This document shows, one piece after another, positions 1 to 64,000 of a DNA stretch of 64,000 nt (the stretch's first letter is position 1; each line of letters begins with the position of its first letter). The stretch comes from Gammaproteobacteria bacterium (GTDB lineage: Bacteria > Pseudomonadota > Gammaproteobacteria > Ga0077536). The position numbers and the translations under genes were made by a program. The notes below the pieces were generated by a model that made no database searches, was not told the origin of the DNA, and was given only the letters and a program-made list of their open reading frames with translations. The stretch is from positions 1,344,001-1,408,000 of the forward strand of contig CAXXLL010000003.1 of NCBI GenBank assembly GCA_963662545.2, read 5' to 3'.

Positions 1-1562
1 GCCTCATGATCCGCGAGGCGCTCGGCAAGATCATTGCGCAGTTCGGGATCGACTATTACAACCGGGGCACCAAAGAACTCATCGAGGAAGGTCGCCGGAA
101 TTTTATCAAGCGCGTTAAAACGACGATGGTGCCGGGAACGTATCGCGGTATGACCATGCCGGTACACCGCCGCTCGCACCTGCCTTTTACCCATCCCCTG
201 GCGAAGGGTGATTTCATCGACCTGGTACCGAACGAGATGACCATCACGAAGGACGGCCACATCGAGCTCGACTTCGAGGGCGCCACGAGCTGGAGTTTCC
301 ATCCCTTTAACTGTGCTGTCGGCCCCATGAACGGGGGCTTCTGGATCACCCTGACCCAGTTGTTGAACTACGACGGGCGCGTCAACGACGGCGCCTACCT
401 CGCCGTCACGCAGTATCTCCCGGAAGGCTCGATCGTGAACGCCAATTACGCCGGCGCCGCGACCTCGCTGGCGTGGTGGACGCTGATCCCGATTTTCGCG
501 CAGGTCTGGCGGATGTTCGGCATCAGCTGGTTTGCGCGCGGGTTCACCGAGGAGATCATCATGTCGACCCCGACCTGCATCGTCGGCGTCGCCGGCTTCG
601 ATCAATACGGCGAGCAGCATGGCTTCCAGAATTTTGAGATGGCCGCCGAATCCTGCGGCGCGCGCGGCGTCGCGGACGGCGTCGACTGCGGCAGCCCGAT
701 CTGGAACTCCGAAGGGATACAGGGTGACGCGGAAGTCTGGGAGATGACCGGGCCCAACGTGTACCTCGGCCGCAGCTTCGTACCAAACCACCATGCGCTC
801 GGACGCTTCCGCGGCGGTGTGGCCTGGGAGTCACTGTGGGTGGTGCGCGGTTCGCGCTTGGTCAACGTAACACTGTCGGCCTCGGGCGTGCATAACGGCG
901 GCATCTTCCACAAGGGTCTGTTCGGCGGCTACCCGGCGCCCGGCTGGAAATGCCTGTGGGTAAGGGGTTCGAACCTCGCAGAGATCATCGCCCGCGACGA
1001 CAAGGTTCCGAGCAGCATCAACGAAGCCGAAGCGATGCTAAAGGACGGGACTTTGACCGCCGAGGAATGGTATTGCGGGCCGCTCAACACCTGGTCGCCC
1101 AACCTGTCCGATGGCGATTTATTCGGGGTGAACTACAACGGCGGCTGCGGATACGGCGATCCGATCGAACGCGACCGTGCTCTGATCGAAAAGGACCTCT
1201 TCAACGGCCTGACCACGCCGGCATTCGCGCGCAAAGCCTACGGCTATGCCAAGACCGAGAAAAAGACGGCGGAGCTGCGGGCGGCAATTCGCAAGAAGCG
1301 CTTGGCCGAGTCGGTGCCGGCTTCGCAATGGTGGCGAAACGAGCGTAAACGCGCGCGCACAGGCGAGGTCGGCAAGATTGCCGCGCAGACCTTTGCACGT
1401 TCAGCGCAGATGTCCGACATGATCAAGGACAAATATCTGAAATTCTGGCAGCTCAAGAAATTCCCTTATACCGACGCGGGCAACATCGACTTCCGTACGA
1501 CGGCGCCGACGGGATTTTATTACCCGAAATCGCCCGTAAAGCAATACCAGAAACCGGCCTAA
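1..1562 (+). CDS. acxB: Hydantoinase B/oxoprolinase family protein, acetone carboxylase alpha-subunit-like (5'-truncated by window edge)
   Basis: Frame is open from the window start. IEEGRR..F.KRV..PGTY, GDAEVWE, GRFRGG and GGCGYGDPIER motifs are typical of the family, and an AcxC-like gene follows directly. Confidence 0.8.
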   Translation, partial: LMIREALGKIIAQFGIDYYNRGTKELIEEGRRNFIKRVKTTMVPGTYRGMTMPVHRRSHLPFTHPLAKGDFIDLVPNEMTITKDGHIELDFEGATSWSFHPFNCAVGPMNGGFWITLTQLLNYDGRVNDGAYLAVTQYLPEGSIVNANYAGAATSLAWWTLIPIFAQVWRMFGISWFARGFTEEIIMSTPTCIVGVAGFDQYGEQHGFQNFEMAAESCGARGVADGVDCGSPIWNSEGIQGDAEVWEMTGPNVYLGRSFVPNHHALGRFRGGVAWESLWVVRGSRLVNVTLSASGVHNGGIFHKGLFGGYPAPGWKCLWVRGSNLAEIIARDDKVPSSINEAEAMLKDGTLTAEEWYCGPLNTWSPNLSDGDLFGVNYNGGCGYGDPIERDRALIEKDLFNGLTTPAFARKAYGYAKTEKKTAELRAAIRKKRLAESVPASQWWRNERKRARTGEVGKIAAQTFARSAQMSDMIKDKYLKFWQLKKFPYTDAGNIDFRTTAPTGFYYPKSPVKQYQKPA

Positions 1563-1573
1563 GGGGACGAACA

Positions 1574-2083
1574 ATGGCAACACAAGCACAAAGCGATAAA
1601 GAAGTGACCCGCGCGCTCGTCCGCCGCGAGCTGGGCTGGCCGGAACTGTTCAAGCTGATGCGCGAACCAAAATCCGAAAACCGCTTCGACGATATGCTCG
1701 CGGCGATGCAGGAGATCGTGCCGTGGAAAGAGAAGATCCTGATTCCGCTTGGTGAAAACCTCTTCATCGTCGCCAAGAACGGCAAGGCCATCATCAAGAC
1801 CATGGCGGGCGCCGAACTCTGCGCCTGGAACGAGAACTGGAAGATGAAATGCCGTGTCATCATCAGAAAGACGACGGCGGATCTGAAAAAGGTGTTCCCG
1901 GCGGAACACCTCACCATCGATAGCAAGCTGGTCGAGATCCGCGAGTGGATCTGTCCCAAGAGCGGCATGCTGCTCGACGTCGACTGCGTGCCGCCGACCT
2001 ATCCGGTCGAGATCGACTTCACGCCGGATTTAAAGACGTTCTATGAAGATTGGCTGGGCCGGAAACTTCCCGTAAAACTCTGA
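1574..2083 (+). CDS. acxC: Acetone carboxylase gamma subunit-like protein
   Basis: VPWKEKILIPLGENLFIV, ENWK, REWICP..G.LLDVD and DF.PD..TFY.DWLG match the AcxC pattern. RBS AAGGGG upstream, 11 bp after acxB. Confidence 0.8.
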   Translation: MATQAQSDKEVTRALVRRELGWPELFKLMREPKSENRFDDMLAAMQEIVPWKEKILIPLGENLFIVAKNGKAIIKTMAGAELCAWNENWKMKCRVIIRKTTADLKKVFPAEHLTIDSKLVEIREWICPKSGMLLDVDCVPPTYPVEIDFTPDLKTFYEDWLGRKLPVKL

Positions 2084-2092
2084 CATTAAGGG

Positions 2093-3349
2093 TCAGCCGC
2101 TACAGTGAGGCTCCAGATTGACGACCAGTTCCGATGCAGTCTTAAATCGACCGTCGGGATCCTTGGCCAGGAGTTTCTCGATGATCGGCTGATATTGCGC
2201 CATTTCGTCCGGCAGCTTCGGGACTTCTGCATATAGGTGCTGGTAGATGAGCGCGCCGGGCGAGGAAGCGTGAAACGCCTTCTTGCCCGTCAACATTTCG
2301 AACAGCACCATGCCTAGCGCGTAGAGATCCGTGCGTGCATCCACCTTGTGGCCCAGGCCCTGCTCCGGGCTCAGGTAGCTCAATGTTCCGATCACAGCGC
2401 CCGTCTTGGTCAGGTTCCAGGAGTCGTCGAGATGCTTGGAAATGCCGAAATCAGCCAGCGCCATGCTGTCATCCGAACGGAACATGATGTTGCCGGGCTT
2501 GAGATCGCGGTGCACGATGTCGAGTGAATGAATTGCCTCCAGGCCGTATGCGATGTTAAGCCCGTAGATGAGTGCTTCTTCGGTGCCGATGCCATTTTCA
2601 ATCCGGTGCTTCAGATCGCCGCGCGTGAAAAACTCGACCGCGATATAGCCGTACGACGGCGTGAAGCCGTGATCGAAAAACTTGATGACGTAGGGGCTGT
2701 CAATGCTCGCGATCAGGTCCGCCTCCCGCGCAAAACGCTTGACGAACGAAGGGTCGTCGATGCCTTCGAGGTTGAGTATCTTTAAGACCATGGTCTGCTG
2801 GTCCCGCAGCCGTTCGGCGAGGTAAACCCGGGAATGCGCGCCCTGGCCGATGAGCCGCACGAACTTGTAGCCGTCGGTATCGCCCCCGTCGGATGTCTCG
2901 GCAAGCTTGCGAACGATCTCGGTGTCCCGTTCGAATGCCATCGTGGCAATTGATATTGGCCGGGTCGGCGGCGTCTCGCCCACACCGAGACCCGCGAGCA
3001 GTTTATGCAGCCGCTCGGCGTCGAGTTCCGCGCGTAGCACGTACGCCGTCGCGTCCATCTCGTGAACCTTGCTTTCGATGAAGGTATCGTCGTGTTCCGC
3101 GATGAGGATCGTGGGCGGCAGCTTGGCGCGCTGCCTGAAGGAAGCCAGCCAGGCGAGACCGCTTTCGGTTCCATCCAGGCGATCCTCGATCAGGAGCAGA
3201 TCATAGATCGACCAATCGAAATCCGGGCCCGGCTTACCGATCTGATCCGGATCGTGCTCGGTGACTTCGATGTCCGGCAGACGATCGGCCAGCATGCGCC
3301 GCAATCGACCCATGTAGTCCTTGGAATCGCTGATGATGATGACACGCAC
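2093..3349 (-). CDS. Hanks-type Ser/Thr protein kinase with N-terminal degenerate receiver domain
   Basis: Kinase motifs GQGAHSRVY, VLK, HRDLKPGN, DFG, YLSPE and DLYALG. The N-terminus has a receiver-like pattern (RVIII..D, DLLLIED, PTILI). Confidence 0.85.
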   Translation of the reverse strand: MRVIIISDSKDYMGRLRRMLADRLPDIEVTEHDPDQIGKPGPDFDWSIYDLLLIEDRLDGTESGLAWLASFRQRAKLPPTILIAEHDDTFIESKVHEMDATAYVLRAELDAERLHKLLAGLGVGETPPTRPISIATMAFERDTEIVRKLAETSDGGDTDGYKFVRLIGQGAHSRVYLAERLRDQQTMVLKILNLEGIDDPSFVKRFAREADLIASIDSPYVIKFFDHGFTPSYGYIAVEFFTRGDLKHRIENGIGTEEALIYGLNIAYGLEAIHSLDIVHRDLKPGNIMFRSDDSMALADFGISKHLDDSWNLTKTGAVIGTLSYLSPEQGLGHKVDARTDLYALGMVLFEMLTGKKAFHASSPGALIYQHLYAEVPKLPDEMAQYQPIIEKLLAKDPDGRFKTASELVVNLEPHCSG

Positions 3350-3935
3350 CGCGCTTACCTAGTCCGGTTTTCCGACCAGGCCGGTCTGTTGATGGACGTT
3401 AATCGGCTGCATGCAAAAAGTAAGCTCTGTTTTCACCATTGCCCTTAAAGAACACGCCGCCATTTTCGATTTTTAGCTCAAGCTGCTTCGACAGCGCAGG
3501 CCAATATTCCGAATCCTGGTAGCAAATCCGGGGTAGTTCAAAACGCTCTTTGTCGTACCTTCGAATGGCCTGACTATACGGGGACAATCGCGAGTAGCAA
3601 TGAACCACGGCTCATTTCAGGCCCGTCGCCGACTGCGGACGCGCGGCTAGTAATGCTAGCGGCCCGAGGGCGTTATTGCTTGAAAATTGGTTTTAGTGGG
3701 GCGCCCCGACGCACGGAAATCCCTGATATGTGGTACGCCGTGACATCGCGCGAAATATCCGGGAATCCGGTGTAGCCGGCTTTTTCCGGCGGCATCGCTG
3801 CAAAACAAAGACAAACGCGCTCTGCAATAAGGGAACACCGGCCCGCGAATCGCACCGGATTCACCTTGATCGGGAGTCAGCTACGTCATATGTTCGGTCT
3901 GGTCGACCCGCGGGCCCAATTTTTAGGAGACCTGG

Positions 3936-5219
3936 ATGATTTCTGAAGGCCGCCCCAGACAGAATGCCTCGCAACTCGATCTCGATCACTTTCAGTGGAC
4001 GGATAGTGAAGCCCGGACAGTACCTTACGCCGTGTTTACTGATCCCGGGATCTTCGAACGCGAACAACAGCGGATCTTTCGAGGGCGGACCTGGAGCTTT
4101 GTCGCGCTGGAAGATGAAATCAAATCATCGGGCGATTTCAAATCCACCTTCATCGGCACGACACCCGTGGTCGTGACGCGCACACGTGAAGGCAGTATTG
4201 CAGCGTGGATCAACCGGTGCGCCCACCGCGGTGCTCTGGTCTGCCGCGAGCTGCGCGGCAATTCCCGCGCACACCGCTGCGTCTATCACCAGTGGACTTA
4301 CGACGAAAGCGGGCGCCTGCGCGGCGTGCCGTTTCAAAAAGGCCTCGGCGACAAGAGCGGCATGCCCGAGGATTTCGACATGGCGCAGCACAGCTTGACG
4401 CCGGTTCGCGTAGAGAGTTATCGCGGGCTCATTTTCGGCACCTTGAGCGATGACAGTGAATCATTGACGGATTACATCGGCCCGGAAATGCTGCCCTGGG
4501 TCGACCGCATTTTTCACAAACCGGTCGAATATCTCGGTTGCACGCGTCAGTACTCGTATTCCAACTGGAAGCTCTACTACGAGAACGTCAAGGATCCCTA
4601 CCACGCCAGCCTGCTGCACCTGTTCCATACGACCTTCAACATCTACCGGTCAAACATGCAAGGCCGCACGATCACTAATTCTCGCAACGGCCTGCACTCG
4701 ATCATCACGACCGTCCCGCTGGCAGACGACGAAACCGCGGAAGAATATAAAAAGCAGGACATCTCGACCTACCAGGATAATGTCAAACTCGCCGACCCGA
4801 GCGTGCTCACGGTTCGCACGGAACTCGAGGAGCAGACCAGCAACAATATCCATACGCTCTTTCCAAGTACGGTCATCCAGCAGATCCACAACACCCTGGC
4901 AGTCCGCCAGGTCCTGCCGAAAAGTGCGTCGGAGTTCGAACTCATCTTTCATTTCTTCGGTTATGCCGATGACGATGCGGAGCTACGCGCAATGCGTCTC
5001 AAGCAGGCCAACCTGGTGGGACCGGCCGGCTACATTTCGATGGAAGACACCGAGGCCACCGAACTCGTGCAACGGGGCATCGAATCCGCCGGTCCCGAGG
5101 CGGCCTCGTATCTCGGTATGGGTGACGAATCGCGAGACCAGCAGGCAAGCCTCATTACCGAGCACATGATTCGAAGCTTCTGGTCGGGTTACCGGGAATT
5201 GATGGGATGGGCGCATTGA
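3936..5219 (+). CDS. Rieske aromatic ring-hydroxylating oxygenase large subunit (salicylate hydroxylase/anthranilate dioxygenase-like)
   Basis: Rieske ligands CAH...CVYH, mononuclear iron motif ENVKDPYHASLLH and QANLVGPAGYISMED. RBS AGGAG. Confidence 0.92.
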   Translation: MISEGRPRQNASQLDLDHFQWTDSEARTVPYAVFTDPGIFEREQQRIFRGRTWSFVALEDEIKSSGDFKSTFIGTTPVVVTRTREGSIAAWINRCAHRGALVCRELRGNSRAHRCVYHQWTYDESGRLRGVPFQKGLGDKSGMPEDFDMAQHSLTPVRVESYRGLIFGTLSDDSESLTDYIGPEMLPWVDRIFHKPVEYLGCTRQYSYSNWKLYYENVKDPYHASLLHLFHTTFNIYRSNMQGRTITNSRNGLHSIITTVPLADDETAEEYKKQDISTYQDNVKLADPSVLTVRTELEEQTSNNIHTLFPSTVIQQIHNTLAVRQVLPKSASEFELIFHFFGYADDDAELRAMRLKQANLVGPAGYISMEDTEATELVQRGIESAGPEAASYLGMGDESRDQQASLITEHMIRSFWSGYRELMGWAH

Positions 5220-5692
5220 CGCTTGACGGCGATCTCTACTTCCGCGTCGATCGTCTGTTCGCAGAATACTGCGCCTGTCTCGACGAAGGCGAGCTCGAAA
5301 GTTGGCCGGATTTATTCGTCGAGGACAGTCTCTACCAGATGATCTCCCGCGAGAACTATGCTCAAGGCCACCCCATTTCGTTGATGCTGCTGGATTCGAA
5401 AGGCATGATGCTCGACCGCGTCTATTCCCTACGTAATGCCAATATTTACCAACCGCACCGATACCGGCACGCTATCTCTGGCGTACGGATCACCCAGCAG
5501 GATGACGAGGCGATCGACGTGTCGTCATCCTACATCGTCGCCCAGACCCTGACCGACGGCACCACGGACCTCTACCAGGCCGGCAGTTACTATGATCGAC
5601 TGGTCGACGTCGAAGCCGGCTTGCGCTTCAAGGAACGCATCGTCGTCTACGACACGTCGCGCGTCAAAACGCTGTTGGCGACACCGATATAG
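5207..5692 (+). CDS. Aromatic ring-hydroxylating oxygenase small (beta) subunit
   Basis: Overlaps the alpha-subunit stop. LD...E.WPD.F...Y....REN, M..DRV..LR.ANIY..H.YRH and C-terminal VYDT..V.TLLATPI. Confidence 0.9.
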   Translation: MGALTLDGDLYFRVDRLFAEYCACLDEGELESWPDLFVEDSLYQMISRENYAQGHPISLMLLDSKGMMLDRVYSLRNANIYQPHRYRHAISGVRITQQDDEAIDVSSSYIVAQTLTDGTTDLYQAGSYYDRLVDVEAGLRFKERIVVYDTSRVKTLLATPI

Positions 5693-5772
5693 TTAGGGGT
5701 CAGGCGATTAATGACGGCTGGCGCGCGACGCGCCAGCCTTATCGAATTATTTCATCAAACGGGAGAATCACC

Positions 5773-6678
5773 ATGGCGAGCCCCCAGGCGCAACAACTCA
5801 AGGAAACTTTTCGTGAATTTCGCGATGCGAACTTCGCGAACCCCGATGCGACGCTCGAGGAAATGCGTGCGAATGCCGTGGGATTCGGTGAACTGACCAG
5901 CGAACCGGACGGCGTTCGCAGCGAACCGGTAGATGCCGGAGGCGTACCGGCGCAATGGGTCATTCCCGACGGCGCGGCCGAAGACCGGGTGTTGCAGTAC
6001 GTACACGGCGGCGGCTACGTGCTGATGTCAGCCGAAACCCATCGCAAGATGGTCGGCCACATCGCCAAGGCGACGGGCTGCCGCGCGCTCAATGTCGATT
6101 ACCGCCTCGCCCCGGAGCATGCACATCCGGCGGCAGTAGAAGATTCCGTCACCGCCTATCGCTGGCTGCTCGCGCAGGGTTTCGAACCCGGGCATATCGC
6201 CATCTCCGGCGACTCCGCCGGCGGCGGCCTGTGCATTGCAACGGCGCTCAAGATCCGGGACCTTGACCTTCCCCTGCCGGCCGCGATCGTACCGATCTCG
6301 CCCTGGACCGACATGGAAGGCACCGGCGAGTCGATGAAAACGCGCGCCGACGTCGACATGATCGTGTCGCCCGATGCGATCATGCAATTGTCCGGCGTAT
6401 TCCTGGGCGGCGCCGATCCGCGCGATCCTTATGCCGCGCCCCACCACGCCGACCCGGCGGGCTTACCGCCCACCTACATTCAGGTCGGCGACGAGGAAGT
6501 CTTGCTGGACGACGCGGTCCGTTTCGCCGACAAGGCCAAGCAGGCCGGCGTCGACGTCACCCTGGAAATATTTCCCGAAATGCAGCATGTCTTCCAGATC
6601 GCGGCGGGCAATCTGCCGGAGGCGGATGAAGCGATCGCCAAGATCGGCGCCTGGTTGAGAATGAAACTTGATCTTTAG
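5773..6678 (+). CDS. Alpha/beta hydrolase, hormone-sensitive lipase family esterase
   Basis: HGGGY oxyanion motif, DYRLAPEH, GDSAGGGL nucleophile, EVLLDD and MQHVF. Confidence 0.93.
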   Translation: MASPQAQQLKETFREFRDANFANPDATLEEMRANAVGFGELTSEPDGVRSEPVDAGGVPAQWVIPDGAAEDRVLQYVHGGGYVLMSAETHRKMVGHIAKATGCRALNVDYRLAPEHAHPAAVEDSVTAYRWLLAQGFEPGHIAISGDSAGGGLCIATALKIRDLDLPLPAAIVPISPWTDMEGTGESMKTRADVDMIVSPDAIMQLSGVFLGGADPRDPYAAPHHADPAGLPPTYIQVGDEEVLLDDAVRFADKAKQAGVDVTLEIFPEMQHVFQIAAGNLPEADEAIAKIGAWLRMKLDL

Positions 6679-6705
6679 GGACGATCGAGATCTGAAGCGG
6701 AGCAG

Positions 6706-6781
6706 AAAAGGGATAGATTTAATTGAATCAAGACGGAGCCAACCATACGGGACGAACTTGCCAAATAAATCTATCCCCTTT
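6706..6781. repeat. Palindromic element with ~19-bp imperfect arms (AAAAGGGATAGATTTAATT ... AAATAAATCTATCCCCTTT)
   Basis: Inverted arms read directly at 6706-6724 and 6763-6781. Confidence 0.75.
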
Positions 6782-6782
6782 G

Positions 6783-6854
6783 GACGCCCCGCAAGTAATG
6801 GGCCTGCCATACCGCGACGGGATCACCCTCGTACGCAAAGGGCCCGTCCTATAA
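6783..6854 (+). pseudogene. 3' remnant resembling the C-terminus of a class I SAM-dependent O-methyltransferase
   Basis: Manual translation gives DAPQVMGLPYRDGITLVRKGPVL*, matching the LP.RDG(I/L)T(L/I).RK end of O-methyltransferases. It begins at the edge of the 6706-6781 palindrome. Confidence 0.45.
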
Positions 6855-6861
6855 GCCAATC

Positions 6862-7922
6862 GTGCTCTGGGCCGTCACCAGCTACTTCAACCCGATGGGT
6901 TATGCGCGTCGCCTGGCCAACTATCGGATGTTTAGGCGACATCTGGGGGTGCCGCTCGTCACCGTGGAATGGGCATGGGCCGGCGGTGTCGAACTAACGG
7001 TATCGAATCCATATGGCCTGTGACCTGTACCTGGTGAAGAAGAAAAAGCGTGGCCGTCAACAACTGACCTGCCGCGGCAGCCTTAGCTGTGAACGACGCC
7101 ACCCTGGGGCGTCGCGCGCGGCCCAGCGATGGGTATCAACTAGACCCGGGCGACGCCGACGTGCTGATCCAACTCTCGAGCCCGGATTTGATGTGGCAGA
7201 AGGAACGGCTGCTCAATGTCGCCTTGCGATCCTTACCGGCCGAGTGCCGATATGTGGCCTGGCTTGATTGCGACCTTGTCTTTGAGGACGCCGAGTGGCC
7301 GCAGCGCACGATCGAGTTATTGGATCGATTCCCCGTGTTGCAGATGTTCGAACATGCCTATGACCTGGAGCCCGACGCGCTCCTCGATGGCGACGACCGC
7401 CGACTTGGTAGTCGTCTGACCGCGGCTACCCACGCGGAGGCAACCGGTGTCACCGTTCCGGATCTGAGGCGCAGCGGTTTACGTCCGGCCGGGTTCTTAA
7501 CGGGGCTCGCATGGGCGGCCCGGTTCGACCTGCTCCGCCGGCACGGCTTCTACGACGCATGCATAATGGGCAGCGGCAATCGGGCATTGTACAGCGCGAT
7601 TTATGGCCGGCTTGACGACGTGCTGGCATATGTCCGCATGAAACCCCTTTGGCAGGAACACTACCTCGCTTGGGCTCGGCCTTACTACGATGATGTACGC
7701 GGCCAGGTGGGCTGTGTGCCAGGTTGTATCTACCACCTCTGGCACGGCGACATCAAACTGCGCCGGTACGCCGAGCGGCACCTCGACTTCGAGCCCTTTG
7801 GGTTTGATCCTATATCGGACCTGTTAGTGGACGCCGCCGGCTGCTTCCGGTGGAAAGCCGATAACCCGGAGATGCGTCACTTCGTTGAATCCTACTTCGC
7901 CTCCCGCCGGGAAGACGGGTGA
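6862..7922 (+). pseudogene. Interrupted GT-A glycosyltransferase-like gene (N-terminal part 6862-7023, C-terminal ORF 7089-7922)
   Basis: 6862-7023 reads VLWAVTSYFNPMGYARRLANYRMFRRHLGVPLVTVEWA... The C-terminal ORF has MWQKERLLN, WLDCD (DxD), GSGNR and HLWHG. The two parts are in different frames, separated by ~146 bp. Confidence 0.6.
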
Positions 7923-7937
7923 GCACTCGCCCAGGGA

Positions 7938-7992
7938 GTAAAAGGGGACATTCATCTTTTCCTATCGGAGAAAGATGAATGTCCCCTTTTAC
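7938..7992. repeat. Perfect 22-bp inverted repeat GTAAAAGGGGACATTCATCTTT / AAAGATGAATGTCCCCTTTTAC; may also act as a bidirectional terminator
   Basis: Arms at 7938-7959 and 7971-7992, between convergent genes. Confidence 0.85.
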
Positions 7993-8091
7993 CTTTTACT
8001 CTAGATTGCTTTCTTGCGCGGCAGGAATATTGATCAACTAACCTAGTCGTCAATGATTTCCACCGCTACCTGCACAATCCGAAGGTAGACT

Positions 8092-9390
8092 CTATCCCGC
8101 AAGATTTCGAACCGCTGACGAAGCGGCGATCTTGCCGTCGTTGACAAAGGCTTCGTGATTACGAAGAACCGACTTGAGGTCGTAGGCGTAGTTGACCATC
8201 ATCGTGGCCGACTCGCGGAGTCCCTTTTCGGATTTGTCTGCCAGCCAGTTGATGCGTTCGAGGCGCGCACCATTGCGTAGATGGAATCTGGCTACGGGAT
8301 CGTGCGGTTGCATGCCGCTTTTTACGCTCAGGAAGTAATGTGCGCAGAGCCTGCACAACAATGACTTGAGTTTTTTAGTCGTCGCTTTGTCTAGGTGCCA
8401 GTTCCCGATCTTGAGCGCGTCAAGGCGCTCGAGCTCGGCGGATTTCAAGGGTAGGGTCGAAGGTGCGTGGACCAAAGTGTCGTTTAACCACCGGCAGAAA
8501 CCGGGGATGGGCGACAGGGTCGCGTAATGCTTTAGACTCGGAATCTCGGCGGCGAGCATCTCCGTGACCTGTTTGATCAGAAAATTTCCGAATGAAACAT
8601 TCGCGAGCCCGCGCTGGCAGTTGCTGATCGAATAGAAAATCGCGGTATCGGGTTGGGGGCCTGCTTCGTCCACCGGGGTTTCGATCAACTGCTCTATGCT
8701 GCTGGCGAGCCCTTTGACGAGCGCGACCTCGACAAACATCAACGGTTCATCGGGCAGCGCGGGATGGAAAAATGCGAAGCAGCGCCGATCGCTCGCGAGG
8801 CGTCGGCGCAGATCGTCCCACCCGCGAATCTCGTGTACGGCCTCGTAGGCGATCAGCTTCTCGAGGATGTAGGCCGGCGTTTCCCAGTCGATCCTGCGCA
8901 GGCTCAAAAAACCGCGATTGAACCACGAGCGGAATAAGTACAAAAAATCCAAATCGACAGGTTTGAGCTGCGGTTCTTCTTTCAATGCCTCCAGCAGATC
9001 TTCGCGCATCCTGACCAGAGCTAGCGTACCGTCCGGCGCCATGTTCAGCGCGCGCAGCAGATCGCGGCGCGGTGATTCCGCCGCCGCGCAGAGATTCATC
9101 AGCGTATGCGGCGCCGGCAATTCCTGGTACTCGCGAATCGCTCGTTCGATCTCCTTGTCGGCCGGCTGCATTTCGTCCAGCAGCATCACGAAAAACTGCG
9201 TCCGGGAATCGGTGTCCAGGTCTGCGTAGTGCGCGAGGAGATCGTCTGCCAGCGCGACTGCTGAGGCCTCGCCCTTGAGTTTGAGCAGTTCACTGCACAG
9301 CGAATTGAATTCCTTGACCCGGCCACGATCGCCCGTGAGTCCGATCAATTCTCGGCCTGCCTTGGCGATCCCGGTGAGAAAGTTTTTCAA
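8092..9390 (-). CDS. Malonyl-CoA decarboxylase
   Basis: LEKLIAYEAVHEI.GWDDLRRRL, FFHP...EPL.FVEVAL, FYSISNCQ.GL..VSFGNFLIKQV, TLSPIPGF and DPVARFHL.NGA. TTG start. Confidence 0.95.
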   Translation of the reverse strand: MKNFLTGIAKAGRELIGLTGDRGRVKEFNSLCSELLKLKGEASAVALADDLLAHYADLDTDSRTQFFVMLLDEMQPADKEIERAIREYQELPAPHTLMNLCAAAESPRRDLLRALNMAPDGTLALVRMREDLLEALKEEPQLKPVDLDFLYLFRSWFNRGFLSLRRIDWETPAYILEKLIAYEAVHEIRGWDDLRRRLASDRRCFAFFHPALPDEPLMFVEVALVKGLASSIEQLIETPVDEAGPQPDTAIFYSISNCQRGLANVSFGNFLIKQVTEMLAAEIPSLKHYATLSPIPGFCRWLNDTLVHAPSTLPLKSAELERLDALKIGNWHLDKATTKKLKSLLCRLCAHYFLSVKSGMQPHDPVARFHLRNGARLERINWLADKSEKGLRESATMMVNYAYDLKSVLRNHEAFVNDGKIAASSAVRNLAG

Positions 9391-9460
9391 TGCTCAAACA
9401 GCCAAATGAGGTCAGACCTCTATCGTCACTAACGCGAGTTTCTGCTTCGTCATGGCGTAA

Positions 9461-9620
9461 GCCCGGCTTCACGATGTGCCCCTCATTGTAGGCCGCGACG
9501 AAGATGAACGCGCGGGCAACTCGGTGCGCGAACTCTTGGACGTGGGATTCGAGAACGTGAGCCTGATGAAGGCGGGATTGCCGGGCTGGCGGACCTGCGG
9601 ACTGCCGGTCGCCGGTGACA
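9461..9620 (+). pseudogene. Degenerate rhodanese-domain remnant
   Basis: ...PLIVGRDEDERAGNSVRELLDVGFENVSLMKAGLPGWRTCGLPV resembles the rhodanese C-terminal GF.NV..L.GG...W...GLPV pattern. An in-frame TAA lies just upstream and there is no catalytic Cys. Confidence 0.4.
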
Positions 9621-9707
9621 AGCGCAACGGCGTCAGCTACGTGTCGTTGTCAACGCCGGCGAAGCGGGAAAAAACGGGTTTAAGGCGGCTGATTCGGAGC
9701 CAGAATT

Positions 9708-9986
9708 TCAGAATTTCTTGTTCCGCATCGGCGAGACGGTCGCGCCGTGCGAAAGCCACTTGGTGGCCTGTGGCAGCTTGGCGTTTTCCTTGGCCATGGT
9801 GACCGGGCTGTTCGCCCAGTTGCCGCCGCCGATCAACCGTTTCACCGGCGCATCGGCCGGGGTATCTCCCAGGGAACGTTTCGCGTGTTCGCAGATTTCG
9901 CCCCAGGTTTTGTACCGTATCGACATCCCGTGTACGGCTTCGATCACCTCGCCGTTCGCTTCGCAAAGATATTCGTACATGGGCAT
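9708..9986 (-). CDS. FmdB-like zinc-ribbon domain protein
   Basis: Starts MPMYEYLCEANG..IE..H.M, with TWGEIC and PV.RLI. RBS GAGG upstream of ATG 9986. Confidence 0.75.
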   Translation of the reverse strand: MPMYEYLCEANGEVIEAVHGMSIRYKTWGEICEHAKRSLGDTPADAPVKRLIGGGNWANSPVTMAKENAKLPQATKWLSHGATVSPMRNKKF

Positions 9987-10257
9987 GATCTCATTCCTCT
10001 GTCTGTTCAGCGCCACACTCAAGGGCATCATGGTATGAGTCCCCGTTCGCGCAGACAAGTTCATCTGCCACCTTAATCCGCACGCAAAGCGCCGCTTTTG
10101 CTGGCCAGTTCAGCAAAAATTGGAACCAGACTATTCATTATCCGACGGGTGAAATCGGAAAAACTGGTTGGCCCGCCATCGAAACACGCGGTTTTAATCA
10201 GCCTGTTAGCTCCACTTGAAATGAATATACTGTCACCGAACTTGCGGATGAGAACCC

Positions 10258-11553
10258 ATGAATTCGACACCTGAAGCGGGGATGACGGCCATTTCGGGGC
10301 CCGGCTGGCAACGGCGTTATACCATCGTGGCGCTCTGCATTTGCGCGGTGTTCGTGTGCTATATCGACCGCGTCAACATCTCGGTCGCCGTCATTGCCAT
10401 ACAGGAGGAGTTCGGCTGGTCGGAAACCACTAAAGGCTGGGTGCTCTCCGCCTTTTTCATCGGCTATATGCTGTTAATGGCGCCGAGCGGCTGGTTCGCC
10501 AATCGCATCGGCGGAAAATTCGTACTCGGCGCCGCGGTGATGTGGTGGTCGATATTCACGATCCTGACGCCGACCGCGGCCTACGTGTCGCTGGGCATTC
10601 TGATTGCCGTGCGCATTGCCATGGGCATGGGCGAAGCGGCCATGTTTCCCGCCGCCTACAATCTGTACGGGCGCTGGGTGCCGCCGGCGGAGCGCTCACG
10701 CGCGGTATCGCTTTTGATCGGCGGCATCCCGCTGGGCACCTTGTTCGCCCTCACGACCACCGGTTGGATCATCGAACGCTTCGGCTGGCCAAGCGTTTTC
10801 TACATTTTCGGCGTGAGCGGGTTCTTCTGGTGCATCGTCTGGTATCTACTGGCGCACGACGATCCCGCGACCGACCCGAAGATCTCGCCGGCCGAACGGG
10901 AGATGCTCATCGCGAGCACCCCCAAAGCCCGCGATTCCGATACCGTGCCGTGGCGCAAATTGATGTCGACGCCCGCCGTGTGGGCCTTGATCATCAATCA
11001 TTTCTGCGCCAACTGGGGCTTTTACATGCTGCTCGCCTGGCTACCGAGTTATTTCCGCGGCGCCTTGGGCTTGAGCATCATTAACGCCGGCCTTTTTTCG
11101 GCCGCGCCCTGGCTCACCATGTTCGTCGTCGGCAACCTCGGTGGCATTGTTGCCGACAAGGCGGTCAAGGCCGGCATGGACCTGACGACACTGCGTAAAT
11201 GCATGCAGATTACCGGGCTCGTCGGATCGGCGCTGTTTCTGCTCGCCGCGCGCGACGTGCAGTCCGCCAACGTGGCGATGGGCCTCATGTGCGGCGCGCT
11301 CGGTTTTCTGGCCTTGACCTGGTCCGGCTTTGTTCCCAATCACCTCGATCTCGCGCCGCGGTACGCGGATGTCCTGATGGGGATCACCAATACCGCCGGC
11401 ACCGTGCCCGGGATCATCGGCGTCGTCATCACGGGATGGCTGGTCGATACAACCGGGACCTATACTTCGGCTTTCGCCCTGTGCGCCGTGCTCAATTTTT
11501 TCGGTGCGCTCGTCTGGCTACTGTTCGCGAGCGCCAAACGCGTCGTCGATTGA
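10258..11553 (+). CDS. MFS transporter, anion:cation symporter (ACS) family
   Basis: YIDRVNISVA, SAFFIGY, R..MG.GE...FPA, W.P..ERSR and LL.WLPSYF, with ~12 hydrophobic segments. Confidence 0.92.
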   Translation: MNSTPEAGMTAISGPGWQRRYTIVALCICAVFVCYIDRVNISVAVIAIQEEFGWSETTKGWVLSAFFIGYMLLMAPSGWFANRIGGKFVLGAAVMWWSIFTILTPTAAYVSLGILIAVRIAMGMGEAAMFPAAYNLYGRWVPPAERSRAVSLLIGGIPLGTLFALTTTGWIIERFGWPSVFYIFGVSGFFWCIVWYLLAHDDPATDPKISPAEREMLIASTPKARDSDTVPWRKLMSTPAVWALIINHFCANWGFYMLLAWLPSYFRGALGLSIINAGLFSAAPWLTMFVVGNLGGIVADKAVKAGMDLTTLRKCMQITGLVGSALFLLAARDVQSANVAMGLMCGALGFLALTWSGFVPNHLDLAPRYADVLMGITNTAGTVPGIIGVVITGWLVDTTGTYTSAFALCAVLNFFGALVWLLFASAKRVVD

Positions 11554-11556
11554 ATA

Positions 11557-11610
11557 GGGGTCAGGTCTTTCATCGCCACATCGTGATTTGGCGATGAAAG
11601 ACCTGACCCC
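11557..11610. repeat. Perfect 22-bp inverted repeat GGGGTCAGGTCTTTCATCGCCA / TGGCGATGAAAGACCTGACCCC
   Basis: Arms at 11557-11578 and 11589-11610, 3 bp after the MFS stop. Related to the element at 15685. Confidence 0.9.
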
Positions 11611-11704
11611 ACCGGCCAAGGCGTGCTACATTTTCCTTAAATGCCAGGGCTGCATTGACGATCCGGCAGGCCCTTTCGATATGAGATAAACCAGGAGAAG
11701 TACT

Positions 11705-12853
11705 TTGGCAGAAGCATACATAATCGATGCCACGCGCAGCCCCACGGGTAAACGCCGCGGCAGCTTGCAGGACGTCCACGCGGCGGACCTGGGCGCGCAT
11801 GTGATCAAGGCGCTGGTCGATCGCAACCCGATCCCCGATAAAGATTACGACGACGTCATTTTCGGCGCGATCGATGCGCTCGGTCCGCTCGCGGGCGACG
11901 TCGCCCGTACGTGCTGGTTGACGGCCGGCTTCGACGAAGCCGTCCCCGGCGTCACGATCGACCGCCAATGCGGCTCCTCACAGCAGTCGGTACATTTTGC
12001 GGCACAGGCCGTGATGTCAGGCGTCAACGACGTCGTCATTGCGGGGGGCGTTCAGACCATGTCTAAAATCCCCATCGGTTCGGCCGCCGTGGCGGGCGGC
12101 GCGTTCGGATTCGAAGACCCTTTTACCGGCTCACAAGCCTGGGTCGAGCGCTATGGCGAAGATCCGCCGACGCAGTTCAAGGGCGCCCAGATGATGTGCG
12201 ACCGTTGGGGTTTCTCGCGTGAAGACCTTGAAGTCTATTCGCTGGAATCCCACCGCCGTGCGTTGCAGGCGATCGAGGATGGCCGTTTCGATCGCGAGAT
12301 CGTTCCCTACGACGGTTGCAAGATGGACGAGACACCGCGCGAGACCTCGCTCGAGAAGATGGCCGAGCTCGATCCGATATTCGGTTTGAAGAGCATCACC
12401 GCAGGAGTGTCCAGCCAGGTCTGCGACGCCTCCTCGGCCATCTTGATCGCGTCCGAAGACGCCGTGAAACGTTACGACCTGAAACCCCGCGCACGCATTC
12501 ACCACATGAGCGTACGCGCGGAAGACCCTATGATCATGCTGACGGCGCCGATCATGACGACCCGCTACGCGCTCGATAAGGCGGGCATGACACTCGATGA
12601 CATCGATCTGGCCGAAGTCAACGAAGCCTTCGCTCCGGTGCCGATGGCGTGGTTGAAAGAGATCGGCTACCCACATGAGAAGCTCAACGTCAACGGCGGT
12701 GCCATCGCGCTCGGCCACCCGATCGGGGCGACCGGCACCAAGCTCATGACGACCTTGCTGCACGAACTGGAACGAACCGGCGGCCGCTACGGTCTGCAGA
12801 CCATGTGCGAAGGCGGCGGTCAGGCCAATGTGACGATTATCGAACGCTTGTAG
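11705..12853 (+). CDS. Acetyl-CoA C-acyltransferase (thiolase)
   Basis: [32 protein letters not shown] and TMCEGGG. Confidence 0.96.
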
Positions 12854-12891
12854 AACGAAGCTCCGGCCAGGCGCCGGAGGAGGATGAAATC

Positions 12892-13578
12892 ATGTCAACA
12901 CTGAACGGCGTACACCACCTCGCCATCATGACGTCCGACGTCAAACAGCAGATCGAGTTCTTTTCCGACGTGCTCGGGATGAAGCTCAAAGCACTGTACT
13001 GGATGCACAACGTCGACGGCTATTTTCACGCGTTCATGGAATTGAACCCGAGCTGCTCGGTGGCGTTCGTCCAGTCCCCCGAAGTCAAGGACATTCCCGT
13101 CGAAATGGGCGCTTCGCACGCCGGCAATCCAACGAAGCCCTGTGCGCCCGGCGCCATGCAGCACGTTGCCTTCAACTGCGACAACGACGAGGAACTCTAC
13201 GCGATGCGCGACCGCATCCGGGCGAAGGGCGTGCGCGTGCTGGGACCGCTGGATCACGGTTTCTGCAAGTCGATTTACTTCGGCGGCCCGGAAAACCTCG
13301 TGCTCGAAGTGTCGACCAGCGAGGCCGGCATCAACCAGGAAGCCTGGATCGATCCCGAAGTGGTCGAGCTCAACGGCATCTCGGTGGAAGAACTCGTCCG
13401 CTACAAGAACCCCCCCGGCTTCGATCACATCGGGGACCCGGTGCCGCAACCAGCCGCCGGCACGGGGCGTCCTGAGTACAGCAACATGGACGAGGAGTTC
13501 GCCGCGGCATTTGACCTGCCCGACGAAGTCGTTACGCGCGAACTGAGCGAAAGTACGCCGCCCGTGAAGGTAGCCTGA
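12892..13578 (+). CDS. VOC/glyoxalase family protein
   Basis: GVHHLA, MQHVAF and DHGFCKSIYF..PE..VLE metal ligands. ATG 12892 is preceded by GGAGGA. Confidence 0.85.
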   Translation: MSTLNGVHHLAIMTSDVKQQIEFFSDVLGMKLKALYWMHNVDGYFHAFMELNPSCSVAFVQSPEVKDIPVEMGASHAGNPTKPCAPGAMQHVAFNCDNDEELYAMRDRIRAKGVRVLGPLDHGFCKSIYFGGPENLVLEVSTSEAGINQEAWIDPEVVELNGISVEELVRYKNPPGFDHIGDPVPQPAAGTGRPEYSNMDEEFAAAFDLPDEVVTRELSESTPPVKVA

Positions 13579-13596
13579 TCCGAAAAGGATTTCTAG

Positions 13597-15681
13597 ATGA
13601 AGCAAATTCGCGCCGCGATGATCGCCGTCGGTCTGGGTTTCGCGAGTACCGCCGGCGCCGATATAGTCGTCGACGATGCAGCGCTCAGCAACGAAGCCGA
13701 TAGAGAAAACTGGCCCGGCTACGGCCGCACTTACAGCGAGCAGCGCTTCAGTCCGCTCGATCAGATCAATCCGAGCAACGTAGGAAAGCTCGGTATCGAA
13801 TGGGTTTTGGACCTGCCCAGGGATCGCTCCCTGACCGGCACCCCGCTCGTCATCGACGGCGTGCTCTATTTCAACGGCAGTTACAACGTCGTGCGCGCGG
13901 TCGAGGCCCGCACCGGCAAGCTACTGTGGGAATACGACCCCCAGGTGATCGAGCATTCAGGCGATCGATTGAAGATCCTGTGGGACTGGAACCGCGGCAT
14001 CGCGTTCTGGAAGGGAAGGATCTTCAACGCGACGATCGACGGACGGCTCATCGCGATCGATGCCAAGACGGGCAAGGAGATCTGGACCCGGCAGACCTTC
14101 GATCCCAAGCTGCCGTTGTTCATCACCGGCGCGCCGAAGGTTTTCAAGGATAAGGTGATCATCGGCAACGGCGGCACCGAGTGGGGTGCCGCGCGCGGCT
14201 TCGTCGTCGCTTACGATACCGAAACGGGCGAACAAGCCTGGAAGTTCTACACGGTTCCGGGCAATCCGGCCGACGGCTTCGAGAACAACGCCATGAAGAT
14301 GGCCGCCAAGACCTGGACCGGCGAATGGTGGAAGCACGGCGGGGGCGGCACCGTGTGGCACGGCATTACCTACGATCCCGAATACAACCACCTCTACATC
14401 GGAACGGGCAATGGCTCGCCCTGGAATCCGAAGATCCGCAGCCCCGAGGGCGGTGACAACCTCTTCCTCTGTTCCATCGTCGCGCTCGATGCGGACACCG
14501 GCCGCTACAAGTGGCATTACCAGACGACGCCGGGTGAAGCCTGGGACTACAACTCCAACATGGACATCGTCCTGGTCGACCTCAAGGTCCGCGATCGCGA
14601 CGTCAAGGCCATACTGCATGCGCCGAAAAACGGTTTCTTCTACATCATCAACCGCTCGAACGGCAAGCTGTTGTCGGCCGAGAAATACGCCAAGGTCGAC
14701 TGGGCCAGTGAAGTCGACATGAAGACCGGCCGGCCGGTCGAGCGCGCCGGCGCGCGTTACGAAGATGGCGAGGAACTGGTCTGGCCGAGCCCCTTTGGCG
14801 CACATAACTGGCACGCGATGTCTTACAACCCGCAGACCGGCCTCGTTTACCTGCCCATCATCGAGATGCCGGGCTTGTTCTCCGACAAGCACATCGAGAT
14901 CAAGGCCTGGGAGTCGCCTTTCTGGAACTTCGATCCGGCCATTGCTTTCGGCGAGCAATTCGTGCCCGATGACGCCGGTACGGGCGCCTTGCGCGCCTGG
15001 GATCCGCTACGCCAGCAGACTGTGTGGGAAGTACCGCTGCCCGGGGTATGGAATCCGGGGACGGTAACGACAGCGGGTAATCTCGTGTTTCAGGGCCGGG
15101 CTGACGGCACTTTCTACGCCTACCGCGCCGACAACGGCGAAGTCCTGTGGCGCACCGACTTGGGCAGCGGCATCTCAGCGCCCCCGATCACTTATTCGAT
15201 CGACGGCAAGCAGTACCTATCGATACTCGTCGGCTGGGGCGGCGCGGGTGCGGCGACCGCCGGGTTCACCGGCTCCCAGCACGGTTGGGCCTACCGCGCC
15301 CATCCCCGGCGCCTCGTGACGTTTGCACTTGGCGGTGAAGTACAACTACCGCAATCCCCACCCCCGTTCTATCCAAAACCACTCGCCGCGCCGGATTTCA
15401 AGGTCGATGACAACCTGGCGCGCACCGGCGGCGAAATCTACACGGACTGGTGCATGATGTGCCACGGCGCCGGCGCGGCTTCAGCGGGACAGGCTCCCGA
15501 TCTCCGGGCTTCTTCGATCATGCTGTCGATGGATGCGATCAAGAAGGTCGTACTCGACGGCAGCAACCGCTCGATGGGTATGCCCCGGTTCAAGGACTTC
15601 ACCGACGACGAACTCCTCGCCGTACAACATTTTGTCCGGCGGCAGGCCAAGCTTCCGGAACCGTGCAAGGCTTGCAAATAG
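13597..15681 (+). CDS. PQQ-dependent quinohemoprotein dehydrogenase (type II ADH-like) with C-terminal cytochrome c
   Basis: Signal peptide, W..YGRTYSEQRFSPL, ITGAP, GNGGTEWG, GTGNG, YQTTPGEAWDY, HAPKNGF and heme motif CMMCH. Confidence 0.92.
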   Translation: MKQIRAAMIAVGLGFASTAGADIVVDDAALSNEADRENWPGYGRTYSEQRFSPLDQINPSNVGKLGIEWVLDLPRDRSLTGTPLVIDGVLYFNGSYNVVRAVEARTGKLLWEYDPQVIEHSGDRLKILWDWNRGIAFWKGRIFNATIDGRLIAIDAKTGKEIWTRQTFDPKLPLFITGAPKVFKDKVIIGNGGTEWGAARGFVVAYDTETGEQAWKFYTVPGNPADGFENNAMKMAAKTWTGEWWKHGGGGTVWHGITYDPEYNHLYIGTGNGSPWNPKIRSPEGGDNLFLCSIVALDADTGRYKWHYQTTPGEAWDYNSNMDIVLVDLKVRDRDVKAILHAPKNGFFYIINRSNGKLLSAEKYAKVDWASEVDMKTGRPVERAGARYEDGEELVWPSPFGAHNWHAMSYNPQTGLVYLPIIEMPGLFSDKHIEIKAWESPFWNFDPAIAFGEQFVPDDAGTGALRAWDPLRQQTVWEVPLPGVWNPGTVTTAGNLVFQGRADGTFYAYRADNGEVLWRTDLGSGISAPPITYSIDGKQYLSILVGWGGAGAATAGFTGSQHGWAYRAHPRRLVTFALGGEVQLPQSPPPFYPKPLAAPDFKVDDNLARTGGEIYTDWCMMCHGAGAASAGQAPDLRASSIMLSMDAIKKVVLDGSNRSMGMPRFKDFTDDELLAVQHFVRRQAKLPEPCKACK

Positions 15682-15684
15682 GGT

Positions 15685-15742
15685 TTGGGGTCAGGTCTAT
15701 CATTCCCACAACGCGATGTGGCAACGATAGACCTGACCCCAA
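15685..15742. repeat. Inverted repeat TTGGGGTCAGGTCTATC...GATAGACCTGACCCCAA, same family as 11557-11610
   Basis: 17-bp perfect arms at 15685-15701 and 15726-15742 with further imperfect pairing. It fills almost the whole gap between two convergent genes. Confidence 0.88.
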
Positions 15743-16876
15743 TTAAGCCTGGTAGTTCGTTAGCTTTGGAATTGAACTGGTGGCGATTAAAAAATAATTC
15801 CGGTCTTTCTCGATCCCGATACTTTGATACGAAATCGCGTTACCCGCCGCGAGTGTGGATCCTGCCCCGGCAAACGGATCGAGGATCACACCTTTGCCGA
15901 GCGGCAACACGCCTCTCACTAATTGTCGAAGAAACGACTGGGGTTTCAGGCTGGGGTGCGGTGCTAGTTCTCGCTCCGCGCGCCGGGTTGGCGCTGACGC
16001 GATGACATCCCCGAAAGGTCTGCCACGCCCGGGACGACGGAACCCTCCGGTTTGCCACTTTCGTAGGTTGTCCTGAACCCGGCCTTCCACGGGCTTTCTG
16101 AACAACAGCCACGGCTCCCACATTGATCGCGGCATGACGCTTATGCCGCGGAACTCATCGTGTGCTCCCTTAGGTCTGTCGCCGCCCCGCATGGTCATCG
16201 TCAGCCGTATGATTTCACCTCTGCGCTCCAGGCCCGCTTCGGATAATGCGATCGCGACAATGTGAGATACGAGAGGATTCGAAGCCACCACGACGTTAGC
16301 GCCAGGCACCAACACCGGCAAAAGTATTTTCGCCCAAACGAGGAAAAATTCCCTGATCTCACCGAGCTGATTCTCGTCCAGAGTCGTAAATCGGGGAAGC
16401 GGCGATCGCTGATGGCCATCAAATGAAGGCGGGATCCGCCAAACCCCGCCTTTTCCAACACGCAGTTTGCGTTGCTGTTCTTCGGTATATTCATACAACC
16501 CATAGGGGGGATCGGTCACAACCGCGTGAATCGAATTGTGTGACTGCCGCGCGATCCACGAGAAACAATCGTCGTGATGCAATACGGATTTTTGAAAGGA
16601 GAATTTTTCTTCCCGCGAGTCGATTTGAGCAAAGAATTTATATTGTCGGCTCGCTGGCCTAATGCGTGCGCGGTACACGCCCCGCGCTTCCCGAACGAAG
16701 AGCTCGGGCGTGTTGAGCCTTAGATACGATCGGATAGATGATGAAGGTGTTTTGCCAATCTGCTTTTGAACGCTTGCCACTATCTGCGAAACGCTCAGGG
16801 AAACAGGAGATCCGGCCAGCGCTTTAATAATGGCGTCGCGGACATGGCCTGGAGAATTCTTTGCGGAGTTTTGCAT
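15743..16876 (-). CDS. Site-specific DNA amino-methyltransferase (N4-C/N6-A, beta class) with N-terminal putative winged-helix domain
   Basis: VTDPPY (motif IV) precedes HPSLKP and ILDPFAGAGST (motif I). There is an extra ~70-aa helical N-terminus. Confidence 0.88.
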   Translation of the reverse strand: MQNSAKNSPGHVRDAIIKALAGSPVSLSVSQIVASVQKQIGKTPSSSIRSYLRLNTPELFVREARGVYRARIRPASRQYKFFAQIDSREEKFSFQKSVLHHDDCFSWIARQSHNSIHAVVTDPPYGLYEYTEEQQRKLRVGKGGVWRIPPSFDGHQRSPLPRFTTLDENQLGEIREFFLVWAKILLPVLVPGANVVVASNPLVSHIVAIALSEAGLERRGEIIRLTMTMRGGDRPKGAHDEFRGISVMPRSMWEPWLLFRKPVEGRVQDNLRKWQTGGFRRPGRGRPFGDVIASAPTRRAERELAPHPSLKPQSFLRQLVRGVLPLGKGVILDPFAGAGSTLAAGNAISYQSIGIEKDRNYFLIATSSIPKLTNYQA

Positions 16877-16884
16877 TTGTGTAA

Positions 16885-16906
16885 TTTAGACGTCTGGACG
16901 TCTAAA
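16885..16906. promoter_or_regulatory. Perfect palindrome TTTAGACGTC-TG-GACGTCTAAA, candidate operator
   Basis: 10-bp arms with a 2-bp spacer, 8 bp upstream of the methyltransferase ATG. Confidence 0.6.
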
Positions 16907-17022
16907 GTCGACAATTTAAAAGTACGCAAAGCAACGGGTGTCCACTTTTTCTTAGGAACTCTTACGCGTTAAAAACCACAAGAGGGCTTCTGCGAGCATC
17001 AGGGATCTATTGAGCGGCGCAC

Positions 17023-17685
17023 TCAGCGTATCGTCATGCTCTCGCCCATGCGCGTCTGTTTTTCGGCGCTGCCCGCAGGCGGCGGTATCTCGATGCCGCG
17101 TTGACAGGGCGGCCGGGCGGCCAATCTATCGACCCAGCGTTCGAGATGCTCGAGGCCCTCGATCGGAACGCGCGCCCAACGGTGCGCCTTGACCCAGGCC
17201 CAGTTGGCGATGTCGGCGATGCTGTATTCGTCGGCCAGATATTCACGCTCAGCAAGGCGTGAATTCAACACCTCGTACAGGCGCCGCGTCTCGTTGCGGT
17301 AACGGCTGCGCGCGGCGGGCAGGTCTTCGTCGAAATAGCGTTCAAAGACCACGGCCTGCCCCTGCATCGGGCCGATACCGCCCATTTGAAACATCAACCA
17401 CTGCAGCACGCAAAACCGGCCCTTGGTATCCAGCGGCATCAGCCGGCCGGTTTTCTCCGCGAGATAGACGAGGATTGCCCCGGATTCGAAAATCGTAAGG
17501 TCCCCCGCCTCGCGATCGACGATCACCGGGATGCGCCCGTTGGGGTTGAGCCTCACGAATTCGGGACGGTGCTGCTCGCCGGCGGCCAGGTCAACCGCGT
17601 GAACCGTGTAAGCCAACTCGAGTTCTTCGAGGGCAATGGTCGCTTTCCAGCCATTGGGCGTCGCCGCCGTATACAGATCGATCAT
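17023..17685 (-). CDS. Glutathione S-transferase family protein (YfcG-like)
   Basis: [33 protein letters not shown] and YSIADIA.W.WV. Confidence 0.93.
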
Positions 17686-17827
17686 CGTTCAGGCGCTCAG
17701 TGTAAATGAGCTCTCAGCATAGGAGCGCATGGCGCATCGCCGCAAGTCAGTGGAATCCGCGTGGAAGCGGAGGGATAATCAGCGACGTTCCCGATGCGAA
17801 AATCGCGCGAATGGAGGATTCCCGGCC

Positions 17828-18988
17828 ATGAAGATAGCTGCCTTCCACCTCATGCCCTACCGCAACCTCGCCCCTGATTTCGAAAAGAAATACAAGTCCG
17901 CGTGGTTCGACCTGCCATTCAGGGAAGTGGCCGATCCGAATCTCTGTGCGCAGTACTACAACTGGACCCTGGACGAACTCACGTTTTGCGCGGAATCGGG
18001 TTTCGACGGGGTGTGCACGAACGAGCACCACCAAAACGCCTACGGCTTCATGGTCAATCCGAACATGATGGGCTCGGTGCTCGCGCGCGCCACCCGCGGT
18101 ACGGACACCGCCATCATCCAGCTCGGCGAGACGGCCGTTTTCCTGAATCCGCCGATCCGGGTCGCCGAAGAATACGCCATGCTGGACTGCATTTCCGAGG
18201 GACGGGTAGTGGCAGGGTTCCCGGTTGGTCTGGGCGGCGATTTTGCCTACAGCTACGGGATGGCACCGATGACGCAGCGCGGCCGCTACCGCGAAGCGCA
18301 CGACCTGATCAAGAAGGCCTGGACCGCGGATGAGATCTTCGCCTGGAACGGCAAGTATTATCAGCTGCCGATGGTGAACATCTGGCCGCGCCCGGTGCAG
18401 CAACCCCATCCGCCGATCTGGGTTCCGGGGAACGCCAGTCCGAGTACCTGGGATTTCGTCATCAACAATGATTACTCCTATTGCTACCTGACCTATTTCG
18501 GCGCCAAGGGTGCCACACACATGGTCGAGGGTTATTGGAACCGCGTCGAGGAACTCGGCCGGGATCGAAACCCTTACCGCATGGGCTTTCTCGTTCCGGT
18601 GGGGGTGTCGGAAACCGACGAGCAGGCCGAAGCCGAGTTCGGGCGCCACATCGAATATTTTTATCACAAGGGTTTACGCCTGCCCGAGCAGTATCTCTTG
18701 CCGCCGGGGCACATGACCCACAGCAGCCTGACGCATCTGCTCACGAAACGCCCCTTCCCCCCGTACGAAGATCTACAGAAAATGCGCTTCCGGCATTTCG
18801 ACGAGAATGACTTTCTCGTGGCCGGCAGTGCCGCGACCGTCGTCGACCGTCTGCTGCACATCATTAAAACGCTGAACGTCGGACACCTCATGATCCTGCC
18901 GCAATATGGATCGATGTCCCACGAGCAAACCATGGAAAACATCGAGCGTATCGCCAAGGGCGTATTACCGCATCTCCGGAATGTGTAG
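17828..18988 (+). CDS. LLM-class flavin-dependent oxidoreductase
   Basis: GFDGVCTNEHHQNAYG, P.RVAEEYAMLDCIS.GR and PRPVQQPHPPIW. Start placed at ATG 17828 after GGAGG. Confidence 0.92.
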   Translation: MKIAAFHLMPYRNLAPDFEKKYKSAWFDLPFREVADPNLCAQYYNWTLDELTFCAESGFDGVCTNEHHQNAYGFMVNPNMMGSVLARATRGTDTAIIQLGETAVFLNPPIRVAEEYAMLDCISEGRVVAGFPVGLGGDFAYSYGMAPMTQRGRYREAHDLIKKAWTADEIFAWNGKYYQLPMVNIWPRPVQQPHPPIWVPGNASPSTWDFVINNDYSYCYLTYFGAKGATHMVEGYWNRVEELGRDRNPYRMGFLVPVGVSETDEQAEAEFGRHIEYFYHKGLRLPEQYLLPPGHMTHSSLTHLLTKRPFPPYEDLQKMRFRHFDENDFLVAGSAATVVDRLLHIIKTLNVGHLMILPQYGSMSHEQTMENIERIAKGVLPHLRNV

Positions 18989-19085
18989 GATGACGCAGGC
19001 TGGGAAGATCACTGGTGGCCGCAGACTCGCGAGAAAGCGCAACGCGCGGCGGCGTGAACCACGTCACAAGCAGAGGCACACCATA

Positions 19086-19889
19086 ATGAAAAAAATCCGT
19101 CAAAAGGTCGTGCCCGTACTCGGCGGAGCACTGGACATCACCGTCAACATAGCGGGCAAGGGCAAACCGCTGGTGTTTCTGCATTCGGCCGGCGGGTTCT
19201 ACTGGGACGACTTTCTCGACAGCCGGGCCGATCACTACAAGGTTTACGCGCCTTACTTCCCCGGCACCGCGCCGGGGAAACCGGACGAGCTCGAGCAGCT
19301 CGACACGATGTGGGATGCGGTGCTCGCCTATGACGACATGCTCGATGCGCTCAAGCTCAAGAAGGTCCGGCTCATGGGCCATTCGTTCGGCGGCCTGCTC
19401 GCCGCCGAACTCGCCGCGCAAAGGCCCAAGAGCATCGAAAAACTGGTGCTCATCGCGCCCATAGGATTATGGCGCGAGGATGCGCCCTACACCGTCGCGA
19501 ATTGGACCGCGCTGGATTTCGAGGGGATCATGAACGTGCTGTTTTACGACCGCAATGCGCCGCGCGTGCAGCGACGTATGGCGGTGCCGGAAGATGTCGC
19601 CGAAGCGGCGCTTTGGAACCGGGATTTCATCTGGACCATCGGTTGCACCGCCAAGCTCATCTGGCCCATTCCGGACAAAGGGCTCAAAAAGCGGATTCAC
19701 CGCGTGACCGCACCGAGCCTCGTCGTCTGGGGCGAGAATGACAAGCTCATTCCGCCGGTCTACGCAGAGGAGTTCGGCAAGTCCCTGCCCGAAGCCGATG
19801 TCTTCATGATTCCACAATGCGGCCATGAACCAGCGCTGGAGCAATGCGAGTTGCTACAGGAGCGAGTAGGCTCGTTTCTTGCGGCCTGA
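19086..19889 (+). CDS. Alpha/beta fold hydrolase
   Basis: PLVFLHSAGG, GHSFGG nucleophile, VVWGENDKLIP and CGH. Start placed at ATG 19086. Confidence 0.88.
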   Translation: MKKIRQKVVPVLGGALDITVNIAGKGKPLVFLHSAGGFYWDDFLDSRADHYKVYAPYFPGTAPGKPDELEQLDTMWDAVLAYDDMLDALKLKKVRLMGHSFGGLLAAELAAQRPKSIEKLVLIAPIGLWREDAPYTVANWTALDFEGIMNVLFYDRNAPRVQRRMAVPEDVAEAALWNRDFIWTIGCTAKLIWPIPDKGLKKRIHRVTAPSLVVWGENDKLIPPVYAEEFGKSLPEADVFMIPQCGHEPALEQCELLQERVGSFLAA

Positions 19890-19950
19890 ATGCGGACTGC
19901 AGCACGAGCTAAGCTGGTTCGCTTAGCTGTAATCGCGGGAGGATATTCAC

Positions 19951-21009
19951 ATGGCACAGCTTGCACCCGTTGCTGAAATGCAATCCTCGTTCGTCGAGGT
20001 ACTGGAACTTTGCGGCGTTAATTCGAACGAAAAAGTCGCCGTACTTTCGGAAGGCCGGCTGGCACAGGAATATTCGGCCGCCTTTATCGCCGCCGCGGCG
20101 GCGCTCGGCGCCGAGCCCCTTCGTGTAAACGTCGCCGCGACGGGCAACGCCGGTGCCGAAGCGCGCATTGCTGAACTCGGCAGGTCGGCCTTGAGTACTG
20201 ATCCGGCGGCCATGCAATCGCTCAAAGGCGCCGACCTCGTCATCGACTTGATGCTACTGCTCTTCTCACGCGAACAGATCGAGATTCAAAAGGCCGGAGC
20301 GCGCGTATTGATGGTGGTCGAGCCGTTCGAGGTGCTGCAACGCCTGATGCCAAAACCTTCCATGCGCGCACGCGTGGAAGCCGCGGAGCGGCGCATGCAG
20401 GGCGCCAAGACTTTACGGTTTACCAACGACGCCGGTACCGACCTTCGCTACGAACTGAAAGTGCTCAACGGTCCGCCGCCCGCATGCATTCTGACCGAGT
20501 ACGGCTACACCGACACGCCGGGTCGCTGGGATCACTGGCCGAGCGGGTTTCTCGCGTCGACCGGTACGGCGACGGGCGTCGAGGGAACCGTGGTCATGGA
20601 TGCGGGCGACATCGTGCTGCCGTGGAAGGAATTCCTTAAGACCCCCGTCGAATTCAAGATCAGCGGTGGCAAGGTCACCGACATCAACGGCGAAGAGGAC
20701 GCCCGGCGATTACGGGATTACATCGAGGGATTCGCCGACCCGCGCGCCTACGCCGTATCGCACATCGGCTGGGGATTGAATGAGGATGCGTTGTGGGAGG
20801 TCGACCTCCCCGGCATCGCGATGGACAGCCGCGCATACCAGGGCAACGTGTTGTTCTCGCTGGGCCCGGACACCGAGTTCGGCGGCGATAATGATACGCC
20901 CTGTCATCTCGATCTACCGATGAAGAACTGCTCGCTGTGGCTGGACGACGAATTGATCGTGAGCCGCGGAGAAGTCGTACCCGAGGACATGCGTGCTCCG
21001 GGGCATTGA
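19951..21009 (+). CDS. 2,5-dihydroxypyridine 5,6-dioxygenase (NicX)-like protein
   Basis: EYG..D.PGRWDHWPSGF, SHIGWG, MDSRA..GNVLFSLGP and CHLD (His/His/Asp iron ligands). Confidence 0.8.
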   Translation: MAQLAPVAEMQSSFVEVLELCGVNSNEKVAVLSEGRLAQEYSAAFIAAAAALGAEPLRVNVAATGNAGAEARIAELGRSALSTDPAAMQSLKGADLVIDLMLLLFSREQIEIQKAGARVLMVVEPFEVLQRLMPKPSMRARVEAAERRMQGAKTLRFTNDAGTDLRYELKVLNGPPPACILTEYGYTDTPGRWDHWPSGFLASTGTATGVEGTVVMDAGDIVLPWKEFLKTPVEFKISGGKVTDINGEEDARRLRDYIEGFADPRAYAVSHIGWGLNEDALWEVDLPGIAMDSRAYQGNVLFSLGPDTEFGGDNDTPCHLDLPMKNCSLWLDDELIVSRGEVVPEDMRAPGH

Positions 21010-21051
21010 CCGGCTGGTGAACTCGAACGCCGCTTCTAAAAGAGAGAGAAA

Positions 21052-23439
21052 ATGAAAACCCTGCACGGCATCGGGAAACCGGTGCGCCGTAAGGAGGACT
21101 TGCGGTTCATCACCGGGAACGGACGCTACACGGGCGATATTTCACTTCCCCATCAACTTTATCTCGCCGTGTGTCGCTCGCCGGTTGCGCACGCAAACAT
21201 TCTGGGTATCGACACGGCCGCCGCGCAGGCGGCCGAGGGTGTGGCCGCGGTGATCACGCCCGCAGATCTGAAACGGGCCGGCATCGGAAATATCCCCTGC
21301 ACACAGCAGATGGTGAACGCCGACGGCAGCGCGATGTATTTGCCGGATCATCCGATATTGCCGAGCGACCGGGTTGTCTATGCCGGTGAACCCGTTGCTG
21401 CGGTGATTGCCGAGAGCGCATTGCTGGCCAAGGATGCGGCGGAACTCATTGCCGTCGATTACGAGGCGCTGCCCGCCGTGGCTGAGGCAAGCGATGCGCT
21501 CGCGCCGAGTGCTCCGCAAATCTGGGATCAGTGCCCCGGCAATCTCGGCTGCGACTGGGTGTTCGGCGATAAGGCTGCCGTCGATGAGGCGTTCGACCGG
21601 GCGGCGCATATCGTCGCCCTGGACGCGATACAGAATCGTCTGTCACCGAATTCCATGGAACCGCGCGCGACGCTCGCAAGCTATGACGCTGGCCGCGATG
21701 AATACACGCTTTACCTGGCCAGCCAGAATCCGCATCTGATCCGCCATTTGACCTCGCACACGACCATGAAACAGGTTCCGGAAACGAAACTGCGGGTTAT
21801 TGCGCCCGATGTCGGCGGCGGTTTCGGGTCCAAATCACCTCAATACAACGAGGAGTACTTGTGCCTCTATGGCGCCAGGCTGACCGGGCGACCGGTCAAA
21901 TGGGTCAGTGATCGAAGCGAAGCCTTTCTCTCCGACGCGCACGGGCGCGACCATGTGACGCATGCCGAAATGGCGGTAGACGCGGACGGTAAGATCCTGG
22001 CCATTCGCAGCTCTCACGTGGCCAACCTCGGCGCCTACGCGCAGATGTTCGGGCCGTTGGTTCCCACGGTCCTGTATTCCACCATGCTGTCCGGTGTCTA
22101 TCGCATCGGCGCCGTTTACTCCGAGGCCAGGATCGCCTACACCAACACCGTGCCGACGGACGCCTATCGCGGCGCCGGGCGTCCCGAAGCCGCTTACACC
22201 GTCGAGCGCCTGGTCGAACTGGCGGCTGCAAAACTCGGCATCGATTCGGTCGAATTCAGGCGGCGCAATTTCATTCCCAAGAACGCCTTTCCCTACGAGG
22301 TCTGCACGGGCCATATATATGATTCCGGCGATTACGACCAATGCATGGATCTGGCGCTGGCCGCCATTGATTTCGATTCGTTCGCGAAGCGCCGGGACCT
22401 GTCTCGCGAGCGCGGCAAATTGCGCGGCATCGGCTTATCGGTTTACACCGAGCTCGCCGGTGTGGGACCGACGCCGATAGCGATCCAAGGCGGCTCGCAG
22501 GTCCCTTTCTACGAAGTGACGACCGTGCGCGTCAATCCGGACGCCAGCGTCACCGTACTGACCGGCGCCCACAGTCACGGCCAGGGACACGAGACCTCCT
22601 TCGCCCAGGTCGTCGCCGAGAAACTCAACGTCTCGATTGAGAACGTGGAGGTGGTGCACGGCGATACCGGCAAGGTCCCCTTCGGCGTCGGCACCTTTGG
22701 CTCACGATCGATCAGCCTTGCCGGCGGTGCGCTCAGCGTGGGGCTCGACAAAGTCGTGGCGAAGGGGAAAAGAATCGCCGCACACGTGCTCGAAGCTGGC
22801 GCCGATGAAATCGACTTCATCGACGGGTATTTCAAGGTCCGGGGCTCGGACCGCATCCTGGCCTTCGCCGATATGGTCGAGATCGCCTATCTACCGGGCA
22901 ACTACCCCCTCGAAGAACTCGAACCCGGGCTCGAGGAGATGACCTATTTCGACCCGCCCAATTACACTTTCCCGGCCGGCTGCCACATTTGCGAAGTCGA
23001 AATCGATCCCGAAACCGGCACCACGGATATCGTTAATTACTGCATCGGCGATGATTTCGGCGTCGTCATCAACCCGATGATCGTCGAAGGCCAGGTTCAC
23101 GGCGGCGTAGCGCAAGGCGTGGGGCAGGCGCTCATGGAACATGCCGTCTACGATCCGGACACCGCACAGTTGATCAGCGGGACATTTCTCGATTACTGCA
23201 TGCCGCGCGCGCACGATCTGCCGATGATGACCGTCGAGTCGATCGACAACACCACACCCTCCAATCCGCTGGGTGCCAAGGGCTGCGGTGAAGCAGGCGC
23301 GATCGGCGCACCGGTCGCCGTCATGAACGCGGTGTTCGACGCCCTCAAACCCGCGGGCGTAACGCAGCTCACGATGCCGGCCACGCCGCACAAAATCTGG
23401 GCGGCGATCGAGAAAGCGGCGTCGGGATCTTCTAACTGA
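21052..23439 (+). CDS. Xanthine oxidase-family molybdopterin large subunit (form II CoxL-like)
   Basis: RKEDLRFITG.G.Y, DVGGGFGSK, AYRGAGRPEA, HGQGHET, EGQVHGG and GAKGCGEAG. Confidence 0.93.
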   Translation: MKTLHGIGKPVRRKEDLRFITGNGRYTGDISLPHQLYLAVCRSPVAHANILGIDTAAAQAAEGVAAVITPADLKRAGIGNIPCTQQMVNADGSAMYLPDHPILPSDRVVYAGEPVAAVIAESALLAKDAAELIAVDYEALPAVAEASDALAPSAPQIWDQCPGNLGCDWVFGDKAAVDEAFDRAAHIVALDAIQNRLSPNSMEPRATLASYDAGRDEYTLYLASQNPHLIRHLTSHTTMKQVPETKLRVIAPDVGGGFGSKSPQYNEEYLCLYGARLTGRPVKWVSDRSEAFLSDAHGRDHVTHAEMAVDADGKILAIRSSHVANLGAYAQMFGPLVPTVLYSTMLSGVYRIGAVYSEARIAYTNTVPTDAYRGAGRPEAAYTVERLVELAAAKLGIDSVEFRRRNFIPKNAFPYEVCTGHIYDSGDYDQCMDLALAAIDFDSFAKRRDLSRERGKLRGIGLSVYTELAGVGPTPIAIQGGSQVPFYEVTTVRVNPDASVTVLTGAHSHGQGHETSFAQVVAEKLNVSIENVEVVHGDTGKVPFGVGTFGSRSISLAGGALSVGLDKVVAKGKRIAAHVLEAGADEIDFIDGYFKVRGSDRILAFADMVEIAYLPGNYPLEELEPGLEEMTYFDPPNYTFPAGCHICEVEIDPETGTTDIVNYCIGDDFGVVINPMIVEGQVHGGVAQGVGQALMEHAVYDPDTAQLISGTFLDYCMPRAHDLPMMTVESIDNTTPSNPLGAKGCGEAGAIGAPVAVMNAVFDALKPAGVTQLTMPATPHKIWAAIEKAASGSSN

Positions 23440-23446
23440 AGAAAGA

Positions 23447-24511
23447 ATGGCGATGAAATTCGGCATCGCATTTACTTCGCGGATCGGTGATTACGATCTC
23501 GTCCAGCTGGCGGAATCGCTCGGCTTCAGCCAGGTCTGGTTTTTCGATTCGCAGATGATCTATTCGGACGTCTACGCGACGATGGCCCTCGCCGCTCACA
23601 AGACCAAGCGCATACGCCTCGCCACGGGCGTTGCGGTTCCCAGCACGCGCATGGCGCCCGTCATCGCACATTCCATCGCGACCATCGCCGAACTCGCGCC
23701 GGGCCGGGTCGAACTCGGCGTCGGCAACGGCAACACGGCGCGCCTCACAATGGGGCTGCGCCCGGTGCCGCTAGCCCGCATGAAGCAGGAGATCCGGTTG
23801 ATCCAAACCTTGCTCAAGGGTGACGCCGGCGTGCACGAATGCGAAGGAGAATCACACCTGGTACAGCTACTGCACCGCGATGAAGGCTTCATCAATCTCG
23901 AACACGCGATTCCGGTCACCTTGTCCGCGTTCGGGCCCAAGACCCTCGCGTACTGCGGCGCCGAATGCGACGGACACCTCACTTGGAACGCATCGCTGGA
24001 CATGATGCGCAATGCTCGCGAAAAAATAGCGAGCGCCGCGCAGGACGCCGGCCGCTCTGCAGCGGACGTCCCGAGCAAGGCGATCTATCCACTGGCGGTA
24101 TTGCGGCCCGGCGAAACCTCGTCGAGTCCGGGCGTCCTCGAGAGCCTCGCCCCCTTCATTACCAACCTGCTGCACGTCATGTGCGAATGGGACGAACAGT
24201 TGTTGCCGTCCGACGCCACTATCACCGAACACGTCAAGCGGTATCGCGACTACGTCGCGACCCTGCCCTCAGAAAGACGTCATCTCATTCTGCACAAAGG
24301 GCACCTCGTCTACACCCGTGAAGACGAGCGTGAATTTCTAGTACCCGAAGTTGCAGAGGTCGCTGCGATGATCGGCGAGCCGGACGCCGTGATCGAAAAT
24401 ATTCGCGCGCTCGAAGCGCAAGGGCTCAGCCATTTTGCATTCCAGGTGACCGACGACCCGGTCGCGCAAATGCGCTATTTCGCCGAAACCGTCATGCTGC
24501 GCTACCACTGA
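23447..24511 (+). CDS. LLM-class flavin-dependent oxidoreductase (Mer-like)
   Basis: AESLGF..VW.FDS, T.RIRL.TGV, ELAPGRVELGVG.G and A.GPKTL...G..CDG. Confidence 0.88.
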   Translation: MAMKFGIAFTSRIGDYDLVQLAESLGFSQVWFFDSQMIYSDVYATMALAAHKTKRIRLATGVAVPSTRMAPVIAHSIATIAELAPGRVELGVGNGNTARLTMGLRPVPLARMKQEIRLIQTLLKGDAGVHECEGESHLVQLLHRDEGFINLEHAIPVTLSAFGPKTLAYCGAECDGHLTWNASLDMMRNAREKIASAAQDAGRSAADVPSKAIYPLAVLRPGETSSSPGVLESLAPFITNLLHVMCEWDEQLLPSDATITEHVKRYRDYVATLPSERRHLILHKGHLVYTREDEREFLVPEVAEVAAMIGEPDAVIENIRALEAQGLSHFAFQVTDDPVAQMRYFAETVMLRYH

Positions 24512-24526
24512 CGGCGCCCGGGGTTT

Positions 24527-25729
24527 TTATTTTTCGGCGCTCACCAGAACGCCGGCATCTCGTAATTCGTCGATTCTGTTCTCGCCGTAACTGAGCACGC
24601 TGCCGAGAATCTCGGAGTTATGCTGGCCTAGCAGAGGCGCCTCGAAGTCGGGCAGATCCGGCTGGGCGGAAAACCTGAACGGGAATCCGGGGATCTGGAT
24701 CTCGCCCAGGATCGGATCGGTCACGGTGCGCACGGTGCCGCGATCCAGAAAGTATTCGTGCTCGAGCGCGTCGGTTGGATTCAGCACTGGCCCGGCAGGT
24801 ACGCGATGCGCTTCGAGTACCTCCAGCACCGCTTCGTTGGTCTCGAAGGACGCGGTCCACGATTCGATCATTTCGATCAGAGTCTCCTGATGCCGGGCGC
24901 GCGTCTCGCCGTCGATGAAGCGGGAGTCTTCGGCAAGCTCGGGACGCCCCATGGCTTCACACAAGCCCTTCCACTGAAGTTGTAGCACGGCGATCACCAA
25001 AAACCCGGTCGGCCCTTTGAACACGCCAAACGGCGCGACCAGCTCGTGGTGGGCGCCCATGGGGCCGGGTCTGAAGGACTTGCCGATCACCGAACGTCCG
25101 TGGACGTTGTACTCATGCATGTGGAACATCGTATCGACCATGGACAGGTCTAGATACTGACCCTCACCGGTGCGTAGCCGGTGGTACAGGGCGTAACCGA
25201 TCGCCGCAAAGCCGTGCACGCCGGCATTGGAGTCGCACACGCCGATACCGACCGGGTGCGGGGTACCGCCCCGCGGGCCGGTCACGTCCATCAGCCCGCT
25301 GAAACCCTGGACGATCCAGTCGTAACCCGTTTTGTGCGATAGCGTGCTCTGCCGACCGAAGGCCGAGACGGACGCCATGATGAGGCGCGGGTTGATGCCG
25401 GCGAGCGAGGTGTAATCGAAGCCGCGCTTTTCCATGACACCGGGTCCCGCATTCTCAACCACGATGTCGACCTCGCGGACGAGATCGAGCACGATCTTTT
25501 TCGCCTCCGGTTTCGAGAGATCGAGACACAGGCTTTTCTTGCCCCGATTTTGCTGCACGAAAAACCCGCTACGGCCGTCGCGAACGAACGGCAGCAGACG
25601 ACCGGGATCGCCGCCGGGGGCCTGCTCGACCTTGATGATTTCCGCGCCCATCTCGGCCATCAGCCGGGTGATCGAGGGGCCGGCGAGATACTGGGTGAAA
25701 TCAAGTACGCGTATGTCGTCGAGAATCAT
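24527..25729 (-). CDS. CaiB/BaiF family III CoA-transferase
   Basis: IRVLDFTQYLAGP, GAEIIKVE, NRGKKS..LDL, DIVVEN, GYD (catalytic Asp) and APLLGQH. Confidence 0.94.
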   Translation of the reverse strand: MILDDIRVLDFTQYLAGPSITRLMAEMGAEIIKVEQAPGGDPGRLLPFVRDGRSGFFVQQNRGKKSLCLDLSKPEAKKIVLDLVREVDIVVENAGPGVMEKRGFDYTSLAGINPRLIMASVSAFGRQSTLSHKTGYDWIVQGFSGLMDVTGPRGGTPHPVGIGVCDSNAGVHGFAAIGYALYHRLRTGEGQYLDLSMVDTMFHMHEYNVHGRSVIGKSFRPGPMGAHHELVAPFGVFKGPTGFLVIAVLQLQWKGLCEAMGRPELAEDSRFIDGETRARHQETLIEMIESWTASFETNEAVLEVLEAHRVPAGPVLNPTDALEHEYFLDRGTVRTVTDPILGEIQIPGFPFRFSAQPDLPDFEAPLLGQHNSEILGSVLSYGENRIDELRDAGVLVSAEK

Positions 25730-25929
25730 GGTTGTGCTCTCCAAGAATCGTGCGCGAGAAGCCGGCGCCAGCCGGCAATCAGACGCCCCTTATAAAACGC
25801 GACGCGATCGGAGTCGAGCGCGGCACGATCATCGGTCATGTTCGCCGTGCAAGTCTCGGTCACGCGTAGTCGGCGGATCTGGCATGATGCGCGCAGCAGG
25901 ATGACTCAACCATACCGACGGATTTGATC

Positions 25930-27492
25930 GTGAGCTGGGACAAGGAAATCGAAGAAACCGGCAAACGGCGCGCACTGGCGGCCGCCATGGGCGGTGAGGA
26001 AGGGATCGAAAAACAGCACGCCCGCGGCAAACTGACCGTGCGCGAGCGAATCGATTACCTGCTCGACCCCGGATCGTTTCGCGAGCATGGGCAACTTGCA
26101 GGCGGCGCCATTCTCGACGACGAGGGTGAGATCGTCTCATTCACGCCCGCCAATTACGTCGTCGGTTTCGGTCGCATCGATGGAAGGCAGATCGTGGTCG
26201 GCGGTGAAGACTTCACGCTCAAGGGCGGTTCGCCCAACGCGGCGGGCCTGCGCAAAAGCATTTACGCCGAGCACCTGGCCGTCAAGCACCGCACACCCCT
26301 GGTCCGGCTACTCGAAGGTGGCGGCGGCAGCGTTTCGACCGGCGACGATGACCCTCGAAAACCGCACACCGTCGGCGAACCCGTTTACGCGGCGCCGCGC
26401 TTCGCCATCATCGCCGAAGCCATGGGCCTGGTCCCGGTCGCTTCCGCCGCGCTCGGACCGGTGGCGGGTTTTCCCGCGGGAAGGCTGGTCGCGTCTCATT
26501 TTTCCGTCATGGCACGCGGTACCGCCCAAGTGATGATCGGCGGCCCGGCGCTGGTCAAGCGCGCGCTCGGCCGCGACTTTTCCAAAGAAGAACTCGGCGG
26601 CGTCGCCGTCCACGCCAAATCCGGGGTGGTCGACAATATTGCCGACGACGAAGGCGCCGCGCTCGATCAGATCCGCCGGTTTCTGAGTTATATGCCGCAG
26701 AGCGTGTGGCATCGCGCGCCACGCATCAAATCCAGCGATCCAAGCGACCGCTGCGAGGACGAACTCGCTTCGATCGTGCCACGTAACCGCCGCCATGCCT
26801 TCGACATGGGTGTCTTGATCAAACTGGTCGTCGACCGGGACTCGTTCTTTCCGATCGCCTCCGCCTACGGCCCCGGACTGATCGTGGGCTTCGCGCGTCT
26901 GCAGGGCCAGGCCATCGGCGTCACCGGCAACGACTGCCGTCATCTTGCGGGCGCCATGACCGCCGAAGCTGCTCAGAAAATGCGCCGCATGATCGAAATC
27001 TGCGACACCTTTCATCTCCCGCTGGTCAACTTCGTCGACGAACCGGGCTTCATGATCGGACCGGAAGCCGAGAGCGCGGCCACCATTCGATATGGCATGG
27101 CGGCGGTCTCCGCGGCCGCGCAAGCAAAGATCCCCTGGGCATCAGTACGCGTTCGCAAATCCTTCGGCGTCGCTGCAGCTGCGCATTTCGGCCCGGACGC
27201 CTATGTCCTCGACTGGCCTTCGGCCGAGTCGGGCCCGCTGCCGCTAGAGGGCGGTGTTGCCGTAGCGTTTGGGCGGGAGATCGCGAGCGCGGCCGACCCC
27301 GCGGCGAAACGTCTCGAACTCGAGGAAAAGCTCGCGAAGGCGCGCTCGCCTTACCGGGCCGCCGAGTCGTTCGCGACGCACGAGATGATCGATCCCCGAG
27401 AAACGCGTCCGCTACTCTGCGATTGGATCGAATGGAACGAGACACGCCTGGACGGACTGCTGGGTCCGAGCGGATTTCCGATGCGGCCTTAA
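25930..27492 (+). CDS. Acyl-CoA carboxylase carboxyltransferase (beta) subunit
   Basis: QHARGKLTVRERI..LLD.GSF.E, DFT..GGS, EELGG..VH..SGVVD, FVDEPGF.IG and IDPRETR. Confidence 0.92.
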   Translation: MSWDKEIEETGKRRALAAAMGGEEGIEKQHARGKLTVRERIDYLLDPGSFREHGQLAGGAILDDEGEIVSFTPANYVVGFGRIDGRQIVVGGEDFTLKGGSPNAAGLRKSIYAEHLAVKHRTPLVRLLEGGGGSVSTGDDDPRKPHTVGEPVYAAPRFAIIAEAMGLVPVASAALGPVAGFPAGRLVASHFSVMARGTAQVMIGGPALVKRALGRDFSKEELGGVAVHAKSGVVDNIADDEGAALDQIRRFLSYMPQSVWHRAPRIKSSDPSDRCEDELASIVPRNRRHAFDMGVLIKLVVDRDSFFPIASAYGPGLIVGFARLQGQAIGVTGNDCRHLAGAMTAEAAQKMRRMIEICDTFHLPLVNFVDEPGFMIGPEAESAATIRYGMAAVSAAAQAKIPWASVRVRKSFGVAAAAHFGPDAYVLDWPSAESGPLPLEGGVAVAFGREIASAADPAAKRLELEEKLAKARSPYRAAESFATHEMIDPRETRPLLCDWIEWNETRLDGLLGPSGFPMRP

Positions 27493-27558
27493 TCCGGATT
27501 TTTTAACGCCTTCCTGCCGCGGGCGTCAATCCGTGGTGAGAAATGCGGGTAAACCCGG

Positions 27559-28308
27559 TCAGGCGATTCCTACCGCGCGGCCCAAAGTATTCCCGATTTC
27601 GGCATGGAGCACGAGGTCGGCCGCGCCATCCTGATCGGTCGGTTCTCGATTGACGATGACGAGTTTCGCGCCGTTGCGTTTGGCAAGTACCGGAAACGCG
27701 GCGGCCGGATACACGACCAGCGACGACCCGAGCGCGATGAACAGATCGCACGCCAGAGTTTCCTCTTCGGCACGATCCATAGCGGCCGCCGGCATCGACT
27801 GACCGAAAGAAATCGTAGCCGTCTTCACGAGCCCCCCGCAAGCGCCGCACACAGGCAGGGTCTCGTCGCGTTCGAAGGCTTCGAAAATCGGTTCGAGTTC
27901 ATAGCGCTTCTTGCAGTCCAGGCAGGCAGCGTAAGTTGAGTTGCCGTGCAGTTCGATCACTTTGGCGTCGCTAACGCCCGATGCCTGGTGCAGACCGTCG
28001 ATATTCTGGGTAATGATCGCACTCATCGTGCCGCGCTCGATCAACGCCGCCAGGGCGCGATGCCCGCGGTTGGGTCGTGCTGCTTTGAAATCGCGATCGA
28101 TCACCCGCTTTCTTCGCCATGACTCCCTGCGCATTTCTTCGGACGACACGAAATCGTCGAATTCGATCGGCTGCATTCGCGTCCAGATGCCGCCGGGACT
28201 CCGAAAATCCGCAATGCCCGATTCCGTGCTGATGCCGGCTCCAGTAAAGGCGACCGTGCGCTTTGAATTCGCGATTAGTTCTGCCAAGCGCTCGATTTCA
28301 TCAGTCAT
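27559..28308 (-). CDS. cobB: Sir2-family NAD-dependent protein deacylase
   Basis: FTGAGISTESGIADFRSPGGIW, TQNIDGLH, ELHG, zinc motifs CLDC/CGAC and GSSLVVYPAA. Confidence 0.93.
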   Translation of the reverse strand: MTDEIERLAELIANSKRTVAFTGAGISTESGIADFRSPGGIWTRMQPIEFDDFVSSEEMRRESWRRKRVIDRDFKAARPNRGHRALAALIERGTMSAIITQNIDGLHQASGVSDAKVIELHGNSTYAACLDCKKRYELEPIFEAFERDETLPVCGACGGLVKTATISFGQSMPAAAMDRAEEETLACDLFIALGSSLVVYPAAAFPVLAKRNGAKLVIVNREPTDQDGAADLVLHAEIGNTLGRAVGIA

Positions 28309-28426
28309 CGTTCAGATCCGTCGTTCATTTTAAGCCGGGGCATTCACGAATGTGAGGCTGGATACTGGTACCATTGGATGGATATACAGTTTATCCAGAG
28401 CACGCTCTTAACGCACCACAAAAAGC

Positions 28427-29404
28427 ATGATCGAAAACACCGGCCCCCGAATTCCTACCGAGCTTCAACCGCAGCCGGGTGACTTCGACTACGACTTGCA
28501 CGATGCCCTCGCCGCGATCGTATCGCTGAGAGCGCGTATCCCCGACGATGCCTTCACCGCACCGATACTCGGCACCGAGCGCGGCGGTCACGGCGTGATG
28601 ATCGGCGACACGAGCTTGATCGTAACGATTGGTTATCTGATCACCGAAGCCGAAGAGATCTGGCTGGTCACACAATCCGGTCACGCCGTACCCGGACATG
28701 TCGTCGGCTACGACTACGAATCAGGCTTAGGTCTGGTGCAGCCGCTGGGCCCACTGGAAGCACCGTCGATGCAGGTCGGAACCACGCGTGCGTTAACGGT
28801 TGGCGAAGACGTGGTCGTCGCTGGATTCGGTGGGCTCGACCAGTCGATCAAGGCGCGCATATCGTCCAAGCGTGAGTTTGCCGGGTATTGGGAATACGTG
28901 CTGGACGAGGCGATTTTCACATCGCCTCCGCATCCGAACTGGGGAGGTGCCGCGCTGATTTCCTCGGCAGGTCATCTCTGCGGCATTGGATCCCTTTACA
29001 TCGATCACGTACTGGCGGAGATTTCGTCGCTGGACGGAAACATGTGCGTTCCCATCGATTTGCTGGAGCCGATAAAAAATGAACTCATGACCTATGGACG
29101 GACGCTCAAGCCCGCACGGCCTTGGCTCGGTGTTTTCATATCCGAAGCGGCTGACAAGTTGATGGTGGCGGGCGCCTATGAGGACGCACCCGCCGCGCAG
29201 GCCGAACTCAGGGCAGGCGACATCGTCGTTGCCGTCGCCGGTGAACCGGTCGCAGGCCTGGCGACGCTGTTTCGAAGCATCTGGGCACTGGGTCCGGCCG
29301 GTACGGAGGTTCCCCTGACCGTGCATCGCGAAGGAAATACCTTCGAGGCGCTGGTGCAGTCGGTCGATCGGCGGGACTTCTGGCGGACCCCCAGCCTTCA
29401 CTGA
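28427..29404 (+). CDS. S1C (HtrA-like) trypsin-fold protein with PDZ domain, catalytic residues degenerate
   Basis: G.GV.I, VVGYD...GLGL, G.L.GI.S and PDZ RPWLGV...PAA.A.LRAGDIVVAV. HPNWGG stands where HtrA has PGNSGG. Confidence 0.82.
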   Translation: MIENTGPRIPTELQPQPGDFDYDLHDALAAIVSLRARIPDDAFTAPILGTERGGHGVMIGDTSLIVTIGYLITEAEEIWLVTQSGHAVPGHVVGYDYESGLGLVQPLGPLEAPSMQVGTTRALTVGEDVVVAGFGGLDQSIKARISSKREFAGYWEYVLDEAIFTSPPHPNWGGAALISSAGHLCGIGSLYIDHVLAEISSLDGNMCVPIDLLEPIKNELMTYGRTLKPARPWLGVFISEAADKLMVAGAYEDAPAAQAELRAGDIVVAVAGEPVAGLATLFRSIWALGPAGTEVPLTVHREGNTFEALVQSVDRRDFWRTPSLH

Positions 29405-29483
29405 CGTCCCGGTTTAGAGATGAACAGATGTTCCGTCGATTTATCCGCGAAACGGCCCACGTTTGAATTACGCATCGGGGGTT

Positions 29484-31016
29484 ATGACCATGCCAGATGA
29501 CAACGATCACAATATCGTAGCGCAACCGAATATCGACGAGCTACGCGCCGCCGCCGCGCGGCTGCATTTCGAATTGAGCGATGATGAACTCGAGATGTAT
29601 GCCGGTCTCATGGAAGGCATGGTCGGGGATTTCAATCTCATCGACTCTCTGGAAGCGCCGAAACTACCGGTTAAATATCCGCGCGATGCAGGTTATCGAC
29701 CGGATGCCGGTGAAAACCCGCTGAATGCCTGGTGTTGGAAAGCTTCAATCAAGGGTGCGGCGAGCGGCAAACTCGCCGGCAAAAAACTGGTCGTGAAGGA
29801 CAATATCGGCGTCGCGGGGATACCGATGTCCAACGGCTCGAAAGTATTCGAAGGTTTCATTCCCGACGAAGACGCGACGGTCGTTACCCGCGTGCTCGAC
29901 GCCGGCGGGGAAATTCTGGGCAAAGCCGTGTGTGAAAATTTCTGTTTTTCAGGCGGCAGTCATACGTCTGCCACAGGCCCCGTACTGAATCCCCATAATT
30001 CGGACTATATGAGCGGCGGTTCGTCGAGCGGCTGCGCGGCGCTCATTGTCGCGGGCGAGTGCGACATGGCGATCGGCGGCGATCAAGGCGGCTCCATCCG
30101 CATGCCGAGTTCATTTTCTGGATGTTACGGGATCAAGCCGAGTTACGGTCTCGTACCCTATACGGGCGCCTGCCCCATCGAGCAGAGTGTCGATCACCTG
30201 GGGCCGATGGCGGGAAACAGCGCCGACTGCGCGCTGCTGCTCGAAGTGCTCGCCGGTTACGACGACGGGCTCGATCCCCGCCAGCCGGCAAACCTGCAGC
30301 CAAAACCCTATGTCAGCGCGCTGGAGAAGGGCGCGGATGGATTGCGCCTGGGCATAGTTAAGCAGGGTTTCGGCACGCCGCTATCAGAACCGGACGTCGA
30401 CGAGATGGTACGCGAGGCGGCGCATCGCATGGAAAAGGCCGGCGCCGTCGTCGAAGAGGTCTCCATCCCCATGCATGTCCAGGCGGCCAGCATCACACTC
30501 ACCAGCATGCTCGATGGCACGCTTTCGACGTTTACGGACCAGGGTACCAACGGACCCAATCCCAAGGGCCATAACGTCATGGAGGCGATCCGGTTCTTCC
30601 AGAAGGCGCGCAAGAAACGCGCAGCCGATTTTCCGGTTACCGTCAAAACCGTGTTGCTGTTTGCCCAGGCCATGCGTGAACGCTATGGAAACTATTATTC
30701 CGCCAAGGCGCAGAACCTGATCCGCAACGTCCGCGCCGCCTACGAAAAAGCATTCACTCATTACGACATCCTCGTGATGCCAACGACCGTAATGAAAGCT
30801 CACCGCATTCCGCCGTCGGATGCGCCCGCTGAGATCATCTGGACCCTCGCGCTCGACATGATCGGCAATACGGCGCCGTTTGATGGAACGGGGCACCCCT
30901 CGATGAGCGTACCGGCCGGGATGTCTAACGGACTGCCGGTCGGCATGATGTTCACGGGACGCTACGGCGAGGACGATGTCGTTTTGCGAACGGGGCATGC
31001 GTTCGAGAAGATCTGA
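29484..31016 (+). CDS. Amidase signature family protein
   Basis: VVKDN, GGSSSG, GGDQGGSIRMPS and NTAPFDGTGHP.MSVP. Confidence 0.94.
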   Translation: MTMPDDNDHNIVAQPNIDELRAAAARLHFELSDDELEMYAGLMEGMVGDFNLIDSLEAPKLPVKYPRDAGYRPDAGENPLNAWCWKASIKGAASGKLAGKKLVVKDNIGVAGIPMSNGSKVFEGFIPDEDATVVTRVLDAGGEILGKAVCENFCFSGGSHTSATGPVLNPHNSDYMSGGSSSGCAALIVAGECDMAIGGDQGGSIRMPSSFSGCYGIKPSYGLVPYTGACPIEQSVDHLGPMAGNSADCALLLEVLAGYDDGLDPRQPANLQPKPYVSALEKGADGLRLGIVKQGFGTPLSEPDVDEMVREAAHRMEKAGAVVEEVSIPMHVQAASITLTSMLDGTLSTFTDQGTNGPNPKGHNVMEAIRFFQKARKKRAADFPVTVKTVLLFAQAMRERYGNYYSAKAQNLIRNVRAAYEKAFTHYDILVMPTTVMKAHRIPPSDAPAEIIWTLALDMIGNTAPFDGTGHPSMSVPAGMSNGLPVGMMFTGRYGEDDVVLRTGHAFEKI

Positions 31017-31176
31017 GATATTTTCATCGGAAAGACGTCCGGAACTCGCGCGAGGCGAAGGGCTGGACCCCGTTTCCCCCGGCATTCGAGGGTGCCGCCG
31101 AACGACCGTCTACCCCGATGGTAACCATGGCCGAAAACGGCCAGTATCGAACGCCTTGGTGCGCTAGGATCGTTCC

Positions 31177-32667
31177 ATGTTGAACGACCACGAAGCCTGC
31201 TACCGCGTTATTGAAACAGGCGATTCGCGGTTCGACGGCCGCATCTATACCGGCGTCAAAACGACCGGGATCTATTGCCGGCCGGTGTGCCCGGCGCGCA
31301 CGCCGAGCCGTCGGAGCGTCGAATTCTTCCCCAGTGCAGCTGCCGCACAAAACGCCGGCTACCGGCCTTGTCTGCGATGCCGCCCAGAACTGTCGCCGGC
31401 GCCCGGTAACACCGGGGAGTTTCCGGATGTCGTGACCCGCGCGCTGGACTTGATTACGGACGGCGCACTTGACGAAGACGGCATTCCGGCGCTGGCCGCG
31501 CGGGTCGGGATCAGTGAACGTCAACTGCGCCGGCTGTTCCTTGAGCACCTCGGCGCCTCACCGTTGAAGATCGTCCAGACGCGTCGAGTCTTGTTCGCGA
31601 AACAATTGCTGCACGATACGAAACTATCGATGGCGGAAGTTGCGATGGCTGCCGGTTTTGGCAGCATTCGCCGGTTCAACGCGACTTTCACAACACTGTT
31701 CGGCAGGCCGCCGCGCTCGCTGCGGCGCGAAACGACGAACCGAGGTGCGCATGCGCGTAGCCACCATGACGGCAATTGGATCGAATTGCGCCTCGGCTTT
31801 CGCCCCCCATTAGACTGGGATTTCTTTTTGAGCTTCTACCGCGCCCGCGCGATACCGGGGCTCGAAACGATTGTAGACGAGTGCTATCGCCGCGTGATCG
31901 CGCTGAACGGAGGCGTCGGTCAGATCGAAGTGCGTCCGGGCGGCGCCGACTATCTAATCGGCGCGATCCGTTTCGATGATGTCACCGCCCTGCCTGCCAT
32001 CGTCTACCGCTTGCGTAACGCCTTCGATCTCGATGCCGACCCCCTGTTGATCAACCAGCATCTCGCGACGGACCGCGTATTACGGGATGCCATCGCCGCA
32101 CGGCCCGGTCTGCGGGTCGTCGGGAATTGGGATCCGTTCGAACAGGCCGTGCGCGCCGTTCTCGGTCAGCAAATAAGCGTGACCGCCGCGCGGAACCTCG
32201 CGGGACGCCTGGTTGCGCGATGGGGCGAGCCGGTGGCGATCGACGGTGAAGACGAACTTCGTTTCGCGTTCCCGACACCCGCACGCCTGGCCGACGCGGA
32301 CATCGCATCACTCGGCATGCCGAGGCGTCGCGGCGCGGCCGTCTCGGCCCTGGCAAAAGCGGTCCTGGCGAATACTGATTTTCTCAATCGCGGGGCGTCC
32401 CTGAATGAAGACCTGCGGCGGCTCGAAGGACTGCCCGGGTTTGGAAAATGGACGGCGAATTACATCGCCATGCGCGCCATGCGCGAGCCGGACGCATTTC
32501 CCGCGAGCGATATCGGATTATTGAGGGCCTTGGCGCAGAAAGACGGCCGGCGTCCGACGCCGGACGAAGCGCTCGTGCGGGCAGAACGTTGGCGGCCGTG
32601 GCGGGCGTATGCGGCGCAACATCTGTGGGCAAAGGACGCGATTTCAGGTGGTGAGGTAAAGGCTTAG
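31177..32667 (+). CDS. alkA: AdaA-AlkA fusion (Ada metal-binding domain, AraC HTH, 3-methyladenine DNA glycosylase II)
   Basis: TTGIYCRPVCPA, GYRPCLRCRP, AraC GFGSIRRFN, HhH LPGFGKWTA, DAFPASD and W.PWRAYA. Confidence 0.93.
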   Translation: MLNDHEACYRVIETGDSRFDGRIYTGVKTTGIYCRPVCPARTPSRRSVEFFPSAAAAQNAGYRPCLRCRPELSPAPGNTGEFPDVVTRALDLITDGALDEDGIPALAARVGISERQLRRLFLEHLGASPLKIVQTRRVLFAKQLLHDTKLSMAEVAMAAGFGSIRRFNATFTTLFGRPPRSLRRETTNRGAHARSHHDGNWIELRLGFRPPLDWDFFLSFYRARAIPGLETIVDECYRRVIALNGGVGQIEVRPGGADYLIGAIRFDDVTALPAIVYRLRNAFDLDADPLLINQHLATDRVLRDAIAARPGLRVVGNWDPFEQAVRAVLGQQISVTAARNLAGRLVARWGEPVAIDGEDELRFAFPTPARLADADIASLGMPRRRGAAVSALAKAVLANTDFLNRGASLNEDLRRLEGLPGFGKWTANYIAMRAMREPDAFPASDIGLLRALAQKDGRRPTPDEALVRAERWRPWRAYAAQHLWAKDAISGGEVKA

Positions 32668-32685
32668 TTCGCCGAGCAGGAGGAC

Positions 32686-33243
32686 GTGACGATGACGACG
32701 AAAACCATGCGATTCAGGGTCGATCGCCTGACGTCCCCAGTGGGCAAGATGTTGATCGTACAGGACGACCGCGAGCGCTTGCGCGCGCTCGACTGGGAGA
32801 ATTACGAGGACCGTATGATCCGCCTCTTCGACCGCTACTACGGCAAGGCCAATGTCGAATTGATCGATGGAGACGGTAGCGGTCGTGTGGTCGAAGCGTT
32901 GACTCGCTATATCGCCGGTGATCTGGACGCGATCGACAAGCTCCAAGTCGAGACGCAAGGCACCGTGTTCCAGCGCCGGGTGTGGCGCGAGCTACGCCGG
33001 ATCCCCTGTGGAGAAACCTGGACTTACGGCGAACTCGCCCGTCGTATCGGCAAACCCCGGGCGTCCCGCGCCGTGGGCCTCGCGAACGGCGCTAATCCAA
33101 TCGGCATCGTCGTGCCCTGCCACCGGGTGATCGGCGCCGATCACAGCCTGACCGGCTACGGCAGCGGTCTCGAGCGCAAACGCTGGCTGCTCGAGCACGA
33201 GGGCGTGAGCCTCGATGGGTCGCGACAAATGTCGCTGGTTTAA
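32686..33243 (+). CDS. ogt: Methylated-DNA--protein-cysteine S-methyltransferase
   Basis: GT.FQ..VW, TYGELA, RAVG.ANG.NP and active site VPCHRV. Confidence 0.95.
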   Translation: MTMTTKTMRFRVDRLTSPVGKMLIVQDDRERLRALDWENYEDRMIRLFDRYYGKANVELIDGDGSGRVVEALTRYIAGDLDAIDKLQVETQGTVFQRRVWRELRRIPCGETWTYGELARRIGKPRASRAVGLANGANPIGIVVPCHRVIGADHSLTGYGSGLERKRWLLEHEGVSLDGSRQMSLV

Positions 33244-33263
33244 AGGGAAGACACCGCGGCTGA

Positions 33264-33677
33264 TCAGATAGGGACGTCCCAATCGACCGCGGCGCCGAGC
33301 ATCGCTTTCACCTCGTCGGGAGTCGTCATTTTTTCGAGCGTGACCGGCTTCACGCTTACGCAGACCAAGCGCGCTTTGAAAATCGTGCGGTCGTCGACTT
33401 TTCCGATGAAACCAAAGTCAAATGAGGTCGTGCCGTAGCGGACGACCGCCGTATCGACCTTAAGTATGTCCGCGTCGCGCGCTGAACTTTTCCACTCGAC
33501 GGCGGAACGCACGATCATCCACTCCCAGCCGAGTTCGCGGTAATTACCTTTGGGAGACACGCTGCGAACCCAGATCTCGGTCGCCTCGTCAATATAGATC
33601 ATGTAGTTCGCAAAATAGACCACGCCCTGCTGATCGCATTCGCCGTATCGGACGCGTAACTGATGTTGGTAAGGCAT
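33264..33677 (-). CDS. 4HBT/YbgC-type acyl-CoA thioesterase
   Basis: RVRYGECDQQGVVYFANY hotdog motif. Start placed at ATG 33677. Confidence 0.88.
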   Translation of the reverse strand: MPYQHQLRVRYGECDQQGVVYFANYMIYIDEATEIWVRSVSPKGNYRELGWEWMIVRSAVEWKSSARDADILKVDTAVVRYGTTSFDFGFIGKVDDRTIFKARLVCVSVKPVTLEKMTTPDEVKAMLGAAVDWDVPI

Positions 33678-33741
33678 CGATATTTTTCCTGTCCAATCCC
33701 GACGGCTTGACGACACGACAGAGAATCGTGACCCTTGTCCT

Positions 33742-34350
33742 ATGCTCACCATCGACGAAATTCGAACTGCAATTCAGAGCCGCCCGCATGAACCGGCGGC
33801 ATTCCGAGCGGACCCCAGTCACGCCTGCGTCGCCATGATTCTTGCAGGTGATGATAACAAGCTCGATGCGTGTTTCATTCGACGAGCCGAGCACGAACAC
33901 GACCCGTGGTCGGGCCAGGTCGCATTTCCGGGTGGTCGTGCGGAACCGAGCGACAAGGATGCGGCATCGGTGGCGGAACGCGAGACGTTTGAGGAAATCG
34001 GGGTGCGACTCGAACCGCACCATCGCATCGGTCCGCTGCCGATCAGGCCGATACAAAGGCGCGATAGGCGCATCGACATGACCCTGTCGCCCTTTGTCTA
34101 CTACGTCGGCGTCGACGGGCATGCGACGGCAAGCGTACGCCAATCCCGTGAAGTGGCGAGCGTATTCTGGGTGCCGCTAAAGCATTTATTTGACGAGGCT
34201 GCGACGACGGAGCTGGAGTATCCCTTCAACGGTCAACTGACCACTTTTCCGGGTATTCGTTTTGAAGATCACGTCATCTGGGGCCTGACGCTCCGCGTTC
34301 TCGAAAGTTTTGCGGATGTGATGAGACTTTCTTTGCCCGCGCTGGACTGA
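33742..34350 (+). CDS. Nudix CoA pyrophosphatase (NudL-like)
   Basis: DPWSGQVAFPGG, Nudix box A.RETFEEIG, EVA.VFWVPL and IWGLT. Confidence 0.9.
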   Translation: MLTIDEIRTAIQSRPHEPAAFRADPSHACVAMILAGDDNKLDACFIRRAEHEHDPWSGQVAFPGGRAEPSDKDAASVAERETFEEIGVRLEPHHRIGPLPIRPIQRRDRRIDMTLSPFVYYVGVDGHATASVRQSREVASVFWVPLKHLFDEAATTELEYPFNGQLTTFPGIRFEDHVIWGLTLRVLESFADVMRLSLPALD

Positions 34351-34377
34351 CTTTACCGGTGGAGATCCGGGCAGCGT

Positions 34378-35280
34378 TTAATGAAGCGCCGCCTTGACGG
34401 CCTCTACTTCGTTTCGAGACTCTTCGAGTTTCTCCAGCGCCGTTTCACCCGTCAGCTTCAAGCGCTCGAGAGCAGGGATGGTGTCGAGGTCGACAGTATT
34501 CTCGACGCCTTTCCGGTGACGTGCCAGCAGATTGGCCACGGTGATTACATCGGTCAGGTCCGCAGGCCCTACATGTGTGCGGTCGAGGGTCTCATGTTCG
34601 TCGATCGCTTCGACGAGGGCCGGTGGAAAATCCCAATCCTCGAGGATCGCGCGGCCGATGCCGGTATGCCAATCGGCGATAATGTCCTCGATCGCTTCTT
34701 TGTCCTCGAACAATTCGGGGGAATCGCTCATCCGCGAGTAGACATAAAATATTCCGATGTCATGGATGAGTCCGGCCAGCACCGCGTCTTCCGGATTGAC
34801 GCATCTGGCGCTTCGCGCCAATACACAGGCAATGGCGGCGGTTTCAACGCTATGCTCCCACAAGGCCCGTAATTCACTACGCAATACGATGTATTTCTTC
34901 GCGTTCATGATTTGGCGCGTCGCCAGCGCCACCGCCAGGTTTCGCAACATGTCGAAGCCGAGGCGATTGATCACGGACGTCAGATTGGAGAGAGGCTCGC
35001 CGCCGCGCTGTAGCATGACGGAGTTCGCCATTCTGAAAAGCGTGGCGGTGAAAACCGGCTCGCTCTGCACAACTTGAGCGACGAGTTTCGTGGTCGCCTT
35101 GGGATCGTTTAAGACCTGCTGGATCTGGATGACCGCGTCAGGGAAAGACGGGAGGTGCAGGGTGCCCGTCATGAGTTCATTGGCCAATCGTTCCACGAAC
35201 CGAAAAACGACGTCGGCCTCGCCTATATCGGACGTGTCTCGGGAAATCGCGGTTGCATGACTCATGGTGGAGGCATTCAT
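34378..35280 (-). CDS. HDOD domain protein
   Basis: LPSFP, EP.F...L...ANS, RLG, LWEHS and AGLIHDIG. Confidence 0.88.
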   Translation of the reverse strand: MNASTMSHATAISRDTSDIGEADVVFRFVERLANELMTGTLHLPSFPDAVIQIQQVLNDPKATTKLVAQVVQSEPVFTATLFRMANSVMLQRGGEPLSNLTSVINRLGFDMLRNLAVALATRQIMNAKKYIVLRSELRALWEHSVETAAIACVLARSARCVNPEDAVLAGLIHDIGIFYVYSRMSDSPELFEDKEAIEDIIADWHTGIGRAILEDWDFPPALVEAIDEHETLDRTHVGPADLTDVITVANLLARHRKGVENTVDLDTIPALERLKLTGETALEKLEESRNEVEAVKAALH

Positions 35281-35459
35281 TGAGGTGCGGTCTCCTGGAC
35301 CTGCATGGACGGTCCCATTCAGACGGATCACGGCTCTTCGTACACGCTAGAATTTATCGGCCTCAGGCGCGGGATCTTGAGGCTGCCGAGACTTCGACAG
35401 TGGGATATTCGTTGAACACCAACGTACGTGCGGGCCCGGCCGACCTCAAATCCGGCAGG

Positions 35460-35954
35460 TCAGAATCGTCCCTTGACGTTCGGCTTTAGCTGGATGTGAA
35501 AGGTCAGCGCCTCGATCATCGCTCTTGCCCTGGGGGTGGATTCTCCGAATCGCACGACCAGATCGAGATTCGTCTTGAGCGGCAGTTCGCGATCGGTATT
35601 GATGCGGAACAGGGTGGCGGCTCGTTGGTTCGGCGTCACGGCGTGATCGAAGGCTCGAGTGAACAATAATTCGCCGCGCCGAAAAACATCGATTGAATAG
35701 CTGACGCTCACTGTTTCGAGTGACCCGCCTCGATCATGCGGCGCGCGTTCGAAATAGACCTCCGCAAAATATTGTCCCCGGCGGGTCAGGTAAAGCGGCA
35801 AGGTGACCTCGGGTTCGGCCGCGAACGCAACGGTGTGATTGAATACGATCGAATTCGGCCGCGTCGGCCCCTCGGTCGCACCGACGGGCAAACCGAAGGT
35901 CACGAGTAAGGCGGTCAGAATGACCCCAGGAATGATTAATCGTAAAACCGACAT
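35460..35954 (-). CDS. Hypothetical exported protein
   Basis: N-terminal hydrophobic signal peptide and beta-rich body. No family recognised. Confidence 0.55.
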   Translation of the reverse strand: MSVLRLIIPGVILTALLVTFGLPVGATEGPTRPNSIVFNHTVAFAAEPEVTLPLYLTRRGQYFAEVYFERAPHDRGGSLETVSVSYSIDVFRRGELLFTRAFDHAVTPNQRAATLFRINTDRELPLKTNLDLVVRFGESTPRARAMIEALTFHIQLKPNVKGRF

Positions 35955-36010
35955 GGAAATAATCCTGACTGAACGTGCTGGTTTAGAGTCCGGTCATCGC
36001 GTGAAGTTCT

Positions 36011-36074
36011 TTCGCTCGCAAGCGGGCTCCTACGGAGGCGCCGTTCATGTAGTAGGAGCCCGCTTGCGGGCGAA
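36011..36074. repeat. Inverted pair of GTAG-type REP elements (REPIN-like)
   Basis: TTCGCTCGCAAGCGGGCTCCTAC (36011-36033) and GTAGGAGCCCGCTTGCGGGCGAA (36052-36074). Confidence 0.85.
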
Positions 36075-36150
36075 CCATTCACGGTCCACCCGGCACCTTT
36101 CGTCGTCGCTGCTGTCGAACAGCTAGTGCCCTCGACATGGAGGTAAACCC

Positions 36151-36624
36151 ATGCGGCACCTGATCGTCAGCTTCGTCTTGATCGGTCTACCGCCTTTGGG
36201 AGAGGAGGCCCTGCCCGCCGCTCCGCTCGACGTTGAGGTCGGCCGCCAGGCGGTCGAACTGCGCAAACCGCTGGTGGTTCGAATGGAGGGCGCGCGGCTG
36301 ATCCTGTTCGTCCGCGACCTGTCCGGTCTCGATATCGCCGATCATGGCGCGCGCGACGCGCTCGAATGGGCCGTGCCTACGGGTTCGGTCAGCGCCTATT
36401 TGACGGGCGCGGACGGTCGGCAGCTCAAGCTTGAACACACGGGATATTCCTACTACCGCGGCGTTAGAGGATTGCTGCTCACTCATTCAAACGGAGCCGT
36501 CGACAAGACGCCGGAACTCTACCGCCAGCTTGAACTCGATGCCAAATTTGCCCTAAAAGGCGTGCGTTTGGTGTGGTTGGACCGCGGCGCCCGCCAGGTC
36601 TGGGACATCAATCCCGGCCTTTGA
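36151..36624 (+). CDS. Hypothetical exported protein
   Basis: Strong RBS GGAGGT and hydrophobic N-terminus. No family recognised. Confidence 0.6.
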   Translation: MRHLIVSFVLIGLPPLGEEALPAAPLDVEVGRQAVELRKPLVVRMEGARLILFVRDLSGLDIADHGARDALEWAVPTGSVSAYLTGADGRQLKLEHTGYSYYRGVRGLLLTHSNGAVDKTPELYRQLELDAKFALKGVRLVWLDRGARQVWDINPGL

Positions 36625-36653
36625 GCACGGACTTAAACGATCGACTCAGGCTG

Positions 36654-36818
36654 CTAGTGTGCCGTCCCGTAAATATATTCCACAATTCGCTGGTTCTTTT
36701 TGCCCCTGGCGGCGTTGCTCGTCGGAGTGTAGAGCCCGCTACACGGCGTCCTCGCGCCTTGCCAGGAACAAAAATTCCTGCGCGACTTATGAAATATATT
36801 TACGGGACGGCACACTAG
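36654..36818. mobile_element. 165-bp MITE-like element with 26-bp perfect terminal inverted repeats
   Basis: CTAGTGTGCCGTCCCGTAAATATATT (36654-36679) and its exact reverse complement (36793-36818). No coding capacity. Confidence 0.82.
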
Positions 36819-36838
36819 GGAATCGTAGCTAAACGGGC

Positions 36839-38257
36839 TCACACGCCGATCGAGGGTCGCCGGCGGCCCGCGTCGGAAAGGGTTTCGAATGCGTGGGCCA
36901 ACTGCAGCACGGCGAAATCCTGCCACCTCGGACCGACGATCTGCAAGCCGATGGGTAAACCAGATGCCGTGAATCCGGCCGGCACGGAAATCGCGGGACA
37001 GCCGGTCACGGTGATGGCATAGCACACGCCCATCCAATCCAGATAAGTTTCCATTTCGACGTCGTTAATGCGTGTGACCCACTCCTGCTCGACGGGAAAG
37101 GGCGGCACCTGCGCCGCGGGACAGAGCAGATAGTCGTAACGCTCGAAAAATGCGGCAACCCGTTCGATCAATGCCGCTCTTTCAATCTCGGCCCGCGTGA
37201 TGTCGTCGACGGTGAGGGCCAGGCCTTTTTCGACGTTCCAGGCGACCGTGTCCTTGAGTTCATCGCGGTGCTGCCGGTAATCGTCGCCCAGTTTCACCGT
37301 GAACAACCACGCCCGCAGGGTCTGGAAGATTTCATCCGCACCGGCGAGGTCGGGTTCGGCACGTTCGATGGTGCACCCAAGCACCTCGAATGCCGAAAGT
37401 TGGCGTTCGAGCACGTCCACCACTTCCCGATCGACCTCATAGCGCCCAAGATCAGGTGACCATGCCAGCTGTACGCCTTCCCAATCGGTGGCAAGAGCAC
37501 GGCGGAAAGATGCCCCGGGCTCGGGTAGCGATATCGGCACACGCGGATCGGGGCCGGCCATAACCGAGAGCAACAGGGCGATGTCTTCGGCCGATCGGGC
37601 CATCGGGCCCGCCACGCCCAGCGGATCGCTGGAAAACGATCGCGGCCAGCTCGGGACCCGCCCGGGACTCGGCCGGAATCCAAGGACGTTGCAGAATGAC
37701 GCGGGGTTTCTGAGCGACCCGCCGAGGTCACTGCCGTCGGCGATCGACAGCATCCCACAGGCCAGCGCCACAGCCGCGCCGCCGCTGCTGCCACCGCAGG
37801 TTTTGCTGAGGTCGTAGGGATTGCGGGTGGCTCCGAACACGGTGTTAAAGGTCTGCGAACCCGCGCCGAATTCGGGCACGTTGGTTTTGCCGATGACTAT
37901 TGCACCGGCCTCCTTCAAGCGCTTGACGATCAATTCGTCGACGTCCGGCACGAAATCACGGTAGATGGGCGAGCCGAAGGTGGTCCGGATCCCCTTCGTG
38001 AGGACCAGGTCTTTGATCGCAATCGGCAGACCATAGAGTGGCTTGTCGTCAATGTCTTTACGTTGCTCATCGAAGCTTTTCGCGGTTTCCCTGGCTGCCT
38101 CGGCATCCAGGCTGACGATGGCATTGACCTGCCCGTTGACGGTTTCGATGCGTGCCAGAGATGCATCCATGAGCTCGGTGACGCCAAGCTCGCGCCGCTT
38201 GATCGAAGCCGCGAGCGCCGCGGCGGAACGGTAGTACAAGGGTTCGAAATCGCTCAT
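36839..38257 (-). CDS. Amidase signature family protein
   Basis: GLPIAIKD, GKTNVPEF, GGSSGG and GSDLGGSLRNPA. Confidence 0.94.
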   Translation of the reverse strand: MSDFEPLYYRSAAALAASIKRRELGVTELMDASLARIETVNGQVNAIVSLDAEAARETAKSFDEQRKDIDDKPLYGLPIAIKDLVLTKGIRTTFGSPIYRDFVPDVDELIVKRLKEAGAIVIGKTNVPEFGAGSQTFNTVFGATRNPYDLSKTCGGSSGGAAVALACGMLSIADGSDLGGSLRNPASFCNVLGFRPSPGRVPSWPRSFSSDPLGVAGPMARSAEDIALLLSVMAGPDPRVPISLPEPGASFRRALATDWEGVQLAWSPDLGRYEVDREVVDVLERQLSAFEVLGCTIERAEPDLAGADEIFQTLRAWLFTVKLGDDYRQHRDELKDTVAWNVEKGLALTVDDITRAEIERAALIERVAAFFERYDYLLCPAAQVPPFPVEQEWVTRINDVEMETYLDWMGVCYAITVTGCPAISVPAGFTASGLPIGLQIVGPRWQDFAVLQLAHAFETLSDAGRRRPSIGV

Positions 38258-38310
38258 CTTCCCAGGGTCTTTACCGTGCGCGGTTTTGCTGCAGTCGTCA
38301 AAGTTGTCAA

Positions 38311-38333
38311 TTCGCCCGCAAGCGGGCTCTTAC
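38311..38333 (-). repeat. Single REP copy of the 36011-36074 family
   Basis: TTCGCCCGCAAGCGGGCTCTTAC, one mismatch to the reverse complement of 36052-36074. Confidence 0.75.
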
Positions 38334-38461
38334 GGATTGGCACGCATAGAAGTCCGCTTGCGCGCGATTGACATGTTGGCGGTACATTCCCGAAAAATGC
38401 GCGGTTATACTTCGCGTCTCGTTAAACCATTAGGGACATTCTAATCCGTGGGGGAAACTCG

Positions 38462-39094
38462 GTGATGATGAAGAATATTGCGGGCGCGTTGGTCTTGATC
38501 TTTGCATCGAGCGGCGCCACGACGGCACTGGCGGAAGCGGATCTCGAACGAGGCAAGCAGTTCTTTCAGGTTTGCGTCGCCTGCCACGGCGCCAATGGCG
38601 AGGGCAACCAGTTGCTCAACGCGCCTGCCAACGGTGGACAGAATATCTGGTATGTCATGCGGCAGTTGAGAAACTTCCGCGCCGGCATTCGCGGCTCGGA
38701 TCCCAAGGATCTCTACGGCATCCAGATGCGCCCGATGGCGATGACCCTGTCGGACGATCAAGCAGTCGTCGACGTCGCCGCCTACATCGGCACTCTGGAC
38801 GTGCCGGTACCGCCCAAGACCGTGGAGGGCGACGTCGAGGCGGGTAAGAAAGCGTTTGTCACCTGCATGCCCTGCCACGGCGAGAACGGGGAAGGCGCCA
38901 AATCGCTCAACGCCCCCCGCTTGTCCCGACAGCACGACTGGTACATCGTCAGGCAGCTCAACAACTTCAAATCCGGTGTGCGGGGTGCACATGCCAAGGA
39001 CATCTACGGGCAGCAAATGCGGCCGATGGCGCAGATCCTCGCGACCGATGAGCAGGTCAATGACGTCGCCGCGTATCTCAACACGCTGAAATAA
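38462..39094 (+). CDS. Diheme cytochrome c (c4/c553-like), exported
   Basis: Signal peptide, CVACH and CMPCH, and internally duplicated Y..RQL.NF..G.RG....D.YG.QMRPMA. Confidence 0.92.
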   Translation: MMMKNIAGALVLIFASSGATTALAEADLERGKQFFQVCVACHGANGEGNQLLNAPANGGQNIWYVMRQLRNFRAGIRGSDPKDLYGIQMRPMAMTLSDDQAVVDVAAYIGTLDVPVPPKTVEGDVEAGKKAFVTCMPCHGENGEGAKSLNAPRLSRQHDWYIVRQLNNFKSGVRGAHAKDIYGQQMRPMAQILATDEQVNDVAAYLNTLK

Positions 39095-39141
39095 TCCGCG
39101 AGTGCGGGTTGTTTTGAATCGTGCGCGGCGGCGCGGGCGCT

Positions 39142-40086
39142 TCAGCCGACGCGTTCGGTGGCTGCGGCCCGGCCGACCTGAAGCGCGGCCTCGCGCCAAC
39201 GCCGGTTGTCGATGTAATCCTGCATCGCGGCCCCCTCGGTCTCGAGTTCGTCCATCCGCGCCTTCACGACGTCACCGATACTAACGATGCCCTTGAGCTT
39301 ACCGGCGTCGACGATCGGTATGTGGCGGATGCGGCGATCGGTCATACACGACATTAATTCCTGCAGCGTGTCGTTAGGATAGCCGACGATGACGTCGTGG
39401 GTCATAACCTTCGTGAGGGGTTCGGTCAAGACGTCTGCGCCAAACTTCGCCACCCCGATGACGACGTCCCGCTCCGAGAACACGCCGATCAGCTCGCCGT
39501 TCGAGTCGAGCACCACCGCGCTCCCAATCCGCCGTTCCGCGAGCAGCTTGTTGCCGTCGTAGACCGTCATATCCGGGCCGACCGAGATGACATCGGCCCC
39601 CTTGCTCTCCAGGATGTTCGCGGCCGTGACGTGAAATTCCCATTCGCCGGTATAGATTTCAGACACCAACTTGTCCATGAACTCTTTCGTGTACGGTTCC
39701 AGCGTCGGGTAGATACGAAAGCGGTCCGCGAGCGATCCGAGCGCACCGTATTTCGTGACCCATTCGAATTTCAACTGAATCGTGATGTTCTTCGGACCTT
39801 CTTCCATGCTCCAGGTCCGCAGCATTTTTTTTACCGGCAGAATGTAGTCCTCCGCTTCGACCTCCATGGTATAGCTCTTTTTTTCGTCCCAGGCGACGCA
39901 CTTTTCCTCCCACACGGCACCGCTTTCATGGTGCATGCGACGGACCAGTCCCAGTTGCTCGCCCGAGATCGTTTCCGCCATGACAATGAGGGGCGAGAAG
40001 GCCGTAAAGACATCGTGATCCGAGATGACCTTCCAGACGACGTCGGCATGGGCTTTGAGCTTTCTTTCGGCAACGTGACTTGGCAT
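39142..40086 (-). CDS. SRPBCC (polyketide cyclase-like) plus tandem CBS domain protein
   Basis: N-terminal ADVVWKVISD...P helix-grip pattern. C-terminal IGVFSERD and MTDRRIRHIPIVD.GKLKGIVSIGDVVK. Confidence 0.8.
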   Translation of the reverse strand: MPSHVAERKLKAHADVVWKVISDHDVFTAFSPLIVMAETISGEQLGLVRRMHHESGAVWEEKCVAWDEKKSYTMEVEAEDYILPVKKMLRTWSMEEGPKNITIQLKFEWVTKYGALGSLADRFRIYPTLEPYTKEFMDKLVSEIYTGEWEFHVTAANILESKGADVISVGPDMTVYDGNKLLAERRIGSAVVLDSNGELIGVFSERDVVIGVAKFGADVLTEPLTKVMTHDVIVGYPNDTLQELMSCMTDRRIRHIPIVDAGKLKGIVSIGDVVKARMDELETEGAAMQDYIDNRRWREAALQVGRAAATERVG

Positions 40087-40401
40087 TGTTGCACCTTCCC
40101 GCACTTACTTTATGACAGTATTGCTCTCCCCCGGATCCGGGATCGCTCTGGGGCGGCGGCTTTCACCTGATTGCAATCTTGGCCTTATAATCCGGCACAA
40201 ACAAGGTTTATGCGCAAGGGCTCGACTTGAGCGGCGGGCGACCGGGGAGGGGTTTCGCGGGCAACTGGACGGTCGTAGAATGTGGTCAGGGGGGAGGAAA
40301 CCAGCGTCGAAAAACGCGGCTAAGCCATCGCGGCCGCATGGCATCATTCGGCTGCCCGAAATGATATATTCCGTTCCGCCTCCGACCGCTTTTGTAAAAT
40401 C

Positions 40402-42657
40402 GTGAATAACAATATCAACAGAAGAGATTTTCTAAAATTCGTCGGTGCCGGGGGCGTTGGCACCGGAGCGGGAATACTCTACGGGGAGAGCACCAAAAGA
40501 ACGGTCGAGTTGCTGATCCCCCAGGTCGTCCCGCCGGAGGATTACTCGCCCGGCATCGCGACCTGGTACAACACCGTCTGCCACCAGTGCTCCGCCGGCT
40601 GCGGCATCAGCGTCCGCGTTCGTGAAGGTCGGGCCAAGAAAATCGAAGGCAACCCCTTGCACCCCGTCAGCCAGGGACGCCTCTGTTCCCTGGGTCAAGC
40701 CGGCGTCAACGCGCTCTATAACCCGGACCGCATCCGCACGCCCTTGCAGCGATCAGGCGATCGGGGGTCTGGAGAATTCACCGAGATCTCCTGGGACGAC
40801 GCGCTGACCTCGCTCGGTAACACGCTCGGCAGCCTCAAGATCCAGAATCACGCCAACCGGGTTTTCATGTTGAGCGGCGGCGTACGCGGTCACCTCGACC
40901 TGCTGTTCTCGAATTTCATGAAGGAAATGGGTTCGGACCATTACCTGCAATACGATTTTACTTACCCGGTAAACACCTACGAGGCGAATCGCATTGCGTT
41001 CGGGACGAGCGTATTACCCTATTACGACATCAAGAATACCCATTACCTGCTTTCTTTCGGAGCGGATTATCTCGGCACCTGGCTGTCCCCGGTGCACTAC
41101 GGCGTTGCTTACGGCCACCTGCGGCAGGGCGAAGATCGCCAGCGCGGCAAGTGCGTGCAAATCGAACCGCGCATGTCGCTCAGTGGCGCTAACGCCGATG
41201 AATGGATCACCGTCAGCCCGGGAACCGAAGGCTTAGTGGCGCTTGGTATAGCCCACAGCATCCTGGCCGGCGGGCATTACACCGGCGCCGACAGCGCCGA
41301 ATGGACGCAGGCGCTCGCGTCCTATTCACCCGCGACGGTCTCTGAGCGAACGGGCGTTGCGGCACCCCTTATCTCGAGAATCGCCGAGGAATTCATGCGC
41401 GCCGAACCCGGGCTGGCGATCGGCGGCGGCGGCGCGGCGGCGGGAACCAACGGTGTTGCCACCCTCGTTGCGGTCAATGTGTTGAATACCCTGAGCGGAA
41501 ATCTGGGCCAGCCGGGTGGCGTATTGTTCAATCCCGATCCGGTCATCGCCGGCGCACCGAAGCAGCGCCTGGCGAGCCATGCCGACATGCTCAAGCTGAT
41601 CGACGCAATGTCCGGCAAGGAGGTCGAGGTGCTGTTAGTGCACCAGGCGAACCCCGCTTACACGCTTCCGCCGGCAGCCAACTTCGTACAAGCCCTAGGT
41701 AATGTCGGGCAGGTCGTGAGCCTGTCGAGCTTCATGGACGAAACCACCGCCATGGCCGACCTCATCCTGCCGACGCATACCTATCTCGAAGCATGGGCCG
41801 ACGACGTTCCCGAGCCCGGCGTCGGTGTGCCCGTCGCCTCGATTTCACAACCCGTCGTCACGCCGGTTTTCGATACGCGGGCAAGCGGCGACATCATCCT
41901 GGCGCTCGCGCATCAGATCGGCGGTGAACTGCCGGCGAAGCTGCCGTGGAATCAGACCGAGGACTACCTCAAGGACAGCTGGAAGCAGATCTATGCCGAG
42001 CAGTCCGAACAGGACGCTTCGTTCAGCTTCGACGATTTCTGGCGGGCCGCTCTCAAAGCAGGGGTCTGGGCGGAAAAGAACGCGGCCCCGGCGCCGCAAA
42101 TAACTGGCCCGGTGGAAACGCTCAAGCAGAATTTGAAAATGCCCGCGGCTTCGTTCGATGGAGACGCCGGCGAGTTTCCCTACTACCTGCATCCCTATCT
42201 GACACAGGCTTTCCGCGATGGCGGCGGCGCGAACCTGCCGTGGATGCAGGAGTTACCAGACCCGTTGACGAGCGTGGTGTACGCATCGTGGGTGGAACTC
42301 AATCCCCAGACCGCGGCCGACATGGGCATCAACGAGGGAGACATCCTCGAAGTGAGTTCCCCCGCAGGCACCGTCAGAGCCCCGGCGTTCCTGTATCCCG
42401 GCATTCGACCTGACGTCGTTGCGATGCCGTTCGGACAGGGCCATCTGAAATACGGCCGCTATGCGAGCGGCCGGGGTGCAAATCCGATCGAAGTCGTGGG
42501 GCAGCTAACAGACGAAGACAGCGGCGCCCTCGCGTGGGCCGCAACGCGCGTCAAACTGCGCAATACCGGCGAACGGTTCAAGCTGATCAAGACCGATGGC
42601 GTGAGCCGGACACTCGGCAGACAGATCCTGGGCCCGGCGGAATCGGGACATGGTTAA
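40402..42657 (+). CDS. actB1: Tat-exported molybdopterin oxidoreductase-fold subunit (ActB1/QrcB-like)
   Basis: Tat motif RRDFLK, CHQCSAGC...GRLC, KIEGNP.HP.S.G, ADLILP..TYLE.W.D and ANLPWMQELPDP. Confidence 0.85.
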   Translation: MNNNINRRDFLKFVGAGGVGTGAGILYGESTKRTVELLIPQVVPPEDYSPGIATWYNTVCHQCSAGCGISVRVREGRAKKIEGNPLHPVSQGRLCSLGQAGVNALYNPDRIRTPLQRSGDRGSGEFTEISWDDALTSLGNTLGSLKIQNHANRVFMLSGGVRGHLDLLFSNFMKEMGSDHYLQYDFTYPVNTYEANRIAFGTSVLPYYDIKNTHYLLSFGADYLGTWLSPVHYGVAYGHLRQGEDRQRGKCVQIEPRMSLSGANADEWITVSPGTEGLVALGIAHSILAGGHYTGADSAEWTQALASYSPATVSERTGVAAPLISRIAEEFMRAEPGLAIGGGGAAAGTNGVATLVAVNVLNTLSGNLGQPGGVLFNPDPVIAGAPKQRLASHADMLKLIDAMSGKEVEVLLVHQANPAYTLPPAANFVQALGNVGQVVSLSSFMDETTAMADLILPTHTYLEAWADDVPEPGVGVPVASISQPVVTPVFDTRASGDIILALAHQIGGELPAKLPWNQTEDYLKDSWKQIYAEQSEQDASFSFDDFWRAALKAGVWAEKNAAPAPQITGPVETLKQNLKMPAASFDGDAGEFPYYLHPYLTQAFRDGGGANLPWMQELPDPLTSVVYASWVELNPQTAADMGINEGDILEVSSPAGTVRAPAFLYPGIRPDVVAMPFGQGHLKYGRYASGRGANPIEVVGQLTDEDSGALAWAATRVKLRNTGERFKLIKTDGVSRTLGRQILGPAESGHG

Positions 42658-42669
42658 AGAGGATGAGCA

Positions 42670-43428
42670 ATGGTAGATCTCGTCGAAAAATTCAGGCGAT
42701 ACACCAAACCGGGCTATTACGATACTTTCGATTACCACTGGACGATGAGCATCGATCTGGATCGGTGCACCGGCTGTGGTGCCTGTGTCGTCGCCTGTCA
42801 GGCGGAAAATAATCTGCCGATCGTGGGCGAGGATCATTTTCGCGAACGCCGCGAGATCAAATGGCTTCGCATCGAGCGGTATTGGGAAGGCGAGTACCCG
42901 AATGTGAAACTCAGGTTTCTCCCGATGCTCTGCCAGCAGTGTGACCAGGCACCGTGTGAAACGCCATGCCCGGTGGCGGCGACCTACCACAACCAGGACG
43001 GCCTCAACACCCAGATTTACAACCGGTGCATCGGCACCCGCACCTGTGCCGTCTACTGTCCGTATGAGGTGCGCTATTTCAACTGGTTCACCTACACCTG
43101 GGATGAACCCCTGGAGCAGCAGTTGAACCCCGACGTGACGGTCAGGGAAAAGGGCGTGATGGAGAAATGCACGTTCTGCATTCAACGCATCCGCCTGGCG
43201 AAGGATACGGCCAAGGACGATGATCGCCGACGCGTGCGCGACGGCGAAGTGACGCCCGCCTGCGTACAGACATGCCCGACAGAAGCCATGGTGTTCGGCA
43301 ACCTGAACGACCCGGACAGCCGGATTGCCAAGATGGTGAAGGACGAGCGCAGCTACCATGTCCTGGAGGAGCTCAATACCTCTCCCTCCATCGTGTATTT
43401 GACGAAAGTCGACGCTCAACATGGCTGA
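42670..43428 (+). CDS. actB2: Fe-S electron-transfer subunit (ActB2/QrcC-like)
   Basis: CTGCGACVVAC, CQQC..APCE..CP, CIGTRTCAVYCP (ActB-type 3Fe-4S) and GVMEKCTFC...PAC..TCP. Confidence 0.9.
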   Translation: MVDLVEKFRRYTKPGYYDTFDYHWTMSIDLDRCTGCGACVVACQAENNLPIVGEDHFRERREIKWLRIERYWEGEYPNVKLRFLPMLCQQCDQAPCETPCPVAATYHNQDGLNTQIYNRCIGTRTCAVYCPYEVRYFNWFTYTWDEPLEQQLNPDVTVREKGVMEKCTFCIQRIRLAKDTAKDDDRRRVRDGEVTPACVQTCPTEAMVFGNLNDPDSRIAKMVKDERSYHVLEELNTSPSIVYLTKVDAQHG

Positions 43429-44746
43429 ACACCAAGAACCCACTTACGCCGAAGTCAACCAAGATGTTCTCGATACCCTGCTCCACACGGGGCGGGGGTA
43501 TTGGATTCTGCTCGGAGTGAGCATAACAGTCGTTCTCGTTTGTTTCGTCGGGCCGTGGATCTATCAGTTGAACGTCGGCATCGGCGCCTCCGGCATGAAT
43601 CGAAACGCGGTTTGGGGCACTTATCTTTCCAACTTCATTTTCTGGATCGGCCTGTCCCATTCGGGCACCCTGCTGTCGGCAATCCTGCACATCACACACA
43701 GTTCCTGGCGCAACGCCATCTACCGCAGCGCGGAAGCGATGACGTTGTTCTCGCTTATGACGGCGGCCTGTTTCGTGATGGTGCACCTCGGCCGGGTCTG
43801 GTTCATTCACTGGAGCGCGCCTATTCCGAACGAAATGGGCCTGTGGCCGAACTTTCGCTCGCCGCTTATGTTCGACGTCATGGCCATCACGACCTACCTG
43901 ACGGCGAGCTCGATCTTTATCTATATGGGATCAGTACCGGACTACGCCGCCGTGCGCGATGCCAGCACGGGCTTGCGCCGCCGGCTTTACACGATCTTTT
44001 CCTTTGGCTGGCGCGGCACCGCCAAGGAATGGCATACGCTGGCCGCGGCCTACCTGTTCTTCGCGGTGTTCGTGATCCCGCTTGCGGTCTCCGTCCACAG
44101 TATCGTGTCCTGGGACTTCGCCTTGTCGATCGTTCCGGGTTTTCACCACACCATATTTGCACCCTATTTCGTCTGCGGCGCCATCTATTCGGGCACGGCC
44201 GGCATCGTGACCGTGATGTACCTGCTGCGTAGAACCATGCATCTCGAGCGCTACATTCGCGAGATTCACGTCGACAACCTAGGCAAGCTCCTCCTCGCCC
44301 TGTCGCTGGTATGGACCTATATCAATGCGCTGGAGCTTTTCACCGGATGGTACAGCGGCACCTCCTATGAGATTGAGGCGCTCAAGTTCAAGATGTTCGG
44401 CTTTTACGCGCCGCTGTTCTGGGAAATGATACTGTTCTGCGCGGTCGTGCCGATGCTGATCTGGTTCAACAGGATCCGCTTGAACTGGACCGCCATGTTC
44501 TGTATATCCATCCTCATCAATATCGGCATGCTGACCGAGCGGTTCATCATCGTCGCCACCAGTCAGCCGATCAAGTTCCTGCCGAGCGCCTTCGGTTTCT
44601 ACTTTCCGAGCATGATCGAAATCTCGATCACCATCGGTTCCTTCGGCATCTTCACTACCTTGTTTCTACTCTTCATCAAGTGGACACCGTGTATTTCCAT
44701 TTACGAAGTGAAGGAAACCCTGAGACCACTGACTAGGGGGGCGTAG
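43421..44746 (+). CDS. actC: NrfD/PsrC-family quinol-binding membrane subunit of ACIII
   Basis: WG..I.NF.FWIG..H.GTL.SAIL, R.AEAMT, HLGR.W, WPNFRSPL..D, VSVHSIVS.DFA and TIF.PYFV.GAI.SG. Confidence 0.92.
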   Translation: MAEHQEPTYAEVNQDVLDTLLHTGRGYWILLGVSITVVLVCFVGPWIYQLNVGIGASGMNRNAVWGTYLSNFIFWIGLSHSGTLLSAILHITHSSWRNAIYRSAEAMTLFSLMTAACFVMVHLGRVWFIHWSAPIPNEMGLWPNFRSPLMFDVMAITTYLTASSIFIYMGSVPDYAAVRDASTGLRRRLYTIFSFGWRGTAKEWHTLAAAYLFFAVFVIPLAVSVHSIVSWDFALSIVPGFHHTIFAPYFVCGAIYSGTAGIVTVMYLLRRTMHLERYIREIHVDNLGKLLLALSLVWTYINALELFTGWYSGTSYEIEALKFKMFGFYAPLFWEMILFCAVVPMLIWFNRIRLNWTAMFCISILINIGMLTERFIIVATSQPIKFLPSAFGFYFPSMIEISITIGSFGIFTTLFLLFIKWTPCISIYEVKETLRPLTRGA

Positions 44747-45256
44747 ATGACCAAGAGCGTAATGGGCATGTTCCGCTACCAGGAGGATTCGCTGGCCGCG
44801 GCGAAGAAGCTCAAGTCCTCGGGTTTCGCCAATCCCCATATGATGTCGCCGATCCCGGTGCACGATGCCTACGAAGCGCTGGAATACGGGGTGTCTGCCG
44901 TGCGCCGCTTTTCACTGGCCGGCGCCATCGTCGGCGCGATTTCCGGGTTCAGCCTGGCCGTAGCCTGCGCCCTGGTCTTCATCCTGCCGACGGGCGGTCG
45001 CGCGATCATTGCGGTCCCGCCCTTTCTGATCATCACCTATGAGATGACCATCCTCTTCGGCGTGCTGGCTACCCTGCTCGGATTCCACTTCGTCTCGGGC
45101 CTGCCGGCCTGGCGCGATGCGCCCTATCGTCCCGAAGTGATCGTCGATCGCTTTTCGGTGGTCGTGGACTACGAAGAGGAATCACAACGGGCGGACGCGG
45201 AGCGGCTGCTTCGCGAAGCGGGCGCAGAAGACGTGCACAACATGGAAATCGAATGA
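44747..45256 (+). CDS. actD: DUF3341 membrane subunit of ACIII
   Basis: SP.PVH, two transmembrane helices, GGR...A.P.F.IITYE.TILF and L.EAGA..V. Lies directly after actC. Confidence 0.88.
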   Translation: MTKSVMGMFRYQEDSLAAAKKLKSSGFANPHMMSPIPVHDAYEALEYGVSAVRRFSLAGAIVGAISGFSLAVACALVFILPTGGRAIIAVPPFLIITYEMTILFGVLATLLGFHFVSGLPAWRDAPYRPEVIVDRFSVVVDYEEESQRADAERLLREAGAEDVHNMEIE

Positions 45257-45786
45257 TGCTCAGGCGATACGCCGTACTCGCCACCGCCGTTGCCGGCCTG
45301 GTCGTCTCGGGGCCCATCGGCGCGCTGCCGTGGGACAAGGACATGAAGAATCAACCGTCGATCAAACCGCAGGAATCCCAAGTCGAAACGAACCGGACTT
45401 CGGTTCCAAGGGACGGCGGTGACCTCTACGGTCCGCCCGCCGATACGACCGAGCTGGTGAGGATGCGCCTCGAAGCCGGCGCCCTGCCGAATCCGCAGCC
45501 CAAGACGGCGGAATCGCTGAACCGGGGCAAGGACTTGTACGACGTCCACTGCGCCATCTGTCACGGCACGGAAGGTCGCGGAGACGGACCGGTCGGCAAA
45601 AAATACATACCCGACCCGATGGACCTGACGCTCGAATACGTTCAGCTGCAGCCCGACGGCCAACTGTATTACACCATCAGCCACGGCAGTATCGCGATGC
45701 CGTATTACCGCGATTCGATCGCGCGGCACGAGCGCTGGCATGTCATCAACTACATCAAGGAAGTTCTGAGGGGTAAGCCCGAATGA
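45253..45786 (+). CDS. actE: Monoheme cytochrome c subunit of ACIII
   Basis: DM..QPS.KPQE, RG..LY...CAICHG..G.GDG.V, DG.LYYTI.HG...MP.Y and ERW.VI.YI. Confidence 0.88.
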   Translation: MMLRRYAVLATAVAGLVVSGPIGALPWDKDMKNQPSIKPQESQVETNRTSVPRDGGDLYGPPADTTELVRMRLEAGALPNPQPKTAESLNRGKDLYDVHCAICHGTEGRGDGPVGKKYIPDPMDLTLEYVQLQPDGQLYYTISHGSIAMPYYRDSIARHERWHVINYIKEVLRGKPE

Positions 45787-47051
45787 ACGGCACGGGTCAA
45801 TTGGCGCTCGGCGTCCCCGACGAGGCACCGGGCTATGCGTTCACCTTGACGACAGCCGTTCTGCTGTTCCTGGCTGCAACGAGCTGGTTCGTCTATGCGC
45901 TGCTGACCGAGCCGTCCGCCCAGGCCTGGGGTTATCTGGTCGTCAATTTCCTCTACGTTCTCGGGGTCAGTCAGTTCGGCATCGCTTTTTGCGCGCTCAT
46001 GCGTTTGTGCGGTGCCAAGTGGGCCCGGACCTTCTATCCCATCGCCGCGATGATCACGCTGGCTTTCTGTCCCTTCGCGATCATTGGGTTTCTGTTCATC
46101 TACGCCTTTGGAAGCGAACATATCCTGTATTGGCTCGCGGCGCCCGAAAGCGCGCACTTGAGCCCGTGGCTGGATTCGAAGCTGTTGCTATATCGCAATC
46201 TCGGGGCACAAGTGCTGTTCTACGGTATCGCTGTCTACTATGCCGCGCTCGGTCTGTCTCCTGAAATTCCGCAAGACGAACTGAACAAGGGGCCCGGGTG
46301 GCGGCAGGTGCTGCTCCATTGGGTATCGTCATTCCGAAAGGGTCGCGACGACGCGTTGATCGAGGACCGGCTGTATCGTTGGTCTCCGATCGTCCTGATC
46401 GCCGCGATATTGGCAAATACGTTCATCGCGTGGGATTTTTCCATGATGCTGGTCGCCCACTATCACAGCACGGTGTTCCCGATGTATTTCATCCTGGGGA
46501 ACATGTACGGCGGAGCCGGCCTGATCCTGATCATCTCGATCATCATGTTGCGCTTCATACCGGTCAGCGAACACTTCAAGACGACACATTTGCGCAGCAT
46601 GGCCATCCTTATGACCGGTTTTCTACTGTTGTGGCTCTACATGTTCTGGGCCCAGTTCTTCGTCAGCTGGTTCGGCAACCTACCGCACGAATATGGCGTA
46701 TTGTCGGTGCAGATGTACGGGCATTACGCGCCGGTTTTCTGGGCGATGATGACCTGCAACACCCTGATTCCACTCGCCGCGCTGCTCTTCGTCAAGGTGA
46801 AGACGACGTGGTGGATGATGATAGTGGTCGCTTGCGTCATCAACAGCGGCATCTGGTTGAACCGCTACCTGCTGGTCATGCCGGGCCTGAGCGAGGATCA
46901 CCGGTTCTTCGGGTCGATCACTGAGATTACGATGACCGTGGGTTTATTTGCCGGGTTTCTCACACTCTTGCTATTATTTTTCAACGCCATTCCGGTGGTG
47001 TCGACATGGGAGAAGAGCGACCCTGCCGATCACGGCCGCATCTGGAAATAG
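45783..47051 (+). CDS. actF: NrfD-like membrane subunit of ACIII
   Basis: About 10 transmembrane segments, L.GAKWAR, WDF.M.L..HY.STVF and LW.Y.FWAQF...W.GNLP.E. Confidence 0.85.
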   Translation: MNGTGQLALGVPDEAPGYAFTLTTAVLLFLAATSWFVYALLTEPSAQAWGYLVVNFLYVLGVSQFGIAFCALMRLCGAKWARTFYPIAAMITLAFCPFAIIGFLFIYAFGSEHILYWLAAPESAHLSPWLDSKLLLYRNLGAQVLFYGIAVYYAALGLSPEIPQDELNKGPGWRQVLLHWVSSFRKGRDDALIEDRLYRWSPIVLIAAILANTFIAWDFSMMLVAHYHSTVFPMYFILGNMYGGAGLILIISIIMLRFIPVSEHFKTTHLRSMAILMTGFLLLWLYMFWAQFFVSWFGNLPHEYGVLSVQMYGHYAPVFWAMMTCNTLIPLAALLFVKVKTTWWMMIVVACVINSGIWLNRYLLVMPGLSEDHRFFGSITEITMTVGLFAGFLTLLLLFFNAIPVVSTWEKSDPADHGRIWK

Positions 47052-47079
47052 ATTCGGCATCGATTAAGAGCAAATCTTT

Positions 47080-47595
47080 ATGCGAACACCATCCGAAACG
47101 CTAATTTTCAAGGCTGCCTACGGTCTCGTCGGCCTGCTTGTGCTAATCGCGTCGTTGCTCGCCGGATGCGAGCGCCCGAAGGAGACCCCCGTTGGGACGG
47201 ACCGGGTCGCCCTGGAGGCCAACGAGCATCTGAAGACTTTCGGCGACTACACGCTGCACGTCAATGCGCTGACGACCGATCAGCTTCCCTCGGAGGTCGC
47301 AAAAGAGTACCGGATCTCCAGAAGTACCAGCCGCGCAATGCTCAATGTCGTCGTTACCACTAAATCCGACGGCGCCGACAAACCGGTAACGGCGTCGGTC
47401 ATCGCCAACGCGAGGAACCTCGCAGGGCAGTTCAAGGATTTGGAGATGCGTGAAATTCTCGAAAAGAACGCCATCTACTACATTGCCGATATAGCGGTGG
47501 ACGACCAGGAAACACTGATCTTCGACATTGACGTCATCCCAGTTAACGAAACCGACGTGTTGAAGCTGAGCTACAAGCACGAATTCTTCCACTAG
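47080..47595 (+). CDS. DUF4426-like lipoprotein
   Basis: Lipobox LLAGC, with FGDY..H.NA..T..L..EVA..Y.I.RS..RA.LNV.V and A.NL.GQ...L..REI.E..AIYYI. Confidence 0.8.
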   Translation: MRTPSETLIFKAAYGLVGLLVLIASLLAGCERPKETPVGTDRVALEANEHLKTFGDYTLHVNALTTDQLPSEVAKEYRISRSTSRAMLNVVVTTKSDGADKPVTASVIANARNLAGQFKDLEMREILEKNAIYYIADIAVDDQETLIFDIDVIPVNETDVLKLSYKHEFFH

Positions 47596-47618
47596 CCCGC
47601 CTTCGTGCAATTGGCCGG

Positions 47619-49157
47619 CTAATCTGGGTCCTGATCGCGCTCAGCCTGCCGGGTTCTGACCCGCGCGACGGCCGCTTCTATCTCATCTTTCATGGTCTCG
47701 GCGTCCGGCGATTCATCGACGAGCTCGCTGCCGTCGGTCTCGCTCCCGTCTTTCATCCGTTTGAGCCGTGCTTGGCGGGATTCGTAATGCAGCCGCGCCT
47801 CGTCACTTTCCAGGCGGGCCCGCTCCAGGTTTTGTATTTCTGATTTCGCTTTGCGGTAATAGTCCACGAGCGGGATGTTGCTCGGACAGACGTAGGCACA
47901 ACAGCCACATTCGATGCAGGCGTTCAAATCGTATTCAGCCGCCCGTTCATAATCCCTGTCGCGCGCATAAGTGTATAGCTGCTGCGGAAGCAGCGCTGCC
48001 GGACAGACTTTTACACAGTCTCCGCAGCGGATGCACTCTTGCGCAGGGAGCGGCGGCAGCATCTCACCGCGACCCGCTGCAATGATGCAGTTGGTCGTCT
48101 TGAGCACAGGAAGCTCAGTCGACTGGAGTATGAATCCCATCATGGGTCCGCCGATGATGTGCTGCTCGGGTTCCTCGACATAGCCGCCGCATTGCTCGAT
48201 CAATCGTTCGATGGGCGAACCGATCATCACGTCGAGATTCCGCGGCTGCTTCACCGCGCTTCCGGTAATCGTCACGATGCGCGAAATAAGCGGCACGCCC
48301 CAGGCCATGGCCCGATATACCGCAACTGCGGTTCCGACGTTGTAGCAAGCAATGCCCAGATCCAGCGGCAGCCCCTGGGCGGGCACCTCGAGCCCCGTGA
48401 GCGACTTTATCAGCTGGCTCTCGCCACCGGCGGGATAGACGGCCGGCAGGGTTGCGATCGTAATACTGGTTTCGCCGATGTCGTCCAGCGCCTTGCGCAG
48501 CGCTTCGATGGCTTCCGGCATATTGTCCTCGATGCCGATGACGCACTCGACAGCGCCGACCGCGCGGCGGACGAGTTCCAGTCCGGCGACCACGTCCGGG
48601 GCGTACTCGCGCATCAGCGCTTCATCACAGGAGATATAAGGTTCGCACTCCGCCGCATTCAGGATCATCAAATGGACGCCATGGTGAATGCCGGGAAGCA
48701 TTTTTGCAGCGGAGGGAAAACCCGCCCCGCCCAGCCCGACAATTCCCGCTTCGAGCATCTTGTCGTGTATCTGGGTCGGTGACAGTGTGTAGGGATCGTC
48801 GCCGATACCTGCGTGCGGAACCCACTCGTCCAAGCCGTCGGTCTCGATCAGGATGCACGGCGCGTCCGCACCGGACGGGCTGGGAACGGGATGATTGCCG
48901 ATTTCGACGATGGTACCGGAACTGCTCGCATGGATGGACGCGCTGATGATGCCGTTGTCATTCGCGATCAGCTGGCCCTTGAGAACCCGCTCGCCCACGG
49001 CGACGACAGGTACCGCCGGCGCGCCCACGTGCTGGCGCAGCGGCAAGGTCAATAGCGGCGGGACCAGTACCTTCTCAATGGGCAACTTGAGTGATTGGGT
49101 TTTGTTCGGCGCGGATTTGATCCCACCACCGAAATGAATGGGGCTATCGAGCAGCAT
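47619..49157 (-). CDS. rsxC: Electron transport complex subunit RnfC/RsxC
   Basis: L.QH.GAP, HASSSG, AGIVGLGGAGFP, NAAECEPY, YPAGGE, GGPMMG, CIRCGDCVKVCP and CIECGCCAYVCPS.IPLV. Confidence 0.94.
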   Translation of the reverse strand: MLLDSPIHFGGGIKSAPNKTQSLKLPIEKVLVPPLLTLPLRQHVGAPAVPVVAVGERVLKGQLIANDNGIISASIHASSSGTIVEIGNHPVPSPSGADAPCILIETDGLDEWVPHAGIGDDPYTLSPTQIHDKMLEAGIVGLGGAGFPSAAKMLPGIHHGVHLMILNAAECEPYISCDEALMREYAPDVVAGLELVRRAVGAVECVIGIEDNMPEAIEALRKALDDIGETSITIATLPAVYPAGGESQLIKSLTGLEVPAQGLPLDLGIACYNVGTAVAVYRAMAWGVPLISRIVTITGSAVKQPRNLDVMIGSPIERLIEQCGGYVEEPEQHIIGGPMMGFILQSTELPVLKTTNCIIAAGRGEMLPPLPAQECIRCGDCVKVCPAALLPQQLYTYARDRDYERAAEYDLNACIECGCCAYVCPSNIPLVDYYRKAKSEIQNLERARLESDEARLHYESRQARLKRMKDGSETDGSELVDESPDAETMKDEIEAAVARVRTRQAERDQDPD

Positions 49158-49205
49158 GGATGCCCTAAATGAAATTCACCGGTAAGTTGGCGGTCAGCCC
49201 TGCTG

Positions 49206-49745
49206 TCACTTGTGGCAGGTCCAGCAGTCCCGCCCATGCTCCACTTCCCTCTCTGTGTGACAATCCACACACCAGGGCATCCTAAGCGTCGAAACCCGCG
49301 TCACGCGGTCCATGGTTTCGATCGGGCCATGACACTCCTGGCATGCGATACCCGCCTTGATGTGGCGCTTATGGGTGAAATGGACGAAGTCGGGCACGTC
49401 GTGGACCTTGATCCACGGGATCGGTTCACGATTCTCCCAATACTCAAAAACTTTCAGGATCTCGGGCTTGTCCGTCGCGATGACCTTATGACAGCCGATG
49501 CACTTGTTGACGCTCGGGACGCCCGCCGACGGTGTCTTGTCCGCGTACACATGACAGTGGAGACATTCGATCCCGTTCTCACTGACGTGAATGCGATGGC
49601 TGAAATTGATGGGTTGTATCGGGGCTCTGTCGGAGTAATACGTGGCGTTGACCCACCAGCCGACGAAGAATCCGATAATACCGACGATTCCGATCAGCGT
49701 CGGTTTTAAGAACGGTGCTAAAGCGTCCCGAACTGAAATAGACAT
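49206..49745 (-). CDS. actA: Membrane-anchored pentaheme cytochrome c3-family protein (ActA/QrcA-like)
   Basis: N-terminal transmembrane helix, P.QPINFSH..H, five CxxCH motifs (CLHCH, CIGCH, CQECH, CVDCH, CWTCH) and IPW.KVH..PDFVHF.H..H. Confidence 0.9.
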   Translation of the reverse strand: MSISVRDALAPFLKPTLIGIVGIIGFFVGWWVNATYYSDRAPIQPINFSHRIHVSENGIECLHCHVYADKTPSAGVPSVNKCIGCHKVIATDKPEILKVFEYWENREPIPWIKVHDVPDFVHFTHKRHIKAGIACQECHGPIETMDRVTRVSTLRMPWCVDCHTEREVEHGRDCWTCHK

Positions 49746-49800
49746 GGGAATTTTCTTCTCTGGAGTATTTGAATAGTTGCGATTTTTTTGTGGCTATTGA

Positions 49801-50187
49801 TCAACTCATGAGGTACAGCGAAGGTCCCTCGATCGTCTCGTCCTTTATTTGCACCATGGCCGGATACGTTCCGGCTCGTTGAAAAATCAGGTTTTGAAGC
49901 GGCAGGATAAGATGGGTTTTGGACGGCGGCCGCGTTGCGGGACGCGCTTCCACCTCGGAATGCCCGTCGATCGTGAATATCTCGGCGCCGTCGGGGTCCA
50001 GCAGGTCGATCTTGAACGGCTGCTTGCCGTGATCCTCGTGATCCCATTCGACGATGCCGGCGAGCATCAGGTGATCCTGGCGGGCCGGAAACGAGGGTGC
50101 GTAGAGTTCATTGTAGATACCGCGCAGATCGAGTTTGCCGTTGGCGACGGTTTCTGCGGACTCACAAAAAAATAAGGCGACGTTCAT
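49801..50187 (-). CDS. Hypothetical beta-sandwich protein (DUF6941-like)
   Basis: FCE.A....GKL...GI.N.L.A..FPA and L.F...GTY. Start placed at ATG 50187. Confidence 0.65.
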   Translation of the reverse strand: MNVALFFCESAETVANGKLDLRGIYNELYAPSFPARQDHLMLAGIVEWDHEDHGKQPFKIDLLDPDGAEIFTIDGHSEVEARPATRPPSKTHLILPLQNLIFQRAGTYPAMVQIKDETIEGPSLYLMS

Positions 50188-50429
50188 GATCTTGTGGCGG
50201 CGTGCCGCGCCAGGATGATACCGCACTCATAATTATTAGAAGCTATCTAGGTGAAAGCGTCCGTTGCATCCCCCGGCAACAGCGCATCTGAGGCCAATTG
50301 TACCGGAATAGCGCCGGAACTGGGACGTTCCACGGTTCCTCCAAACCGGCGCCGGCGGACCGCACCGCTCGCCGCTTGCCGCCAGTTAACAGCGCCTCGC
50401 GCCCATCTTCGGTCTGGATCGCAACCGCT

Positions 50430-51248
50430 TCAGTCCTCGTGCGCGATGCGCTTGATGATATAGCCGCCGGACCGTTCGTCGAGTTCCAGATCGAGCCGGC
50501 CTCTGGCCTGTGCTTCTTCCAGTAACTTGTTGAAGGAGCGAACGCCGTAGGCACTTTCAGTGAATTCCGGACGACGCCTTTTCAAAGCCTGTTTGATCAT
50601 CGAACCCCATAGGGTTTCCTTGCCGCCGCGTTCATTTTGCAGGGCATCGGCGGTTTCGATTACAAGATCGATGACCGCCTCCAGCGGATCGTCCTTTTTC
50701 GGGGTGGCCTTACCGGGCGTCGATTTCTTCCTGACCGGGGCTCGTCGATGGGCCTTTCTCGCCATTTCTTCCTGGCGAACGAGATCGTCGTAGAAAATGA
50801 ACTCGTCGCAATTACTAATCAGTAGATCCGAGGTGGAACTTTTCACCCCCACGCCGATAACTGTTTTCGCATTTTCGCGAAGTTTGCTCACCAGCGGTGA
50901 AAAATCCGAATCGCCGCTGATGATCACAAATGTATCGACGTGCGATTTTGTATAACAAAGATCCAGCGCATCGACCACCATCCGGATGTCGGCGGAATTC
51001 TTGCCGGACTGCCGCACGTGCGGAATCTCGATCAGTTCAAACGCCGCTTCGTGCATCTGGGCGCGAAAAGTCTTGTACCGATCCCAGTCGCAATAGGCCT
51101 TCTTGACGACGATGCTGCCTTTCACCAGGAGGCGTTCCAGCACCGGCTTGATATCGAATTTCGCGTATTCCGCGTCGCGCACACCGAGCGCGATATTCTC
51201 GAAATCACAGAATAAGGCGAGATTCTGATTGTCGCTTTCACCTGCCAT
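50430..51248 (-). CDS. NYN domain (LabA/DUF88) protein with C-terminal OST-HTH
   Basis: ALFCDFEN, GKNSADIRMVVDA, SGDSDFSPL, CDEFIFYD and P.F.E..YG..SF..LLE. Confidence 0.92.
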   Translation of the reverse strand: MAGESDNQNLALFCDFENIALGVRDAEYAKFDIKPVLERLLVKGSIVVKKAYCDWDRYKTFRAQMHEAAFELIEIPHVRQSGKNSADIRMVVDALDLCYTKSHVDTFVIISGDSDFSPLVSKLRENAKTVIGVGVKSSTSDLLISNCDEFIFYDDLVRQEEMARKAHRRAPVRKKSTPGKATPKKDDPLEAVIDLVIETADALQNERGGKETLWGSMIKQALKRRRPEFTESAYGVRSFNKLLEEAQARGRLDLELDERSGGYIIKRIAHED

Positions 51249-51535
51249 CGGTAGTGCTCCTCGTTCTTGCACCGGCGCACGAAGTGCCGGACGCAGCATC
51301 GTTCACCCCGCGTGTTTTCACTTCGCAATCAACACGGGATGTCGTCGAGAGTATAAAGGTTCGGGCTGACTATGCGGCCAGTTTCGATCGCGTCGACGTC
51401 GCCTGGCGGACCACGGCGTCGAATTTTGGGGAAAGTTTCAATGCCAATACCCACCAGGATTTGATATAAGCTGGTGCGAGTCCGGGCCGCCGCTGGGGGG
51501 CAGCAGCCACTAGCAGCACCGAAGGTTGACCGTCG

Positions 51536-51895
51536 ATGGAGCACCACAGGATAGTACTGCCCGAGTACCTCAACGATCAGGGAAATCTGTTCGGCGGCTA
51601 CCTGTTGAAGTGGATCGACGAATTCGCCTACATCACGGTGAACATCGAGTTTCCGAATCACCAGTTCGTAACCATTGCGATGGACAACGTCGAATTCAAG
51701 CACCCGATCAAATGTGGACAGATACTGCGTTTCTTAGTCGAGCAGTCCCGATTGGGAACCAGCTCCGTCGAATACGACGTAGGCGTCTATGGCGAGCGAC
51801 GTATCGCTGAGCACGACAAGCTTTTATTCGCGACGCGAATCTCGTTCGTGAACATTGCCGAATCCGGAGAGAACGCACCCATTCGGGCGGATTGA
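51536..51895 (+). CDS. YciA-like acyl-CoA thioesterase (hotdog fold)
   Basis: VLPEYLN..GNLFGG.LLKWIDE.A, VT..MD.V.FK.P and G.SSV. Confidence 0.9.
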   Translation: MEHHRIVLPEYLNDQGNLFGGYLLKWIDEFAYITVNIEFPNHQFVTIAMDNVEFKHPIKCGQILRFLVEQSRLGTSSVEYDVGVYGERRIAEHDKLLFATRISFVNIAESGENAPIRAD

Positions 51896-52058
51896 ACGGC
51901 CAGCCCGCTTAGAAACACGGTTAACCGAGTCAGCATATCGGCGCGACGAGGTCGAACCAAGCCCTCGTTGCTACTCATCATGCGGCTCAAGTGAATCGAT
52001 TTTCGGGCCGACATCCTCGCATGTTCTGCGCACCCGCCGATCCATCGTTTGTCCGGCA

Positions 52059-53432
52059 ATGAACAGCTCGGCCGCGGCGGATCAAATACCGGTTCCAACC
52101 GGGGCGATTCAAACCGCCGTACCCGTCCTCGGTCATACCGTCGAACGTCTGGAAAATCTCAGATACCGGCCGTCGACTTCGATGGCGCACCTAATCCAAC
52201 TTGCCGAATCGGATCCCTCGCTGACGCTCAACCTATTTCTCACCGCCAACGAGCATCTCCAACCGGCGAATCGCCCACCGGCCGCACTGATCCAGCATGC
52301 CATCCTGGTACTTGGCGTCGCGGCGTTCAACAAGCGTTTCACAGCGCTGCCGCGACTCGAAGCGTTCAGCGAGGGCGATGAAACCCAAGTCTTGGTCGAG
52401 ATTCTTGCACGCGGCCACCACGCCGCCCGTCAGGCGCGGGCGCTGGCGGAACTTGCACCGTCAATCAGCAACGGTGAAGTCATGGCGGCCACTCTGGCCG
52501 AGCACGCGACCGAATATCTGAACGTCCTCGGGGAGCGGTCCATTCGGGGTTTCGCGCGTCCCGATCATGATCGCGTATTGGCATTGCTACCGCCGCTGGT
52601 GCGGGTCGACGGTGCCGAATCGACGGCCCGTAAATGCATGGCTTACGGCGCCCGCGTGGCGCATGCGGTTTCCGAGTGCTGGGACGAGGAGCGTTTGGCG
52701 CCGCTCTACGAGGACATCGCGGCCTGGTTTGCACGCGAACCCGCTACGATCGAACGGATCATCAAGCGGACGGCCGTCATCACCGCGCGTGAAGCGATGC
52801 ATTTTCACCGCCGTCCCGCCGCCATACACCTGATGTCATCGGGACCCCCACCGCACGCGGCCAAGCCCTCGATCAAGCTGGCGCATCCGGTAAAAAAACC
52901 ACGTGCCCACGGTGCCCGCGTCGAAGAGGTCTTAAATAAGCTTGCCGTCGCAATCAAATGCAGCCGCTCGAGCAGGGAGGTGCTAAGCCTCGCGTTGCAG
53001 TCGATCTGCCGTTGTACGGGTTACCGGCTGGGAGCCCTGTTGGTCCGCGACAAACGCACGGGCGCCCTCGTGTTGCCTATCAACGAAGGCGCCGGGCTCC
53101 CCGCAGCCTATGTCGATATGCGGCTCTCGCCGGCCGACAATCCCCTGCTCGCTAAGCTACTGCGTAAAGAGGCTGCGCTCGAATTGGATGGCGCCGCGGA
53201 TCCGCGGTTTGCCGGTATGCTCGAAGCAAAGCTCACACGACTGATCGGAAGCCACAAGGCTTGCCTGTACTCGGTATTTGTCGGCAACAAGGCGCTCGGT
53301 ATCGTGATGGCCTGCCGGCGTTCCGAGAAGATTCAGTCGTACGACACGAGCTTTGCAACATTCAAACAGATCTGCCGTATGACGGGACGAGTGCTGGAGG
53401 ACCTTCGCCAGTCGTCGCGGGCGTCGGCTTAG
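52059..53432 (+). CDS. Degenerate HDOD plus GAF-like domain protein
   Basis: PVL..T...L, ESDP.L.L.L...AN and IQHAI.VLG, with C-terminal GAF-like SVFVGNKALGIVMA. Start is uncertain. Confidence 0.65.
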   Translation: MNSSAAADQIPVPTGAIQTAVPVLGHTVERLENLRYRPSTSMAHLIQLAESDPSLTLNLFLTANEHLQPANRPPAALIQHAILVLGVAAFNKRFTALPRLEAFSEGDETQVLVEILARGHHAARQARALAELAPSISNGEVMAATLAEHATEYLNVLGERSIRGFARPDHDRVLALLPPLVRVDGAESTARKCMAYGARVAHAVSECWDEERLAPLYEDIAAWFAREPATIERIIKRTAVITAREAMHFHRRPAAIHLMSSGPPPHAAKPSIKLAHPVKKPRAHGARVEEVLNKLAVAIKCSRSSREVLSLALQSICRCTGYRLGALLVRDKRTGALVLPINEGAGLPAAYVDMRLSPADNPLLAKLLRKEAALELDGAADPRFAGMLEAKLTRLIGSHKACLYSVFVGNKALGIVMACRRSEKIQSYDTSFATFKQICRMTGRVLEDLRQSSRASA

Positions 53433-53571
53433 TGCCGTCGGGCAAGGTCGGATCGCTAGAGGTGTCCCGCTCCACGAGCCGCGGGCTCCGAATCGATTCT
53501 CACTATGTGGATCCGTGCGCCGGGCGTTCGTTGTAGACTAATCCGCTGCCGCCATTGCATGGGGGGGTGCA

Positions 53572-54444
53572 ATGTATCCGGAGCCGATCGAGAATTTCTA
53601 CGCGCCAACGGCCTTGTCGGAAGCACTCGACCTGCTCGCTAAACACTCGAACGAAGCGAGACTCATTGCCGGCGGCCAGAGCCTGGTACCGCAGATGAGA
53701 GCGCGCGAGGTAAAGCCCCGGACCTTGATCGACCTCAACCGGATCACGGATTTCACCGCGATCGAAATCAACGGGGACCGGCTGCGCATCGGCGCTCTCG
53801 TGAGACATCGCGCAGTGGCGTCGGATGCTTCCCTTCACGCAAACTGCGCGGCCTTCGCGGAAGCCGCCCGTGCGATCGGCGATCGGCAGATTCGAAACCG
53901 GGGCACCCTCGTCGGCAATATCGTCAATGCCGATCACACAGCCGACATGCTGGGCCCTGCCATCGCTTTCGATGCCCGGCTCGGGATCGTGGGCGGCGCC
54001 AGCGGAATGCGCTCGGCAGCGGTAGAGTCCTTTGTGACCGGGCCGCGCGCATGCGGATTGGCCGCCGATGAAATCGTTTCGTTCATTGATATTCCCCTGT
54101 CCCGACACCGCACCGGCAGCTGCTATTTGAAACACGGGCGGGTGGCCCAGGACCGTGCAACACTCGGCGTGGCGGCGCGCATCATAATCGACGCCAACGG
54201 CGGGTGCATAGACGCCCGCGTGGTCGTGACCGGAGTCCTGCCCAAACCCGTTCGCCTCGGTGAATTGGAGGCTGCGCTTCTCGGCAAGACCGCCGGCCGG
54301 ATGGACCTCATCAACCCCAGCGACCTTACTGCTAGTCACGTGGCAACGCAAAGCGACGAGCTCGCGTCGTCCGCCTATCGCACGCAGTTGCTCCGGGTCA
54401 TGACGCCGGACGCCATCGCGTACGCCTTTCGGCGAGCGGGGTAA
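53572..54444 (+). CDS. Xanthine oxidase-family FAD-binding medium subunit (CoxM-like)
   Basis: IAGGQSLVP, LRIGALV.H, IGDRQIRNRGT.VGN and L..DEI. Confidence 0.92.
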   Translation: MYPEPIENFYAPTALSEALDLLAKHSNEARLIAGGQSLVPQMRAREVKPRTLIDLNRITDFTAIEINGDRLRIGALVRHRAVASDASLHANCAAFAEAARAIGDRQIRNRGTLVGNIVNADHTADMLGPAIAFDARLGIVGGASGMRSAAVESFVTGPRACGLAADEIVSFIDIPLSRHRTGSCYLKHGRVAQDRATLGVAARIIIDANGGCIDARVVVTGVLPKPVRLGELEAALLGKTAGRMDLINPSDLTASHVATQSDELASSAYRTQLLRVMTPDAIAYAFRRAG

Positions 54445-54448
54445 GGGC

Positions 54449-54961
54449 GTGAAACGCGAGATCGGCATCACCATCAACGGAGAAAGAATCGAGGCATTCG
54501 TCGAGCACCGCCTGTTACTCGTCGATTTCATACGAGAGGTCGCCGGCGCCACCGGTACGCATGTCGGCTGCGGATTCGAGGGTCGCTGCGGAGCGTGCAC
54601 CGTGCTCGTCGACGGCGCGGCGTGCAAGTCCTGCCTCATGTTCGCCGTACAGGCCGAGGGCACCGACATCACGACGATAGAAGGCCTCGCACGGGGCGAT
54701 ACCCTGCATCCCCTGCAGCAGGCTTTCACGGACCGCCATGGTTTGCAGTGCGGGTATTGCACGCCAGGTTTTCTTATAACGCTATACGACTATCTAAAGG
54801 ATCCCGAATGTGATGCATCGGCGGAGGGTATCCGCGAAGCGATCGGCGGCGTGCTGTGCCGCTGCACCGGATACGTTCACATCATCGAGGCGGCGCAGCA
54901 GGCGATCGAGGTGCTCGCGCAAATGGACGGCGCCGAACGGGCAAAGTGGTTTCCTAAATAG
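54449..54961 (+). CDS. Xanthine oxidase-family 2Fe-2S small subunit (CoxS-like)
   Basis: GTHVGC...G.CGACTV, KSC, LQCGYCTPGF and LCRCTGY. Confidence 0.95.
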   Translation: MKREIGITINGERIEAFVEHRLLLVDFIREVAGATGTHVGCGFEGRCGACTVLVDGAACKSCLMFAVQAEGTDITTIEGLARGDTLHPLQQAFTDRHGLQCGYCTPGFLITLYDYLKDPECDASAEGIREAIGGVLCRCTGYVHIIEAAQQAIEVLAQMDGAERAKWFPK

Positions 54962-54964
54962 GCA

Positions 54965-57328
54965 ATGAATACGCAAGAACAGACTTGGGTCGGCCGCTCG
55001 ATCAGGCGCAAGGAAGATCATCGGCTGCTGATCGGCGACGGCCGTTACGTCGCCGACATGACGCTCCCGCGTATGCTCATCGCTGCATTCGTGCGCAGCC
55101 CACACGCGAATGCCCGGATCATCCACATCGATGCATCCCGGGCGCTGACCATGGCGGGGATCACCGAGGTCAAAACCGGTAAAGACCTCGAGCACCTAGG
55201 ACCTGTACTGAGCGATCTTTCGATTCCGCGTCTTCCGGGGGAGACCAAGCGTCCCGTTTTCTGGCCACTCCCGGTGAATGAGGTGACCTACGTGGGCGAT
55301 TTGGTGGCGGTCGTTATCGGTCGGGACAAGTATGTCGTCGAAGACGCCGTCCATGCCGTTGCGGTGGAATACGACGTTCGTGAGGCGGTCCTCGATCCGG
55401 AAATCGCGCTGCTGCCCGATTCACCGCGCGTATATTCAGATTGGGACGATAACGTCGTTTATCACCAACATTTTTCGGGCGGCGACATCGAGCAGGCCTT
55501 CGCTAGCGCCGACCTCGTCGTGTCCCAGAGATTCCGCAGCGCACGCAGCGGGGCTTCGCCGATGGAGCCGCGCGCATCCATTGCCGAGTACAGCGCCGCC
55601 GAAGGTTTGACGGTGTGGCTCACGACGCAGCGCTCCCACATCAAACGTCACCTGCTGGCCGAATACTTCAAGATTCCCGACAGCAAGATCCGGGTGATTG
55701 CGCCCAAGGACGTCGGCGGGGGCTTCGGCGTAAAGGCGCCACTCTACCGCGAAGACATTGTGCTGTGTCATCTATCGATGTGCCTCAAGCGACCCGTAAA
55801 GTGGGTCGAGAACCGCCAGGAAAATCTGGTCAACATCGGCCAGGAACGCGATCAGATCCACGACATCGAGCTGGCGCTGAGGAAGGACGGCAAGATCCTC
55901 GGCATCCGTGATCGCATGGTGGCCGATTGCGGTTCGGCCCAGGTACCGATCTACGTCTCCTTTTCCATGCCGTGGCTGGGCGCGATGTACCTGACCAATG
56001 GTTACGACATCCCCAACATCGACATCGATCTCTACTGCGTGGTCACCCACAAGCCCGGGCTTACCCCGAGCCGATCCTTCGGATCGTTCACCTGCCGCTT
56101 CGCGATCGATCGCATCGTCGATATCGCCGCGCGACGCTTGAAGATCGATCCGGTGGAGATCCGTCGGAAGAACGCGATTAAGAAATACCCGCATACCCTT
56201 GCCACCGGCGTCCATTGCGATTCCGGTGATTTCCCCGGAGCCCTGGACAAAGCCTGCCACGCGATCGACTACGAACGCTTTCGCAAAGAACAACAGGCCG
56301 CGCGCGGCGAGGGCCGCTATCTAGGCATCGGGTTCAGTCTCGGCATCGAGTTCTCCGGCTTATCGTCGCAGATCCTGGTGCCGATGGAGCGGCAGCCCGG
56401 ATTCGGTGTCGCCACGGTGCGATTCGACGCCAACGGCAACGTGCAGGTCGCTCACGGCGACCAGCCGCAAGGCCAGGGTCATGACACAACCATCGCACAG
56501 GTCGTCGCCGATGAGCTCGGACTGACGCCGGACGACATCTACGTCATTTCCGGTGATACGCAGTCCGCTCCATTTGCAGCCGGAACCCTGGCGTCACGAA
56601 TGGGCGGCTATACCTTGAGCGCGGCGGTGCTGGCGGCACGCGGCCTCAGGCCCAAGCTGGCCGCGATAGCAGCGCATCATCTAGGTATTTCGGCCGGTGA
56701 GGACGAATTCGTTTTCCGTGATGGTGAGGTGATGCTGGCGGCTGATCCAACGCAGCGTGTCGCCGTCGCCCGCATCGCGGAAACGGCGATGCTTGCGCCG
56801 ACGGAGCTACCGCCCGGCATGGACGGCGGACTCGAGAACACCGCGCACTTCGAGGCCGACACGACCGGTATGCACAGCACCAACGTCCACGTCGTCACCG
56901 TCGAGGTATTTCCGAACACGGGGGACTGCCAAATCCTGCGCTACATCGCCGTCGATGACTGCGGCCGTCCCGTCAATCCAACCATGGTACGCGGCCAGAT
57001 CCATGGCGGGGTCGCACTCGGCATCGGCAACGCCTGTCAGGAGGAGTTCGTCTACGACGAAGCGGGAAACCCACTGGTGACCACCTTGACCGATTACCTG
57101 ATGGTGTCCGCACGCGACCTGCCGCATATCGAGGTGATCAATCACGACAACCCGTCGCCGCATACGCCACTGGGAACGAAAGGCAAGGGCGAAGGTCCGA
57201 CGGGCATGGTGCCCGGCGCTCTCGGCAACGCCATTGAGGATGCGCTCAGTCCTTTCGGCGTCACGATTGCGGAACTTCCCATGACTAAAGAACGGATCTG
57301 GACGCTCATCGATGAAGCGTCGCGCTGA
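54965..57328 (+). CDS. Xanthine oxidase-family molybdopterin large subunit
   Basis: RKED.RLL.G.G.Y, DVGGGFGVK, active-site loop PSRSFG, QGQGH.T, GQIHGG and GTKGKGEG. Confidence 0.92.
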   Translation: MNTQEQTWVGRSIRRKEDHRLLIGDGRYVADMTLPRMLIAAFVRSPHANARIIHIDASRALTMAGITEVKTGKDLEHLGPVLSDLSIPRLPGETKRPVFWPLPVNEVTYVGDLVAVVIGRDKYVVEDAVHAVAVEYDVREAVLDPEIALLPDSPRVYSDWDDNVVYHQHFSGGDIEQAFASADLVVSQRFRSARSGASPMEPRASIAEYSAAEGLTVWLTTQRSHIKRHLLAEYFKIPDSKIRVIAPKDVGGGFGVKAPLYREDIVLCHLSMCLKRPVKWVENRQENLVNIGQERDQIHDIELALRKDGKILGIRDRMVADCGSAQVPIYVSFSMPWLGAMYLTNGYDIPNIDIDLYCVVTHKPGLTPSRSFGSFTCRFAIDRIVDIAARRLKIDPVEIRRKNAIKKYPHTLATGVHCDSGDFPGALDKACHAIDYERFRKEQQAARGEGRYLGIGFSLGIEFSGLSSQILVPMERQPGFGVATVRFDANGNVQVAHGDQPQGQGHDTTIAQVVADELGLTPDDIYVISGDTQSAPFAAGTLASRMGGYTLSAAVLAARGLRPKLAAIAAHHLGISAGEDEFVFRDGEVMLAADPTQRVAVARIAETAMLAPTELPPGMDGGLENTAHFEADTTGMHSTNVHVVTVEVFPNTGDCQILRYIAVDDCGRPVNPTMVRGQIHGGVALGIGNACQEEFVYDEAGNPLVTTLTDYLMVSARDLPHIEVINHDNPSPHTPLGTKGKGEGPTGMVPGALGNAIEDALSPFGVTIAELPMTKERIWTLIDEASR

Positions 57329-57361
57329 TTCGTTGAATTAAACGTAGAAACGGAGGGCACT

Positions 57362-58354
57362 ATGCCGAGAATCGTACGCTTTCATCAGACCGGCGCGGCC
57401 GAGGTCCTGCAACTGGATGACCTGCCGATGCCGGACGCTGCCGAGGGTGAGGTGGTGTTGAACGTCGAGGCATTCGGTTTGAATCGCGCGGAAATCATGT
57501 TTCGTCGCGGCGAATATCCGCAGTATGCGCCCGAGTTACCCTCGACCATTGGATACGAAGCGGCGGGGACGGTGGCCGCCGTGGGTGCCGGCGTAACGGC
57601 GTTCAAAGTCGGTGACCGTATCAGCACCATTCCATCGTTCAAAATGGGCCGCTACTGGAGCTACGGCGAGGTTGCTCGCGTGCCGGTGCACGCCGCGGCC
57701 TCTTATCCGAAATGCCTGTCAGTGATCGAAGCGAGCGCGATCTGGATGCCTTACATGACAACCTACGGCGCACTGATCGAATACGGCAGGCTTGCCGCGG
57801 GCGAACATATCGTTATCACGGCCGCGAGCAGCAGTGTCGGCATTGCCGCCATACAGATGGCCAGAAGCTTGGGCGCCGTTCCCATTGCGGTCACGCGCGG
57901 CTCAGACAAGCGCGATTTCATCGTTGCCCAGCGACCCGCGCACGTCATCGTTAGCTCCGAGGAAGACGTCGCAGATCGGATCCTGGAGATCACGCACGGC
58001 AGGGGTGCGGAAATGATTTTCGATCCGGTGTCGGGGCCGCAGGTGGCGGAACTTTGCCGCGCGATTGCTTACCAGGGACGTATATTCGTCTACGGCCGTC
58101 TCGATGCGGAGACGACGCCTTTCCCCGTCGGGCTCGGTCTCGCCAAAGGATTGACGATGCGCGGATATTCGTTGTTCGAGGTAGTCAATTTTCCACCGGT
58201 CTTCGAGCGTGCGAAACGACACGTCTTCGACGGCCTCGAACGCGGTGATTATCACCCCGTAATCGACTCCACGTTTTCCCTCGAAGAGGTCGTCGAAGCC
58301 CATCGCCACATGGCGTCCAATACCCAAAAGGGCAAGATCGTCGTCACCGTGTAA
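57362..58354 (+). CDS. MDR-family (zinc-free) NADPH:quinone oxidoreductase-like protein
   Basis: GLNRAE, GYEAAG, ITAASSSVG.AAIQ, FDPV.G and EAHR.M.SN...GKIVV. Confidence 0.9.
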   Translation: MPRIVRFHQTGAAEVLQLDDLPMPDAAEGEVVLNVEAFGLNRAEIMFRRGEYPQYAPELPSTIGYEAAGTVAAVGAGVTAFKVGDRISTIPSFKMGRYWSYGEVARVPVHAAASYPKCLSVIEASAIWMPYMTTYGALIEYGRLAAGEHIVITAASSSVGIAAIQMARSLGAVPIAVTRGSDKRDFIVAQRPAHVIVSSEEDVADRILEITHGRGAEMIFDPVSGPQVAELCRAIAYQGRIFVYGRLDAETTPFPVGLGLAKGLTMRGYSLFEVVNFPPVFERAKRHVFDGLERGDYHPVIDSTFSLEEVVEAHRHMASNTQKGKIVVTV

Positions 58355-58512
58355 GCCCCGGCGATCCGTTCACCGGTGTGATCGACCACACCGGCGTGAC
58401 GTATGGCAGGCGCGCGTCAAGACTGTCGTCACCTGCACGCGCGAGGAGCAACAACAATGAGAGCGGCAGAGTTCGTCTAGCGCGGCCGGATCGCCGCCTC
58501 CGTTAAGAGGCG

Positions 58513-60831
58513 CTACGCCGTCGAGCCTTTCACGCGCCAGGTATAACTGTCCTTCATCGCCGGCGCCGGTTCTTTCGAGATGGGGAATGGCGTCGGATCG
58601 GCGAAACGATCGAGGACGTTCTTGGTAATCCGCGAGACGTTGTTGTCGTGATTGTTCCACGGCAAGCTGCCTACCCAGGCCATTGATGAGACGGAGAACA
58701 CCGCGCCGCCGTTCGGCGTCTCGTAGAAACACAGATCGCCGCGGACGAATTCATTTTCCTGGCCGCCGCTGCCGGGTGTGTTGAACAGCAGATCCTCAAC
58801 CACGACGAGATAGGTATCCGTGTGGTTCTCCGAGGAGGCCAGGCACAGCGCGTGGGGCGGCGTGCCGAACTCGCGTTCGACCCGATCCACTTCCAGACCG
58901 GCGGCGCCGCCGCCGATCAGACCAAAATCGCCGATCAACTCGTCCTTTTCGATGCCCTCGAAAACGAACTCGGCGCGCGTATTGAAGCTATCGGGGTTGC
59001 GCCGGTAATAAGTCGATATGTCGAAGCCTTCCGCCGAGAAGCCGACGCCGGCCATAACGTTCGGGCCGGAGCGTCCCTGGCGCCGCCACAGACCACTGTA
59101 TTCGCCCGTGAATCCCGTGTAGTACTCACCGCTCTTCGGCGCCCAGGCGCGGCTGCCGCCTTCCGCCCTGCGGATCTCGATGACGCCCGGCTTGCTGTTG
59201 TGATAGGAAACGCGCCAGTAGAACCCGTTGCCGCCCATGTACATGAGACGTCCGCCCTGGTGGGTGTAGTCGAACACGGCCTCGAACATGTTCTTCGAAT
59301 AGTATTCGGGATGCGACCCGGTGAGGATGACGTGATAAGGCTTGAGCACATCCGTGCCGCCGTAATGCACGTCTTCGTCGGTGATGACGTCGAAATCGTA
59401 AGCCATGGCCTCGAGCCACACCGTCAAGTGGGTGTCGGCGTTGAACTGCCACAGCTGCGAGCCGTCACCGCCCAGCATGGTCTGGATCTTCGGCCGCATG
59501 TTGAGTACGGGCCGCAGGCGCGAGGAAATGTGAACCCCCGTGCCGTCCGCATGGCGGTCGTATAAGGAATGGCCGTATTCGCGGTGTTCGTTTAAGAAGA
59601 TATGGTGCTTGTCGAGCTCGACGTTGCGGTGCGTCATGATCTCGGCCACCCAGGGATCGGTCGCGAAGTGCTCGTTGGCGTATGCCTTGTAGCTCGTGAT
59701 CGGGAAAATAAAGCAGATCTTCTTTTCCTTGCCGGGCTTCGGCCTGACGACGAAGGGCATGTATTCCTCGTCGTTGCCCGCACGAACGCGCGCCGCGTAA
59801 AGACCGCTCTTCATGGAGGCAGGGATCTTGAGCTTGAAATCGATGTCCCATCCGGCGTCGTAGACATCGTCCTCGTGAAACTTGATGGCCCCGTACTGCT
59901 CGCGCGCGTGAATCCAGCGCTGTTCTTCTCCCGTCCAGTTGTAGCCCGTCACGCCGCGGGTTGGCAAATGGACGACCTGGCCATTGAGACGGTGGCTCGA
60001 GATATCTGTGATCGTATCCTCAGAGATGTCGATCGAGAAATCCCAGGCGGCGATCATGCGGTTTTTCAGCGTCGTCGGCGCCTTGCGTGACAGGATCATT
60101 TCCATTTCGACGCGGCTCAACACGCCCTCGACGATCGCTGGGCTGTCGAGTTTGCCGTTGAAGTAGGCGCTGCCGATCGCGACGTCACCGCGCGGGGTTG
60201 GGGCCTCGTAGAAGGCCGCCATCATGAGCGGCGCCTTGTTCTTGGCCGGCTTGAACGCGACCTTGCCCTGCGCGACGCCCTGGTCGTCGATGGTGGGGTA
60301 CTCCACCATCGGTTCCTGGTAGACAGTGACCTTCTTCGAACGGGCGTTGAAACTCGCGGCGGCGAAATACCATTCGTACTCGACCATCGGTTTACCGACC
60401 GCGACTGTGTCGACCTTGCCCTTGCCGTCGCCTACGACGAAAGCAATGCCGCCGGACTCGTCAATGACCAGGGCCCAGCCACGCTTGTCCGCGTTCGAGA
60501 ATTTTGACACCAGCGCCTGCATGCCCTTGCGCGGCGTCGAAGGCCACACCATCACCTGCACCGTGAAATTACCCAGAGATTCAAGCGGTCCGGAGCTTGG
60601 GACCATGGCGTAGGAGCCGGCGTGGATCGTCTGTTTGCGACCGCGGTAGGTACCGCTGGCCGGCGTGTCGATGACCTCTTCGATGATGCCGGGACCTTGC
60701 GGGTTCAGGTCACCGGAAATGACGCGGATGATGTCCGCCTGGTATTCAAAATGCTCGCAATTGACCATGAAACTGATCGTATCGCCAGGTTTGACACTGA
60801 TCTCATCGCTGTATCCGGTTATTTTTAGCAT
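58513..60831 (-). CDS. N,N-dimethylformamidase large (beta) subunit-like protein
   Basis: ITGY.D..SV.PG..I.F, LamG-like region, YGAI.FHEDD, SY.AYANE, SLYD.H.DG, GSHPEY.S, YMGGNGFYW and GGAAGLEVD. Confidence 0.88.
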   Translation of the reverse strand: MLKITGYSDEISVKPGDTISFMVNCEHFEYQADIIRVISGDLNPQGPGIIEEVIDTPASGTYRGRKQTIHAGSYAMVPSSGPLESLGNFTVQVMVWPSTPRKGMQALVSKFSNADKRGWALVIDESGGIAFVVGDGKGKVDTVAVGKPMVEYEWYFAAASFNARSKKVTVYQEPMVEYPTIDDQGVAQGKVAFKPAKNKAPLMMAAFYEAPTPRGDVAIGSAYFNGKLDSPAIVEGVLSRVEMEMILSRKAPTTLKNRMIAAWDFSIDISEDTITDISSHRLNGQVVHLPTRGVTGYNWTGEEQRWIHAREQYGAIKFHEDDVYDAGWDIDFKLKIPASMKSGLYAARVRAGNDEEYMPFVVRPKPGKEKKICFIFPITSYKAYANEHFATDPWVAEIMTHRNVELDKHHIFLNEHREYGHSLYDRHADGTGVHISSRLRPVLNMRPKIQTMLGGDGSQLWQFNADTHLTVWLEAMAYDFDVITDEDVHYGGTDVLKPYHVILTGSHPEYYSKNMFEAVFDYTHQGGRLMYMGGNGFYWRVSYHNSKPGVIEIRRAEGGSRAWAPKSGEYYTGFTGEYSGLWRRQGRSGPNVMAGVGFSAEGFDISTYYRRNPDSFNTRAEFVFEGIEKDELIGDFGLIGGGAAGLEVDRVEREFGTPPHALCLASSENHTDTYLVVVEDLLFNTPGSGGQENEFVRGDLCFYETPNGGAVFSVSSMAWVGSLPWNNHDNNVSRITKNVLDRFADPTPFPISKEPAPAMKDSYTWRVKGSTA

Positions 60832-60923
60832 TGTCCCCTCTCCCCATGTTCCTCCAGTGCCTTACGATTTGCTTGCGCGTTGCGCCCCGCTGAGCGTTCA
60901 TGCCATGCCGCATCCGCCGTTTA

Positions 60924-61229
60924 TTACAGCGCGTTGCCCGTGTGCCGCTGCCAGCGGAGCTTGAAGATCTCCCACTCGCCGTCTTTGCGGTTTTTGACGC
61001 GGATGTTCAAAAGCTTGGGCGGCAGTCCCCGACCCTGCATCTCGGCGACCACCCACTGCTCGTGCGGCTTGTCGATGATGAGGCAGTATTTACCGTCAAT
61101 CGGCTCGCCGCGCATGCGGTTCAGGAGTCGAATCAGTTCGGGCGGGTGGATGCCGACGGGCTTTTCCTTGAACGTTTCTATCCACTTTCGATCGTCGTCG
61201 GTAATCTGGTATCGCGTCATCGTCGTCAT
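60924..61229 (-). CDS. N,N-dimethylformamidase small (alpha) subunit-like protein
   Basis: F...P.G.H...L.RLLN.MR and EW.IF..RW. Co-oriented directly upstream of the large subunit, RBS GAGGA. Confidence 0.75.
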   Translation of the reverse strand: MTTMTRYQITDDDRKWIETFKEKPVGIHPPELIRLLNRMRGEPIDGKYCLIIDKPHEQWVVAEMQGRGLPPKLLNIRVKNRKDGEWEIFKLRWQRHTGNAL

Positions 61230-61428
61230 GACGGAGTTCCTCTTGTCCGCTCTGTGGATCCGTTCATGCTACATGGCCCCCTGCGTGGAGGTAAACTTCC
61301 AGATATGCGATGGTTCGATCCTCGAATCGAGATGTGCCGATAATAGCGATTCGCGGCTTGGGTGGGACGAATCACCGTCTACAGGCGGCCACCCGGCCAC
61401 CGCTTCAACCAGCCTGAAGGAACCCGCC

Positions 61429-62886
61429 ATGCTGAAATCGGGACAGGAGCATCTGGAAAAGCTTCGCGACGGCCGCGTCGTCTATATCGGCCGCGAGAAG
61501 GTCGACGATGTCACGACCCACCCCGTGTTCGCCAACGCCGCGCGCACCATCGCCGCCGTCTACGATTTCAAGGCCGATCCCTCGAACCGTGACCTCATGA
61601 GCTTCGAGGAGGCCGGCGAGCCTTATTCAAAGTACTTCCTGCAGGCGCGCACCCGCGACGACCTGCGCCAGCGCTACCGTGCGCACGCGGCCATCGCCGA
61701 CCTGACATACGGGCTGCTAGGGCGCAGCCAGGATCACGTCGCCTCGTTCGTCACGGGCATGGCGATCATGCCTGCGGAGTTCGACGTCGGCGAGCGAAAG
61801 TTCGGCGCGAATATTTCGAGCTACTACCGTTATATGCGGGAGAACGACATCTACGCTGCCTACGCGGTGCTGCCACCACAGGCTGCGCGCAATCCCGAGT
61901 TCTACGTCAAGAACAACCTGCCGATCCCGAGTTTGCAGGTGGTCGAGGAAAACGACGACGGCATCGTCATCGACGGCATGAAAATGCTCGCCACCGGCGG
62001 CATCTTCGCCGATGAAATCTGGATCGGAAATCTCCTGCCGCTGGCGCCCGACCAGGTTAAACAAGCAGTCACCTGCGCGATCCCCGTCAACGCCCCCGGG
62101 GTCACCCTGTGGTCACGCCAATCGCTGTCGACCCATACGAGTAACGAGTTCGATGGGCCGCTCGCCTGGCGATACGACGAAACCGATGCCATGGTGATGT
62201 GTCGTCGCGTCAAGGTGCCGTGGGAACGGGTATTCGTACTCGACGACGCGATCAAGGCGCGCGGCATCTATATCGAGACGCCCGGCCATTGTTACGGCAA
62301 TCATCAGGCCAACGTCCGCTTTCTGTCGAAGCTGCGCCTGATCGTCGGCGTCGCGAGCAAAGTCGCCGCCTCGACCGGCGCGGACCAGATACCCGCTGTG
62401 CGCGAAACCCTGGGCAATCTCGCCGCGCTTTATTCGACGCTCGACGGCATGATCCAGGGTCAGATCGAGGCCGCGGAACGATGGCCCGATGGCTACCTGA
62501 GCTTCAATCGACCGATGATGTATGCCGCGCTCAACTGGTGCACGCAGAATCATTCGGCCATCATCGATTGCCTGCGGGAACTCTGCGGCGGCGGCGTATT
62601 CCAGATGCCGGCGTCGGTGGACGTGATGCACGACGAGGAACTGGCCGAGCAGTTCGAGACCTATTGGCAGACGCCGCAGATGAGCGCGCTGGATCGCATC
62701 AAATTATTCAAACTCGCCTGGGATCTCTTCGGCAGCGAGTTCGCGGGCCGACACCAGAGTTACGAAAAATTCTATGCCGGTGCGTCGTTTATCATCCGCA
62801 ACCACAGCTATCGCGAAGCGGACTGGGACCGCTTCCATGCATACGCCGACCGGCTGCTCGGCAGCTACGGCGTACCTGAACGATGA
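61429..62886 (+). CDS. 4-hydroxyphenylacetate 3-hydroxylase (HpaB)-family flavin monooxygenase, oxygenase component
   Basis: MLKSG.E.L..LRDGR.VY, DVTTHP.F, GRS.DH, G.KMLAT, RYDETD and KLAWD..GSEFAGR...YE.FY.G. True start placed at ATG 61429. Confidence 0.92.
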   Translation: MLKSGQEHLEKLRDGRVVYIGREKVDDVTTHPVFANAARTIAAVYDFKADPSNRDLMSFEEAGEPYSKYFLQARTRDDLRQRYRAHAAIADLTYGLLGRSQDHVASFVTGMAIMPAEFDVGERKFGANISSYYRYMRENDIYAAYAVLPPQAARNPEFYVKNNLPIPSLQVVEENDDGIVIDGMKMLATGGIFADEIWIGNLLPLAPDQVKQAVTCAIPVNAPGVTLWSRQSLSTHTSNEFDGPLAWRYDETDAMVMCRRVKVPWERVFVLDDAIKARGIYIETPGHCYGNHQANVRFLSKLRLIVGVASKVAASTGADQIPAVRETLGNLAALYSTLDGMIQGQIEAAERWPDGYLSFNRPMMYAALNWCTQNHSAIIDCLRELCGGGVFQMPASVDVMHDEELAEQFETYWQTPQMSALDRIKLFKLAWDLFGSEFAGRHQSYEKFYAGASFIIRNHSYREADWDRFHAYADRLLGSYGVPER

Positions 62887-62953
62887 AGCACCAGTCCTCG
62901 CTCCGCGATTCGGGCATAATCACAAAAGTATAGCGAGGGGGGGGGCTTACCCA

Positions 62954-63286
62954 ATGGCGGACGATAACAGCGGTCAAGCGAAGATCATCTATATCCTTTA
63001 CCTTGCCGGATTCATCGTCGGCATCACACCGCTGATCGGCATCGTGATGGCCTACATGAACCGCGGCGAAGGCCCGGATTGGGTTCAAAGTCATTACCAG
63101 TGGCAGATCAGAACGTTTTGGATCGGGCTGTTATACGGGTTTGCCGGTATTTTGAGCATTTTCATTCTGATCGGGTTTCTCTTACTGTTACTGATGTCCG
63201 TGTGGTACATCGTCCGTTGTGTGAAGGGCTTGATGGCCCTCGACAAGCAAAAGCCTATCGACAACGTAGAAACATGGCTCTGGTAA
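62954..63286 (+). CDS. DUF4870-like membrane protein
   Basis: IYILY.......IT.LIG..MAY, SHY.WQIRTFW and W.I.RC.KG. Confidence 0.85.
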   Translation: MADDNSGQAKIIYILYLAGFIVGITPLIGIVMAYMNRGEGPDWVQSHYQWQIRTFWIGLLYGFAGILSIFILIGFLLLLLMSVWYIVRCVKGLMALDKQKPIDNVETWLW

Positions 63287-63326
63287 AGATAGCGGCTAGG
63301 AATGCCGTTTGATAATAAGTTGGAAT

Positions 63327-63974
63327 ATGGACGATATCGAAATCTACGCCAAGCAGGGTTTTGGCAACAGCTCGGGGTTCGGCAACAAGCTGGCGCTGTT
63401 GATCGTCGACTTCGTCAACGGGTTCAATGATCCGGATCTATTCGGGGGCGGCAATATCGCGCCCGCCATCGCGAAGACGCAGACCCTGCTCAAAGTGGCG
63501 CGCGAAAAGAAGCTCCCCGTCGCTTTCACGCGCGTGGTCTATGCCGATGATGGCTCGGACTTGGGCGTTTTCGGCATGAAGGCGAACGGCCTGGTAAAGC
63601 TGACGGAGGACTCGCCCGTCAGCCAGATCGTGCCCGAGCTGACGCCGGAGAGCGGCGAATACATCGTACGCAAGACGCAGCCCTCGGCCTTTTTCGGCAC
63701 CGGCCTCGCTGGCTGGTTCGTGAGCAAGGGGATAGACACGGTCATCGTAACGGGCTGCACGACATCGGGATGCGTGCGGGCGTCGGTGGTCGATTCCATG
63801 AGTTACAACTTCCGCACGATCGTTGCCAGTGACGGCGTCGGCGACCGCGCGATAGGCCCGCACGAAGCGAACCTGTTCGATATGGGCCAGAAGTACGCCG
63901 ATCTCATGACCTGCGGTGAAATCCTCGCGCACCTGGAAAAAGAGCGCGCGGGCGGCGCGAAAAAGGTCGCTTAG
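63327..63974 (+). CDS. Isochorismatase-family cysteine amidohydrolase (NicF/N-carbamoylsarcosine amidase-like)
   Basis: Catalytic triad in LLIVDF, RKTQPSAFFGT and GCTTSGCVRAS. C-terminal PHEANLFD...KYAD. Confidence 0.9.
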   Translation: MDDIEIYAKQGFGNSSGFGNKLALLIVDFVNGFNDPDLFGGGNIAPAIAKTQTLLKVAREKKLPVAFTRVVYADDGSDLGVFGMKANGLVKLTEDSPVSQIVPELTPESGEYIVRKTQPSAFFGTGLAGWFVSKGIDTVIVTGCTTSGCVRASVVDSMSYNFRTIVASDGVGDRAIGPHEANLFDMGQKYADLMTCGEILAHLEKERAGGAKKVA

Positions 63975-64000
63975 TTCGCTAAGTAAAGCGGCGTTCCGAG

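Follow-up and report, generated by a model that had tools for sequence, protein, structure and literature searches.

The act operon and its displaced actA gene

In the 64-kb window, by which we mean the whole stretch of DNA analysed, the ORF list placed actB1, actB2, actC, actD, actE, actF and a DUF4426 gene one after another on the + strand, and actA and rnfC on the − strand as a pair convergent on this act operon. The first gene, actB1 (40402-42657, +), encodes a Tat-exported molybdopterin-oxidoreductase-like subunit of 751 aa, separate from actB2. The protein carried the Tat motif RRDFLKF, matched the TAT signal model, contained the Pfam domains PF00384, PF04879 and PF01568, and retained the CX2CX3C...C cluster motif; it matched the ActB chains of solved alternative complex III (ACIII) structures (8k9e_B, 6f0k_B, 6lod_B and 6btm_B) at 121-141 bits. 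The iron-sulfur subunit with its 4Fe-4S dicluster domains was encoded by actB2 (42670-43428, +), and an NrfD-type membrane subunit by actC (43421-44746, +), whose product matched ACIII chain C of 6f0k, 6btm, 6lod and 8k9e with E values of 8e-101 to 3e-95. The product of actD (44747-45256, +) was recognized by PF11821 ActD at 122.8 bits and had 1146 relatives at E ≤ 0.001, while actE (45253-45786, +) encodes a monohaem cytochrome c (PF13442 and PF00034) with its single CXXCH motif, CAICH, at residue 100. ActF (45783-47051, +), a second NrfD-type membrane subunit, gave a weak match to the NrfD Pfam model and matched ACIII chains C and F (6f0k_C 2e-24, 6btm_F 4e-17, 6f0k_F 2e-10). The DUF4426 lipoprotein gene (47080-47595, +; PF14467) followed 29 bp past actF.

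No actA stood in front of actB1. The gene was found instead on the − strand (49206-49745), 2.1 kb beyond the act operon and 48 bp ahead of rnfC, which lies on the same strand. Its 179 aa product is a membrane-anchored pentahaem cytochrome c with CXXCH motifs at residues 61, 82, 135, 159 and 174, an N-terminal membrane helix and a cytoplasmic part of only ~14 residues. The best PDB matches were subunit A of ACIII (6f0k at 3e-37, and also 8k9e, 6btm and 6lod), and most of its 325 relatives were 179 aa long as well. An earlier note on this DNA had described the + strand operon without actA in front, and on the opposite strand a pentahaem ActA-like gene followed after 48 bp by an intact rnfC; the ORF positions confirmed both. 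A tblastn search with E values up to 10 revealed no second actA or remnant in the window. A DUF6941 gene (49801..50226, −; PF22091, 90 bits), given for context only, lies 55 bp ahead of actA on the same strand, and PADLOC, applied to the genes upstream, yielded only a weak NYN match.

Pentahaem ActA, split ActB, two NrfD-type subunits, ActD and monohaem ActE were all present, and all six subunit types of the ACIII of Rhodothermus marinus (6f0k), Flavobacterium johnsoniae (6btm), Roseiflexus (6lod) and 8k9e occur here. The window thus holds a complete ACIII with actA displaced from the operon head; it differs from those complexes in that actA lies off the operon head on the other strand, ActB is encoded as two parts, B1 and B2, and B1 retains its cluster motif. 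A complex of this kind would act as a quinol:cytochrome c/HiPIP oxidoreductase. In the one annotated ACIII cluster that we compared, on a Paraburkholderia plasmid, actA comes first and SCO, coxB and ctaD follow, whereas no oxidase genes are found here; the actA-first order, typical but not defining, is departed from. The best NCBIfam matches of ActA, ActB1 and ActB2 were QrcA, QrcB and QrcC of the Qrc complex (QrcABCD). A Qrc identity was rejected, as all three scores were under the cut-offs (111 bits against 180, 364 against 440 and 254 against 400, respectively), and ActD, ActE and the second NrfD subunit have no counterpart in Qrc.

A promoter and terminator scan of the region found sites no commoner than in shuffles. 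A promoter-like site (TTCACC-18-TATAAT, 10/12) at 40162..40191 on the + strand, in the 297-bp gap upstream of actB1, is therefore a lead only, since the region held 6 promoter-like sites against 5.3 expected from shuffles. The present gene order may have arisen by inversion: a single event could convert a canonical actA-B1...F-DUF4426 operon with a convergent rnfC behind it into the order seen here, with one breakpoint separating actA from actB1 and the other immediately upstream of rnfC. A repeat search and short-word blastn revealed no inverted repeats, IS scars or other remnants at these junctions. ActA would still be made, exported and loaded with haem, and would join ActB1B2CDEF in the membrane.

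An rnfC gene without rnf neighbours

The rnfC gene (47619-49157, −) was intact and encodes an RsxC-type protein of 512 aa with RnfC_N, Complex1_51K and SLBB domains and two 4Fe-4S motifs; its stop codon and that of DUF4426 are convergent and 23 bp apart. The protein scored 631 bits against the RsxC model NF003454 (cut-off 345), inside the range of 521-695 obtained for ten operon-encoded full-length RsxC proteins, and 537 bits against TIGR01945 (cut-off 246). It matched Azotobacter vinelandii RnfC (8ahx_C) at 2.4e-132, and its FMN/NADH and cluster motifs were intact. The four-domain build with FMN and 2×[4Fe-4S] is the same as in RnfC/RsxC of Rnf/Rsx (8ahx_C; Clostridium tetanomorphum 7zc6_C and 9eri_C), from which the present case differs in the missing rnfB/rnfD flank, the DUF4426-linked clade and a C-terminal helix that appears relaxed relative to the core. 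Among 160 columns of at least 90% conservation, defined on all rows, the window protein deviated at 8, and P0045, a protein with 92% identity to RsxC from the canonical locus L001, at 9. We also considered a stand-alone reductase subunit of the PrdC or RnfC2 type and rejected it: TIGR04481 PrdC gave 177.5 bits, below its cut-off of 490, and Pfam revealed no extra N-terminal domain such as MetV. A protein atlas search with RnfC returned generic RnfC clusters only.

Rnf/Rsx is regarded as a unit of six genes. When RsxA, B, D, G, E and Nth of locus L001 were used as tblastn queries, no match was obtained in the window, where RsxC alone was found, and Pfam scans of the other called ORFs in the 64 kb revealed no rnf gene. 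The two flanks of rnfC, 47 kb and 15 kb long, are thus free of rnf genes, as the earlier note had stated for the window. For comparison, a genome scan with this RnfC as query yielded 36 rnfC loci, 34 of them with downstream sequence (L018 and L019 stop just past rnfC), and rnfD lay directly 3′ of rnfC in all 34. The lone-rnfC layout is therefore unusual. An act gene or DUF4426 was near rnfC at none of the 36 loci, a set without reach into the close clade or the source genome: the six 8-residue words of the scan were absent from the close relatives P0003-P0025 and occurred once in P0002, so the scan could not detect that clade. The genes rsxABDGE may lie elsewhere in the source genome.

A multihaem cytochrome c gene directly ahead of rnfC, as seen here, is also a feature of cytochrome-headed rnf clusters, such as MmcA with rnfCDGEAB in Methanosarcina acetivorans and a Desulfovibrio cluster in which the gene of a multihaem cytochrome precedes rnfC. 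In those clusters rnfDGEAB come after rnfC, whereas none of them does here and the cytochrome is a true ActA. In titles and abstract openings, the literature on ACIII and RnfC did not link the two, and that on orphan rnfC, RnfC-like proteins and multihaem cytochromes did not describe this arrangement; a search for Woeseiaceae with ACIII found nothing.

RnfC and DUF4426 share contigs within one clade

The DUF4426 protein has the fold of 3uc2 (PA0388), and its lipobox Cys30 was invariant in 63 rows; no function was evident from the titles and abstract openings of the DUF4426 literature. To score co-location with RnfC, source contigs of exactly equal size in bp were sought between the best 120 RnfC and the best 120 DUF4426 matches, a measure of presence on the same contig alone. 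There were 15 such pairs, the window's own and 14 others, with both proteins coming from one source database in 13 of the 14, and the smallest shared contigs measured 3186 and 4435 bp. When one list was slid by 1-200 bp, 0.52 matches arose by chance on average and never more than 3. The same test with ActA and RnfC (120 × 120) gave one match from differing sources, which is the chance level, and with ActA and DUF4426 one match on a 2.3-Mb contig. Because of the 14 matches against the chance-level ActA match, the conserved neighbour of this RnfC clade is DUF4426, not actA. Against a conserved actA link itself, contig matching speaks only weakly, as the ActA test involved large clusters, the representative's contig only and the best 120 of 325 relatives. 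In a plasmid collection, searches with DUF4426 and RnfC returned one relevant record, from Aeromonas caviae, which carries both DUF4426 (0.58 Mb) and rsxC (3.14 Mb).

In a tree of the best 120 RnfC matches, all 15 DUF4426-linked rows fell into one 54-row clade with a support of 100, which contained none of the nine canonical-operon loci placed on the tree. The DUF4426-link label required one change, a number as low as this being reached in 0 of 500 shuffles, and a quick IQ-TREE run gave the same split. An RnfC tree, as proposed in the earlier note, thus places the lone rnfC in an old and conserved RsxC-type branch outside the operon. Seven contigs of 0.9-5.9 Mb with clade members were each listed no more than once among the best 120 RnfC matches, which hints at one RnfC per genome in the clade.

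Misjoins at the junctions around rnfC, a suspicion raised only by the unusual layout and without supporting evidence, are extremely unlikely. An identical RnfC occurred on 5 contigs and an identical DUF4426 on 4, the longest for both being 5,809,490 bp; GC content was even over the region with every ORF intact; and the 14 further co-locations and the separate clade also spoke against the misjoin or one-off position of rnfC that the earlier note had allowed for.

The C-terminal helix and the partner of RnfC

Conservation was measured as pairwise identity within the 54-row clade and within the other 66 matches, the genomic context being known for only a few of the latter. The two groups were similar in the N-terminal domain (0.63 vs 0.60), the FMN domain (0.645 vs 0.63) and SLBB (0.68 vs 0.68), whereas the C-terminal helix at residues 433-475 reached 0.42 in the clade against 0.73 in the others; no other stretch of 43 columns diverged as much (Mann-Whitney p 5e-11). 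Relative to the core, the helix is thus less conserved in the clade (0.42 vs 0.64) and more conserved in the 66 comparators (0.73 vs ~0.65). In 11 widely divergent canonical loci, helix and core were about equal (0.42 vs 0.47), indicating that part of the contrast comes from an unusually conserved comparator helix. Window residues 433-468 align with residues 428-463 of Azotobacter RnfC, whose long C-terminal helix touches RnfB and RnfH according to PMC12174285. The helix is still present in the clade with its motif partly kept, and R464 and R499 in the tail are invariant in both groups, suggesting that some function of the tail persists.

The reading that we tentatively prefer, at a little short of even confidence, is that an ACIII with a displaced actA and a free-standing DUF4426-linked RnfC branch lie side by side, and that the acceptor of RnfC is not ACIII. 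RnfC would derive from an old RsxC-type branch, separated from the rsx operon and with its gene next to DUF4426, and would work as a cytoplasmic free-standing module carrying electrons from NADH through FMN to 2×[4Fe-4S] and on to an acceptor other than ACIII. The less conserved helix suggests that contact with RnfB may have been lost and that RnfC may function on its own. The RsxC-model score in the canonical range, the partly kept helix with its invariant tail residues, the conserved comparator helix, a clade link that extends to a shared contig with DUF4426 only, the rsxABDGE genes that may lie elsewhere, and junctions free of repeats and IS remnants all count against this reading.

An appreciable possibility, though well below even, is a split rsx system, in which RnfC is the cell's only and ordinary RsxC and docks on an RnfD/RnfB core encoded elsewhere; only the rnfC gene would have moved, and its actA neighbourhood would be a rearrangement without functional meaning. 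The 631-bit equivalog score, core domains conserved as in the comparators, the ordinary count of deviations at conserved columns, the retained part of the helix motif with R464 and R499, and the single RnfC on each of the seven contigs all fit this explanation. It also agrees with PMC9588780, according to which RnfC lacks its own membrane anchor and the arms of RnfD hold it. However, it is only in this clade that the helix contacting RnfB and RnfH evolves far faster than the core, a split lasting through a 54-row clade would be exceptional with rnfD following rnfC in 34/34 loci, and no rnf gene lies in the long flanks.

The earlier note had proposed that RnfC was recruited as the cytoplasmic NAD(H)-binding module of an ACIII/Qrc-type complex and co-expressed with ActA, which we now consider improbable. 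The 48-bp spacing of actA and rnfC on one strand with no terminator-like or promoter-like site found between them, the convergence of the pair on the act operon, the position of the clade-linked DUF4426 as the last act operon gene here, and the first 45 residues of RnfC, whose conservation is higher in the clade than among the comparators, are in its favor. There is also a precedent: according to PMC8760232, Acetobacterium woodii RnfC2 is an RnfC-type NADH module of a non-Rnf enzyme (type III methylene-THF reductase), and its gene adjoins those of the partner enzyme. RnfC2, however, has an added N-terminal MetV domain and a soluble cytoplasmic partner, whereas RnfC here has no added domain and the neighbouring complex has its cofactors across the membrane. 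ActB1 is Tat-exported, ActA is a membrane-anchored c-type cytochrome with its ~14 cytoplasmic residues, and NrfD-type subunits contain no redox cofactor (PMC8076601), so no electron path from a cytoplasmic RnfC to ACIII is visible. In Rnf, by comparison, the RnfC clusters pass electrons to a riboflavin inside RnfD (PMC12174285). The single ActA/RnfC contig in 120 × 120, the single ActA/DUF4426 contig among the best 120 of 325 ActA relatives, and the absence of act genes from the 36 loci outside the close clade speak against recruitment as well. Recruitment was thus not supported, and a better fit is the fallback of the earlier note, in which the genes were rearranged and are co-transcribed at most. 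A complex prediction of ActD (A1) with RnfC (A2) scored 0.01 in a run without controls and counts neither way.

Very improbable, too, is that the DUF4426-linked branch is a free NADH-oxidizing module that acquired a new membrane partner, here ACIII, with ActA co-expressed. If true, an NADH-linked ACIII would offer a direct route from NADH to cytochrome c that bypasses complex I or NQR; this requires an electron path across ActC/ActF/ActD, which no solved ACIII shows. None of these results is yet evidence for an NADH-coupled ACIII. The co-location with the periplasmic lipoprotein gene DUF4426 and the apparently relaxed RnfB-contact helix point to a respiratory subunit gone independent, and an RsxC-type gene that persists outside its operon through a wide clade would add a new example of this kind, comparable with RnfC2 in acetogens. 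DUF4426, a family with a solved structure and no function, would have a conserved genomic partner for the first time. As to ACIII, the gene arrangement suggests that expression of actA need not be tied to that of the other act genes.

Gene order and subunits of the locus

The ORF map placed actB1 (40402-42657), actB2 (42670-43428), actC (43421-44746), actD (44747-45256), actE (45253-45786), actF (45783-47051), and the DUF4426 lipoprotein gene (47080-47595) in a row on the + strand. The - strand carries rnfC (47619-49157) and actA (49206-49745), separated by 48 bp, and the stop codons of rnfC and the DUF4426 gene are 23 bp apart. This is the order described in the earlier note, whose statement that the window holds no further rnf gene was also borne out: tblastn with RsxA, B, D, G, E, and Nth from the canonical locus L001 gave no match within the 64-kb window, where RsxC alone matched, and the Pfam scan of the other ORFs found no rnf gene. 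Neither a second actA nor an actA remnant was found within the window. A promoter scan, overall no richer than shuffles, gave a promoter-like site ahead of actB1 (40162-40191, +) and none between actA and rnfC. Upstream of actA and on its strand are a DUF6941 gene and an NYN-domain nuclease-like gene (49801-51299, -), for which PADLOC returned a weak NYN match and nothing else. The window flanks (1-36000 and 53500-64000) are rich in catabolic genes, with acetone carboxylase-like, Rieske dioxygenase, and dimethylformamidase-like genes, a PQQ dehydrogenase with a cytochrome c domain, two xanthine-dehydrogenase-family molybdoenzymes, and luciferase-like monooxygenases, a content that fits an aerobic heterotroph.

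ActA has a single membrane helix at its N-terminus and five CXXCH motifs. Among solved structures, it is closest to subunit A of four alternative complex III (ACIII) complexes (6f0k_A, 3e-37), and the protein search returned 325 relatives, most of them 179 aa long, the best being 93% identical. ActC matched ACIII chain C (8e-101), ActF matched chains C and F, ActD matched PF11821, ActE had a single haem motif, and ActB1 had a Tat signal. In ActB1, the cysteines C60, C63, C67, and C95 preserve the CX2CX3C...C motif of a [4Fe-4S] cluster site, and the N-terminal part of the protein scored higher with the arsenate reductase ArrA (6cz7_A, 215 bits) than with ACIII ActB chains (121-141 bits); it resembles a working molybdoenzyme more closely than classical ActB does. 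A dihaem cytochrome c gene with two PF00034 stretches (38462-39094, +), lying under a longer family-less ORF of the - strand, sits 1.3 kb upstream of actB1, and its product may serve ACIII as a soluble electron acceptor.

The rnfC product contains RnfC_N, NuoF-like FMN, and SLBB domains and two 4Fe-4S motifs, reached 631 bits against a cut-off of 345 on the RsxC equivalog model, and matched Azotobacter RnfC (8ahx_C) at 2.4e-132. Its close relatives in the protein search were 83%, 74% (four), 64%, and 54-63% identical. An identical RnfC is encoded on a contig of 5,809,490 bp, and the relatives P0003, P0005, P0007, P0019, and P0021 are found on Mb-scale contigs. A genome scan with this query yielded 36 rnfC loci. 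rnfD was directly 3' of rnfC in all 34 loci with downstream sequence (L018 and L019 stop just past rnfC), and the gammaproteobacterial loci were rsxABCDGE, with ends that were mostly metG and nth; L036 starts within rsxC. In one gammaproteobacterial MAG locus (L008:6759-11672), an enoyl-CoA hydratase gene takes the place of rsxA-B immediately ahead of rsxC-D-G-E-nth, so rsx operons can lose their 5' part. In the Paraburkholderia sabiae plasmid ACIII cluster, the one annotated cluster examined, actA comes first, and SCO, coxB, and ctaD follow the operon. The window layout thus breaks the norms of both operons. One inversion of the canonical order could produce it, breaking between actA and actB1 and again immediately upstream of rnfC; we only infer this event, since no repeats or IS scars were found at the junctions.

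An RnfC clade linked to DUF4426

No act gene or DUF4426 was near rnfC in the 36 scanned loci, the best of which was just 52% identical to the window RnfC. The scan used six 8-residue words that are absent from the RnfC relatives P0003-P0025, with one present in P0002 only, so that close kin and the genome of the window itself were beyond its reach. The neighbourhood was therefore assessed by exact size matching of the longest contigs carrying the representatives, for the 120 best RnfC, ActA, and DUF4426 matches each. RnfC and DUF4426 gave 15 same-size contig pairs among the 120 best each, the window's own and 14 others, on contigs whose lengths run from 3186 and 4435 bp to 2.59 Mb. The source database was common to both proteins in 13 of the 14 others, and a 2290-bp pair was held doubtful because its source databases differ. 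When one list was shifted by 1-200 bp either way as a control, the mean was 0.52 matches and the maximum 3. RnfC and ActA shared one contig size among the 120 best each (2623 bp, different sources), which is the chance level, and ActA and DUF4426 shared one contig of 2.3 Mb, again among the 120 best each. The ActA result is weak evidence against a kept actA link, because its clusters are large, the representative's contig alone was compared, and 205 of the 325 ActA matches fall outside the comparison of the 120 best.

A quick IQ-TREE run on 84 rows put the window RnfC within a 40-row clade (SH-aLRT 100), sister to a 23-row clade with L001, L002, and L009, all canonical operons. The earlier note had proposed an RnfC tree as a check for a clade of such copies, and FastTree (129 rows, omitting L003, L008, and L012-L036) recovered one: all 15 DUF4426-matched rows were inside a single 54-row clade with a support of 100, which holds none of the nine canonical loci on that tree. 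The DUF4426-match label required a single change, a value as low in 0 of 500 shuffles. The contig matches and this single clade show that the lone rnfC belongs to a separate conserved branch and is not an assembly accident. An rnfC placement peculiar to this assembly is countered by the same clade and the 14 other DUF4426 matches, and a misjoin around rnfC is highly improbable. The DUF4426-linked RnfC clade, and not an NADH-coupled ACIII, is the solid new point.

The DUF4426 protein has a lipobox cysteine, C30, that is invariant in 63 relatives, and His60 and Met87 are nearly invariant. Its AlphaFold model (pLDDT 85.9) has an Ig-like fold as in 3uc2 (PA0388) and bears a weak resemblance, at a TM of about 0.5, to P19, FetP, FtrA, and CrdA, which are periplasmic copper/iron proteins.

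Relation of RnfC to ACIII

In the Rnf complex, RnfC lacks a membrane anchor; RnfD grips it with its cytoplasmic arms, and it is tightly attached to RnfB (PMC9588780). The two clusters of RnfC link its FMN to a riboflavin inside RnfD (PMC12174285). ACIII has no equivalent of this. NrfD-type subunits have no redox cofactor (PMC8076601). ActA, a c-type cytochrome anchored in the membrane, has about 14 residues in the cytoplasm. Because ActB1 is Tat-exported, ActA is membrane-anchored, and the NrfD-type subunits are cofactor-free, no electron path is visible from cytoplasmic RnfC to ACIII. Recruitment of RnfC to ACIII as an NAD(H)-coupled module, the idea that had been put forward for this locus, lost ground on this point and, weakly, on the chance-level contig sharing of RnfC and ActA; such a module is very unlikely.

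With no electron path visible, we read the locus as two separate neighbours. One would be a normal ACIII whose actA is expressed separately from the other act genes, and the other would be an RsxC-type NADH/FMN/Fe-S module outside the rsx operon. We favour this reading tentatively. In the open-access literature searched, no description was found of rnfC beside ACIII or beside DUF4426. The closest known cases include ACIII itself, canonical RnfC/RsxC, and cytochrome-headed rnf clusters. Another comes from Acetobacterium woodii, where the RnfC-like protein RnfC2 is the NADH module of a different enzyme, the methylene-THF reductase (PMC8760232).

Sequence constraint on RnfC

At 160 columns conserved at least 90%, the window RnfC was off consensus at 8 (median 3; 7th of 120), and P0045, an RnfC relative that shares 92% identity with RsxC from the canonical locus L001, was off at 9 of the same columns, indicating that the cofactor core is under normal constraint. 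Mean pairwise identity inside the 54-row clade and inside the other 66 matches (comparators) was 0.63 and 0.60 for the N-terminal domain, 0.645 and 0.63 for the FMN domain, 0.68 and 0.68 for the SLBB domain, 0.63 and 0.73 for the ferredoxin domain, and 0.42 and 0.73 for the C-terminal helix (433-475); no other stretch of 43 columns was as divergent. Per column, the difference came to 0.31 in the helix and 0.006 over columns 1-432 (Mann-Whitney p 5e-11). Of thirteen columns that are conserved in the comparators and vary within the clade, eight lie at 433-491; the opposite pattern occurred at two columns only. RnfC residues 433-468 of the window align with 428-463 of Azotobacter RnfC, whose long C-terminal helix touches both RnfB and RnfH (PMC12174285). 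As the helix motif partly survives in the clade, together with the invariant R464 and R499 of the tail, and as helix and core were about equally conserved among 11 widely divergent canonical loci (0.42 vs 0.47), the helix appears relatively relaxed and not lost.

These data bear on a split rsx system, in which the other five rsx genes would lie elsewhere in the genome. The canonical RsxC HMM score and the conserved core are what such a system would predict, whereas the relaxed helix and the invariable rnfC-rnfD adjacency (34/34 comparison loci) argue against it; we consider it possible and nearly as likely as the preferred reading of a normal ACIII beside a non-operon RsxC-type module. Opposite to the helix, RnfC residues 1-45 were more conserved in the clade than in the 66 comparators (-0.12 to -0.14). 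The window RnfC and its nearest kin carry D347T, W396T, F412N, D413A, and R457H at otherwise nearly invariant positions, several of which adjoin the second cluster motif.
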